Source: Nageia nagi (Eukaryota > Plantae > Pinophyta). Taken from it: 64,000 bases of DNA. The position numbers and the translations under genes were made by a program. The stretch spans positions 43,524,001 to 43,588,000 of the forward strand of contig JBITNC010000001.1 in the NCBI GenBank assembly GCA_050084985.1. The letters run 5' to 3'. This document shows positions 1-64,000 of the stretch, piece after piece; position 1 is the first letter of the stretch, and every line of letters begins with the position of its first letter. The notes under the pieces are model-generated. The model was not told the DNA's origin, did not search any database, and was given only the letters and a program-made list of their open reading frames with translations.

Positions 1-1409
1 ATTCGAACATCTTTATGATTTTTTTGGAATATCACTCTTCATAGCGGTTTTTTCGACCTAGAAAATAACACAATTTCTGTCAATCCAGCAATAATTGGGG
101 CCTTCAACTGGCTTGCAATTTGCGTAAGTAGTTGGTTACGAAGCACAACAGTAAAACTCAGTCTAGTATAACCCTGTATTATTAAATTCTGTATCTTCGT
201 TGTAGGGAATTGGATCACCATAACCTTGTGGGAATAGAGACTTTTTAGGGATAAAACTTCTAGTATAGAATATGAACTGAGAAATATTCTTACAAAGGTG
301 ACATAGTAAGAATAGTATTTTGTAATTTCAATTGCTGATGTGTTTAATTTCATTATAGTTTCTCCCATTTTGTCTGCAACATTTGTTTGGTTTGTCTTGG
401 ATAAGGGAAATGAATAGGTGCAGGCTACGTGATAGTTGAATAAGAACTATATCTACGAAGATCATAAGAATTGGTCTTGGTGGGGCAGAGTTTTATATTG
501 TGTGCGAAGCAGATTGTGGTGTGCACAGATTTGTGACAATTGTATTATGAATACACATTGAGTCTTCTATATTTTAACTACAGTCAGCAAGATAACGCTG
601 TTTGGTCATATGCATGTTTTATCATACATACATGAATAAAATACATAGATTTGAGTCATCTTAATAGAATGCACAAGCCTGCAAAAGAGCTTGTATGGAA
701 GAAAATTTTTCAGGGCTTTATAATGAGTGAAACCCATCTGAAAAGATCAAGAAGACATTTTAAAGAAAATTATATGTGCTCATTTTATCTTGTAGAGAAG
801 AAAAAGTAGGGAGCACATCCAAATTCAAAACAGTGTATGGCATTATGTATTTGAAGCATGAAAAAATGGTATTTACCTAGTATGTACTATTGAAGGAGAC
901 ATACTTTCCACTCTTAGGTCTCTTTGTCAGATATTTGATATTTCTCTTTGAATAGTTAAGTTGGTGTAAGCTATGATTTGGCAAACTACTTGGTGAACTA
1001 AATAATAGCAAATATAAGCACCGAGATGTCCATCATAATGGAAGGAATTCCAAATATGTGAGGTTTGATATTTTGACAAATTGTTCCTCGCTCATCAACC
1101 CATAGATCAGGCAATATTGTAGGTTTGTAATTTATTTGAAAAGATTAAACGTTTCCATCTCAGAAAACCCATAATTTTTGTAATCTTTATGCTTGACTGG
1201 AGAGTTATGTGCCATTTGTTAATGTATATTTTTACTTTCCTCTTCTCTGTGAGGGAATCCTTTTTATTTTAATTTAGTTTTGACCATTTGTGTCATATTT
1301 GTAAGTGCCTAGAATCATGTAAGCTTGTTCATGAATAAGATATCCTTATTTTTCTCTGTATACTTTACTTACTGTGAGTTATAATTTTTGCTTTCCCTTC
1401 ACACTTGTG

Positions 1410-1540
1410 AAGTGAGAAAGTCCAACTTCTTGCCTCACCAACACTTCATGTCACTACCTAGAGCTGGTGTTGGCACAAGTGAGAAAGTCCAACTTCTTGC
1501 CTCACCAACACTTCATGTCGCTACCTAGAGCTGGTGTTGG
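1410..1540. repeat. 67-bp-period tandem duplication in intron
   Basis: aagtgagaaagtccaacttcttgcctcaccaacacttcatgtc(a/g)ctacctagagctggtgttgg at 1410-1473 and 1477-1540, one mismatch. Confidence 0.95.
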
Positions 1541-1969
1541 TGGTAGCACAACTGATAGTGAAGATGATAATTTTCTGAAGCATAACAATATAATTTTACC
1601 AGTGGCTATTTCCATGTCTCTTCGATGAAGAGCCTTGAATTAATGATAGAGTTGACATGGTACATTAATATAACATGACTGAATGAGCTTGGCCATGTGT
1701 CTTCTGTTTGCTGCTTCCATTGCTTTGCAACTACCATACTTTGCATTGCATTGTTGGCTTTTCCCTTTCCCTGTCTATGTATTGGAACATAAAATCCATG
1801 GTGTTCTACTTCTCATGTTGTTTTAAATCATTATGCGATCATCTCTGCTAGAATGCACTCAGTTCATACCTGGTCATCAATACAATCTGTTTGTCTTTAA
1901 ATAATGAATGCAGTATACTTTTAAGTCACACTACACTTCCAAGAAAATCCGAACCAGCATACTTCAGTC

Positions 1970-2220
1970 AGAAGGATTTTGCTGGATGTAATATAAATTC
2001 ATAGACGTGTATTGGTTTAAAAAAACATCATCTCAACAGTTTTGCTTGAAATGATTAAAACCAGAATTATCTTTTGTCTGGTAATATTTCCTTGCCTTAC
2101 TTATGCTAGAGGAAGGTTTTGCAGGATGCGAGATAATTTTTTTGATGTGTATTGGTTAAGAAAAACTATTTTTAAAGTATAGCTTGATATTATGAAGCCA
2201 AAATTATTTTTTTCCTGGGG
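1970..2220. repeat. Diverged ~140-bp tandem duplication in intron
   Basis: gaaggattttgctggatg...gtgtattggtt..aaaaac...gcttga...ccagaattat recurs as ggaaggttttgcaggatg...gtgtattggttaagaaaaac...gcttga...ccaaaattat. Confidence 0.7.
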
Positions 2221-3018
2221 AGTTTGATATTGCTTGTATTCCTTGTATGTAGTTTTCTAAACTTCAAAGTAAACAAAACCTTAATTTCAAGGTACCGTAT
2301 ATTTAAAAGTTCTTAAATCCATGCCTAATCTTTTAAATAGTGATTTTTTTCAAATAATAATGAATTTAAAACAATGAAATCTCAAAAATTTGAAAATTCC
2401 AAGAATTTTTACTAGTATTATGCTTGCTGTGCCATTCTTGGAGTGTTCCCAAAAATGACCTCCCCTGTTCTTGTATACACGTGCATGGCCTTGTGGAACC
2501 TTGCTTTTTTTGGTGACATTTAAAAGTACTAGTTGATATCTTGGAAATTTTATAAATTTATACAAAGAGGTTGTTGGTTATCAAAGAAAAAACATTCGTA
2601 GAAAAGGAGGAAAACCTTTATTTGCAGTTGCCAAATACTTTTGGGAAAAATGCAGAAATAACTATTTTGTGTGGATTAGCAAGTAGGATTGCTCATGGCC
2701 CTATATTATAGGTTTACAAATAGAAATCATCCTATAAGACTGAATATCATCACTGTTTCCGGTTGCTTGATGTGCTTACCTTCTTTTCAGGGCAAATTGA
2801 AATTCTTAAAATTGATTTTTTTTTGGATTTGGAACCAATCTTGATTTTTATAGAAAAAAGAAACCAATAAAGAGATACCGGTAACAAAAACCCTTTGGCC
2901 ATAACTCTGGAAAAAACTATGAATTTCTCACACAATTGTCCTATGGGACAATACCAATATGTTTTCTGATATCTCCATTGCTACATATTTCTAACGCATT
3001 CCTACCCTACTTTTTCAG

Positions 3019-3300
3019 GTTACAGAGAGTGGAAAGCAGGAGCGTCATCTTGTTGCCAGTGTTGGCAACTTCTCTGTCATCTGGAATTTCAAACAAGTTA
3101 AAAATAGCAACCATGGATGTTACATTGCAAAGGAAGGGCTCAAGAGCTGTTATTGCTACAAGGTTGTTCCGAAAGATGAATCCATTGTGGCTAGCAGATT
3201 CATGCATGATAAATTTGCTATTACAAGTTCTCCAGAGGCACCACTTGTGGTCGCAACACCAATGAAAGTGAGCTCTTTTAGCATAGCACCTGGACAATAA
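3019..3300 (+). CDS. CYPRO4: Terminal coding exon of a CYPRO4 / DEM (defective embryo and meristems) / VID27-like protein
   Basis: After the AG acceptor the exon reads [93 protein letters not shown] (93 aa + TAA at 3298-3300). This matches the conserved C-terminus of plant CYPRO4/DEM proteins ([24 protein letters not shown]...CY.YK.V..ESIV.SRFM...F....[16 protein letters not shown]). Open frame, no lesions. Confidence 0.92.
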
Positions 3301-5385
3301 CATTGTCAAGATCATTTTCTGAACATTTGAATACTGTAAGAAAAAGGCTCTGATTTCGTATTGATACTCCCTTTTCTGAGAAGTCCACCCCCAAGTAGTG
3401 TTTTGCCCTCGAGGGGATTTCTTGATTGTTGTAACATTATATAAATGTTGACTTCTTATGAAATCTCGTTTATACTGTTATTGTGAATTGGCATAACACC
3501 CACTAAAATTATATTTACTTTTCTTTGCCAAGGGTGTTCTTGTATAAGGGGAGGGAAAATTAAGTTGGTGGTGTTTTTCATTACATTCAGTAATGATAAA
3601 ACAGTAGAGCTTCTTTTTGCTGCTGTAATTATGTATGTCGAGTAATTACGGTTGACATACCTTCATTTTCTGTTGTGTGACATGGAATCTATTGTCTATC
3701 CTACCTTGGTTTAGTGGATGGACTTATTTTTATGCGGATGAAAATGGCTGTCATGAACAATTCTCTATCCTTTCAATCATATATATTTGCAGTGTACTTA
3801 CGTTAATGGAGCCTATAAAAGAAGACTTCGTACTTTTTTCTTAGCTAATGAAGAGATGTTTTGTATTGTCTGTTCTTTTGATATTTAGGAAAAAAAAGGT
3901 TGTATTGTCTCTCCTTTTATCACTCATTGTTAGGACTGGAAATGTATACTTTTATCCTGGATGTTGAAGATTCTCAAGTTCATAAAACGTAGGACAGATA
4001 CACTTTAGTATCATAACTCGAAAAAATTGTTTGATGAAATGATTCACAATTAATTTGATAGGAGTTAATATTTCTCTCCTATTGGTTAGGATTATTTTCA
4101 AATATATGCTGTCCAAATTTGGTAGATGGGTATGATAGAGCAGGGAGATCTAATGGTGAGTTTCCAAAATGTCTAAATATATCTTACTTAGACACTTCAA
4201 ATCTAAGCTAATTTCACTGTTCCTCTATTGTAGTGGTATGAAATCTTAGTTATGCACTCAACGTTCTTAGTTGTGCCATTATACTTGTTTTTAGTTATTA
4301 ATCAAAATCAATATTAAAATTATAAAATGTAGATACATAAAATGTAATTTTTATTAAATTTCAATTGTTTAATTTAATTAATGTCAAGAGGTATTCTTAT
4401 AGCTGCAATAGAAGGTGAAGTAGAGAGTCAAAATATTGCATGTAAGTTTGTTCGTTAAATATTGTTTTCAATATTAAAAAAAATGAATGAACTTTATTAT
4501 TTTAAAAAATAGTCTATTTCAAAAATATAATTTAAAAGTTATATAAAATATCTATTAAATATAATAAATTACACTTCGAATAATATATCTGAACGTTTTT
4601 ATGATATATAAGAGGATATATCAAAACTAATTTAATTTTTTTGAAAGAAGTCGAAACTTTTTACAATGATTCTATTAAATATTCAATATAATTTAAAACA
4701 ACTAATAGAAAATATAAAAATACAATCAAAAGAATCAAGATCTAATACAAACGATCTTTTAAACAAAGACATTATTTGAATCCAAAGAGGATTTATTTAA
4801 GATCCACCACATCTTAGAGATCATCTTACATCTATTCCTTCTTCACGATTGCGGATTCCTCATGCCCTACTCAATAGCGAATCAATGGGGATGGTGTTCG
4901 AATAGAACGGTACCAAATACTCCATTCAATAGTACGAGGGAGGTCATTCATCAAACACGCTACCGGATTCTCTATTCAATAGTATGAGGGAGGTCATTCA
5001 TGTTCGAATGGAATCGATTGAGCTAAGCATCGATTAAACTAAGATCTGCCAAATCTCAAATAAAGGAGCCCAACCAAAAGCACTCCAATTTGAGCCAAAT
5101 CAAAAGCACTCCAAAATTAAGGCGGGAGACATTGAGAAAAATAAAAAAACAGACATAAAAAACAAAAAGGTCAGAGATGGTCTTCGAAGATTGTCTTGGA
5201 AATGGTCTTTGGAGATTGTCTCGAAAATAATCTTTGGAGATCATCTTTGAAGAGATCTCTACTTCCTTTCAATTGTCCAACAGTTTGAATTTGAAACTCT
5301 CTCAAGGTTTCTAGAGGGAAAGTATAGGATTTGAAATGTTAGAACTCTAAGTCCATTTCAGTGTCCTTTCAATCACAGTGTACAT

Positions 5386-5780
5386 CTTGTCCTTCAACCT
5401 TTAAGTTGCTTGGACAATGTATCTCATTGTATTAATGTCTATCACATAAAAAATGACATTACGTTAATTGCTTAACATCTTGTACTATGTTACTCCAACA
5501 CCTCATGCCTCGTGTTGAGTTAAAGATAAATCTTCTATTACAATCTCATGCTAAAGTTTGATCTCGTCCTTTAACCTTTAATTTGCTAGAACAATGTATC
5601 TTATTGTAGCAATGCTTATCACATCAAAAATGACACTATGCTAGTTGTTTAACACTCTACAATGCTCATCACATCAAAAATGACACTACACTAATTGTTT
5701 AACACTCTACAAACGTATTACTCCAACACCTTATATTAAATTAAAGATAAATTTTCTATTACAATCTCATATTAAACTTT
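5386..5780. repeat. ~180-bp tandem duplication whose second copy has an internal 50-bp duplication
   Basis: gtcctt(c/t)aaccttta...acaatgtatct...atcacat.aaaaatgaca...tactccaacacct...taaagataaat.ttctattacaatctcat occurs twice. aatgct.atcacatcaaaaatgacacta..cta.ttgtttaacactctac is doubled in copy 2 (5611-5710). Confidence 0.85.
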
Positions 5781-6949
5781 AAAGATCTCATTCATAACAT
5801 CCCAAAACAAATTGCAAAATCACGAAATATGTTACTTCTTTCTAAGATTTATATAAAATTTGAATCTTTAAAACTTCAAAAACAAATTTCCTCTTCATCA
5901 TCCTTCCCTTGAGACCTCTAAACCTTCATGTCAATGGACAAGAGACGAAGCTCTACAACACCCCAACGGAACCTCACAACAACATCCTTCTGACAGCCTC
6001 GCAAACATCTCAACCTCTGTCAACAAATCAAATCTCGTGTCATTCGAGTCCATCTTCAACGATACCCTTGCGATGACGTCCTTTCATTCCCTCACAATCC
6101 ATCCTTGCTGAAAGTTTAGTAAACACTGCCCGCGCTCTACATAGAACCTTTAATTTAATTAATATGTTTTATTATTTAGTATTTTAATATAAATATTATT
6201 AATTTTTTAAATTAAATTTAAATATTTGATTAATAGATTGATTTTTTTTGAAAAAGATTAATAATTTTGATTTATTTTTAAAAAGATTGTAAAAGTATTT
6301 TATAGGTAAACATGATTTTTTTAATTTAATTTATTAAAATATGTGTATCTTAAAGTAAGTGCTTATCTTGTGTAATTTGTTCATATATTCTTGCCTTAGG
6401 TTTGTAAGGCGTGCAATTAATCATTTGCAACGTTGAATGGATTACTACAATAATTATTCAAATTTTGAATGTATTGTTATAATAATATTAAACTTAACTA
6501 AAATATTAATGAATAATAAACATTAAAAAATTGTTACATTTTTATATATTATAATATTTTAAAAGAGTTACATATTATATTTAGATTTTATCTTGCATCA
6601 AATCTTAAAATGATTAGTATGTTAGATTTGTTTGATAGTTTAATTTTGAAATTTGATTTTAATATTTGTATGTAATAAAAAATGTTCAATGGGATTGTAA
6701 AAAAAATACATAAAATAAAGATCAAGGGGTGTTTAATGCAATTTTGATGTGTAAAGATAAATAGTAAAAAAGTTCTTAAAATATGATAAATCTATGTGAG
6801 GCAGAAAGCTTACTTATGAAGAATCAAGGGTTCTATCAATATTTGAGGTTGAAAAGAAGCTTTTGATGTGACAACCAGAGGAAGTAGCCCTAGTGGTTTT
6901 ATTAGTAATGCATCGTTGGGTAACCCTTCTCGAGTCTCTAGTGTTCATG

Positions 6950-8333
6950 TGACGTTTCCAATTTGTAGCATCCTGTAGTTAAAAATAGGTTGTGATAAGT
7001 TTGATACTCATGCTATGGGATCTATCAACGATCATTTTTTGTTTAAAGTGGGTGGCTTCTTTGGTATAGAGTGCAACACATTTTTGGTCTCCATAATTCA
7101 TCCATGATTTTAAAGTGTGGGTGCCTTTGAATAAGCAATGGGTGCCTTTGAATAAGCAATGGAACTAACTTTGAATTTCATAGTAGATGGGAAATATGAA
7201 TATGAAATGTTCTTCAATCTTAGGTTCCATGTTGCATAGTTCACATATGCATTGGTCTCTAGGGATATGGTGGTCTATCTCAATACGGAGTTGGTGTGAG
7301 CAAACCTTTATCTGGTCAGGGGGAAACAAATACCATGAGATATTTGTAGCTTGATGTAATTAGGGATGACAATAGCACCATTCTCTAATATTATGTAAAC
7401 TTAAAGATAATGTAAAAGCTTTGGTGAGAGTGGTTTTTCTGATTCAATTCATTTTCTTTTTAGGTAGACTGAGTAGATTTGTTTCCTTATTCTTTTGTTA
7501 ATATCTCTATTAGAAGGATTAGAGTTCTTGTTTGGGAGTTGAGGGGGAGGTAGTTGCTCGATACATAGGCTTATGGATAATAGGAGAGAGGTGTCTTTTG
7601 AATACAACCACCAACAAATGCCTTTACTTGCAACTTGTGTTGAGGATTTTAGTGCTAAGAAGGGTATCTCTTTGAGTTCGAAGCAACTAAAATCATGTGA
7701 TGGATCCTATTCAGAAGAATGACAACATGGAATGCTGCAAGAGCCAACATGGGGTATGTATCAAATTTAGCCAAGATGATGGAATGAGGGACAATTCGAT
7801 TGGCCTAAATAGATCTTGAGAGCATATTGATCAAAACCCTCTTGACATAGGTCTAACTGGAGTATCTCAAGTTAGGTACCCAAACTTCACATCCATAAAG
7901 TAGGGTCAAAGAGAAAAGAGTATGGAAGACTTTAATTTTTACCATGACATCTTGGAATTGGAGTTGAAAACATTATCTCTTAAGAGTGACAACTACAACA
8001 TAGCCTTTGTTCAATATGTTATGGGAGGTTGGAATTAAGCTGAAAGTAGGATGTGTGAAGAGTACATCTATATAGGTATAAGAAGTAGCTACCTCAAATA
8101 GGTTGGCCTTGGAATGTCAAGTGGGTTTTAAAAGCATATGCTTTTGGAATATTGAAGAATATCACCTTTGTATTTTTTAGATTAACCTTAAGACCATGAT
8201 ATTATGGAAGGTACTCAAAGTGTCAATATGACATTGAAGGCCAACTATTATATGATACAACAAAATGCCATTATTTACAAAGATAAAAAATTAAGACAGT
8301 GAAATCATGCAAGAAACATCTAACTCTTGGGAA
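6950..8333 (-). mobile_element. Degenerate RTE/RTE-X-like LINE, 3' half of RT ORF
   Basis: Minus-strand translation, with stops and frameshifts: CFLHD..LI..(FADD-equivalent)..GLQCHIDTL..GLKVNLKNTKVIFFN..SYTYIDVLF..KGY..FQD..K..F..LLYGCEVW..VPHSIILA..CSHQLRIE..IPRDQCICELCNMEPKIEEHFIF..PIYYEI..FHCLF..DQKCVALY. This is the RT thumb plus C-terminal Cys/His region typical of RTE-X-like LINEs. It contains a 21-bp tandem duplication at 7119-7162. Confidence 0.85.
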
Positions 8334-10270
8334 TGTATTCTTTTAGAATTACACTCTTGATACAAGGTGAATTTTTGGTATTCTTTATTCTTTCATTCAT
8401 TTCAATAAATCTTTCCTAATTCCTGCTTCCTTTACCCCTTTCTACATGTATTTAACCTTTTTGTCAAAATTGAGTCAAGTGTAAAGAGTTCTGGGTGTTG
8501 TCAATGTCTGGGTATTGTTTATATATATCTTAGTCTTAAACCTTTTTGTTTCAAGCTCTAACCGCTATCTAGCGAATGTTGTAATAAGTCCCAATGATAA
8601 GCCTTGGTCAGTTTAGCTGTTCCTATGATAACTGTGTATATAAAGAGAGTCATAGGTTGTGAAAATATGGTTTAAGTCATGTTCGAGAACCAATATACTA
8701 TGTCTAGATAATATTGTAATATGTAAGGGAAGTCAATGTCTAAGTAAAAGTTTAGGATTTATTGTAAATAAACATTCGGGTATAGTTTAGATCTTTAGCA
8801 GGTGATGTCATAGAGCCCACTAATTTTCTCAAGGAAGTTTTGATCGAGCACTAAAAATTTGTGAGAAGTATTGCAAGGAGATATAATAGAATCTGTTGAT
8901 TTTGAATGATGATATAATCATTTTTATATAAAATTAGTGGGTCCCAAGATAATCAATAATGGGAACTACTTCATTTAGTGGGAGATACTTCATGAAGACA
9001 CCTAAACAAAGCCCATCGATTTTGAATGGTGATATTACAATTTTTTGCCAAAATTAATGGGTCCTAAGATAACATTCAATGGGAAGTACCACATTCAGTG
9101 GGAGATATTTCATAAAGGCAACTAAATAGAACTCGTTGATTTTGAATGATGATGTCACACCTTTTACCTAAAATCAGCTGGTGTTAAATAAATCTTGACC
9201 ATCACTAGAGCCCATTAAAAAAAGATAGAACCAACAAGATAGAAGGAGAAATAATGGGTACGAAGGAACACCCGAGTCCACTTGATCATGAGTGTTTGAC
9301 ACTCGGGGCTCAATTAATGTGTTGACTATGACTTCTTTCCACATAACAGTAATAGTTCCTCCTAGGTCTTCAATGATACACTATTCATTACCCTCACTAT
9401 TCAATGCAACCAAGAGTTACAATGCTCATCATTTATTGTTGCAGAGAAGTAGGTCATTATTGACATAATACAATGCTTGATCATACCAATCAATCAAAAG
9501 ATAATACATCCTCAATCAACTACAAACTTAGGAGAATGTAGTCAATGACAAACAAGGAGGATTACAACTCAACAAGTACAATGGCTCAAAAATTTTGAAT
9601 TCCCAGACTTCAACATTGATTATACTTGTTCATTGTGTAATGTAACACAATTGTAATCATAATTATATATCTATAAATAGTTCCATTTATAATTTTTAAC
9701 CAATAAGAGTAGTTATGAGTATTAATGATGAACAACCACCCAATTGGGGAGAAAAATGTATAAATAGTGGACTGTTGTAAGTCCCAAAGGTCATACATTC
9801 TAGCAAATTTGTCCAAGTTTGTAAGATGCTTTTGTATATGATAATACAAGTTGATGATGCTTTTCCCTTTGCAATAAGTGGTTGTCTGTTACACTTTGTT
9901 AATGTTATGTATGAGATGATATCTTAATTTATGGCTATGTATTGTGATTGCGAGATCCTAAGGGTAAGATAGTTTCCTATTCTTAATCTTGGCTATGGAT
10001 TGCAACCAGTGCTGCAATGCCCGTGCTATTTAGTTTAGTTATATTTTAGTTTAATATGTTCATCTCTTTCCTATTACTCAGCATTTTATTCCTTTATTAT
10101 TCCTTTCAACCTTTATAATAGATAGGAATCGACCTATAATTTAGAGATTGAGCAGAAAACCAACATGACTGCATCCCCACCATCTTTTGCTCTCTCAAGG
10201 ACCTTACTATTATGGGAAATGGAAAACTCAACCAGGCCAAACCTTTGAGGTTACATTATATCAATCAATA
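8334..10270 (+). repeat. Element A 5' LTR
   Basis: Starts TGtattcttttagaatt and is colinear with 39141-41076 up to ttacattata....at.aata. Contains ~2.4 copies of a 120-bp unit (gattttgaatg at 8898, 9018, 9138). Confidence 0.92.
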
Positions 10271-10287
10271 GTAGAAAAGTCCATTTT

Positions 10288-10305
10288 TGGCATGCCTAAT
10301 GGGAT
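10288..10305 (+). promoter_or_regulatory. Primer binding site of element A (tRNA-Arg type)
   Basis: tggcatgcctaatgggat is a deaminated form of TGGCACGCCCAGTGGGAC, a PBS typical of Tat/Ogre elements. Confidence 0.75.
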
Positions 10306-10620
10306 GCAAGCTAAATTCCATATTTATCAAGTGTAAATAGATCAAATAGCTATGTTTAGTAAGATATCAATTAGATCCTTCAAATATTATAAGGTTTTTA
10401 TCACCTTATTGGTGAATCTATTATCAACCAATCAATATTTTGAACCCTAGCACATTCAAAATGTAGACTTACTAGAAGTAGTACTAGACACTCCCTTAGA
10501 TAGCCTAGATTTCAAGAGTTGTCAGTTCCTCATAGGAGGACTAGGTAAAATATTTCCTAGATTATATCCCCTAAAATTCCCTTAAGGGCTATCCCATTAT
10601 TAGTTGTATTTGATTCTACC

Positions 10621-10969
10621 TTGAAAAATCCTTCACCTAATTCAACTACTCTAAGCATGGCTCAACCTACTAATTTGCTTGCTTGGAATAATGGCCATCC
10701 TTTGGTAGTTGCTGCTAGTTCACCAGCTATTCCTCAAGCAACTTTCAAAGTTTTTCCCAAATATTATGGAGTTGGTAAAACACCATATGAACATTGTCAA
10801 GATGTGTCTCTACTGGCTTCAAGCTTTGATATCATTGATGAAACAATGATGATTAGACTATTATCACACTCTTTTGAAGGTAAAGTAGTTGAATGGTTCA
10901 AAACTCTTATCCCTTAGTCTATAAATACATGGGGAGAGTTATGTTAGGCTTAATCAAAAGATTTGCTGC
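10621..10969 (+). pseudogene. Element A gag, N-terminal part (interrupted by B)
   Basis: FPKYYGVGKTPYEH...MMIRLLSHSFEGKVVEWFKTLIP*SINTWGEL matches the retrotransposon gag capsid motif. It is cut at 10969 by the LTR of B. Confidence 0.85.
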
Positions 10970-11918
10970 TATAGACACCTAAAAATGAGCCTTGTTTGAA
11001 AGTCAAACAATGCAAATTAAAAAATATAAAAATCTAATTTAACCAAAATGCCAACAATCATGTTAGAATCATCGAAAATTGGATCTAATCGCTAATGCTC
11101 AATCAAGGTCACCAACAAATTTGTAGTAAGAAAACCTAAAAAAAGAAAATGAACTATGAAGCTCATCTTTTCAGTGTAGCCCTGGATAAAGATGAGAGCT
11201 GTCAATCCTGATAAGGATTGATGAGTCCTTATCATAATATTTTGGGTTGCAGATAGGATTAGACTCATTCATTCTCAAGAATGGATGAGATTTGACCCTT
11301 AACTATTAGCAAACCTAAACACTAACTTAGGAGACCAAAACATCTATAAATACAATATACATTATAAACTAACTAGACCTTGACTTGGAAGTAACATTAT
11401 GCTATTGGAATGCTTATTGAATTATGTGTTGTAAGCTTACATTACTTTAGTAAGTTATGCATACTTATATTATTTGTTAATGTTTGATTATTATCAAGTG
11501 TAGGTATGTTTTATGTGTGTGTTTCTTGGCATGTGTGCAGGGTTCGTAGTTGGTGAGGAGTAATAGTGCATTAGAACAATAAAATAAAAGCTCAAGCCAT
11601 TAGATTTGAAGTTATTCACCCAATAAAAAGACATCAAAATACAACATATAGCCCAAGTTGTAGAAACATTGACATTTGTAGATGGATGCTAGTGATTCAT
11701 CTAGATTGCTAGTGATCAATAGAGATCATTGGTGATTCCCTTATTTGTTTAACAAAAAGATAGACACATTACACATTGTACTAAAAGTCCTTTCTTAAGG
11801 TAGTGAATAAGAATCCATCAATTGTGACAAATCTAAGGTCTTTCAAAAAATTAATAGAATTAATATTGGTATAAATATTGTTCATTTGTTTTCATATAGG
11901 TTGGTTTTATGGCTAACA
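10970..11918 (+). repeat. Element B 5' LTR
   Basis: tatagacacctaaaaatgag...ggctaaCA. Colinear with 29197-29968 and followed by the PBS. Confidence 0.9.
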
Positions 11919-11921
11919 TTT

Positions 11922-11938
11922 TGGTGCTAGAAGGAGGG
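11922..11938 (+). promoter_or_regulatory. Primer binding site of element B
   Basis: tggtgctagaaggaggg (deaminated TGGCGCTAGAAGGAGGG), 3 nt after the LTR-terminal CA. Confidence 0.75.
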
Positions 11939-12508
11939 ACCTACAACAAGAACTATATTAATACGAAAGGCATTTATTCTTTTTAGTTTGCTATTGTCCT
12001 TACTGGTTAATTTTATCACTAACTTCAAGTTTCATTATTTTGTTTTGTTGTGAAAGTAGGAAATTGCATAATCACCAATGACCTTCAATTAGGTGCCAAA
12101 GATCTATTTGGAATTGCCAGTAATCATCACCAAATGCTAGCAATCATCAAAGACATTCTAGTTTCCAATTCTAGTGAATTTATGCATAGCTTAGGCATTA
12201 AGTAATATTGGAAATGAACCTTTGTATGTGATTCCTATGTTTAAAGTTCATGTATCCATGGGTGGGAAAAAGTTGAAACTTCATTTATGTCTTCATATAA
12301 TGTGCATCATACGTAAGTTTCATATGATTATTTTTTGGGTTAGGATCATCTAGCTTAGCTCACATTTAAATACTTGATTAGATATTTCACTTATGCTCTC
12401 CCTTTACATTGCAAAGCAATCTTAGGTGATCAGAATGGAATAATTAAGAGGGAATTAATGAACTTATTATTTTCTTTTCACACTTAATTTGGTCAATGAA
12501 TTATCACA

Positions 12509-12904
12509 TTAAGACTCTCATGATGTCTTCCCTTACCACTCCATTGGAGGTCGAAGGTAGATGTGACTCTAAGAGGAGTAAATGAACTTTCATTAAAATA
12601 GAAAGAACCTAAAGTAATTTATCGGGGTACTAGTTAGTTAGGTCATCAAAAGGTAAATTAATTTGGGAGGTTTCATTTTCATATTAATACTTTCGTGTGA
12701 TGAGTAGGCTCTTGCTTTATTTTGGTAATTTAATTCATATTAAAACTCTCATGATGTCTACCCTTACCACTCCATTGGAGGTTGAAGGTTGATGTGACTC
12801 TAAGAGGGGTACATGAACTTAATTTAAGCAAATATACATACATTTAATGGCTTATTACATGTTTTCCCTTACCATTCCATTGGAGATCGAAGGTTGATGT
12901 GACT
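12509..12904. repeat. Three dispersed copies of a ~45-80-bp motif in the 5' leader of B
   Basis: cccttacca(c/t)tccattggag(g/a)t(c/t)gaaggt(a/t)gatgtgact within 12509-12589, 12740-12820 and 12858-12904. Confidence 0.9.
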
Positions 12905-13700
12905 AGTGAGAAGAGAGAATTAATCTCACACTAATACTTCCACAGCTGGAAGGGTTAATGAATCTCACTTAATTTGGTAATGAACTTCACTAAGATTTTA
13001 AAATGAATTTTGGGGTATCTTAGAATAAGATTCACTTAATTGAAACATTATGTGTCACATTAAAAGATAAGATAATTATTGAACATGTATGATTGGGAGG
13101 GATAGGTTGCATAATCATATAGACTTTACTTTTCTAGATGCATATTCATAATACCTATTTAAAATAAACATAAATGAGTTGGATTTCACCATCAACCATT
13201 AACTCTTTCATTCTATATCCACCAATCATATCTATAAACCTTAGAGCCAAAACTTAGAGATGAATATCGAGTTCATAGGGTAGAAGTCATCACTTCTTAC
13301 CATATGACTATAAAAAAGGGGTCAAACTTGGATTTCATCACCAAGGTAGACCTTAGTAACATTCCCCTAGCCCCATTGCACTAAGGGGACCACTTTAAGT
13401 ACCATGCCAAGACTTCACCATAGCTATCTGTTTAAGATTACTTGCCTACATTTTTAAACACTTGATTAGACTCACACATTTAGGAAAACTAAAAAGATTA
13501 AAATTAACACTTTTATTTTATACATTTAATTATATTAAATATAAATGAAGCAAACTATTTAATTAAGAAAAACACATTGTAAATTGCATTAATCATATAG
13601 GTTGTTTGTGCATCCTTTATTTTCCTGCAAACATAAATGTAAAAAGATGAGAAATATGGTTAATGTGCATTGTTTGTGTTTTATATACTAAGTAAAAATA

Positions 13701-16700
13701 ATGGTCCAAACTCGTTCGCATAGAGCTCAACAAGAACGAGAACAAAAATAAGAACATTATTTACCTTAGGATACGCAAGTAGAGGTTGAACAAGAATTAT
13801 AAGAATAAGAAACTATGTTTGAACTAGGAGAAAGTAGCAATCTACCTAGTCAACCTCCTTCATCATTACCTATACAACATTATATAGAATATAAACCAGT
13901 AATTAGATAGCCATATCTTGATACAATAACTCAAATTTTAGCATATAAAATGGAAGAATAATTGCCTGATATTCCATAAGAAAATATAAATATTATACCT
14001 TTTGATATAGTATCTTCAAGACTTGAGCTTGATTTTACATTAGAATAAGCTAAGGAACATTTAACACATTTACAAATCCCTCCCCCTTCTACACATACTC
14101 ATAGTCTTCTTCCACTTGGAACACATTATCAGTTAAAAGAGTTACTATTAGAGAAGAATTTTGATTAGAACTTGATAAATTAGCTGCATATTCATACATA
14201 CACATGTTCAGCTGATCCTAACTTTACAACATGAATCTTTTAGAATAAAGTATATATGAGTGAGGAAATATAAGCTTGATGAAACTTTTGATTTTACATA
14301 CATCAGAAGATTTGATTATCCCCTTTAGATGATGACATAGGAATGGAAGGTAACATTGATAGTGTGTCTATACATACTGGTAGCCCTATATCGCAAACTC
14401 TAGAAGGATTTAATGTTAATTATAATCCCCTTGTATAAATAATTCCTAACATTGTACAATAATCACAAATTCCAATAACTACGATTCCGCTTCCTTAAGG
14501 GTCACTTACAATGACTAAATCGTAGTTTCAAATACCAAAAATTCCTCCATATATGCATATACCTAGTAGTACTTTACCACAAAACATACCTATCTCTAGA
14601 GAAGAGTATCAATCAAGTGTACTTGACCCTAGTTAGATTATACAATAATAATAAGAACCTCAAAATTTTATTGAGAGACATCAACATCTTAACATAAATG
14701 TACAACTTCCTAAGCCATCCATAAATGTTCAACCTAATCTTCAAACGCAATTCATGCCTCAAGTTTAACCAACTTTAGGTATACCTCAATAAGTAATAAA
14801 TTTGATTGTATCTCAAGTTCAATACACTTTAGGGATGCCTCAAAATATGCCTATTCAATACGTACCTCAAATTCAATATCCCTTAAGTATGCCATAGCCG
14901 TTGTAGGTGGTAGCACCTTTACAAATACAATCCATGCTTGAAGTTACACCTAAAGCACAAATTCTACAAGATAACCTATTCAAATATGAGGAACCACTAG
15001 TGCAACACAAAAAGGAAAACAAATTGAACAACAAAGTCAAATTAGCATTAGCCAAAACATAAACCTTGTTCAAACTAAAATATAACCATTGACCCCAAGG
15101 TAAAAATACAAACTACCAATCCTCCAACACAAGTACAAGGTATGCAACAAAGTTATCCAATGTTTTATCAACAATAAAAACCATAGGTTAGACCCTCAAA
15201 GTATCAACCCTTTTACCAACCATTTCAACTATAAATTACTCCTTGGAATTATCAAAATGTTTATCTTTAGGTTCAACTTGTCTTCAATCAACAAGGAATG
15301 CAAATACCTTTTCAAATGCAATAACTTTCACAACAAATAGTACATTATGGTGGAAATTATTATCAAAATACAATTCTAGTAACTCAACAGTATAATGTTT
15401 CTCAAGGTTATCAAGAAGAGAATATTCCTAAAAATATAGATAACCAAGAAGAAACATATCTAGATAAAGAAGAACCTCCTGTTCAAAAAGAAGATATTCC
15501 ATCTATTGATGATAACACCATTACTAAATGATTAAAAGAAATAGAAGTGGCATTGCTTATACAAGACAAGAAAAATTTGACTTATGAAATAATTTATAGT
15601 GAACCCATACATCCTACAAAAGATATACCTTATAAATTTGAAATATCGAAGATTGAACCATTTAAGGAAAAGGAAGATCCTAAAAAGCATTTGCAATGCT
15701 TCAAATATTCAATTTATTTAATAGCTAATGATGATACATTGATGTTACGTGTCTTTCCCATGATGCTTGTTGGACAAGCCATGAATTGGTACAATAATTT
15801 ACCTGAACACAACATTAAATCATACTCACAATTGGAATACCTATTTTTACAACATTTCAAAATTAATGTTAAGGATAAAACATCTATTACTGACCTTACA
15901 AGGTTACAAGAATTTCCAAACAAATCTATTAGTGATTACATTTCATGTTGGAGAGTTATTTTGACTAGTATGCCTTACACATTACCCCAAGAGAAGTTAG
16001 TTAAACTATTTAGTCAAAGCTATTCAAGGCCTATAGCAAGCATGTTGATTATGTAGTAGAATAAAATGTTTGAGGATGCCATTGCCTAATCATTTGTTAT
16101 TAAAAGAGTAAAAATTCAAGATAAAGAAATAAAAGGAAGTGTGAAGGATATACAAGGAATAAACCTCAAATAGATAAACCTTTACTATCTAATAAAGTTT
16201 CTATGGAAAATGATAATGAACCAAAACAAGCTCAAAGGAATGATAAATAATATAGTATTAGATGAAAATATACATCATTATCAAAATCCCTTTATGATAT
16301 CTTAAGAAAATTATTAGATCATAATCGAATTACCTTACCAGAAATAAGACCTGAAGATCAACAAAATAAAGAAAGTAAATGGTATAAGGGGAATGAATTC
16401 TATCATTACCACCATAATAAAGGCCATGACACTAACAAATGTAGAAATTTGAAAAACATAATTCAGGATTTGATTAAAAATGGAACATTAGAAATAGACA
16501 ATCCTGTAACAACCCCAAATCAAAATTTGGGCATCTATAAAAATCCTCTACCACATCATAATGTTAATACCATCATGATAGCAACATTTGAAAATCAAAG
16601 AATAGATAAATAAAATTTGGATAGCATAAGTCATATTTCTATGATTAGTGTTGCTACTAGAGCTCAAAAAGCATAAGGAAAACAAAATGATAAATCAAAT

Positions 16701-17450
16701 AATCAACAAGAAAAAGTTCATGTGAAACCTCACATACCTAGATCGCAACATCCTAAAGTTTCAGTAAAAGGTGCACTTCAACATCAATTACAAAATACAC
16801 TAATAAAATTATCATTATTTGATTTATTATAACAATCAAAATATCATAGAGATGCCATGAACCAAATTATTCAATGCATTGAGTTAGATTTAAATGATCC
16901 TGAAAGTTTTGCAACATTAGTTGTTAACATAAAACGAATTCAAAAACCTTCCATAACCTTTTATGATCATGAAATAAAAGAATGGAAAGGAGCATCATCA
17001 AGACTTGATCCTCCATTACACATTATGGCCAATGTCGATGGTAAAATATTTAAAAGAATACTTATTGATGAAGGTTTGGCTATCAACATCATCTCAATAG
17101 CTACATTTAAAAATCTTAATATTCCATTTTCTCATATTAATGCTCCTATAGTAAATTTAAAATCATTCAATAATGCCCTTTTCCCAATTGTGAAAATGAT
17201 ATTACTACCCATTACAGTGGGTCCTAAAATAGTGCAAATGGTACTACAAGTCATTAAAGGTGAGATTACATAATACAATATCTTGTTAGGAAGGCCTTGG
17301 ATTAAAGATATGCATTGTGTTCCTTCTACGTATCACAATTGCATTATATTTATTCATGATAGAGTTGTACATTGTATATCTAGAGATGATAACCCCTATT
17401 CTCATTGCAATACTACATATATTCTACACATTATTACCTTCGACACATTT
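13701..17450 (+). pseudogene. Element B gag and protease
   Basis: MVQTRSHRAQQE start, Q/P-rich linker, capsid (DPKKHLQCF..DDTLMLRVFPMMLVGQAMNWY), Ogre-type knuckle YHYHHNKGHDTNKCRNLKNIIQDLI (~16400), and protease ILIDEGLAINII...[16 protein letters not shown]. Many stops. Confidence 0.9.
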
Positions 17451-18499
17451 TTTTATGACATCGATAGCAAATAATAAACCTTCCATAAATAATGTAGAAA
17501 TGAATTCATCAAATAGTATAAAAGTAAATCAGATTATTGATAAACATGAATCCATTGATAATAATATGACAAATGCTAAGAAATAATTTTTTTAACTTGA
17601 ACCAATAGTATAAGAACAAAAATATCGAAAGAAGAGGGAACATATGTTAGACAATTTAAATCATGCCTCTTGTTCAAAAGATTCACCACAAATCAATGTT
17701 TTTACTCAGAAAGAAATGAATAAGTCACTGGACATTTATCTTGTAACCATTAAACTATCTAATTTAGGTATGGGAGATTATGATATTAATGATATAATAT
17801 TTAATATCCCTTTTGCTCAAGAAATTGGAAGACCACATGAAGCTCCTAGTGTAATAGGATAACTGGTACCTTTAGGGAACAAATCTAATCATACTTTATT
17901 TGTATATGTGAGTATCGATAAACCTATTCCCTCTTTGTTACCTAAACATAGTGAGGGTACTTTTTGTAATTATTTAAACTATTTGACACCATTCGTACAA
18001 TATTTCATCCAAAGGTATTTCCTTATATTCTAATGGAAAGGATGTGGTCTAGGTTGGTATGAATAAGGACCTAGTATGTAATTGATATTCATTATCAAAT
18101 GTCCATAGACAAAATAGGATTGGGATATGTAAAAAATAATAAATGAAATATGAAAGTTAAAATAGAATCTGAACATACAATATATGAGAAACCATATTAT
18201 GAATATGAAGACAATGTTGATTATGTTGATACTAAATCAGATGTATCAATACCTGAATACCTATTTAGCAAATTTTTGATTGATATGGTTCAAATTGTTG
18301 AAATATACAACTTTGTAATAAATGAGAACACTATGGATTTCACATTCATATCATGAAATCCTATAGTGCATGAGTTTAAAAATATAAATACTATATGTTG
18401 GATACAAAATCCTATGGTTAATAATGTAACTCTAGTTAAGCAAAACCTTGGAGAGGACGAGGAATATGACATAAGCAATAAGAATTGGATTCCTATACC

Positions 18500-21400
18500 A
18501 AGTCAACTAGAAGATAAATCACAAATTTTAATTGAAGAAACCATTGATTCCAACCTTAGTGATGATCCTCGCAACCTGAAAATTATGCAATTAGGAAAAT
18601 ACTTGATAGAAAAAGAAAGAAAAACATTCATATCTATCCTTAAGTAAAAATAAGAAATATTTGCATGGTCATATGCTGATATGACTGAGATAGATACAAA
18701 TCTAGTTGTGCATAATTTAGGAATCAAAGAAGGTGTACAACTTATTAAACATAAATTATGAAAAATGTTCCCTACAATAGCTCTCATGGTAAAATAGAAA
18801 TTGCAAAAATTACTAGAAGTTAAGTTTATTCAACCCATCAACTATTTAGATTGGATCTCAAACATGGTTCCTATAAAGAAATCTAATGGGAAGATTCAAA
18901 TTTGTACTAACTTAGAGATATAAATAAGGCTTGACCAAAATATGATTTCCCACTTCCTAATATTGATACTTTAGTGGATTCTATTATAGGACATGAGATG
19001 CTTTCACTCATGGATGGCTTGTTTGGGTATAATTAGATAAGAGTTGCTACGAATGATTAACATAAAATAACATTCATTACACCTTGGGGAATATTTTGTT
19101 ATAAGGTCATGCCCTTTAGTTTGAAAAATGCAAGGCAACCTATCAAAGAGATATGACATATATCTTTCATGATTACATGCATGATATTGTGGAAGATTAT
19201 GTGGACGATTTACTAGTCAAATCTAAAACTAGACAAGAACATCCTACAGTATTACATGAAATCTTTGATATACTAATAGAACATAAAGTTAGATTAAATC
19301 CAAAGAAGTGTGTCTTTGGAGTAACTTCTAGAAAATTATTAGGATTCATAGTATCAAGATAAGGAATTAAAGTAGATCCTAATAAAATTAAAGCAATTAT
19401 TGATATGCCTCCACCTTCAAATATAAAACAACTACAAAGTTTACAAGGAAAATTACAAGTAATAAGATGATTTATTGCATAATTATAAGATAAATGTAAA
19501 CCATTTAATAAATTGTTAAAAAAGGTCATTATCTTTAATTGGGGAAAAGAACAACAAGATGCATTTAAAGATATAAAACAATATTTATTATCACCACCTA
19601 TGTTAAGTCCCCCCAAAGAAGGAATACCTTTTTTTGCTATACTCATCAGCTACTGAAACCATGTTAGAAATTATGCTTACTTAGAAAAATGATACTAATA
19701 AGGAACAAGTCGTATACTATCTTAGTCAAACTTTAGTTGATTACGAAATAAGATATGTATATATGGAAAAACTATGTTTGGTAATGGTTTTTGCCACTAA
19801 AAAACTTAGACACTACATACTGAATCATACCACGTATGTTATTGCAAAAGCTGATCCACCTAAATACATGATGAATAAAACATACCAAAACACTAGAACA
19901 TCTAAATGGATCATGCATTTGACTGAGTTCAATTTGTAATTTATTAATCAAAAGGTAATTAAAGGAAAAGTAATAACTGATTATCTTGCGGAAGCTCCTT
20001 TACAGGATGATAAAACCATTAACATAGAATTACCCAATGAAAACATATTCCAATTAGATGAAATAGAAATTCCTATTGAATTAGAGGATGATTGGAATAT
20101 GATAATTTATTTTGATGGATCCCAATGTGAACAAGGAGAGGGTTCTGGTATAGTCTTTGTTACACCACAAGGTATACCTATTTTGTATTCATTTATACTT
20201 GATTTTTCTTGTACTAATAACAATGTAAAATATGAACCATTGATATTAGTTTCAAAAATTGCCCTTAAGTTAAAATTAAGAAAAGTAAAATTCATTGGAG
20301 ATTCACTATTAATAGTCAATCAAATCAAATAAATTTTCCAATGTAAAGAACCTTTACTTTAGAAATATAAACACATAGCTGAATCATTATTGAAAACTTT
20401 TGAAAAATACAAAATTGAAGTAGAACCTAGGTTAGAAAATAGATTTGCTGATGCTATGGCATCAATTGGATAGTTAATATCTCAAGATCCTCATCGTAAA
20501 AGTATCCATATTGAGGTAGTTCAATTAATAGAATCTACTTTAGAGATAAACAAATATACATACAAAATTTTTGACATCACTATAGAGACTAAAAATGCAC
20601 GGCATAATCAATTAGTAAAATTCTTACGAGATGGGGTTTTACCTATAGACTTGATAAAATCTACCTTAAGAGCATTTAAACTAAAAGCTTCTTGGTATTG
20701 TATGTTAGGTAACATATTGTATTGTAGAGGTTTTGATGGAGTCTTGCCTAGATGTCTAGGATTGGTAGATTCTTATATTGCAATCTCATGTAAACATGAT
20801 GGGATATGTGAAGGCCATTTTAGTGGCCTAGCTATAACAAAATGTTTAATGTGCATGGGATATTATTGGTATACTATGGAACTAGATTATGTTGAGTATG
20901 TTAAAAAGTGCTTTAAATGCCAACAACATGCTCACTTATATGTACAACCATCTCAAGCATTACAACATATGCAGTTTCTATGGTCATTCTTGTGATGGGC
21001 ACTAGATCTTATAGGAAAAATATCACCTAACTCATCTAGAGGTCATAAATTCATAATCATAGCTACTGAATATTTTACAAAATGGGTCAAAGCTATTCCT
21101 ATGATTTGGAAAAAAGTCCTAAGATAGCCAAATTCATTGAACATCATCTTATTTATCATTTTGAAATTACTTCTCAACTTATCATAGATAATGGAAAGAA
21201 ATTTAAAAATAAAGAGGTGTTAGCCTTTTGTAAAGGATATCACATTCGAATTAGTTTTTTGACACCATATTATCCATAGGGAAATGGTCAAGCTAAAGTG
21301 ATAAACAAAACTATTAGAAGTATACTAATTAAAATAGTAAATAATTCTCATAGAGATTGGCATATTAGAATTCCTCATTCTTTATGGGCCTATTGAACAA

Positions 21401-21810
21401 GTATTAGAACTCCTACTGGGTCAACCCCTTTCTCATTAGTTTATGGATATGAAGCTATATTACCTTTAGAAAATGAAATACCTTCTTTACACATAGCACT
21501 ACAAGATTATATAACCAATGAAGCTGCTCGTAGAGAATGGGTAGATCTACTACTACTATTATATGAGTAATGAATTCATGTGTTAGAACATATTAAAACA
21601 TATCAAAATTGCATCAAGAGGGATTTTGAAAAAAAGACTAAAATTCATGAATTTCAAATAGGAGATCTAGTTTTTAAAGAAAATCAACAAATGTCATGAT
21701 TGGAATGATAATTGCATGATAAATTTGGATCTTATATCATTAAAAAGAAATGTGGTTCTAGTGCCTACCACCTAGCTAATATGGAAGGAAATGAAGAGCA
21801 TGAACCTATA
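18500..21810 (+). pseudogene. Element B pol: RT, RNase H, archaeal-type RNase H, integrase
   Basis: FAWSYADM, DFPLPNID, LMDG, YVDDLL, LNPKKCVFGV (RT); EKLCL..KLRHY (RH); IYFDGSQC..GSGIV..CTNNNVKYE..GDSLL (aRH, 20099-20470); HDGICEGH..C.KCQQH, WALDLIG, DNG, PYYP.GNGQ (INT). Confidence 0.93.
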
Positions 21811-24800
21811 CAACTATTATTAGATTAGCACAACTTACTACATCTAAAATAAGAAATTTTTAACATCTACCCCTTGATATATAAAGATTAATGGTTTTAA
21901 AATATCAACCAAATAAATATGATGGATGGACTATAAACATTAATGATGATACCATTGAAATAACCATAAGAAAATCCATGTATTATGTAGGTTATTAGCA
22001 TTACCATGCTCAAATTGAAAAAATAAATTGGATGTGTCTTTGTTGGCCTGTGTTAGCTCCAATATTGATACTTGATTGTACTTTTAATAATTGGATTTTG
22101 GAACTAGCACATACCTTTCTGCAAAACATGATAATCTTTTTTTATTGGGAAAATCAAATTGCGGGAGATTTATATCATCACAAAATGATATATAATTTTA
22201 CTAATTCATTTATTCCTAAACCTAGACAAACAAAACATCTAAACCAAAAACTTAATCAAAGGTTTTCTTGCACTAAAACAAGGTTTCATGATTCTTTCTC
22301 ACGTAATCAAATGATACACATTTCAACATCAAGAGAGTCAAAATGTTATCCAAATACATAGTTTCAGATTGATAGATAAACCAAGATGTTATTGATAGAT
22401 ATTAGGGAGATCGATACATGAAATTGTTATGTAAACATCCTTATAATGAGATAGCTCATGTTCTTGCTATGCCATGAGAAATTTAAGAAGCAATAGCCAT
22501 GTTCTATTTTAATAAATGATAATCTAATGCACGGTTAGTATGAATTGATAAACTCAAATCCATTGTTGAAATTGATGCTAAAAACATATGGATGGAACTT
22601 GAGTCAGAAATGAGTTTAATCCACTTATTTCGTATCCATTAGCCATATTGTAAAGCTAAAATCTTATTGAATTATGTAGAACATATCACACTCAAGTATA
22701 TGGGGAAATCTCTTTCCTTGACTAATGTTGTCAATGATTTAATGATGGAATATAGCACTATTTCGCTAACACATGATGAGATTATATATGACTACATTTC
22801 ACTTTTTAGTAAGTATTATTATGCAAACAATCCATCCAATGTAAAAGAAAGGTTTGAAAGAATGATAAAATGTCTTGAATTACATCAAAAGGTCAAAAAA
22901 AAAAGTATCTTAAACCAATTGAGAGTAAGTATATTTCACACCTACTGAGGAATGTACCATCACCCTCATCATTATCACGCTCTTTCACATTGAAACCATC
23001 TAGTGTAGACACTTCCACAAAATTGCTTGAAATAAACAATAATAATGATGACTTGCTAAAAAAAAAACAAAATGCCTTATTAGGAAGTTTAAAACAAAAC
23101 CAAGGAATTTGTCCTTAACCACATCACCTACACTAATATTTTACCCTATCAAATATCAATCATCTATTCTTGGATCAGGACCTCTACACATTCATTTGAA
23201 ACCTCTATATCATTACGTATTAGGTCATAAAGGTTGGACTATTTATCAAATATCTCTTCTAAAACATCATTCTCAAGTTGTTCATCACATTACATTATGA
23301 AAAATAACAAAAATAATAAAAAACTCACAAAATATAAAAAAATCAAATATTTTCAAAATTCCCAAAAATAATAAAAAATATATAAAAATACATTTTTACT
23401 TTTGTATTATTGTGTGAGTTTTGTGTGAATTCTAAATCTTTCATATTTTGTTACAGATAATTGTGTTTATTTCATCAAATACTATGAATCATCCACATTG
23501 TGTATCTTGCCCAACTAGCCAAATGATGATTTTTTTAAAACATACTACACCTATTCCATGGGAATTACTTTCTCTTCCTATCTCACAATCCCCATGTACA
23601 TTTTTGAGTGATGATGAAGAACATAATGATTTGACGCATGATGTGGATAAAGATCATTTTAATGACTTGCCTGAAATAATACATTACAAGATCATATATA
23701 TGAATACTTGGACAACATTACTCAATCGATTTGATCATGTTTATCATTATTTGCAAGAGTATATGTGGGTAACCATCTCTATGGAATATAATCCATTTTG
23801 GGAAACTTGCATAATTTACAATATACCTGACGAAGAGTTCTTCAACAATCTAGTTCACATGTTGTATCGACACTATTTCATATGGAGACTTGTACTTGAC
23901 ATACATATCACTCCTCTAATGGTATGATTTATTAAACTTTGTGAACCTCCATCATTACATCCTATTGACTATTATGATGAGATCACCATGGCTTACATCA
24001 TGTCTATTCATTGGTTACAGTGGGACTTTATGCTTTCTATGTCTGTGACTCATGATACTACCTAATGGAAATTGAAATATGTTCACACTCATTGTGATTT
24101 CTCTCCTATTTCTCATGATCAACTTCAATTATCCACCAATCAACTTTGATTTTTATAAAAAAAATCCAAAAATCCTAAAAATTTGAATATTAAAAAATAA
24201 AAAAAATATATACATATATATATATATTATAGTATCTTATATTATCTACACTCAGAAATATATTTATTTCTAAAGCATCTTGGCCATTGGGTGTGTTGCC
24301 CTATGTGTTCCATTCCATTTGCACACTTTTCCATGCATTTAAAGTATTATGGTTACTTAGATATCAATTGTTATTTATGGTAACTTATCAAGTTATATGT
24401 ATTCATTCTTGTAACATTCACCTACGTTCTTTACATATATTTGTATTTATGGGTAAATAAGTGTATTGAATATTATATCCATATGTGGTCTTGTTGAAAA
24501 ATCTTATGTTATATTTATATTACTTTGAATGATAAACAAACATAAACATGATACATCCTAATAATATTATGAACTCAATGACACTTATTTCATATTAATG
24601 ATCTTAAAATAATAAAAAGTAAAGTGTTACTTGAGCGTAGTTTGAGTTATTATTCTACCATTCTTTTGCTTCATCCTAAACCCAAAAGATAGGAGTATGA
24701 AAGATTAAAAAAAAATAGAAGCAAAAAATAAATTAGCATTCTTTGGTGATTATAGTATCCTCTATCAGGGCTATGGATGCTTGGCTGGTAGTAGAGCAAG

Positions 24801-26100
24801 GCTGTAGCAGGATGTTGGGGTTAATCTCATTGGGGCTATGGATGCCTAATTGGAAGTGAAGCATACCTTACGGAAGAATATTTATTGGCAAAATTGGCTT
24901 ACTTTATGCTTTGAAACATTTAGTTTGTGAAATTATAGAGAGGAAATAAACATCATTTCTTTGTGAAATTCTAGAGAGGAAATAAAGATCATTGCACACA
25001 CATGAGTTCATAGTGTACTTGAGTGTATTATAACCTTGTTTCATATCATTTTTAGTAAATGAGATTAAAACAAAAATTAATCAATAAAACCATATATGAA
25101 TACACTATTCCATTCTCCTTTATTCATAGTATTCATTCATTATCATCCCTTTATATATTTAATCTTATTATAAACTTTATAAGTTACCATGTATTTTAGT
25201 TGATGTCTGAATCACTAGGATACTTTACATGTTTTGTTCATACTTCACATTATTATCCATACGTTCATGTGATATTTACATTTTATTTTATCCTATCCCC
25301 ATAACACTATTAAATTTTATAACTTTCTTTACTTCATAGGGATCAAGAGTAAGCTATTGCTCTTTCCTTTGATTAGGAAGTTAGTGTTATTTTTCACAAC
25401 ATTCTATTCATTATTCCTAGAATATTATTAAATTTTATAAGCTTTCATTATTTATAAGATCAAGAATAAGCAATTGTTCTTCCTTTAAAATTGAGAGTCA
25501 ATATTATTTTCCTATTACCATACATAATCATGTTCAATTCATAATCATTATTATGTGCTATACCAGTAAGTTATGTGAGAAACTTGTGTATAAGTAGCCA
25601 AGAAATGGTAAGTGATACATCTGATTCCATACTAATATAAATAAAATATGTTCCATACATATAAGTATTTTTGACATACATTGAAAAGTTATTATAAACA
25701 TGCATTATTTACATTCATAAGAAACATCTATTAAACATTTAAACATCCATCATTAAATGTTAATACAACTATCATTCATAAAAGTTAGTAGCAAAACATA
25801 GGTCTATATATAAAAATTATTAATTTTATATATATAACCACACACAACACAAACAAATGTGTCTGATATAAAAACTCATCAAAACATGAAACACATATAT
25901 TATATAAACATCAAAACAAAAATATATATGACAACATTATCATATCAAAAAACATCAACATAATCATCAAAAAAACATCAACATATCTAACATCATCATT
26001 AAAACATACATGTAAAATTGTATCATGCCCTCCATGATATCAAAAAATATACATCAACATATATGAACCATCAAAGTCTAAACAACATAAAACTAGGGCA

Positions 26101-28025
26101 TCATCTTGAACTACCCTCACCACCATTTGTGGGACTCCCTACTCTATTGGCTATGCCTTGACCAAGATGAGTAGTGCCAATAGAACCAGTAGGACTCATT
26201 GGTTGAGTATCCATATAAAGATCTAAAGAACCAATTGGATATTGAGATGATACACCATCAATCATCAATATGACTACATGAAGTAGCAAGTCTAGTCCTT
26301 CTCCCCTATGTAGTAGTTGTCTCCTATGACCCACTCATTGTCTAAAAAGCTAAGATTTTTACTAGAACATAGGATGCCAAAGGAATTGGGTAGATAACAT
26401 TGGGAACAAATGGAGAAACACCAATCAACCATGTTTATACAAGATAAGTGTGATAGCATATCTATTGGATAAGACTCTATATAAAAGTTGATGGGTAATT
26501 GACACTCATTGATGAGCTAGCTCCTCCACCCTATAAAGAATCTTGTGCATCATCTCTCTCTCATCTATATATATCCCTCTCTACCCTATACATCTAAGCT
26601 CTCAATTGGGACACCTAATATTGTAGCTCATAAATATCACCCATTAACACATCCACACTAGGTACCTATGGTGGAGGATCCTAACCTCCTCTTGCTACTA
26701 CTATAGGCTCAAAATCCTTACCCTAACCATTGGTATCCTTAGGCTCATCCATCACCTACTCCCTTGTTGGCTCATTAGCTATATCTCTAACCTCAACTAC
26801 TATATCTTAAGCATGTACCCTCTAATGCACATGACATCCTTCGTGTCACCACTAGTGTCACCCTCTAGCTTGACCTACCACTAGGCTATGAATGCCTCAA
26901 TGGTCCCCACATCATCATCCTTAGAGTTCTCACCCAACATATCCTCCTATGTTAGGTCTATCTCTACATAAACTAGGGGCTAATTCCCCTCTACACAATC
27001 ACCTCACCCTCTCTAAAAATTATAATGGAGTAGGTGGAACATCCTGTACTAAACCCATCTAGTGTTGCACTCAATCAAAATAAAAATACTCTAAAAAATA
27101 TGTACATCATCTACTGAGAACCCTAGCCTATCTAATACCAGTAAATTGGACTACAAGCTCATCCTAACTAGGGAAAGGTGGTATGGTGGCTTGAACCTGA
27201 CCTAGTCTACTACCAGGTACGATAACAAATGGTAATAATAAGTGACATTGTGATGGATTCCATATGAGGGATGTGAATAGAAATCATATTTCCATCATAG
27301 TATGCCAACTAAATGTGTAAAATGTGTCTCAAATCCTAGCATCGAGAGTCCATGAGGGCAAGCCATTTGAATGTGTTCATAAGCCCATGCCTGTAGAGTA
27401 ATGGTGACTGACAAAGATGCATGATCACTAAAGAATAGAAAAATAGCTCCCTATAAATCTAGGCCAAGAGTGTAAGATCCCAAAATAAATAGTACCATGC
27501 TCAAGCATGTTGAAACCAACATGAAGCAACAACTAGGGGAACTTGCCATTGCTTGTGTTAGGAAGAGCGAAACACTAGATGAGCCCCATCAAGTATGAGG
27601 CTCTCAACAACCTCTGTTGACCACCTTGCCAATATAAAAAATAAGGGAAACCACCAAAAAACATATCCCCTAGAATTTGATCTACAACATCTACTCCATA
27701 AATGGCTAAGATATCAAAACAAATAGACTCTTTATCCATCGCATGATGAATCCTCTACTCCTAAATAGGAAAGGTGATATATATAATGAATGTCCTCCAT
27801 CATAATATTCATCTCCCCTATCGGGATATGGAAGGTCCCAATCATCAAAATACATTGCTTTGAGAGAGTCACCAATAATGGATAATCCCAATGAATATGA
27901 CCCATATAAGGTCCCACTCCAAAACCCACATTGTGAAAAAATGTGTGATCCTTGATAGTCAACAAACCCCTACCATCCTTTAGGATCTTGAGGTATTTGC
28001 CATGGGGCTCAAATATCTCTAAAAC
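26101..28025 (-). pseudogene. Antisense extra ORF of B with plant mobile domain (PMD, MAIN/MAIL-like)
   Basis: LLVTLSKQCILMIGTFHIPIGEMNIMMEDIHYI resembles LLTALAERW..ET.TFHLP.GEMTVTLEDV. TLQAWAYEHI..ACP (~27360-27410) resembles LLQ.WAWEH...RP. A low-complexity tail ends GGEGSSR* at 26101. Confidence 0.8.
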
Positions 28026-29182
28026 CTAATACAATAAGTAGTATAAGAAATTAATCTAAAAAAAAATTACTCAGTCGATCATTGATTATCAACCTAAACA
28101 TTTGCAAAGTTGCTAGCAATCATTGATGATCATCAACGTTTCTATGTAACCTCAACCTAGGTGGATGATCATGGTCGAGGGTTTCAAAAAATTTTAAAAC
28201 TTATAAGAAATAATAAAATTTTAAAATTTTGAATGGATAGAAACATGTAAAATATTAATCCTAGTACTTCTATAGTTTTTTTATTTTACACTCTAATAGT
28301 TAAAAAGCATAAAATAAGCAAAAAATATGAAAGAGGGTTTTAAATATATCTATTCCCTCATTGGTCTCTTTCATGGGGTCAAGTGTCCTCATGGTGGCAT
28401 CTTGAATCACATGAAAGTCAAAATAAGAAGGTGTAGGGTCAAGAGGCAAATTTAGGGCTCAAAGCTATAACAACTTAAGATAAATAGCAAATGGATAAAC
28501 TAACTTGCTTTTTTTTTCGTAGTCAAACACTAGCAATTGATATTTAGACACTAGCGATCCATAAGGATCACTAGCATTGCTAACACAATTGCTAATTATT
28601 TAGTTAATTGAAAAATTAAAAAATATTTGTGTTGAAAGAAAATATGATAGAGTTGATAAAACACTACATCCACATTCAAGGATTAGACTTACAAAAACTA
28701 CTCAAAGTGATATGAGCGAAAGAGATTAAATCTCTCAAAATTCTTCAAACCTAGAAAATTGAATAATGATGCAAAGTGGACTAATCTTTTGCATAAGATT
28801 ACTATGAAACCCTACTATTTGGATAAAAGGTAGTACCATCACAATCAAACTCCTATATACACAAAACCATGCTTCTAGTGCATACTCACTTCTAACATGC
28901 GACTAATGACAACAAGAATTCGTCATGCACCTGTCACACAAGAAATAGTATGGATGGTATGCATAAGTAATACTTTGATATATATTTAAATTATTTTTAA
29001 AATGTGTTGGAGAAAAATACAAAAATACTTTTATCCTAATTTGATTGATCAAAATTTGACTTACTCGAGAGACTAAGTCAATTTTAAACATTGATCCTAG
29101 AGTCAACCAAACATGTTAAGGCACTTGGATATTCCCTCATCTAGATTTTTGTATCATTCTCTATCATCAATAAAGATAATTC

Positions 29183-29196
29183 AAGAAGGGGTAAAA
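29183..29196 (+). promoter_or_regulatory. Polypurine tract of element B
   Basis: aagaaggggtaaaa immediately before the TG of the 3' LTR. Confidence 0.8.
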
Positions 29197-29968
29197 TGTA
29201 AACACCTAAAAATGACCCTTGTTTGAAATTTGAACAATTTAAATTGTAAAAAATATAAAAAACCTAATTTAACCACAATGCCAATGATTATGTCTAAATC
29301 ATCAATGATTAGATCTAATTACCAACATCAAACAAGGTCGTTAGTGAGTCTATAGAAAGAAAACCTAAAAAAAGAAAATGAATTGTGAATCTCATCTCTT
29401 CCATGTAGCTCTAGATAGAGACGATATTTATCAATCCTAATAAAGATTGATGAGTCCCTTCTTGTACTATTTCAGGTTGTAAATAGGATTAGACTCATCT
29501 ATTCTCAAGAATTTATGATATTTGACCCCTAACTATTAGCAAACCTAGGCACTAACTTAGGAGACCAAAAAATTGATAAATGTAATATATGTGATAAAAT
29601 AACTAGACCCTGACTTGGAAGTAACGTTATGCTGTTCGAATGCTTATTGAATTATGTGTTGTAAGCTTACATTACTTCAAGAAGTTATGTATACTTGTAT
29701 TGTTTATTAATTTTTAATTCTTATCAAGTGTAGGTATGCTTTATGTGTGTGTTTCTTAGCATGTGTGCAGGATCTATAGTTGTTGAGGAGTAATAGTGTA
29801 TTGGAACAATAAAACAAAAGCTCAAGCCACTAGATTTGAAGGTATTCATCTAGTAAAAAGACATCAAAATACAACATATAGCCCAGGTTATAGAAATGCC
29901 AACATTTGCAAATGGGCACCAATGATTTATTCAGATCACTAATGATCAATACAGATCACTAGTGATTC
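29197..29968 (+). repeat. Element B 3' LTR (3'-truncated by ~180 bp)
   Basis: Matches 10970-11738. Similarity stops after gtgattc, and the sequence switches to the late gag of A. Confidence 0.88.
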
Positions 29969-32900
29969 AAAATTAAGTACCGAAACTAGCTACCCTTGCA
30001 TCTACAAGTACAAACATTGATTCTAAATCTCAAGAGGAAGAGAGGATAAGGCAATTGGAGGTAACTATTAGGAACCTTAGCAATAAGCTCACCTTGCAAG
30101 AAAGGAAAAATCAAGGTTTTAGCTATAGAATATATGATAATTAGTATCAAACTAGATTATAACCTAAGAATAAGCAAGTAGAATAACCTAATATCCCAAA
30201 AGTAATCGATAATGTTGTTATGGTAAGTTTTGTAGAGAGTGATGCTCTAAGCATTACTAAATAATGTCCATCATGTTCAGTTCCTCATCTCCCAAAATCA
30301 TGTGCCATATATCAACACCAGTACTTGAGCTTACATTTAGACCAATTTGTGGAACCTGAATTAGATCTTGCTTTTCATCTTACCATGGTCAATTTTTGGC
30401 TTCTTAAATATTCTAGAGAATAAGCCAATTATGTTCAAACTATAGCTTCTTTTGTAGTAGCCCCACAACAACCCCAAGTCACTCAATAAAATCAACATCC
30501 CATTCTAGTGTAGCTTGAACCCAAAAAAGCTAAGACTCCTCTGGCCCAACCATAGAATCAACAAAATTAATTTCTAAGAAATTTAGATCATATCTCTTAG
30601 AACCTAGGTAATATTTCCTCTACAACTGCATATCTTAGTATGACTATAAAAGAAGTCTCGAATAAGGAGAGGCCTCATCCATTGAGATATCCTTTCATTA
30701 TAGATCATCATAAAGAAAATTCCACTCAATAATTTAGAACACATCAACTAGTTGAAACAAGTAAGCTTTTCCCATATGCTCCATACAATATTGTAGAAGA
30801 ACTAAAGAAAGCTCCTTCTAAAATGACCATGTTTGATGCATTAAGGATTCTAGGTCAATTGGATATTTTGCAAGAAGATTTGAAATTAAAAAATAGTAAG
30901 AAAAGGGTAAATAAAGAAAATATTTTCTTTGTAATATCTTATGATGTCTCTCTAACTCCCATAGGTATAAGAAAACCTCCACCTTTATATCTTTCTCTTA
31001 GACTAGAAGGTTGGGTTGTTAATAATTGTATGATAGATACCAGAGCTACTATTACCATGATTCCCAAAGCTATTACAAATGAAATGAAATTATATATTAC
31101 AAGGTGCATTGATGGTGTCATACAATTAGATTCTTCCTCTGTAGATGTAGTTGGTAGTGTTAAAGGAGTTCCAATAACTCTTAATGCATTCCTTGATATT
31201 TGTGTCATTCAAGATATTATTATTATTGATATTCCACCTCTATTTGGATTCTATTTATCTAGAGAATTTACTACCAAATTGGAAGGATACTTAGCTTTAG
31301 ATTATATACATATTCTAATTCCCTTACAAAACAAACAAGTAAAAATTTTAAATGAGGGTACCAAAAGTGTTCATCTTAAGAAGATCATAGAACAGAATTG
31401 TATGAATGGCCTTGAGCTTGTAGAAGTGCTTGAAAGGGATACACTTAGAGAAACACTACTAAAAATTGGGATTATTTCAAAAAATGATCTAAATTATCAG
31501 ATCATAGAGGTTGGTATGGAAAACTATTTTTTACATGAAAATGTGCAACCAATATCAGTCACAGCTTAAAGGGAACATGAGTTATGGATAATGTACTTTG
31601 ATGGAGCTAGACATAAATATAGATGTGGAGCTGGTGTTTTATATAAATCACCAAAAGGACATATGAGGAGATTCTCATTCAGATTCACATGGATTTGCAC
31701 AAACAATACTGATAAATATGAAGCCCTTTATTTAGGATTATCTAAAGCATTCAATATGGGCATTAGATGTCTAACTGTGCATGGTGATTCATAATTGATC
31801 ATAAAGAAAGTTAGATACCAGACTAATGTAAAACATTACTATTTTAATACATATAGGAATAGGGTGTGGGATTTAATGGAGTCATTCTTGGCTATCAATT
31901 TTATATCTATTCCTAAGAGGTACAACCAAATAGTTGATGCACTTGCTAGCAAAGGGGCATGCTATAATCCTACTCATTACAAAAGAGAAAAATTTGGAGT
32001 CAAATTTCAATGTAGACCATCAATGCCTAATGCTAAAAATTTTTGATAGGTATTTAAATTTGTTGAGCATATTATCAATTTCCTATTAGATGAAGTAGTA
32101 GCTCATACCTTTGGTATGTCATACCAAAAGGTCTACTCTCTTTTCAAAGAATATTTGATTTAGAAGATGTTTAGAAAGCCAAATATTTGGCCATTTAGAA
32201 AAAGAGTCATATTGAACTAGGATTAGAACTCAAAAAATATATAAAGGTTGGATTAGACTACTCTGATGAAGAAAAAAGGGTCATATTTTAGATTTATCAT
32301 TAGTTTTCAAAAGCAATTGGTTGGAATTATGATGATCTAAAGATATATGACAAAAATGTCATCCAACATACTATTGAGCTTGAATCAAAGGCTAAACCAT
32401 ACAAGCAAAAACAAATGCCAATAAACCCAAAAATAGAAGAAACCATGAAACATGAATTGATTAAATTGCTTGATTCAAAAATTATTTATCCTATTAAGTA
32501 TTGTTCTTGGGTTGCAAATGTAGTCTCATTTAGAAAGAAGAGCGGGGAGATCAGACTATGTGTAGATTTTAGAAATCTAAACCAAGTATCTCTCAAGGAT
32601 AATTATGCTTTTCCTCCTATGGAATAAATACTACATATAGTAGATGGAGCTTTCTAATTTTCAATAATTGATGGCTACTCAAGATTCAACCAGATATGGG
32701 TAAAAGATGAGGATCCATACAAAATTGCATTCACAACCAAATTGGGGATGTTTGCTTTCCAAAGAATGCCCTTTGGTATTTCTAATGTGGTAGCTACATT
32801 TCAAAGAGACATGGGCCATGCATTTGATTATTTGATAAATAAAATTATCTTGGTTTATTTGGATGATATCATAGTATTTTCTAAGAGTAGAGAAGATTAT

Positions 32901-34950
32901 TTACATCTTAGACAAGTATTTAAAAAATATGTGGAGTTTGGGATCTCAATTAACCTTAAAAAGTCTATTTTCATGGTTAACCAGGGAAAATTACTTGGAC
33001 ATATTGTCTCAAAAAAGGGATTGGCAATTGATTAAGATAGAGTGAAAGCTATTGAAGCATCACCACCCCCTTTCAGTAATAAGGCATTGCAATTATTTCT
33101 TGGTTAGATCAATTTTGTTAGAAATTCATCAATGATTTTTTAGAAATAGTATCTCTAATCACTGTAATGTTGAAGAAAGATGATATATTCTCTTAGTAAA
33201 AAGAAGCAAAACAAGATTTTTAGGATATTTAAAAAGCCATAATAGATGCTCTTGTTCTAAAAAATTCTAATTTTTCAAAAGATTTCATTATATATGCATA
33301 TGGAGTAGAGAAAAGCATTGCTACAATTCTAGCATAGAAATATGACAAGAAATAAGAACATCTGATTAGTTTCCATAGCCAAACACTACACCAACATCAA
33401 AAAAGGTATTCATTTATTAAAAAAAATGTATTTTCCATAATGAAAGGACTTAAAAAATTTAAGCATTATGTGTCCCATAACAAGATCTTTATATTCACTA
33501 TCCATCCTGATGTGAGAAATTATATCATACTAGGAGAATTGGATGAAGGAAAAGTGGGTCAGATCACTAAAATAATGGAATATGATGTAGAAATCAAACC
33601 AACCAAGCTTATAAGAGGTAGGTATCCATGTGAAAATATAGCAAAATACTCACACATGATTGCTACCATAGAGGATGAAAAACATCTTAATGAAGAAAGT
33701 GATTGGATAAAGCAAATTAATTTTTATTTTCAAACTTGTAAATGTTCTAAATCTCTATATAGGTTTCAAAGAAGGAGATTCAAGTTGCAAGTTTTAAAGT
33801 TTGTAATGATAGATGACTTTTTTTATATGAAAAACTTTGATCAAACCTTATTAAGATGTGTAAATCATGATGAAGCCCAGAGAATACTGTATGAATTTCA
33901 TTATGGATTCTCTATAGGACATTATAGTGGACCAACTACTGCAATAAAAGTATTACAATTGGGTACTATTGGCCTATCATATTTTAGGATTCATTCAAAA
34001 TATCCTTGGAGTTTGAAAAATGTAGTAGATTTGTGGAAAAAATAAGGCAAGTGAATATGCCTCTTAAACCTATGGTGGTTGAGGAACCTTTCTGAAAATG
34101 GGGCTTAGACTTCATTGGTGTTATAAATCCTAATTCCTTAATAGGCCATAAGTTTATCTTGACTACAATAGATTATTTTACAAGATCATTAGAAGTTATG
34201 CCATGCAAATGTAGATCAAGATACAATAATGGAAATGATCAAAAGAATAATCACTCATTGTAGTATCCCACAAAGTATTATTTCATAAAATGGTCCTGCA
34301 TTCATTATAGATAATTTATCAGAGTTCATAATTGAGTATGGGATCTAATGGCTATTCTTCTCAAATTATTATCTGTAGGGTAATGGATTAGTTGAATAAA
34401 CTAATAAAAACTTAACTTGGATCATTAAAAGAATAATTGAAGGGAATCCCAGATAATGGCATACATAGTTGGACTATGCATTATGGGTAGATAGGATCAA
34501 TATCAAATCAGCTATTAATATATCACTTTATGCATTAGTATATGGTAAAATACCCATGTTTCCAATTCACCTTGAGTTACCAACATTAAAAATTCTATAA
34601 AAAATGGAAGATTATGACTTTGAACCATTGCAAGCAAGGTATAATCAACTTCTTAAGTTGGAATGAGATCAAAATAAAGAATATAAATCTTTCTAGCATC
34701 ATTAGCAAATAGTTAAGAAGTTGTTTAACAATAAGAAGTCTTCTTGGGTGAAGTTTGAAATAGAAGATATCATCCTCAAATGGGATGAAAAAAGAGCAAA
34801 TCCTGAGAGATATAATAAGTTTGACTCCTTTGGAGTGGGCCCTATATCATCACTCAAGCCATGCAAAATAATGCATTCAAATTGCAAGATATCATCAAGT
34901 CTCATAAACTACCTATCCCAATCAATAGAATCTATTTTAAGCATTACCAG
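29969..34950 (+). pseudogene. Element A late gag and pol: PROT, aRH, RT, RH, INT
   Basis: EERIRQLEVTIRNLSNKL (gag end); PPPLYLSL..NCMIDTRATITMIPK (PROT); LWIMYFDGA..GAGV..CTNNTDKYEAL..HGDS..NQIVDALA (aRH, ~31580-31960); IRLCVDFRNLN, RMPFGI, VYLDDI (RT); KKFKHY (RH); HYG...GHYSG, WGLDFIG, GNGL.E (INT). Confidence 0.93.
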
Positions 34951-35579
34951 GTGATAGGGTGATTTCATAACAACCATTCAAAATTGTATAGTGTATATAG
35001 TCTCAAAATGTTTTTATTACCTTATATTTGTACATCGCTTATGTCTACACACATTCTTTGAGAAGGTAAGTAGTCATTAATGCTGACCATTAACTAGGCA
35101 TGGTGTGAAGTTACCACTTATGTGCTAACAACTATCAATCAAAAGGATAACATTAAAGGAAAAGATTTCCTCAAATATTCCAACCATTATGCTTTACCTC
35201 AATTTGAATTTGATGCATTCCAAGTTGATCCATTCTTGCTTATTATCCACCAATTCATATAATGTGCGAATCCCAATACATCCTAGCATTTAACTACCAT
35301 TAATAGAAATCTATCACAAACCTTAGGAGAATAAAACATATCTCTCACCTTCTTATTCTACACTTAGCCATTTTAGAGCATAAGTTTTGAAAGCCACCAA
35401 ATCTTAGAATTTATAGAGCAAACTAAGAAAATCAAGAAAGAGTTGTAGAGCACTTTATAGAAAGGTTTGAGGTACCTAATGCAAACCAAAGGTGCAAATA
35501 AGATTACAGATACCATGATGGTGACCAAGTCATCAATTGAAGCCGAACTTGAGGGGGTAGATGTTGATCTAATAAATCT

Positions 35580-38500
35580 CATGGATACATGGTGCACTAA
35601 TCCAATGCATATCCTACTACATCACCTAAAGCTAGAGGTCATGGGTAAGGGAAGTCACTTGTTGAAACAAAGCAAGATGTGATGATTGACCAAAGCCTAG
35701 CCTATTATGTGCCTTATGAATCATTAACCTAACCTAAGTTAATATATGCTTTTGCACTCAAGCATAGTCAACAAGGCTACAAGATTATGGTTTTTAAAGA
35801 CCAATAACTAGAAGGGAAATTTGGGTCAAAACCCAAACTGGTATTAGATTACTCCCTTGATTCTATTATTCAATCATTTATGGTACCGATTGATTAGATC
35901 TTTCACATAAAAAAGTAGACTAATCTTAAAAATGAAAGGGATGATTTTTTTATAAAAATGAAGATGAAATGCTAAATTGGATTGATGAAAGGTATGAGGG
36001 GAGAACTACAAATCTCTTTCAAAGCTATGACATCTCCTTCTTTGAGAAGGTACAACATAGAAATGTGTTACAAGCATTAGAGATCATTCTTGGAAAGAAG
36101 ACTTAGATTGAAGTAGATGAAGCCATGATGAGGATGGATTACAATATTATAGAAGCACATTTTTGTTATGAATTCCTTACCTTTATTTCAAATGAAATAA
36201 GAAGAAATCTTCTCAAAATTGAAAAATTAGATTTTCAGCATTCTTCTTATTTATGGTGGTTGCTAGCCCACCAAAATCTTGAGAATCTAGTGGAAGTAGG
36301 ACTTCAAGTTGAGCCTACTACCCTAACTATTGAACTTGCTCTAATTGAATTAAGAGTACCAATACTAACCAAATTGCATTGGTCATATTATGAGTTCATG
36401 TATAAATTTTATGCACCGATGGTGGAGATCTTAATAGGGAAGCCTCCTAATAGGCTACGCTAGACCACCATTTGGGAGCTACAAGGAGGGAAAAAATAGG
36501 TGATTGGTATTTTCTAAAGGACCACATCATGATTCTAACATATGGATATTTTGAAAAGCCTTTTTTCCTACATAAGTATGTAACTACCTAATTGTATTCT
36601 ATTGATATGGGTAGGCAGATGTGTGCTATAGAGATTAAATATGGGTCTGAAGGCAATTTCAAACCCATTGTAAATATGTTAACAACTACAAAAAAAATTT
36701 ACTTTGCTAGAAATAGGCTATAAAAATAGTATAGAAGATTTCATTGTACATACTTTCAAATTAGAAATGGTGAATTCCCCAAGGATGTATGACCCCCTAG
36801 GGGAAATTACAAATATAATTAAGTCAAATAAGAAGCATCTAGCCTTTTCCCATGAGTACATACCTCATGTGGAGTATTCTACAAATAAAACTGAGCAAGA
36901 AGTTGAGGCATCCCTTAAGTGGGAGTTTGGAACCCTAAATAAGGCCTGGTTGGCCCCTGAGGGGATTAAGAAATATAGAAATTGGGAGGTCAAATGATAA
37001 GATTTTTACCCTGAACCCAGAGGTGCTCACCTAGTTGATAGATGAGTTGGGATGGGGACCCAACAAAATTTATTATTTTACCAAATTTAGAGTTGAACAC
37101 ACCACTAAAATTTATCATGTTGTGAAATAATTATTTGGTGAGTTCACTTATGACAAGTATTGGGAAGTTGAGTATATTCAATACCCCTTGTCAAAAATAG
37201 GCTAGCCTCTACCACCTAATTTTCAAGGTAAATTAAGGAAGGGAATAGAGAGAGAAGAATAAGAAGAACCATCCAATTCAAAACAAATAACGAGGAGAAG
37301 AAGCTAGTAAATAAACCCCAAACTACACAATCTTGAATTCCAAAGGTTACACCTCCACCTCCCAAAGTCACTCAAGAAATATTAGAGGCCATTATAGGGG
37401 AAATAGAGATGTTGGATGCTCAAGAAACTCAAGGGACCCAAAGTATAAATACCTCCACTCATCAAGAAGACACTTGAGAAGAAGGAGATTTAGTAAGGTA
37501 GGGGTAATGTGCTTGGTATAGGTGGTACCATAACACTTGGAAATGATGCAGGTCATGATGGAGATGATGACCCTAAAAAGAAGAAAGACTTCAGTCTAAT
37601 GGATAAGACTCATAAGAAGGAGAAACCATAAGAAGAAGAGGAGGGGGAAATTGAAGTATCAGCTATCACTTAGAATGCAAAACAATCCTCACAACAAACC
37701 TCAACTTCCACTTTAGCAGTAAGTAAACCACATCATTCTTTAATCCCATTTTTTACATCCTCAAAAGAGGAAATTAAAAGTATTTTTTCAACACAAATAG
37801 TAGATCCCATTGATTGGGAAACTTTTGTAATTAAACCCCTTATGCTCCCAGAGCAAGAATCCAAAATTTTGAGTAAAGTAATAGATAAGGGAGATATTAA
37901 AATAGCCTAGATGCTTTTCAAAGAGGAATAACTAGAAACTGATCTCAAAGCTTTTATAAATGTAACTATATAAAGTGCTTTGGCTATAGATCAATCAAGA
38001 TTCCTTGTAAATACTTCCATGGAAATTGGTAAAAATCTCTAAGACATGGAGACTAAGATAGATAGATTAAACAAAAAGATAAATCAATATAAAAAAGACT
38101 GCTCCCTTGAAGATAAGGAGGTTACTAGGTTGCAAAACCAAAATAAAGATTTACTAGAAAAACTAGAAAAATAGAAGTCAAGATTTGAAAAGAGCATGGT
38201 AGAAAATAAAGCTGATCTAGATAATGTGAATAAATTGATACAAGATCTTAAATCTCAAGATATAGTTATGGATGGACAAAGGGTCAAGTAAGTTGAGGTA
38301 GAGTTACAAATAGTAGTAGTAGTCTAACAAAGTACTTTTTGATGATAATACAAATCTCCTACTTTTATAAATGCTTCAAAAAGTCACTAGTGGAATAGAT
38401 TGGAGAAAAGCTAGTAAGTTTATCACACTTACATTTATTGAAAAATCAAATGGAATAAGCCATCCAACAATTCACTACTCAAATTGCTCTTCATAAATTA

Positions 38501-39060
38501 GCTCTAGATGTACTAAGGGTTAATAATTGAAAGAATGCAGAGCTGGCTGAGAGCCCTTACAAAAAAGGACATAGCTACTATTACTCCCAGGCCAAGGAAA
38601 ACATTTTTTAGAAGAGCTTGAGATATATGTGAACTTCTAAATTTGGTGTTCAATATGGAAATTAATAAACACCAGCTCAAGATAGAATTGGGCTTTATCA
38701 ATAAATTTTTTCATTCTTTAATAGAATTAAAAGCTCCTAAATTATGGGAGGAGCAAGATGTACAAGGTAGTGTTGCTAGATGGTAGCCAATACCATTAAA
38801 TTTCTTGAATAATTTTTTTTTGAGAAACAAATCTCATATCTACAACAAATAAATGACCTCACTCAAGAGGTAATTATGAGATTATTACATGCTAGGAGGT
38901 TGGAGAATATGCTACTAGGGTTCAAAGAAGATATTATTAAAATACAAGCTTCCCTTATTTTGTCACAAATTGATTATTAGGAATTGAGGGATTTGAATAG
39001 AAGATTCAATTCTTCCTCCCTAAAATTTGATTCCATCACCTGAGACTCCTACAAAATCTT
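35580..39060 (+). pseudogene. Degenerate extra sense ORF(s) in the 3' region of element A
   Basis: Residual frames ...FLTFISNEIRRNLLKIEKLDFQHSSYLWWLL..., GDWYFLKDH...YGY.EKPF.LHKY..., RMYDPLG..., then an acidic/coiled-coil-like stretch (37500-39050). Coding-like throughout but not gag/pol. Confidence 0.6.
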
Positions 39061-39140
39061 CATCTAGATAAGTAGTTGGAACCAACCAATAAAGGGTTCT
39101 ATTCTCTAACAAGCAAAGACCCTAAGAGCTACCAGAAGAT

Positions 39141-41076
39141 TGTATTCTTTTAGAATTTCACTCTAGATACAAGGTGATTTTTTGGTATTCTTTATTCTTT
39201 CATTCATTTCAATAAATATTTCCTAATTCTTGCTTACTTTTCCCCTTTCTAGATGTATTTAGCCTTTTTATCAAAATTGAGTCAAGTCTAAAGAGTTTTA
39301 GGTCTTATCAATGTCTAGGTATTATTTATATATATCTTAGTCTTAAACCTTTTTATTTCAAGATCTAGCTGCTATCTAGTAGATGTTGTAATAAGTCTCA
39401 AGAATAAGCCTTGGTTAGTTTAGTTGTTCCTCTGGTAATTATGTATATAAAGAGAGTCATAGGTTGTGAAAATCTAGTCTAAGTCATGTCTAGGAATCAA
39501 TATATTATCTGGGTAATATTATAATATGTAAGGGAAGTCAATGTCTAAGTAAAAGTCTTGGAGTTATTATAAATAAACATCTATGTATAGTCTAGATATC
39601 TAGCAAGTGATGTCACAGAGCCCACTAATTTTCTCAAGGAAGTCTTGATCGAACACTAAAAATTTATGGGAAGTATTGCAAAGAGATAGAATAGAACTTG
39701 CTGATTTTAAATGATGACATCATCATTTTATATAAAATAAATAGGTCTCAATATAATCAATAATAGGCACTACTTCATTTAGTAGGATATACTTCATGAA
39801 GACACCTAAATAAAGCTCATTGATTTTGAATGATGACATTACAACTTTTTGCCAAAATTAGCTGGTCTTAAGATAACATTCAATAGGAAGTACCACATTC
39901 AATAGGGCATTTTTCATAAAGAAACTAAATAGAACCTATTAATTTTGAATGATGATGTCACACCTTTTGCCTAAAATCAGTTAGTGTTAAAATAAATCCT
40001 AACCATCACTAGAGCTTATCAAAGAAAGATAGAACCTGCTAAATAGAAGGAGAAATAATGGGTATGAAGGAACATGAAGTTCACTTGATCATGAGTGTTT
40101 GACCCTTGGGACTCTATTAATGTGTAAAATATGACTCATTTCCACATAATAGTAGCAATTCCTCCTAGGTATTCAATGATACACTATTCATTACCCTCAC
40201 TATTCCATGCAACCAAGAGTTACAATGCTCATCATTTATCATTGTAAAGAAGTAGGTCACTACCAAAAGAATACAATGATTGATCACACCAATCAACTAA
40301 TATATAGTGCATCATTAATTAGCTATAGATGTAGGAGAATGCAGTTAATAAAAGATAAGGAGGATTATGGCTCAACAAGTACAATGGCTCAAAAATTTCA
40401 AATTTCCAAACTTTAACATTGATTGTACTTGTTCATTATGTAATCTAACATAAGTTGTAATCATAATTGTATATATGTAAATAGTTCCATTTACTATTTT
40501 TAGGTAGGAAGAGTATTTATGAGTATCAATGATGAAAAACCATCCAATTGGAGAGAAAAATGTATAAATAGTGGAATATTATAAGTCCCAAAGGTTAGAT
40601 ATTCTAGCAAATTTTCCCAAGTCGGTAAGATGCTTTTGTATATGGTAATACAAGTTGATGATGATTTACCCTTTGCAACAAGTGTCTATCTATTAAGCTT
40701 TGTTAATGTTATGTATGAGATGCTATCTTAAGTTGTGGTTATGTATTATGATTGTGAGACCCTAAGGGTAAGATAGTTTCCTATTCTTAATCTTAGCTAT
40801 GGATTGTAACCTATGCTATAATGCCCAAACTATTTAGTTTAGTTCCCTTTTAGTTTAATATGTTCATCTCTTTCCTATTAATATTAGCCTTTTATTCCTT
40901 TCTTGTTACTTTCAACCTTTATAATAGATAGGAACCATCATACAATTTGAAGATTGAGCATAAAACCAACACGAGTGCATATCCACCATCTTTTGCTCTC
41001 TCAAGGACCTTACTATTATGGGCAATAGAGAACTTGACCAGACCAAACCCTTGAGATTACATTATACTGATAAATA
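39141..41076 (+). repeat. Element A 3' LTR
   Basis: TGtattcttttagaatt...ttacattatactgataaata. Roughly 85-90% identical to 8334-10270 by manual sampling. No clean PPT upstream. Confidence 0.92.
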
Positions 41077-41920
41077 GGGCCCAAGTTGTTGGAGATCAAC
41101 TATTCCAAGTTCATTCGTATAAAACCCAAATAGAGTGTATAAGAGGAGATAGCCTATTTTATATCAATAATGCAATATACATTAACATATATGTGAGAAC
41201 CAACTTGGAATTGGCCCATTAATTATTCATAAAATGTCATGACAAAGGATATAACATCTCTAGGGATCCTTAGGTTCTTTAGTCTCTAGAATAGGATATG
41301 TCTAGGGAAAATATCAAAGGCCTTATGAAAGATAATAAAGCAATGGTAAACCTTCTATTTGTTATCTTGATCTTATCAATGGTGGCCCATAAAGTGAGGA
41401 TGTGACCAACAATGTAATAGTTTTTATGAAATCCAACTTGATTAGATGCATGAAGATTATGCACTTCAACAAATCTAGATATGAACTCATCAAGAGTTGT
41501 AGGAAAGGATTTTTCTATGGTGTGGTCAACCATAATTATTTTGTAGTTACTAGGGTTGAGGGGGTAAAAAACCTTGTAAATGAGATGGATGACATGGGAG
41601 GTTCAATGGGAGGAAACCCATGTTAAGAGATGCAGTTGAACATTCCAACAATATAGATAGCCAAAATTGCAAGACTATGTTTGAGGAATTCAACACTTAG
41701 ATTTTCAAGGTCAAGGTATTTCGTACTCTATAGTTTGCAAATAGCTTATAAAATCATTTTATCAATGAAGAAATGAATAGGATGAGGTTGAGGGTTGGGA
41801 ATGATAGAGAGCCGATTCAAGATGCTATAGAGGATAGATGCATAAGTGAACTAGATATGCGGGTTAGTAATAGAGCACATATGAGACTTAAGGTGAAAGA
41901 GGGACCACGAGAAATTAACA
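41077..41920 (-). mobile_element. Degenerate RTE/RTE-X-like LINE, 5' half of RT ORF
   Basis: Minus strand: AICKL..K..DLENLSVEFLK..MFN...GFPP..NPSNYKIIMVDH...QVGFHKNY.IVGHILTL..ID...AFD...K*GY.L..TLFGFY.NEL. These are RT motifs 0-4 and continue in the piece at 8333. Confidence 0.87.
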
Positions 41921-42056
41921 TTCAATTTCAAAATATTGATTATTTCTAATATTTTCACAACAACATATTTTATCTTCTTATTTTTAGGAGGTTACGATAA
42001 GTTTTTTGGGTCTCTTTAGCTACAAAGGGGTTGTGTTGTATAGAAAATTGAGTGTT

Positions 42057-43720
42057 TGTTAAGGTTTGAGCCTAATTTATTTTGGCTAAGTTACATTTTC
42101 AACTCTCTATTTTGTAATTAACATACACATGGATGATCTATAGGATTATTTGGTAGACAAAGGAATGATCAATACCAATTGACCAATAGGAGGTAAGATA
42201 GGGTTGTGATCAACCCGAAAGACCTAATTGACTTGATGATTGCTAGTCATAGACTAGATACATGTAAAGTCTATTTTGAGGCACAAAACTTGGTATTCAA
42301 CTATTATAAGGTTGTAAAATTGAGTTTGAATTAGGTGGAAAATTATATAATTGCAAATTACTCCATTTAGGACTAAAAATAAGATTGTATGAATCTATAT
42401 ATATAGAATAGGAATGAATGTGAATGGGTGAATAATGATATGCATAGGTGAGAAATAGGAAGAGGAACTAAATTCTTGGGAGAGAGACTATTGTAGTGAG
42501 GATTATTTATAAGAAAAAAGAAGGGTATAATAGTTTTACTGTAGGTTGTATCATTTATTTCTTGAAGTAAATTAATCAAAGTATTGGATATTCTCTATGT
42601 ATGTAGCCCACATCGGATGAACTATGTTACATAGTTTATCTTCTCTTGTGTAATTTTATTTTTCTTTTGGTTTAAAGTAGAGTAGTTTGTCTACTATATT
42701 TTTATATAGTGAATCCTAACAAGTGGTATCAAAGCTATTTTGTTTTGTTGGGTGTACTTGATAGAAAGGAAGCATGAGTTTGTAAATTGAGTAGGAGTAA
42801 TGGTAGAAGAAGGCAGGTTTAGGGTGGAAAATTGTAATGGCTAGAATTTTCATTTTTGAAAGATGCAAATGGAGGAATACTTGTATCAAAAGTATCTTTT
42901 TATTCATATTGAAGGTAAGACAAAGGAAAATTTGACTATGTAAAATGAAGAGTGGAGTCTTCTTGATAGAAATATATTAGGTATAGTGATGTTGTGTTTG
43001 GGAGAAATGATTGCTTCAATATCTCTATGAAAAAGACTACAAAGGATGTCATGGAAGAGTTGGCCAGGTTGAATTAAAAAACCTCAACCTCAAGAAAGGT
43101 ATTTCTATTGAAAAGGTTATTTATTATGCAAATGGTTGAAGGAGGATCCATTTTAGACTACTTGAATGATTTCAATACTATTACTAATGAGTTGTATTCA
43201 ATGGGTTCATGTTTTGATGATGAAGTTAGGGCCTTGTTGATATTATGATTGTTATTGGGAAAATGGAATAGCTTGGTAATGGTGGTTTGTAATTATACTT
43301 CAAATTATAACAAGTTAGTGTTTAATGATGTGGTGGGAATCTTTTTTAGTGAGGACATGTAGATAAATCCATGGGTGAAAAAATGAGTTGTCCTAGTGCA
43401 TTGCTTGTTGAGAATAAGGTAAGATAGAGGGAAGGAGGTGTATATTAGAATCAAGAAAAATTAAAGAGAAAATATAATAGAAAATATAATATGGAGTGTT
43501 GGTATTATAGGAATAAGGGATACTTGAAAAGAGAGTGTTGGTATAGGAAGGTAGAAGACAAGGAGGGTAATGAAGGTAATACTAATGAGATTAATATGGC
43601 TGGTGGATTTTATAATATGCATTGATATTATCTCTTGATATGTATAATGATTATTTGGTTATAGATTTAGGTTCTTCTTATCATGTAATGTTTCATGCAA
43701 CTTCTCACAAGGGTCATTTT
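42057..43720 (+). mobile_element. Truncated Ty1/copia element (Tnt1/Tork-like): 5' LTR, PBS, gag, start of protease
   Basis: LTR ends cctaaCA (42721) and probably starts TGttaagg (42057, less certain). PBS tggtatcaaagc (42724-42735, tRNA-iMet). ATG 42800 gives MVEEGRFRVENCNG*NFHF*KMQMEEYLYQK, then knuckle CWYYRNKGYLKREC and protease VIDLGSSYH. Confidence 0.88.
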
Positions 43721-46700
43721 CTAACTTCATTGGGAATGTGAAAACATCAAGTGAACCATTCATATAATTTTATCAACATGAGGAGAGATATAAAAAATAT
43801 AAAGCATAAGGATCCTCAATTGCACATGATAGAAAAAATAGATGGAAAAATGTTCAATAGAGTATTATTAGATGAGGTACTAGTAATCCATGTGGTGTCA
43901 TCAACAATCTTGAGCAAGTTAAATCTCCCTCTTTCTCTCTTGGAAGCTCCAACTTTAGTCTTGAGATCCTTCAACAATCAACTATGAAACACTTTTGGAA
44001 GCATATTTCTACCTATTGAGGCTGATTTAAGACCAAAAATTCTTCATTTCAAGTGATATAGGAAGAAACATAAAATTAAGTTTTACTCAAAAGACCATGG
44101 ATAAGGGAAATGGAATGTGTTCCATAAACACTACAGGGGTGTGTCAAATATCTTAGGGATGGGTAATGCATTGTATATGGATGGATGTGGAACCTTTTAG
44201 CCATTACAACCTTGTTGATTTGTCTCATGGAACTCTCCTTCCTTCCACCTATATCTATATGGAAATTATACATATAAATAATGACCCATTGCTTCTTTCT
44301 TGGTATGAACTCACATAATGAATTGGAAGTATATAGAGTATCTCAAAATTCACAAGACAATAATACATAACAAAAAACAAAAAGAAAATTAGTATTAAAT
44401 AAATCATATAATGAAATAGAGTAATCTTTAATTAATTTATGGGAACAAGAGTCTCAAATAGTTGTCTATAAAGAAACTAATAAAGAAGAGTTTCGTGGTC
44501 TTTCCCCTATATTACAAGAGAAAACTTCTTGGAAGGAAAGAGCTTAATATCTAGAAAATAATTGAAAAATCTTCCTTTAAAAATGATATTCCAAATAGTT
44601 CCTCTATATTGAACCAAGTACAATAACTAAATAAGAGGAACATGATAAACAATATGATAACTTAGAAATTATTAATAAAAAATAAAATAAGTACAATCTA
44701 ATGTATAAGAACTTGTGTCTATAATTGATTTTGAGTTCAAAAACATAAGCATGGGTGAATATTCTATTTATGATATAATGTTTATTGTACTTTCATTTCA
44801 TGATGTTGGGTGTACAATTGAATACCCTTTGGCCATTAGCATACTCATCCCACTTGGAACCATTAAGAATCAAACTTATCTTGTGTATGCGGGACTAGAT
44901 GCTCTAACTTATTTATCTTATAAATCGGCTCCCAAAAAGAGTTTTTATGGAAAAATTGATTATATTTCCTATTCCTATTTTATTCATAAATAGTTTTACA
45001 AGTATAATTGGTAGGGCTATGTCTTGGTTAGATATGAGCAAGGCATTGTTCATGTCATGCAATTGCCTTTAATATAAAGGTTCTCAAAATTCAAATGCTA
45101 TAGCCCAACTGCATGAGTTATAAGATGAGGGAGACTATGAGGAATCCCTATCCCTCATGGAGGTGCACTATTTGATGCACCTTCTTCACCTATTCCTAAA
45201 TTTTCTCTTTCTTCATTCTTGTTTGAACAAGTAAACATGATTAGTATCTCATTTGTCTCTTGTTTCTCTCACATGTTTGATTTTGGTGATTCTCATTTGT
45301 AGATCAAGATGTTGTTGACTTTTCTATGATGTCTCTTCATGATATTTATACACATGATTCCTTTGTTTATCCTTGTGACCATGTTGAACCCTATATAGAT
45401 GACCTAGATGAGGATGAAAATAGGCCTTTTTTGAACCATAAGTTGGAGGATGGGTCCCATATGTTAGTAGAGGAAGCTATAGATGTTAACTTGAGTGATG
45501 ATCCAAACAATCCAAAAATGGTCAAAAGTAGAAAGTATTACATAGGATGAGAGAAAAGAGTTTTCTATTTGGTTAAAGGAAATGATAAAGATCTTTTCTT
45601 ACCCTTATCAGGATACTCCTGGATTAGATATAAATTTAGTGATGCACCATTTGACTCTTAAAGAGGATGCTAAACCAATAAAGCAAAAACCTAGAAAAAT
45701 GCATCCAACTAAGGCTTTAATGGTTAAATCCAAATTACATAAAATTCCATATGTAAAATTAATTAAAGATATAACTTATCCACAATGGGTTTCCAACAAT
45801 GTGATAGTTCTAAAGCCTATGGTAGGATTCAAATTTGCATATATTTTAAAGATGTAACTAAGGCTTTCCTTAAGGATGATTTTCCTCTTCCTAATATTGA
45901 TACCTTAGTGGATAACATAAGACTTGACAATGCAGGTTCTACATATTATCATGCAATGAGTTACATACTTCATGATTACATGCACAACATAGTAGAAGAC
46001 TACATGGATGATCTTATTATCAAATCTAAAATACATGAGTATCATTTAGATATATTATGCAAAATATTAGATAGAGTCTTGGAATACAATGTTAGACTTA
46101 ATCCCAATAAATGTGTGTTTGAGATTTTATTAGGAAAGTTACTAGGTTTAATTGTTTCAAAAAGACGTATTGATATATACCCAAATAATTTCAAAGAAAT
46201 TAATGAAATGCCTCCACCTAAAAACCTCAAAAAAATTTATACAAAAAAAATCCAAGCTACTAGAAGGTTCATTGCATAATTGTCAAATAAATGTCATCCT
46301 TTCAATAACTTATTAAAGAAGAATGCAAAGTTTATATGGGATCAATAATATCAAGATTCTTTTGAGTATATTAAGAGATGTCTTACACATCCTCCTATCA
46401 TTTATACCACCTAGACTAGGGGTTCTATTTCATCTTTACATCTTTGCCACAAAATTTTCTTTGGGCTTCATGTTAGTACAATAAAATGATGTAAAAAAGG
46501 AACAAGCTATTTAATACTTGAGCTAAAATTTATCCATCTATGAGAATATGTATTCCCACTTAGTGGTTTTTTCAACACAAAAACTAAGGCACTATATGTT
46601 AAATCATAAGATCTTTATGATTTCAAAGATGATCCTCTTAAGTACATGATGAAAAAAATGGTCCCTAATGCAAGAGTAGCCAAGTGGATCATGTTCCTCA

Positions 46701-46743
46701 TAGAATTTGACCTAGAGTTAAATAAATCAAAAGTCTATAAAAG
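43721..46743 (+). mobile_element. Element C (Ogre-like), part 1: PROT, RT, RNase H; 5' end lost
   Basis: FNRVLLDEVLVIHV..LKRPWI (PROT); PIKQKPRKMHP, DDFPLPNIDTLVDN, YMDDLI, LNPNKCVF (RT); KLRHY..AKWIMFLIEFDL..QKSIK (RH). Colinear with B. Confidence 0.9.
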
Positions 46744-47946
46744 TGCAATGTTTTCAATTTATCATTGTACCTTTATCATACCATTATACTTCACCATAGT
46801 TATTGGATTGTTGATTCATCTTCTGGATTAGATAGAGCATCTTGTGCCTAATATTTTGACATGTTATACAACATGGTTTCATCAAGAAATGAAAGAGATA
46901 TTGCCTTTTGAATTTCACTTATTGAGCTAATTTTCTACATTCACATGTGTGGGAATTTACTATTTCTCCCATTTAATGGGATTTCTCTATGTAACATCCC
47001 TCTTATAGGGATATGATATAGCATTTGATTATTTATAGAAGTTTCCTATATAATTAGGATTCTTTATGCACCCTTTGATAATAATGAGTTATAATAATGA
47101 ATTAGTGAGACCTTGGGATAGGAGATTTATGGGTCCAAGGGACCAATTGTGAGCCCTAATGTGGGAAGTATCCCTCCTAGAAATAATTAGGAGCATTTAT
47201 TAGCATTTTACATGATTATGGTGACTACAAGGAGTGATTATATAGATCTCAAGATTAATATATGCTCCTAGGGATGTGAGATGTCAAAGCTTGATGACTC
47301 ATAGATGAAGATCTAGGCATCCAAAGTAAGGCATCATCTATTTATTAGGCTAGCACAACATTAAGGAGGCATATTTTGGAATATTTAATAAACTTCTATT
47401 TTGGATTATGGTGTAGTGTCATCTCTTGGGCCTATTGTGGATGAAAACTTATAAGGGAAGGGTTTGATGGAATGAAAACCCCACTAGATCTTGATTGAGG
47501 ATGAAAAACCCACTAGATCTTGATTGAGCACAAAAACTCTTAGTCATTAGTTACATCATTTCTACCTTTGGGGATCTAGGAGTTGGGAAGATCCCTTTGG
47601 TGGAGCATCCAACCTCCAAGGGAGTATTACTTCAATTATTCTTTGCAGATCCAATGATTTAGAGCCTAACATTATGACATCAACCTTATTAGTACATATT
47701 TTTCATTGTTTGGTCCTAGATCTAGTCCATAAAGCTAGATGTAAGTCCTTTTGGGTTGTATTTCCTTTTATCTTGATACTTCATTTCTATATATTAAGGC
47801 ATTGCACCATTAGATTTCATATTTGGTTGTGTATTGGATATTTTTGGTAATATTACTATGTTTGGTATTATTTCATAATTATTGCATGGTTTCGTTGCAC
47901 ATTTTGGTTAATAATTTAGAATATATATTATTTCATGTGAACATCA
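46744..47946 (+). repeat. Element D 5' LTR
   Basis: TGcaatgttttcaatttatcatt...gtgaacatCA. Colinear with 57871-59037. Has a private ~29-bp tandem duplication (47472-47528). Confidence 0.9.
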
Positions 47947-49709
47947 AAGTGTATCATATCTAATATCTTAATAGCTTGTGGAGATTAATAGAGAAGAATC
48001 ATTTAAATCTAGGGAAAGAATTGAAAAATTGGATGCCCTAATACATATGGTGAAGGAGTTGCTTGATGGCATGAGAAGAAGAGATTATTTTTCTAGGGAA
48101 TCATTTACTCAACATGGATATATGCCATATACAAGGATGAGAGATTGAAAAAAAATGTACGAAGCTATGCCAAGTCTAGAGAAAAGGATTCTACCACACT
48201 TTTATAGAATAATATCTATGAGACAATAATATTTAGGAGGAAGCAATCCCTTTTTATATATATTAGGTTTGCAAGAGATCTAGGAGAAGGAGGTAGTTTG
48301 GTTAGCCATTTATCACCATTTCCTATAACATCCAAGCCCATGTTCCTTCCCAAGAAAGAGGATTATCCAAATATTTGAATCCATGGGATTTATATGCCCT
48401 ATTTTGGGAGTACCAAGAGAATTTGGAAGAATTCATGGTTACAATTTTTTTTTAGAATTATTTGGAGCTTTTAGGAAGAAAGTGAGGTCGTGGAGGATTG
48501 AAGAGCTTCTATATGAGAGATTTAGGATTTGGATAAGGATGCAAACCCTCTAAGGCATCATGTGCACCATTATGAGAATTGGATTCACCATGAGGGCACC
48601 TAAAAGGGTATGAAAGCAATTCTTATTTTATGACAATAGTGCATTTATAAATATGATGGGAGAAGAGATCTACAACAAGAATTTAGATCTAATCAAATAA
48701 AACCAACCATACATTGGGAAAATGAAACACACATATAGATGAAAATGGTAGAGATAAGATTGAGAAGAATCTAGTGAATCACAAATGGATCTTAAGGTAA
48801 ATATTATTGGCCCTAAATTGGAAGAATTTCATAAGAAGCTTATGGAAGAAGAGAACAACATTAAAGAAAAAACCCTAAGTTTGAAGAATGGTACAAAGAA
48901 GATAATGAGATCATGGATAACAAGTGTATGGAATCCTATTTATTTCTTAACAATGGTTCTTCAATACATGATTATAATAGTCTTGACAAAAGTAATGGGG
49001 ACTACGTCCATGAAGAAAGACATATTTAATATATGGTAAAAGATGTAGAAGTGGGATACAAGGAGGTCATCACATCATAATCAAAGAAGGATACATGGCA
49101 TGAAGTTTGGGAGAATGTTAGAGGGTTCCTCTTTGTGAATTTAGCCTTCAAGGAAAGGCATCCATATTTAGGGGGATTTGGTAAAGTGTAACACATCAAA
49201 AGAACTTAATTATAGCTTAAGGAATTGATGTGCAACCTCTAGGATTGCATTTGTATCATTAGAGGCTTGGAATGGCTATAGAGGGGTTGTTGAGAGTTAT
49301 GAAACAATTATTGATTTTATTTTGAATTATGACAACAATTAAATAGTAATGAAGACCTAGATCTAATTAGAAGAGTAATGGAAGAATGGATATTGAGTTG
49401 GTTGGTTGTTAATAAGAAGATATAGGTTGTTCTACCAAAATACTTATTGAGACTACATACTAGACAAAAAAGGGATTTTGGGGGCAATTTTAAATTGTTT
49501 TCTATCATATTTACTAGTGATTATCTGCCCATTTCCTATGAGCTTGCCACCAAAAGTCCCCTCTTTATGATGATGGTTAAACATTGTTAGTATATGGGAC
49601 TTGAAACCACCTTTTAATGTCGTACAAAGTTGGTTATAAACCACCTCATTATGTTTTTAAAGTGATAGTTTGAGCCATCGCTTTATGGATATATGCAATG
49701 GTTTTTTTA

Positions 49710-50168
49710 CCATCACATACCCTAGAAGCATTATTCCAAATGGAAGAATGCTTCCAAGATACTCCATCCTCAGTTACCCGAGGAATTCGGGCTCAATCAT
49801 GGTGAGCCCAATTATGATGTTGGCCATGGAATCTCAAAGGATGGCCTAATAGAAATGAACAATCATCATATATATATATATATATATACAATAGTTAAAA
49901 TCCATCACATAGCAATAGAAGAATGCTTCCAAGCTATGCCATCCTTAATTACTTGAGGCATTTGAGCTCAATCATAATGAGCCCAATTATGATGCTGGCC
50001 ATGGATTACCAAAGGATGTCCTAATGGAACTGACTAATCACCATATATATATTTTATATATAAATGGTGATTGGTCAGTTCCATTAGCACATCCTTCATG
50101 AATTATGATGCTAGCCATGGATTCCCTAAGGATGGCCTAATGAAACTGACCAATCATTGTATATATAT
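49710..50168. repeat. Module X tandem copies, (TA)10 tract and fold-back
   Basis: gaagaatgcttccaag...gagcccaattatgatg(t/c)tggccatgga...aaggatg.cctaat.gaa.tga..aatca..atatat occurs twice, plus a third partial copy. (TA)10 at 49869-49888. Inverted arm at 50064-50096. Confidence 0.9.
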
Positions 50169-53100
50169 GTGAATGATGAAGTGGTAAGTTGGAAAAAATA
50201 TGCTTGTAATACTTTGCAATTGTTCAACCTAGAAATTTAAATGCTATGTTATCTTACTTCCATAATAATATATCTTTCCCCTAGGATAACCTATTCAAAA
50301 AATCATGAATGAGAAGCTATTAATAGATGTATCATTGTTATATAACCATACAACCAACTTGGATGCTTAAAACATATGATATGAAATGATATAAGTCCAC
50401 CATATGATAGAAAATTATGTGCTTTTAAGCAGATGCATGATGCAAACACAATTTCATTATCTACAATGATTGCAAGATACAAACACATGATGCAAGGCTT
50501 GGGAATTATTTGACAAGATGCATGATGTAAACATAATTTTTTGAAAAAGCTCAATAAGATTCAAATATTCTCTACAATTATGCTTAAATGATCAATAATG
50601 CCATAATTATGATCAAATATTATTACTCATATGATTCAAATATGCTCTATAGTACTGCTACCATAACATCTTGATTTATAAGCATCAAGTAGACACATCC
50701 ACACACCCAAATAACACTTTTTGAAATAAATGAAATGGAACATAAAACTTGATAGACATGAATGTAAAATGCGGATGATGTAGATATAGTCTCATGGACT
50801 ACAATGGTTGGAGGAAATGCAATTCATGGCTACAACAAGGATTCCCTTAAACTCTGATACTATGAACCACTTGGGAACCACATATTTTTTTGTGTTTAGC
50901 TATGTATTACAAGCACATTTTTGCCAACTTAGGTGGGAACATAGATTAGTTTTCATAATTTCAAGTTTTTGAATCATATGGTGTATTTAAATAATTTTAT
51001 ATCACAAGTTGAACAATTGCTTTCCTTATCCAAGCTATTTTTTTGATCATATGGTGTATTTAAATCATTTATATCACAACATATAGTGAAAAAAAATAAA
51101 TAAATAAAAAGATGCACATCAGAAGCTTAGGAGGGCACTTGGAATGTTTTTATCATTTCAAGTTTTTATAAGATGAAGGGGTTGAAGAGGGAGAGGGGAA
51201 TTTGATGTATTTAAATAATTTCATATCACATCATATGGTGTATTTAAATAATTCCATACAATATGTCATAATTTATTTGTAAAAATAATTTTAATACAGG
51301 TGATGTTATGAAGTAGCTCACAACATATTCCATTATTTTCATCTAACACATCCACATACCCAATTTAGGGTTTATGGGTATTTTGGCACTTAGGGGTAAT
51401 TGGTTCTTTGAATTTTTTTACATTCTTTCACAAAGCCTATGAATCATGAAATTATTGTAGACTATAAAATTGCATTTACATCATGCATCTTATGGTTGTG
51501 ATTGCCCTAATAGATATGTATGAAAAATATGAAATAGTGTAGAAGGCATAAGAATTATTTCATGTCTCTATGGGCCTTTAATTTTTAGAATACCCATTTT
51601 ATGTGTATCGATTAATAATTATAGAAGGTGAAGTTCAAATCTCCCTCAAGATAGTTTGCACAACCAAGAAGGTCAATAATGAATGTATAATGATTAATCT
51701 TGCAATTGTATGGTATGCATAAAATGAAAGGTTGTAGATACTTTTAAGTAGATGCAATTGTCAAGTGTAAAACTAGCTTGGTGAAGGACAACAACAAACT
51801 ACCTAAGTTCTCAAACATAATATTATGGAATGCAATGATTGGAGGATATGCAATTCATAGCTAAAACAAAGATGCCCTTAAAATATTTAATATGATGACT
51901 GATTATTATCATATTACACCCATAATGAAATATTATACGTTAAGAAAGGGTAAAAACTAGTACAAAAGTGGTAAATTGGAAAAAACATGCTTGTAATACT
52001 TAGCAACTATTCAACCTAGAAATTTAAATGCTATGTTGCTTAACTCCACAATAAGCACAACAAGAAATTTAAATGCTATGTTTCTTATATAAATACAATA
52101 TATGATATAAAATGAACCAAGTGCACTATATATAATATTTAAAACTTTCCCAAGATAGCCTACATGGCCAAGAAGGTCAATAATGCATGTATAATGACTC
52201 ATTAGTCACTTGAAAAGTTATCAAGTATTTCAAGCTATGAAAAATGACATATTTGGTGCTATCTTTGCACTTGGAAATTTTAAACAACAATGACACAATT
52301 ATAAGCATTGACATGATTATAGGAATTAACTAGTGAAAAATCACTATGATAAGTATGATACTAGTATAAACAAAATTATTAATCAATGCTATCTATTAAC
52401 ATTTCTATCTACATTATCATATATGATATGCTATGTTGCTTACCTCCATAATAAGCACAATAAGATATAAAGGTTGTATGTGTTTCCTCTTGGATAACTT
52501 GTACAAAATATCATGAATTAGAAAAGTCAAGGATAGCTACATTTACAAGTTCTCAAAAGATATATCACCATTATACTTCAACATTATTCATAATGTTACG
52601 ATACAACAAACCTGGATGCTTAAAACTATAGAGATTATAATATGATGAGTCAATTGTAACTGTATCATATGACATGAAATGATTTTTCCCTATATACATA
52701 TGCATAGATGACACAAATACTTTATGCCATATCTACTCTGGTCTCACCACATCTCCTCATGTCTAGTCTTTCTTCATCTATGTGGTCTAACCAATACACC
52801 AAATGCCCCTCTTTCCTCCAATAATGATCATATGATATGCACAAACATGATATGAAACTATGTCAAGTGCACCATATGTATGATATTAAATGATCTAAGT
52901 ACATCATAAGTTATGAAATTATGTAAAGTGCACTATATGTATGGTATGAAATAATGTAAATGCACCTCTCTTCTCCAACCCTTCAGTGTGAAACTATGTC
53001 TGCATCATGTCTATCTATATAAAAAAATTTATATAAATAAATTATGGCATATGATATGAAATTGTGTTTGCATCATATATATTCTACATTACAGTCCATG

Positions 53101-53399
53101 AAACTATGTTTGCATCATGTATCTTCCACATTTTGCATACATATCTATTAAGTTTTATGTTCGATTTCAATTTTTCAAAAAGGGATTCTTAGGTGTGTGG
53201 ATGTGTCTACTTGGTTCTTCTAAATAGAATGTTGTGGTAGTAGTACTATATATCATATTTGATTCATTTGAGAAATAATTGGAACAATAAAGCATATTTG
53301 AATAATTTCATATCATATGGTACAATAGCATCTTTTCAAACTAATAAGGTGTAATTAGATAATTTCATATCATATGTTGGTGCATTTGGATCATCAAGT

Positions 53400-54880
53400 G
53401 TATATATATAATGATGACTAGTTATTTCCATTGGAATATCCTTCAAGATCCCATGGAAAAAATCATAATTGGGATGGTTGAGCTTAGGTGCCAAAATACC
53501 CCTAAACCTTGAATTTGGTATGTCCATGTGTCTACTTTATGCTTTGTAAATTGAATGTTATGGTTTTGAATGCCTAGAAAGACATGTATGCAAAGTGTGG
53601 AATAATACTCAAAGCCCATAGACATGTATGTAAAATGGAAGCTCTAGAAGAAGGTATATTTATCTATCAAAGAGTAGTTGAAAATGGTTTTTCCTTGAAT
53701 ATTATGGTTCTTACTACTTTGATAGACATGTATGAAATAATACAAAAGGCCCAAGAATTATTTTTCAAGATGCATGATGTAATATGAAATGATTGAAATA
53801 TAGTAACATATGATCCAAAAGATGGCTTGGGTAAGGTAAGAAAATTTTCAAAACAAAAATTTTCTAAGTATAAAAAACTAATCCAAAAGTGGTAAGTTGG
53901 AAAAAAATATAAAGCCTAGGAATTGTTTAAAAATATGCATGATGCAAGCACATTTTCATAGAATGCAATTGTTAGGTGTGAATCCAGACTCTAAAATCTT
54001 TGCAAGTAATATTTCCAGTACACATTCTAAATATATCAAAGACCTAAATGTAATATATATATTCAAATTATGAATTTATGAAGATTATCAAAATAACTAA
54101 TATTCATAATTTGAATCAATATCTTTAAATAAGGTCTTACATGATATATTTTGTTCTTTGTGAGAACTCTTTTTGTTTCTCATTATTTGAATGAGAAACA
54201 AAACAAGGCTCTTAGCAAAACACAAAATATATCCTAGAAAGACAAAAACTTTTATAAAATGAGAAACCTTTGTATTTGTTCTACTTGCATATATAAACAT
54301 GTGTATGTGTTCTAATATATATATAATGGTGACTTATCAGTTCCATTGGGCCATATTTTGGAGCCCATGGCCAACATCATAATTGGGCTCACTAGGATTG
54401 AGCTCATGTGCCAAAATACCCATAAACCCTTAATTGGGTATGTGGATGTGTCTACATGATGCTTTATAAATAGAATATTATGATTTTGAATGCTTGGATA
54501 GACATGTATGCAAAGTGTGGAACAATACTGAAAGCCCATAGACATGTATACAAAATGGGAGCTTTAGAAGAAAGAATGGACTTCCATCAAAGAGTAGTTA
54601 AAAATGTTTTTGCCTTGAATATTATGGTTCTGAATGCCTTGATAGAAATATATGCAAAATATGAAATAATACACAAGGATTGAGAATTATTTCACAAGAT
54701 GCATGATGTGATATGAAATGATTTAAATATAGTATGATATGATCTAAAAATTGGCTTGGAGAAAGAAAGCAACTATTCAACCTAGACATTTTCCAAGTAT
54801 CAAAAACCAATCCAAAAGTGATAAGTTGGTAAAAAACATAATTCCTAGGAATTGTTTGATAAGACACATGATGCAAGTAT
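53400..54880. repeat. Direct duplication of a ~550-bp composite block (period ~915 bp)
   Basis: 53400-53950 and 54315-54880 have the same order: inverted module X, E1 fragment, S/L/S PPR pieces, module Y piece, ELF..MHDA. Confidence 0.88.
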
Positions 54881-55612
54881 AGTGTCAATATCTTTCAAGA
54901 AGGTATTGCAGGTTATATTCTATACTTTACCAAGAACCCTTTGTTTTATGAAAAATAAAAAGGGCTCTTAGGAAAGAATAAAACTAGCATGAGAAACCTT
55001 TATATGTGTTCTACTTGCATATATGTTTATGTGTTCTACTTGCATGCAACCATGTAGGTGTAATGGATGAGGGTTGTAAATAAATTAATAACATGAGTGA
55101 CTTTTATTTCATTATTCATGGGATGTATCATTCTTACAACATGTGCCACCATGGGAGCTCTAGAAGAAGATATGGACATCCATCAAAGAGTAGTTGAAAA
55201 TGGATTTCCATCAAATGTTGTGGTTGTGAATGTACTAATAGCCATGTATGCAAAATATGGAAGAATACACAAGGCTTGTTAATTGTTTAACAAGATGCAT
55301 GATGCATACACAATTTCATTAGGGAGAGACATCCAACCTTTATATCTTATTATGCTTATTGTGGAGGTAAGATAACATAGCATTTAAATTTCTAGGTTGA
55401 ATAATTGTTAAGTATTACACGCTTGTTTTTTACATATTACCACTTTTGTATTGGTTTTTGACACTTTCTTAAAGTATAGTATTTCATCATGTAGCCATTT
55501 TTACACATAATAATTGAATCCACTTAAAAGTCTCTACAAGTATTTCATTTTTGTGCATATCCTTCAATTGTAGGATTAATCATTGTATATGCATTGTTGA
55601 TCTTATTTTCCA

Positions 55613-56045
55613 TGTAGGCTATCTTGAGGGAGATTTGAACTTCATTGCTAAAATACCCATAAACCATGAATTGGGTGTGTGTATATGTCTTCTTGGTGCT
55701 TGTAAATCAAATGTTGTGGTTTGTGTAGGCTATCTTGAGGGACATTTGAAATTCATTGCAAAATACCCATAAACCTTGCATTAGATGTGTGCATGTGTCT
55801 ACTTGGTACTTTAAAATTGAATGCTATGGTTCAAGAAGGTTATATTGAGGAAGGTTTTAAATTCATTGCAAAAATACCCATAAACCTTGAATTGGGTGTG
55901 TAGATGTGTCTACTTGGTGCTCATAAATTGAATCAAGTGGTTTGTGTAGGTTATGGGAGCTTTGAAATTCACTACCAAAATACCCATAAACCATGAATTG
56001 GGTGTGTGCATGCATCAACTTGGTGCTTGTAAATCAAATGTTGTA
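55613..56045 (+). repeat. Four tandem ~111-bp units of the PPR S2/E1 junction
   Basis: Unit tgtaggctatcttgaggga.atttgaa.ttcattgc.aaaatacccataaacc.tgaattgggtgtgtg.atgtgtctacttggtgct..taaat..aatg..gtggtt, starting ~55613, 55724, 55835, 55945. Confidence 0.92.
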
Positions 56046-56049
56046 AGTT

Positions 56050-56395
56050 TATTTGACAAGATGCATAACATAAATAAAGTTTCATATTCTATAATGATTG
56101 CATGATACAAAAAATGGGTTTTTTGAAAAAGGCTTGTAGACACATGAAATATGTGTAAGAATAAAACAAGATCCAATATTTATTTGACACAATACATGAT
56201 AAAAACATAGTTTCATAGTGTATAGTGATTACATGATACATAAAATGGGTTTTCAAAAAAAACCCATAGACACATGAAACATGTGGAAGAATACACAAGA
56301 CCCAAGGTAAGTTTGATAAAATGCATGATGTAAAAATAGTTTCATGGTATACAATGTTTACAAGATTCATGGGTTTTATAAAATAATGTAGACAA
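56050..56395 (+). repeat. About three tandem ~130-bp units of a PPR S/P junction
   Basis: tttga.a.aat.cat.a..taaa.a.agtttcat...tata.tgatt.catgataca.aaaatgggtttt...tagacacatgaaa.atgtg.aagaata..caaga starting ~56050, 56180, 56310. Confidence 0.85.
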
Positions 56396-57870
56396 ATATA
56401 AAGCATATTCATATATGCAAAATGTAGAAGAAATATAAAATAATACTGCAAGTCTATAAGATCATAGACCGAAATACCTACTTGCACCTCCTAGATAACA
56501 TGTTTCCCATCAACTAGTCTCACCAAGTCTCCTCTCATCTAGTATCACCACATATCCTCTTGTCTGGTCTCACCACATATCCTCTCATATATCTCCCCTC
56601 TCTTCTCTCATCATGCCAATACACCAAAGGCCCCTCTCCTTCCAATCCCTCTTCTCAAAAAATCTTGAAATGTCAAAAACATTAAGTGCCTACCAATAAA
56701 TTCCCTCTTATGTCCTTTTTTTAATTTCATTTAAAGGCTATTTTTTGCTACCTTATTTGTTTATTTTTGTGTGAGGAAATGTTTCCATATAGAAATCATT
56801 GCTAAAATAAATAATTGGGGTGATTAAAAATTGATACAACAAAACTACCTTAAATTTCCCACCTCCAAGCCCATTTTTGATCTAGTGACTTATGATGAAA
56901 AGTATGAGTATTTTTTGTTTATTGTGATTAAAATAGTTATGTTGATGCTTAAAATCCTAGTTTTGATTAATATTTTCTTTAACATTGAGTCATCACATTC
57001 CAAGAGGATTGAGGGGATACTCACCATGGAGATTGGGATGAATATCTTAGGGTCTATTCTTAACATGCCATTAAAGGATGTGTAGACTACATTATTTATA
57101 TATTTTGGGACTATTATTTCCATACATAGGATTGATTTAATTAGGGAGTTTTGGATTCTTATTGATGACTTGAGGCTGCTATCAGAAGATCAAGGATTGT
57201 TGTATTTGGCATAAATAAAGGGTTTGTTGTCTACATGATAGGGACTGTATTTTGTATTAGTTTTAGGGATGCATATGATGATATATGGAGTGTTACTGGA
57301 GTATGTTTTGATGATTTTTTGAGGACTATTTTTCACTTATTATGGGTTGCATTTGATAAAGTCTTGACTATTATTGGTATATTATTGGAGACCTCTTGGA
57401 TGGCATTCCTTATACCATTTGGAGTCTTCTTTGAAGACTTAATGTTGGTAACCTCTTTATCAATTATGAGGGTTGTTATCATGTGTTTGTATGATGTATG
57501 GGAAACCTTGAGTATTTATTCTAATCCATTTCACCTTGATTTTTATTTCAAACCCAAGTATCACACATTTGTTGAATTTTGGAAAGGAGAAAAGGTTATT
57601 GTCTAAGTTTTGGACTAATTTTGCATAAGAGTTGAGTGGATCTTGATGTGGTTTTATTAGATACTCTAGGGATTGTATCTCTACATGTTGATATTACCTT
57701 TACTACTTTATTCATTCTTACCAAGAAGAATATAATAGCATAAAAACAACATAATAGACCCACTCTTTTAAATTTTATTTGGGACCTTGGGATTGCAGTT
57801 GGGTTTAGCTTGGTGATGATGAGATGTGATGGTATTGTTTGAAGGAAAGAAATTTTGAGAGGGGTGGTAC

Positions 57871-59037
57871 TGTAATATTACCAATTTATCATTATTTATT
57901 TGTATTAACATTATTCTTTACCATAGGTCCTAGATTGTTGATTCATGTTATGGGTTGGATAAAGCATCTTGTGCTAAACATTTTGACAGGTTACACAACA
58001 TGTTTTCATTAGGAAATGAATGAGATATTACCTTTTGAAGTTTACTTGTGAGCTAGTATTCTATAATTGTACACATGATAATTTACTATTTTATTCCATT
58101 TAATGGGATTTTATTTGTGACATCCCTCTCATAGGGATATGAGATAGTAGCTGATTATAACTAGGAGTTATCTATGTAATTTGGAGTCTTTATGTACCCT
58201 TTAATGATAATGACTTGTAATAATGATTTAGTGAGACCTCGAGATAGGAGATTGATGGGTACAAGGGACCAATTGTGAGCCCTAATGTGGGATGTATCCC
58301 TCTTAGAGATATTTAGGAGTGTTTATTAGCATTATACATAAGTATGGTGACTACAAGGAGTGATTATGTGGATATCAAGGTTAATCTATGCTCCTATGGA
58401 TGTGATACGTCCAAGCTTGATGACTCCTAGTGAAGATCTAAGCATCCAAAGTAAGGTTTCATGTATATATTAGGATACTATAGCATTAAGAAGGCATATT
58501 TTAGCATATTTTATATATTCTATTTCAAAGTGTGATGTAGAGTCATCTCTTGGGCATATTATGGATGAAAACCTACAAGGGAAGGGTTTGATGGGATGAA
58601 AACCCCACTAGATCTTGAATGAGGATGAAAACCCTTAGTCATTGGTTGCATTAGTTATACCTTTAGGGACCCAAAAGTTGGGAAGATATCTTTAGTGGAG
58701 GTTCTAGCCTTTGAGGGAGTGGCTTGAGTTATTCATTACAGATCCAATGATTTAGATCCTAGCATTGTTACATCAACCTTCATGGTACATATTTGTCATT
58801 ATTTGGTGCTAGATTTAATTCCTAAATCCATACATAAACCCTTTTGGGATCTATTGCCTTGTATCTTTATCATTCATTGCTATATATTGATGTGTTGTTT
58901 CAATCAATCTCACAATTACTTGTGCATTACATATTTTTGACCATATTTTTGTGTTTGGTATTATTTCATGATCATTGCATGGTTTGTTGCATATTTTAAC
59001 TAATAGTTTGGAATAGAAAATAGTTTTGAACATCCAA
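57871..59037 (+). repeat. Element D 3' LTR
   Basis: TGtaatattaccaatttatcatt...tgaacatccaa. Roughly 80% identical to the 5' LTR in the first ~200 bp by manual count. Confidence 0.9.
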
Positions 59038-62000
59038 AAAAGGTTAAGTAGTTGTAGATTAGTTGGTTGAGGCTCATAAAAGGATGGTATTGCCCTTAAC
59101 ATTGAGTTACCTAATAGTAACCTTTTTGGCATATTTGAGATTGAGGAAGATGTAGAGAAAGAAGACTATGATATAACTTTCTATTTTGATAGCTCACAAT
59201 GTAAATAAGGGGGAGGAGGGGGAATAAGTTTTATCACTCCTTAAGGTATGCCTATCCCATTTCTTTCAAATTGTTTTTGAGTGTACAAATAACAATGTTA
59301 TATATGATGCACTTATCCTTGGTAAAAAAATTGCAATTGAGATGAAACTAGAAAGAGTAATGATTTATGAAGATTCCTTCCTTATTGTAAATTAGATTAA
59401 GGTTATATATCAATGTAACCAACCGCTCTTGCAAAAATATAAGGCAATTATGAAGAAACTATTGAAATACTTTAAGGAATATGAGATTGAATCTACTTCT
59501 AGATCTTCTAACTAATTTGCAGATACTATGGCTTTATTGGGATCTTTAATACCTCAAAATCCATTCAGAAAGGTCACACATGTATAGGTTGTAATATTAC
59601 ATAAGTATTACTTAATATCATGTATACCTTATGATGAGATAAAAATACAAGTAAATTAATCACATGTAGAACCTAAATACTTATGGTACCAACAATATAA
59701 ATATTATCTTAAGTGGTGACCTTACCATTCACTATGTCTACTGGTGAGAAAAGATAGTTTAAATAAAAGGAAATCAAATACACAATGCTAGGAGATGTGG
59801 TATATAGGTGTGAGTATAATGGGGTGCTTCTTAGATGTATTGAGTGGCTTGACCAATAAATTTACATGCATACATGTCATGATGGAACTTGGGAAGGATA
59901 TTTTAGTGGTATTTCTATTTCCAAGTGCTTGATTAGAATGAATTATTATTGACTCACCATGGAAAGAGATTGTCATGACTATGTCATGAAATATGTAAAA
60001 TGCCAACAACATGCTAACTTGAGACATTTAACTTCTCAAGTGCTACAACTATTCAATTTATGTGGCCTTTTTCATAGTGGGGCTTTGATTTAATTGGTTA
60101 GTTTAATCCTACCTCATTAGGAGATCATAAGTTTATTATTACAACCATCAAATATTTAACAAAATGGGTTGAATAAGTACCACTTATATTACTAAAGGAA
60201 CTAAAATTGTAGAGTTTATTGACTATAATATCATATAGAGGTTCAAATACCTGTAAGGATCATTTCAAATAATGTAAAGAATTTTAAAAATCAAGACATG
60301 CAACACTTATGTTATAGATACAAAAAAAGAATAGCTTTTCCACTCCATATTATCTGTAGGGTAATAGGTAAGCTGAGGCCACTAATAAAACTCTTATTTC
60401 TATTCTAAAGAAAATAGTCATAATTTGTCATAGGAATTGGCACACATAGATATTACTATCATTATGGGCTTATAGGACTAGTATTATAACTCCTACAAGG
60501 TAAACACCTTTCTCACTTATCTATGGGCTTGAACTAATTATGCCTCTTGAGCTAGAGAAGCCTTCATTGAGGATATATTTATAAGATTTATTACTAGACC
60601 TGAAGCTAGATAAGTTAGGTTGGATCAATTGGTTTTTCTATATGAGAAGCAAGTCAATACCTTAGAACATTTTAAAGTCTATCAAGACTGCATTAAAAGA
60701 GCATATTAAAAAAGATCAAAGCTAGAGAGTTTTAGATTTATGATATAGTAATTAAAGAAAATCAACAAAATTATCACCAAGAGCTAGTGTTAAGGGATAC
60801 TTTTGCTTTGAATTAGTTGGGTCTCTATATGATAAAATGTAAATTTAGGTCAAGGGCATATCATTTGGCTACTTTGGAGGGTGTGGAGGAGGCATAATCT
60901 ATTAATATTATGCACCTCTATCCTTTTCACATCAAGGGGGACTTGGTCACTTGATTTTTATATTTATTTGTGGTCACTCATGCATCATTAAATACTAAAA
61001 AGCTAAAAACCTAAAAACATAATGGTCTTAATCATCAAACAACTTCTATCAATGTCTTGTATCATCTCATATATTTTCATAATTCCATCATATTGTGGCT
61101 TGTCATGTGATTTTGCTTTTTGTTTGTTTTACATATGCTTATTTGGAAAGGATTACTATTTTGTCTATATTAAATAGTTTCTAGAGTTACTTTTTGCATC
61201 ACTTGTTCAAGCTCATCAAGCTTTGATCAAGGTATTTTGGAGATAATACTTTGATAGTTTCTTTCTTTTAGTGTTTCCTACTTTTTTTGGGAATACAAGG
61301 ACCATAATCACTTGATTCTTTGTATCACTTTCTCTACTTATCAACACTTATTATTTTTATGTACATATTTTATTTTGTATTTTCTTTGCATATGTATGGT
61401 CTTGGAACCATTATACGTCATCTCTTTCCTAGTATGGTTAGAGCTAGGGCATGTATTACACATTAAGTTAGATATCAGTTATAAACCTCTTTGCTATGCT
61501 CATTAAATTTGCTCATTGTATATAATTATTACTAATATTTCATTGTCTTATTTTGTATCACTTGGATTGGGTCCATTGAATGGAACTTTATTTCTATTAT
61601 TGTGAAAAGGTTTTGAATAAGAGTACATTCAACATATTAAAATGGAATTCAGCCCCAAAAATCCTACATCATAACATCATGTTTATATGCATAGATTGGT
61701 CAATTATAATTCTTCTATGAGTTTAATTTATGGCTTCATCTTGAGCATGAGATTTTTTTGCTTATTGATTCCTAAGTATATAACTTTATGTGGTGTTTTA
61801 ACATGGTCACTTTGATGTTGTCTAGTTTTATACTTTACATTTCTTATGTTTCTTTATATTGCTTTAGTTATATTACCTTTTAGGTCAATTGATTTTAAGG
61901 TGTGAGTATGTTTGATTAGTTTTCATATTTGGCATTTTGTATTTTTCATCTTCTATAATTTGGTTTATTCTTTATCTTTTTTTAAAATGTTTAAACACAA

Positions 62001-62829
62001 ACTTTTCAATACGTTTAGTGTTTTATTACTTGATCCTTATTTGTAGTTATCCTATATTCTTTGGGATCAATTTGTTATTCACTTTTCCTTGTTTTAAACT
62101 ATATTGTCTTGTGCTTTGCCATGTTTCTATGCTTTGTCTTACTTATCTTAATATATATTGTTAAAACCAATATATTTTGTACTTACAAATATCTAGTTGC
62201 TTATTCTACTTTGCTTCTTTGATTATCTTATTATTCACATACATTTATTTTTCTTTGTTATAACATTTTATTATGATCATATTTTGATTGTTGCTTGTTA
62301 ATGACATATTGTATTGGGTATACATTTGTGCATTCATTACAACTTATAATTTGGCAAAATTTATGTTTCATATTTACATTTATTTTATTTTATTATACAA
62401 CATATTGTTAAAAAAACATCATCCATAACAATACATGATTTAAAATAACATAAAAATATAATATGTTTTAATCATAAATAAATTTCCTTCAAAATTTTAA
62501 ACATTCACAAATGATATAATCACATACTGATCTATTCACATGCACATAAATATAAAAAACATAATAATATTATGCATCATCTAAATTTAAAAGCTAAACC
62601 ATTAAAAAACTATAACAACATAAACATGCAAGTCTAACAAGCATAAACATCGCATAAAATCATAAAAAGGCATGGAACTATAAAAAAATAATGCATAAGT
62701 TAATATCAAAATATCCATGTGGTACAACAAGTCACCTCTTACAACATTTGAGTCAAAAAATAATATAGGTCTATCAAATGTACATCATGTACTCCTTTAA
62801 ATAACATAAAAACACAAGCATAAAAATCA

Positions 62830-63866
62830 ATCTCCTTGCCTAAAGGAAGAGGGTGAAGATCCATGGTAGGAGGAGGTGGTCATGTGTAGGCTTTGACTCA
62901 TGTTATAGGCCCTATGTGACCTACTTTGGGACCTACCACTCCATGTATAGGATAACTCTAACACATCTAGGATAGGTAGTCTATGTTGTAGGAACTCAAT
63001 CTCATATATTTGTATGCATTGATGTAGTCCTTATATCTGTAAGCCTAATCCATCTATACTTTTTCTAGGGAGTGCTCCCTTTATTGGCTAGATATGAGTT
63101 GCAAATATAGGCTTTGTACCTATTTTTCTAGCTCAATTATACTTTGTACTTCCTCATTATCACCCATCTAGGGTCCCCTCCTATATCATGTATCAATATA
63201 TCTACAGGTGATCCCATATCTACTATTGGAGGTGAAGGATATATTTTCTACCTCACTCAATGTTGAAGGGGATACTCCTCCTCCTTTGCTCCCTTGCTAA
63301 CTCCCCCTCCTATTATCAATCCCCCAATTAGTTCGATTAAGGGTGCTAGATGAGCCATCTAAGATTGCTACCATGTCTCATACCCAACATGGTCCTAACA
63401 TCATCTCTTGCAACTAGTACCTTTATATCATTTATTGTATCCCATATCTTATGGTATGGGATTTGGGGTCTATCATCTTGAACTTGTATGCATTTATATC
63501 CTAGTGGAATTAGGGTACATCTTATGTGAACCCAAACTATTGGTTCATCTTGTCATACTCTATAAAATCTTTAATAAACTTGGTTTTCATCCCATACAAG
63601 GCCCCTATTGTAGGACTTCATATCATATATCAAGCACTTATATAATAATTTATATATATATATATATATATATATAATACATGACATCTATTGGATGAGC
63701 ATGAGACCATCAACCCACATACTATTATGCCAAACATATCACATAAGGTAGGTCTTGGTAGGGCTTATTGAACATCATGTATGCATCATTGTTTATATCA
63801 TAGGGAAGACCTCAAGGTCTCTCCACATTGATATGCTCCCATCCCCACACTTAGAAGAATAAATAG
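62830..63866 (-). pseudogene. Antisense PMD-type ORF remnant of element C
   Basis: Minus strand VWGWEHINVERP at ~63820-63855 (PMD motif LLQ.W.WEH....RP). Same position and orientation as the PMD ORF of B. Cut at 63867. Confidence 0.65.
63651..63676. repeat. (TA)13 microsatellite
   Basis: Perfect TA run. Confidence 0.95.
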
Positions 63867-64000
63867 TGTAATATCCCCAAAACTCACAAAATGCGATTTT
63901 TGTTAAAGTGTAATATTCCAAAGTTGAAATATCACTACTTAGGAATTTATATATATTTTTATATTCTTCTATCTAGCTCAATTCAAATTGAATCTGCAAA
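63867..64000. mobile_element. Probable start of another LTR inserted in the PMD ORF of C
   Basis: TGTAATATCCCC is a typical gypsy LTR terminus and PMD similarity stops here. The partner LTR is outside the window. Confidence 0.55.

Follow-up and report, generated by a model that had tools for sequence, protein, structure and literature searches.

The locus poses the question of how a library of shuffled PPR gene fragments came to lie between the two LTRs of a retroelement (element D). The first-pass annotation had read this mosaic as cargo of the LTR element that might have moved with the LTRs. In the window, by which we mean the whole 64-kb stretch of DNA analysed, a different arrangement emerged. 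We consider it likely, with a probability of roughly 80%, that the mosaic represents an old and non-autonomous DNA transposon of the CACTA type in its own right (element E), which belongs to a high-copy conifer family and lies inside D without being its cargo. The region as a whole is probably made up of three nested transposons. A gypsy-like element (C) would first have received D, a small non-autonomous LTR retrotransposon, and D would then have received E (49458-56887), a non-autonomous CACTA-type DNA transposon of 7.4 kb (Table 1).

Table 1. Features of the nested region; positions are those of the window.
Feature	Position	Strand	Basis
RT remnant of host element C (Ty3/gypsy-like), upstream of D	45785-46279	+	Pfam RVT_1, E 1.1e-7
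5′ target-site duplication of D, AAAAG	46739-46743	.	sequence reading
D 5′ LTR, TG...CA ends	46744-47946	+	direct-repeat families D1, D5, D10, D14-16; MAFFT
D inner region, left part, non-coding, low-copy	47947-49457	+	Pfam: no matches; skim depth
Degenerate PBS-like site tgtatcatatct, 3 nt after LTR	47950-47961	+	sequence reading
Putative element E, PPR-mosaic carrier, 7430 bp	49458-56887	+	collinear relatives, shared 3′ end, depth jump
E 5′ terminal inverted repeat, TACTAGACAAAAAAGGG...	49458-49497	+	alignment with 3′ end; family consensus starts CACTAGACC
Non-PPR module, three tandem copies (~175 and 116 bp)	49739-50168	+	repeat analysis; Pfam: no match
PPR P/P2-type fragment	50783-50896	+	tblastn to P0006 572-614; motif HMM P 15.1
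243-bp filler of PPR snippets, splits minus-strand S2-E1 piece	51385-51627	.	sequence comparison
PPR S2 fragment	51615-51743	-	translation; motif HMM S2 4.8; inverted repeat with 55493-55644
PPR S-end + P2 fragment (WNAMIGGYAIH)	51793-51900	+	tblastn to P0007; motif HMM P 23.1, P2 21.3
PPR S2(-E1) fragment	52041-52202	-	tblastn to P0116, P0091; motif HMM S2 18.9
~920-bp-period repeat, two copies (53401-53948, 54316-54877)	53401-54877	+	repeat analysis; tblastn, HMM
L2 then L-S fragment, best-preserved PPR piece	55027-55303	+	tblastn to P0116, P0002, 57-60% identity; HMM 17.5, 20.2, 24.1
S2-E1 fragment + 110-bp tandem array, 4 copies (array 55650-56086)	55578-56086	+	direct-repeat family D2; tblastn to P0006 645-703
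S-end/P-start fragments (LFDKMH..VSW), ~131-bp repeats	56025-56368	+	direct-repeat family D11; tblastn to P0002, P0106
E 3′ terminal inverted repeat, ...CCCATTTTTGATCTAGTG	56848-56887	+	same end in L002, L015, L016, L017, L006/L007, unrelated flanks beyond
D inner region, right part, ends in PPT	56888-57870	+	no similarity in any E-bearing locus
PPT gagaggggtgg, clear purine tract	57857-57867	+	sequence reading
D 3′ LTR, TG...CA ends	57871-59037	+	direct repeats; MAFFT alignment
3′ target-site duplication of D, AAAAG	59038-59042	.	sequence reading

For the outer frame, our results agree with the first-pass annotation, which had described D as an element with both LTRs, an AAAAG target-site duplication and a PPT, but with no RT. 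The LTR pair is 80.6% identical over 1166 aligned positions (MAFFT; K2P 0.227). AAAAG flanks D on both sides, which in its A-rich context is weak when taken alone, and the LTR end can be placed only to within 1 nt. Stop-free pieces of the D interior gave no RT, gag or pol match in Pfam and, because such matches are absent, D is considered non-autonomous. When its insert is subtracted, D measures 4.86 kb, of which the LTRs account for 1.2 kb each and the non-coding interior for 2.5 kb, and has the appearance of a small non-autonomous LTR retrotransposon. A stop-free frame at 57169-57603 (145 aa) has a relative on another contig (P0151, 87% identical protein), and paralogous skim contigs are about 83-84% alike for the left inner region and 81-84% for copies of D. 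Two further attributions hold in part. The PBS-like site assigned to Met is present but degenerate, with about 8-9 of 12 bases in common between tgtatcatatct and TGGTATCAGAGC, which we take to be the Met-tRNA PBS. D had also been placed inside the RNase H end of C, and the RT of C indeed lies just upstream, while the RNase H motif downstream of D (59228-59392) was seen by eye and obtained no support in the Pfam search.

The PPR fragments themselves are real. Matches by tblastn and motif HMMs identify some two dozen pieces of the PLS-class types P, L, S, P2, L2, S2 and E1 at 50494-56368, every one scoring above the reversed-sequence controls, and the same searches gave no E2 or DYW signal among them. 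One piece of 61 aa (55097-55279) matches 4018 PLS-class PPR proteins. The amount is smaller than the ~6.5 kb initially assigned, with protein-level evidence for about 3.0 kb, or about 4.3 kb once this is spread by DNA similarity. Pieces do occur in both orientations, as had been noted, but mostly on the plus strand, with few on the minus strand (51615-51743, 52041-52202 and 53087-53199). An intact PLS-PPR gene, with an ordered motif array, a C-terminal E/DYW part and an open frame, is not found in E; its motifs are out of order, distributed over both strands and interrupted by stops. Non-canonical orders include L2 followed by L-S (55027-55303) and S followed by half an L (53539-53781). Each copy of the ~920-bp-period repeat has an S joined to half an L and an S, followed by a P remnant; the copies are 82% identical (K2P 0.203), and the S-L junction also occurs in P0157 with 76% amino acid identity. 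The non-PPR module has inverted copies at 53401-53492 and 54313-54412 and contains a fold-back (50012-50096). The 243-bp filler is copy-specific, being missing from the L006 copy and from many skim contigs, and joints of 51384-51388 to 51628-51631 are found in all four skim runs. With a CpG observed/expected ratio of 0.05 and stops and frameshifts throughout, the copy in the window is a decayed fossil that most likely has no function. Beyond the mosaic, the 64-kb window contains no PPR signal. PPR pseudogene arrays in canonical motif order are present in related contigs (L009-L011).

The mosaic is common to independent copies. Among the comparison loci, which are public contigs filed as metagenomes, there are six such copies collinear with E (L001/L002, L003/L004, L006/L007, L015, L016 and L017), with HSPs of up to 3573 bp at about 80% identity (L002, 3573 bp; L015, 2594 bp; L016, 2124 bp; L001, 1125 bp), and L017 has a full-length relative at 3914-12048. 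The order L2-then-L-S is found in the window, L002, L015 and L016, and these four are equidistant (K2P 0.19-0.22). Because the same non-canonical junctions are common to copies that have diverged by about 20%, it appears that a mobile family amplified the shuffled mosaic. To this extent the earlier proposal of a mobile family that amplifies PPR fragments stands, but the vehicle is to all appearances the CACTA-type element and not the LTRs. The distances between E copies, compared with 0.227 for the D LTRs, are compatible with D having inserted before E or roughly together with it. As D and the E burst overlap in age once error is taken into account, E might also have entered a master copy of D, after which D and E would have retrotransposed together a few times, both mechanisms having moved the mosaic. 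D has other copies (P0151 and the skim contigs mentioned above), which may or may not carry E, and with no 'empty' D copy among the sequences searched, E may already have resided in a D lineage that transposed as a unit. However, positive evidence for joint retrotransposition is lacking, D is low-copy and a single nested insertion is simpler, so that we consider this course of events unlikely.

E has inverted termini of its own. The ends TACTAGACAAAAAAGGG and ...CCCATTTTTGATCTAGTG are inverted complements, with an alignment score of 13 as compared to -5.6 ± 4.4 for random pairs, a score which 0.05% of random pairs reach, and they are the only such pair in the window. The terminal inverted repeats are imperfect, with about 40 bp of complementarity, in two subfamilies, and the family consensus starts with CACTAG and ends with CTAGTG. 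CTAGTG is found at six 3′ ends (window, L002, L015, L016, L017 and L006/L007), while the 5′ ends read CACTAT in L012 (CACTATACC), CAATAG in L017 and TACTAG in the window, where the first base is T and not C. L017 has both E-type ends, 8.1 kb apart. Pfam detected no transposase domain in E, and its interior appears to consist of host gene fragments, as in non-autonomous Pack-type CACTA elements. E is probably a Pack-CACTA-like transposon nested in D. CACTA elements are expected to generate a 3-bp target duplication. The flanking bases of E (window, ACA/ACT; L017, ATA/AAG) do not form a clean duplication in copies that have diverged by about 10% or more from their ancestor. Subterminal short-repeat arrays are missing, as the 800-bp end regions have no word of 11 nt or more in common, nor any shorter word that recurs, although decay may hide them, and a transposase with E-type ends was not identified. 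E might therefore belong to another TIR superfamily or be a composite with coincidental CACTAG ends, but the consensus termini, with their inverted complementarity in two subfamilies, make it quite improbable that E is something other than a CACTA/EnSpm relative.

The sequences around the copies separate E from D. Homology stops at window position 56887-56893, with the same ...GGTCTAGTG end, in four loci (L002, L015, L016 and L017), the flanks of which (0.45-2.8 kb) show no relation to one another or to D. In five aligned sequences the flanks diverge fully right after TAGTG, and a pattern match identifies this end in L006/L007 as well. The sequences that precede the 5′ end in the window and in L017 also differ entirely. 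D sequence (46500-49250 and 57000-60000) has no match in any of the six E-bearing loci, so that none of the copies is accompanied by a D LTR or D inner sequence; the first-pass annotation had itself named cargo never occurring with D-type LTRs as a sign of a later, independent insertion. Genome-skim contigs from four organisms show a depth of E-like sequence 10-1000 times that of the inner part of D. For X1 and X2, summed contig depth is 0.4-107 over 48000-49399, 69-392 at 49400-49599 and 4000-30000 at 50000-52199, with lower depth but the same pattern in X3 and X5; summed contig depth does not equal copy number, and PPR genes as well as further PPR-bearing repeats must account for part of it. 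The depth jump between bins 49200-49399 and 49400-49599 coincides with the 5′ boundary of E. Because E has its own termini, has copies without D sequence and is represented at a depth far above that of the D inner part, we regard it as nested in D. That the mosaic was instead gained by the retroelement (e.g. through co-packaging of PPR mRNAs and template switching onto them) and dispersed together with the D LTRs is very unlikely in view of the same evidence, which includes the inverted termini at 49458 and 56887 missed by the earlier annotation, even though the mosaic lies wholly between the LTRs, the ~920-bp duplication and the LTRs are similar in age (K2P 0.203 and 0.227), and the similarity of paralogous contigs is about 82-86% for each of LTR, inner part and mosaic. 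The possibility that a PPR gene or a cluster of pseudogenes resident at the locus decayed in place, without a mobile unit, for which the canonical-order arrays in L009-L011 could be cited, is ruled out by the same scrambled order, junctions and termini at unrelated loci, and the window has no other PPR signal.

Most of the interior of E derives from a PLS-class PPR gene of the E type, namely from its 3′ half (L, S, P2, L2, S2 and E1). The L006 relative has the motifs L-S-P-L-S-P2-L2-S2-E1 in a single frame, beyond which come S2/E1 repeats and, at 1808, the 3′ end. The most likely history of the family is capture followed by scrambling. An ancestor would have taken up a single stretch of a gene of this kind, the canonical order of which is retained in L006/L007, the one relative on which this single-capture history rests. 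Successive rounds of internal duplication, inversion and insertion of templated filler would then have scrambled the captured stretch, as expected if gaps are repaired with errors and the repair switches templates from one PPR motif to a similar one, and autonomous CACTA elements would have spread the scrambled version in trans.

Pack-CACTA and other Pack-TYPE transposons have been described in Arabidopsis (Catoni et al. 2019, PMC6379663). Like Pack-CACTA elements, E is non-autonomous, with CACTA-type inverted ends, no transposase, an interior of host gene fragments and many copies with different flanks. It differs in that its interior comes from one gene class (PLS PPR) and is heavily scrambled and internally amplified to a length of 7.4 kb, and in being apparently high-copy in a conifer giga-genome; for E, mobility and capture mechanism are deduced from sequence. 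Soybean Tgm-type CACTA elements are a further Pack-CACTA-like case. In grapevine, Cactavine-5 CACTA copies carry part of a PPR gene in antisense, for which a possible antisense regulatory role has been raised (Benjak et al. 2008, PMC2528002). E is likewise a CACTA element that holds PPR coding sequence, but Cactavine-5 is an autonomous-type element with one fragment in two copies, whereas E represents a transposase-less family with a multi-fragment PPR mosaic as its bulk. A study on Platycladus orientalis reported that each gymnosperm genome contains about 400,000 gene fragments captured by transposons, that all major superfamilies take part in the capture and that it leads to epigenetic conflict with the donor genes; only 13.7% of the host elements hold two or more fragments, and PPR genes do not figure in the main text (PMC13477047). 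E would be an instance of this gymnosperm gene-fragment capture which, unlike the typical hosts, combines some two dozen PPR pieces in a single element. LTR retrotransposons may also carry captured host gene pieces, as in the maize Bs1 type. Such elements have been surveyed in rice and sorghum (PMC3726574). Unlike in LTR-borne capture, the PPR fragments described here would belong to a separate, nested DNA transposon, other copies of which are found without D LTRs.

It is conceivable, but we regard it as doubtful, that the E family together with other PPR-bearing repeats constitutes a high-copy reservoir, spread over the whole genome, of PLS-PPR sequence in sense and antisense orientation that affects editing-factor genes through small RNAs or methylation and contributes to motif shuffling. 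Among the RNA runs searched, none contained the stretch. If the reservoir exists, the internal inverted repeats of E (e.g. S2 at 51629-51778 and 55493-55644) could give rise to double-stranded RNA, which in turn could yield small RNAs or methylation directed against the RNA-editing-factor gene family, and new PPR genes could receive shuffled motifs from this reservoir. A comparison of E with the canonical-order PPR arrays in related contigs gives 322 exact 21-mers in common, as compared to 0 for a control stretch, and therefore the sequence match that this cross-talk would require is present, at least with arrays that resemble pseudogenes.

An S|L junction piece peculiar to the mosaic was aligned with P0157, the single relative that a length-windowed protein database search gave for it, and a scan of public metagenome contigs with this alignment returned 24 plant-like contigs. 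When the region 46000-60000 was compared with these by BLASTN, the long collinear matches were all found to lie within 49444-56893, and neither the LTR nor the inner sequence of the non-autonomous LTR element D had similarity in any of the 24 contigs. In four of them (L002, L015, L016, and L017) homology stops at the identical point ...TTTTTGGTCTAGTG (window position 56887), and the flanks past this 3′ end are mutually unrelated. The left end at 49458 reads TACTAGACAAAAAAGGG in the window, CAATAGACCAAAAAGGG in L017, and CACTATACCAAAAAAG in L012, and the end signature of the family is CACTAGACC...GGTCTAGTG. The two ends are inverted-complementary over about 40 bp (score 13, versus -5.6 ± 4.4 for random pairs), and no second inverted end pair of this type occurs in the window. 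As the PPR mosaic has inverted ends of its own and copies outside D, it constitutes a transposon in its own right, E (49458-56887, 7430 bp), nested in D. The first-pass annotation had taken the mosaic as cargo moving with the LTRs of D; this is contradicted by the CACTA-type ends of E, by its copies with unrelated flanks, and by the lack of D LTR and inner sequence in contigs carrying E.

Its sequence would place E among the CACTA-like elements, an assignment made with reservations, given that the 3-bp target duplication is unclean (ACA/ACT in the window, ATA/AAG in L017) and that no subterminal repeat arrays were found in E. The true ends emerged only upon comparison with other copies, the 5′ end being mutated to TACTA; CACTA/TAGTG words and short inverted repeats sought at the cargo limits proposed initially (49700 and 56400) yielded nothing convincing. 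In L012, PPR L-S-P motifs appear no more than 230 bp beyond the CACTATACCAAAAAAG 5′ end (position 4443), without DNA similarity to the 5′ region of E. This contig may represent a further PPR-carrying subfamily with the same ends.

Coordinates of features in the window and in related public contigs (L handles).
Feature	Sequence	Coordinates	Remark
5′ LTR of D	window	46744-47946	TG...CA ends, direct repeat
3′ LTR of D	window	57871-59037	TG...CA ends, direct repeat
L2 piece, then L-S directly	window	55027-55303	non-canonical
S piece joined to second half of L	window	53539-53781, again 54465-54704	
S2-E1 array	window	55650-56086	110 bp, 4 copies
PPR pieces	window	51615-51743, 52041-52202, 53087-53199	minus strand
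Match to E	L002	window 53369-56887	3573 bp collinear
Match to E	L015		2594 bp collinear
Match to E	L016		2124 bp collinear
Match to E	L001	window 51875-52986	1125 bp collinear
Full-length E relative	L017	3914-12048	more distant
Long canonical P-L-S PPR arrays	L011	5663-6615, 8960-13017	
Long canonical P-L-S PPR array	L010	5905-8582	
Long canonical P-L-S PPR array	L009	73-1556	

The anatomy of D itself was described correctly in most respects. Alignment of its LTR pair (80.6% identity over 1166 aligned positions, K2P 0.227) confirms two LTRs. AAAAG is present on either side of them, and a purine tract stands just ahead of the 3′ LTR (gagaggggtgg, 57857-57867); the primer binding site-like sequence 3′ of the 5′ LTR (tgtatcatatct, 47950-47961) is degenerate. 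No Pfam match to gag, pol or transposase was obtained for 19 stop-free pieces of the interior, which include most of the longest. For D, a protein database search bounded by a length window yielded one relative, P0151. Upstream of D, an RVT_1 match (E 1e-7) marks what is left of the reverse transcriptase of host element C. The AAAAG flanks had been located inside the RNase H end of C; the flanks stand, and the RNase H-like motif downstream of D (59228-59392) was read by eye only, with no RNase H or integrase of C confirmed there by Pfam. Within the 5′ LTR, positions 46800-47199 have a summed contig depth of 1000-4500, compared to 40-340 in the rest of the LTR (10-50x), and the LTR may have a segment in common with a much larger repeat family. 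Two further direct-repeat pairs, 8331-10271/39138-41077 (83-89% identical, 30.8 kb apart) and 11227-11526/29457-29756 (87% identical, 18.2 kb apart), probably belong, as LTRs, to large nested elements occupying the first two thirds of the window.

The fragments are indeed PLS-class PPR sequence. When a 61-aa stop-free piece (55097-55279) was searched against 1.84 billion protein representatives, 4018 matched at E≤0.001. The five top matches that were scanned for domains (P0001, P0002, P0005-P0007) are all PPR proteins, P0006 having E, E+, and DYW domains, and the four whose names were retrieved are RefSeq entries from Cryptomeria japonica. Taken singly, the stop-free PPR pieces are too short for Pfam, in which they reached PPR matches below threshold only, and their identification required phmmer, tblastn, and motif HMMs made for the purpose. 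Mapping with the 150 best proteins, both as tblastn queries and as the source of motif HMMs, confined the P, L, S, P2, L2, S2, and E1 pieces to 50494-56368, with none elsewhere in the 64-kb window and with reversed-sequence controls scoring below all reported PPR matches; E2 and DYW motifs gave no signal in the window by either method. The order of motifs in E is unlike that of a gene. Shuffled pieces on both strands are indeed found, but those on the minus strand are few, and the initial estimate of 6.5 kb of PPR sequence has to be reduced to about 3.0 kb at the protein level, or about 4.3 of 6.7 kb once internal DNA similarity is used to extend it. Two palindromes centred on (TA)n, 50012-50096 (85 bp, 89%) and 50056-50168 (116 bp, 76%), lie in the non-PPR tandem module of E.

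The window copy of E is broken throughout and most likely inert. It has 322 exact 21-mers in common with canonical-order PPR arrays of 15 related contigs (0 for a control stretch), which cannot be assigned to functional genes, since the arrays in L009-L011 contain no open frame of at least 200 aa and are thus pseudogene-like. These three look like PPR pseudogene arrays from the same or a related conifer; L011 also carries a tandem S-P-L2-E2-DYW unit.

The abundance of the modules was compared by placing genome-skim contigs from four different organisms on 46400-52399 (likeness ≥80%). Depth summed over contigs, which is not a copy number and is used solely to contrast E modules with D, is 0.4-107 over the inner region of D (48000-49399), 69-392 in bin 49400-49599, and, for the two runs of greatest depth, 4000-30000 over 50000-52199; the other two runs are lower with the same pattern. 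The jump coincides with the left end of E. From this contrast, PPR-like modules are vastly more abundant than D, and with summed contig depths 10-100x those over the neighbouring gypsy RT region, they seem to rank among the most abundant sequences here. Joints and loose ends show that most other copies link the same modules in canonical gene order, as in the joint from 50527 to 51825, which reads ...KMH..VSWNAMI. Of the words sampled from the stretch, 5-12% occur in two air metagenomes (X4, X15), which fits wind-borne conifer pollen as the source of these.

The initial observation was largely right and the attribution of the cargo to D wrong: the PPR mosaic belongs to a DNA transposon of Pack-CACTA-like type. 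Elements of the Pack-CACTA kind are already known (PMC6379663), and in a grapevine CACTA family two copies carry a PPR piece in antisense orientation (PMC2528002). For gymnosperms, a study from 2026 reported that transposons of all superfamilies have captured about 400,000 gene fragments per genome, with no mention of PPR genes in its main text (PMC13477047). In the open-access literature searched, no CACTA family with a PPR mosaic was found to be described from conifers. The window copy on its own is a decayed fossil and ordinary; the family is of moderate interest through its apparent abundance. If a genome-wide count agrees, one gene family, that of organelle RNA-editing factors, would have supplied an unusually large part of all gene fragments captured in a conifer genome. 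The "epigenetic conflict" that sets fragments carried by transposons against their donor genes, as reported from maize (bioRxiv 10.1101/777037) and gymnosperms (PMC13477047), would then have a concrete example open to testing.

Over about 2 kb, the copies in the window, L002, L015, and L016 all differ from one another to the same degree (K2P 0.19-0.22), which is the pattern of a transposition burst. Together with the LTR distance (0.227), this fits an insertion of D first and of E later or at about the same time. At the rate used for Cryptomeria (0.59e-9 per site per year, PMC11539532), the distances would correspond at face value to well over 100 million years, an overestimate because decay was driven by methylation (CpG observed/expected 0.03-0.08). 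These four copies have the non-canonical L2-then-L-S order in common and the S|L junction also occurs in P0157 (76% amino-acid identity), so that scrambling is older than the burst. The family in its least-scrambled form may be represented in L006 and L007 (L006 1-1808 equals L007 220-2027 in sequence) by the 3′ part of an E-type element with its PPR chunk in gene order: L-S-P-L-S-P2-L2-S2-E1 in one frame with stops, followed by S2/E1 repeats, a tail, and the 3′ end of E. This order suggests that a PLS-E gene had its 3′ half captured once, with scrambling afterwards. Capture might alternatively have proceeded via neighbouring insertions and incomplete excision, the route described for Pack-CACTA elements of Arabidopsis (PMC6379663). 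Scrambling then continued, as seen from a copy-specific filler: 243 bp (51385-51627) consisting of snippets from elsewhere in E interrupt a minus-strand S2-E1 piece and are missing from L006 and many skim contigs. Such templated filler would be produced by error-prone gap repair with template switching.
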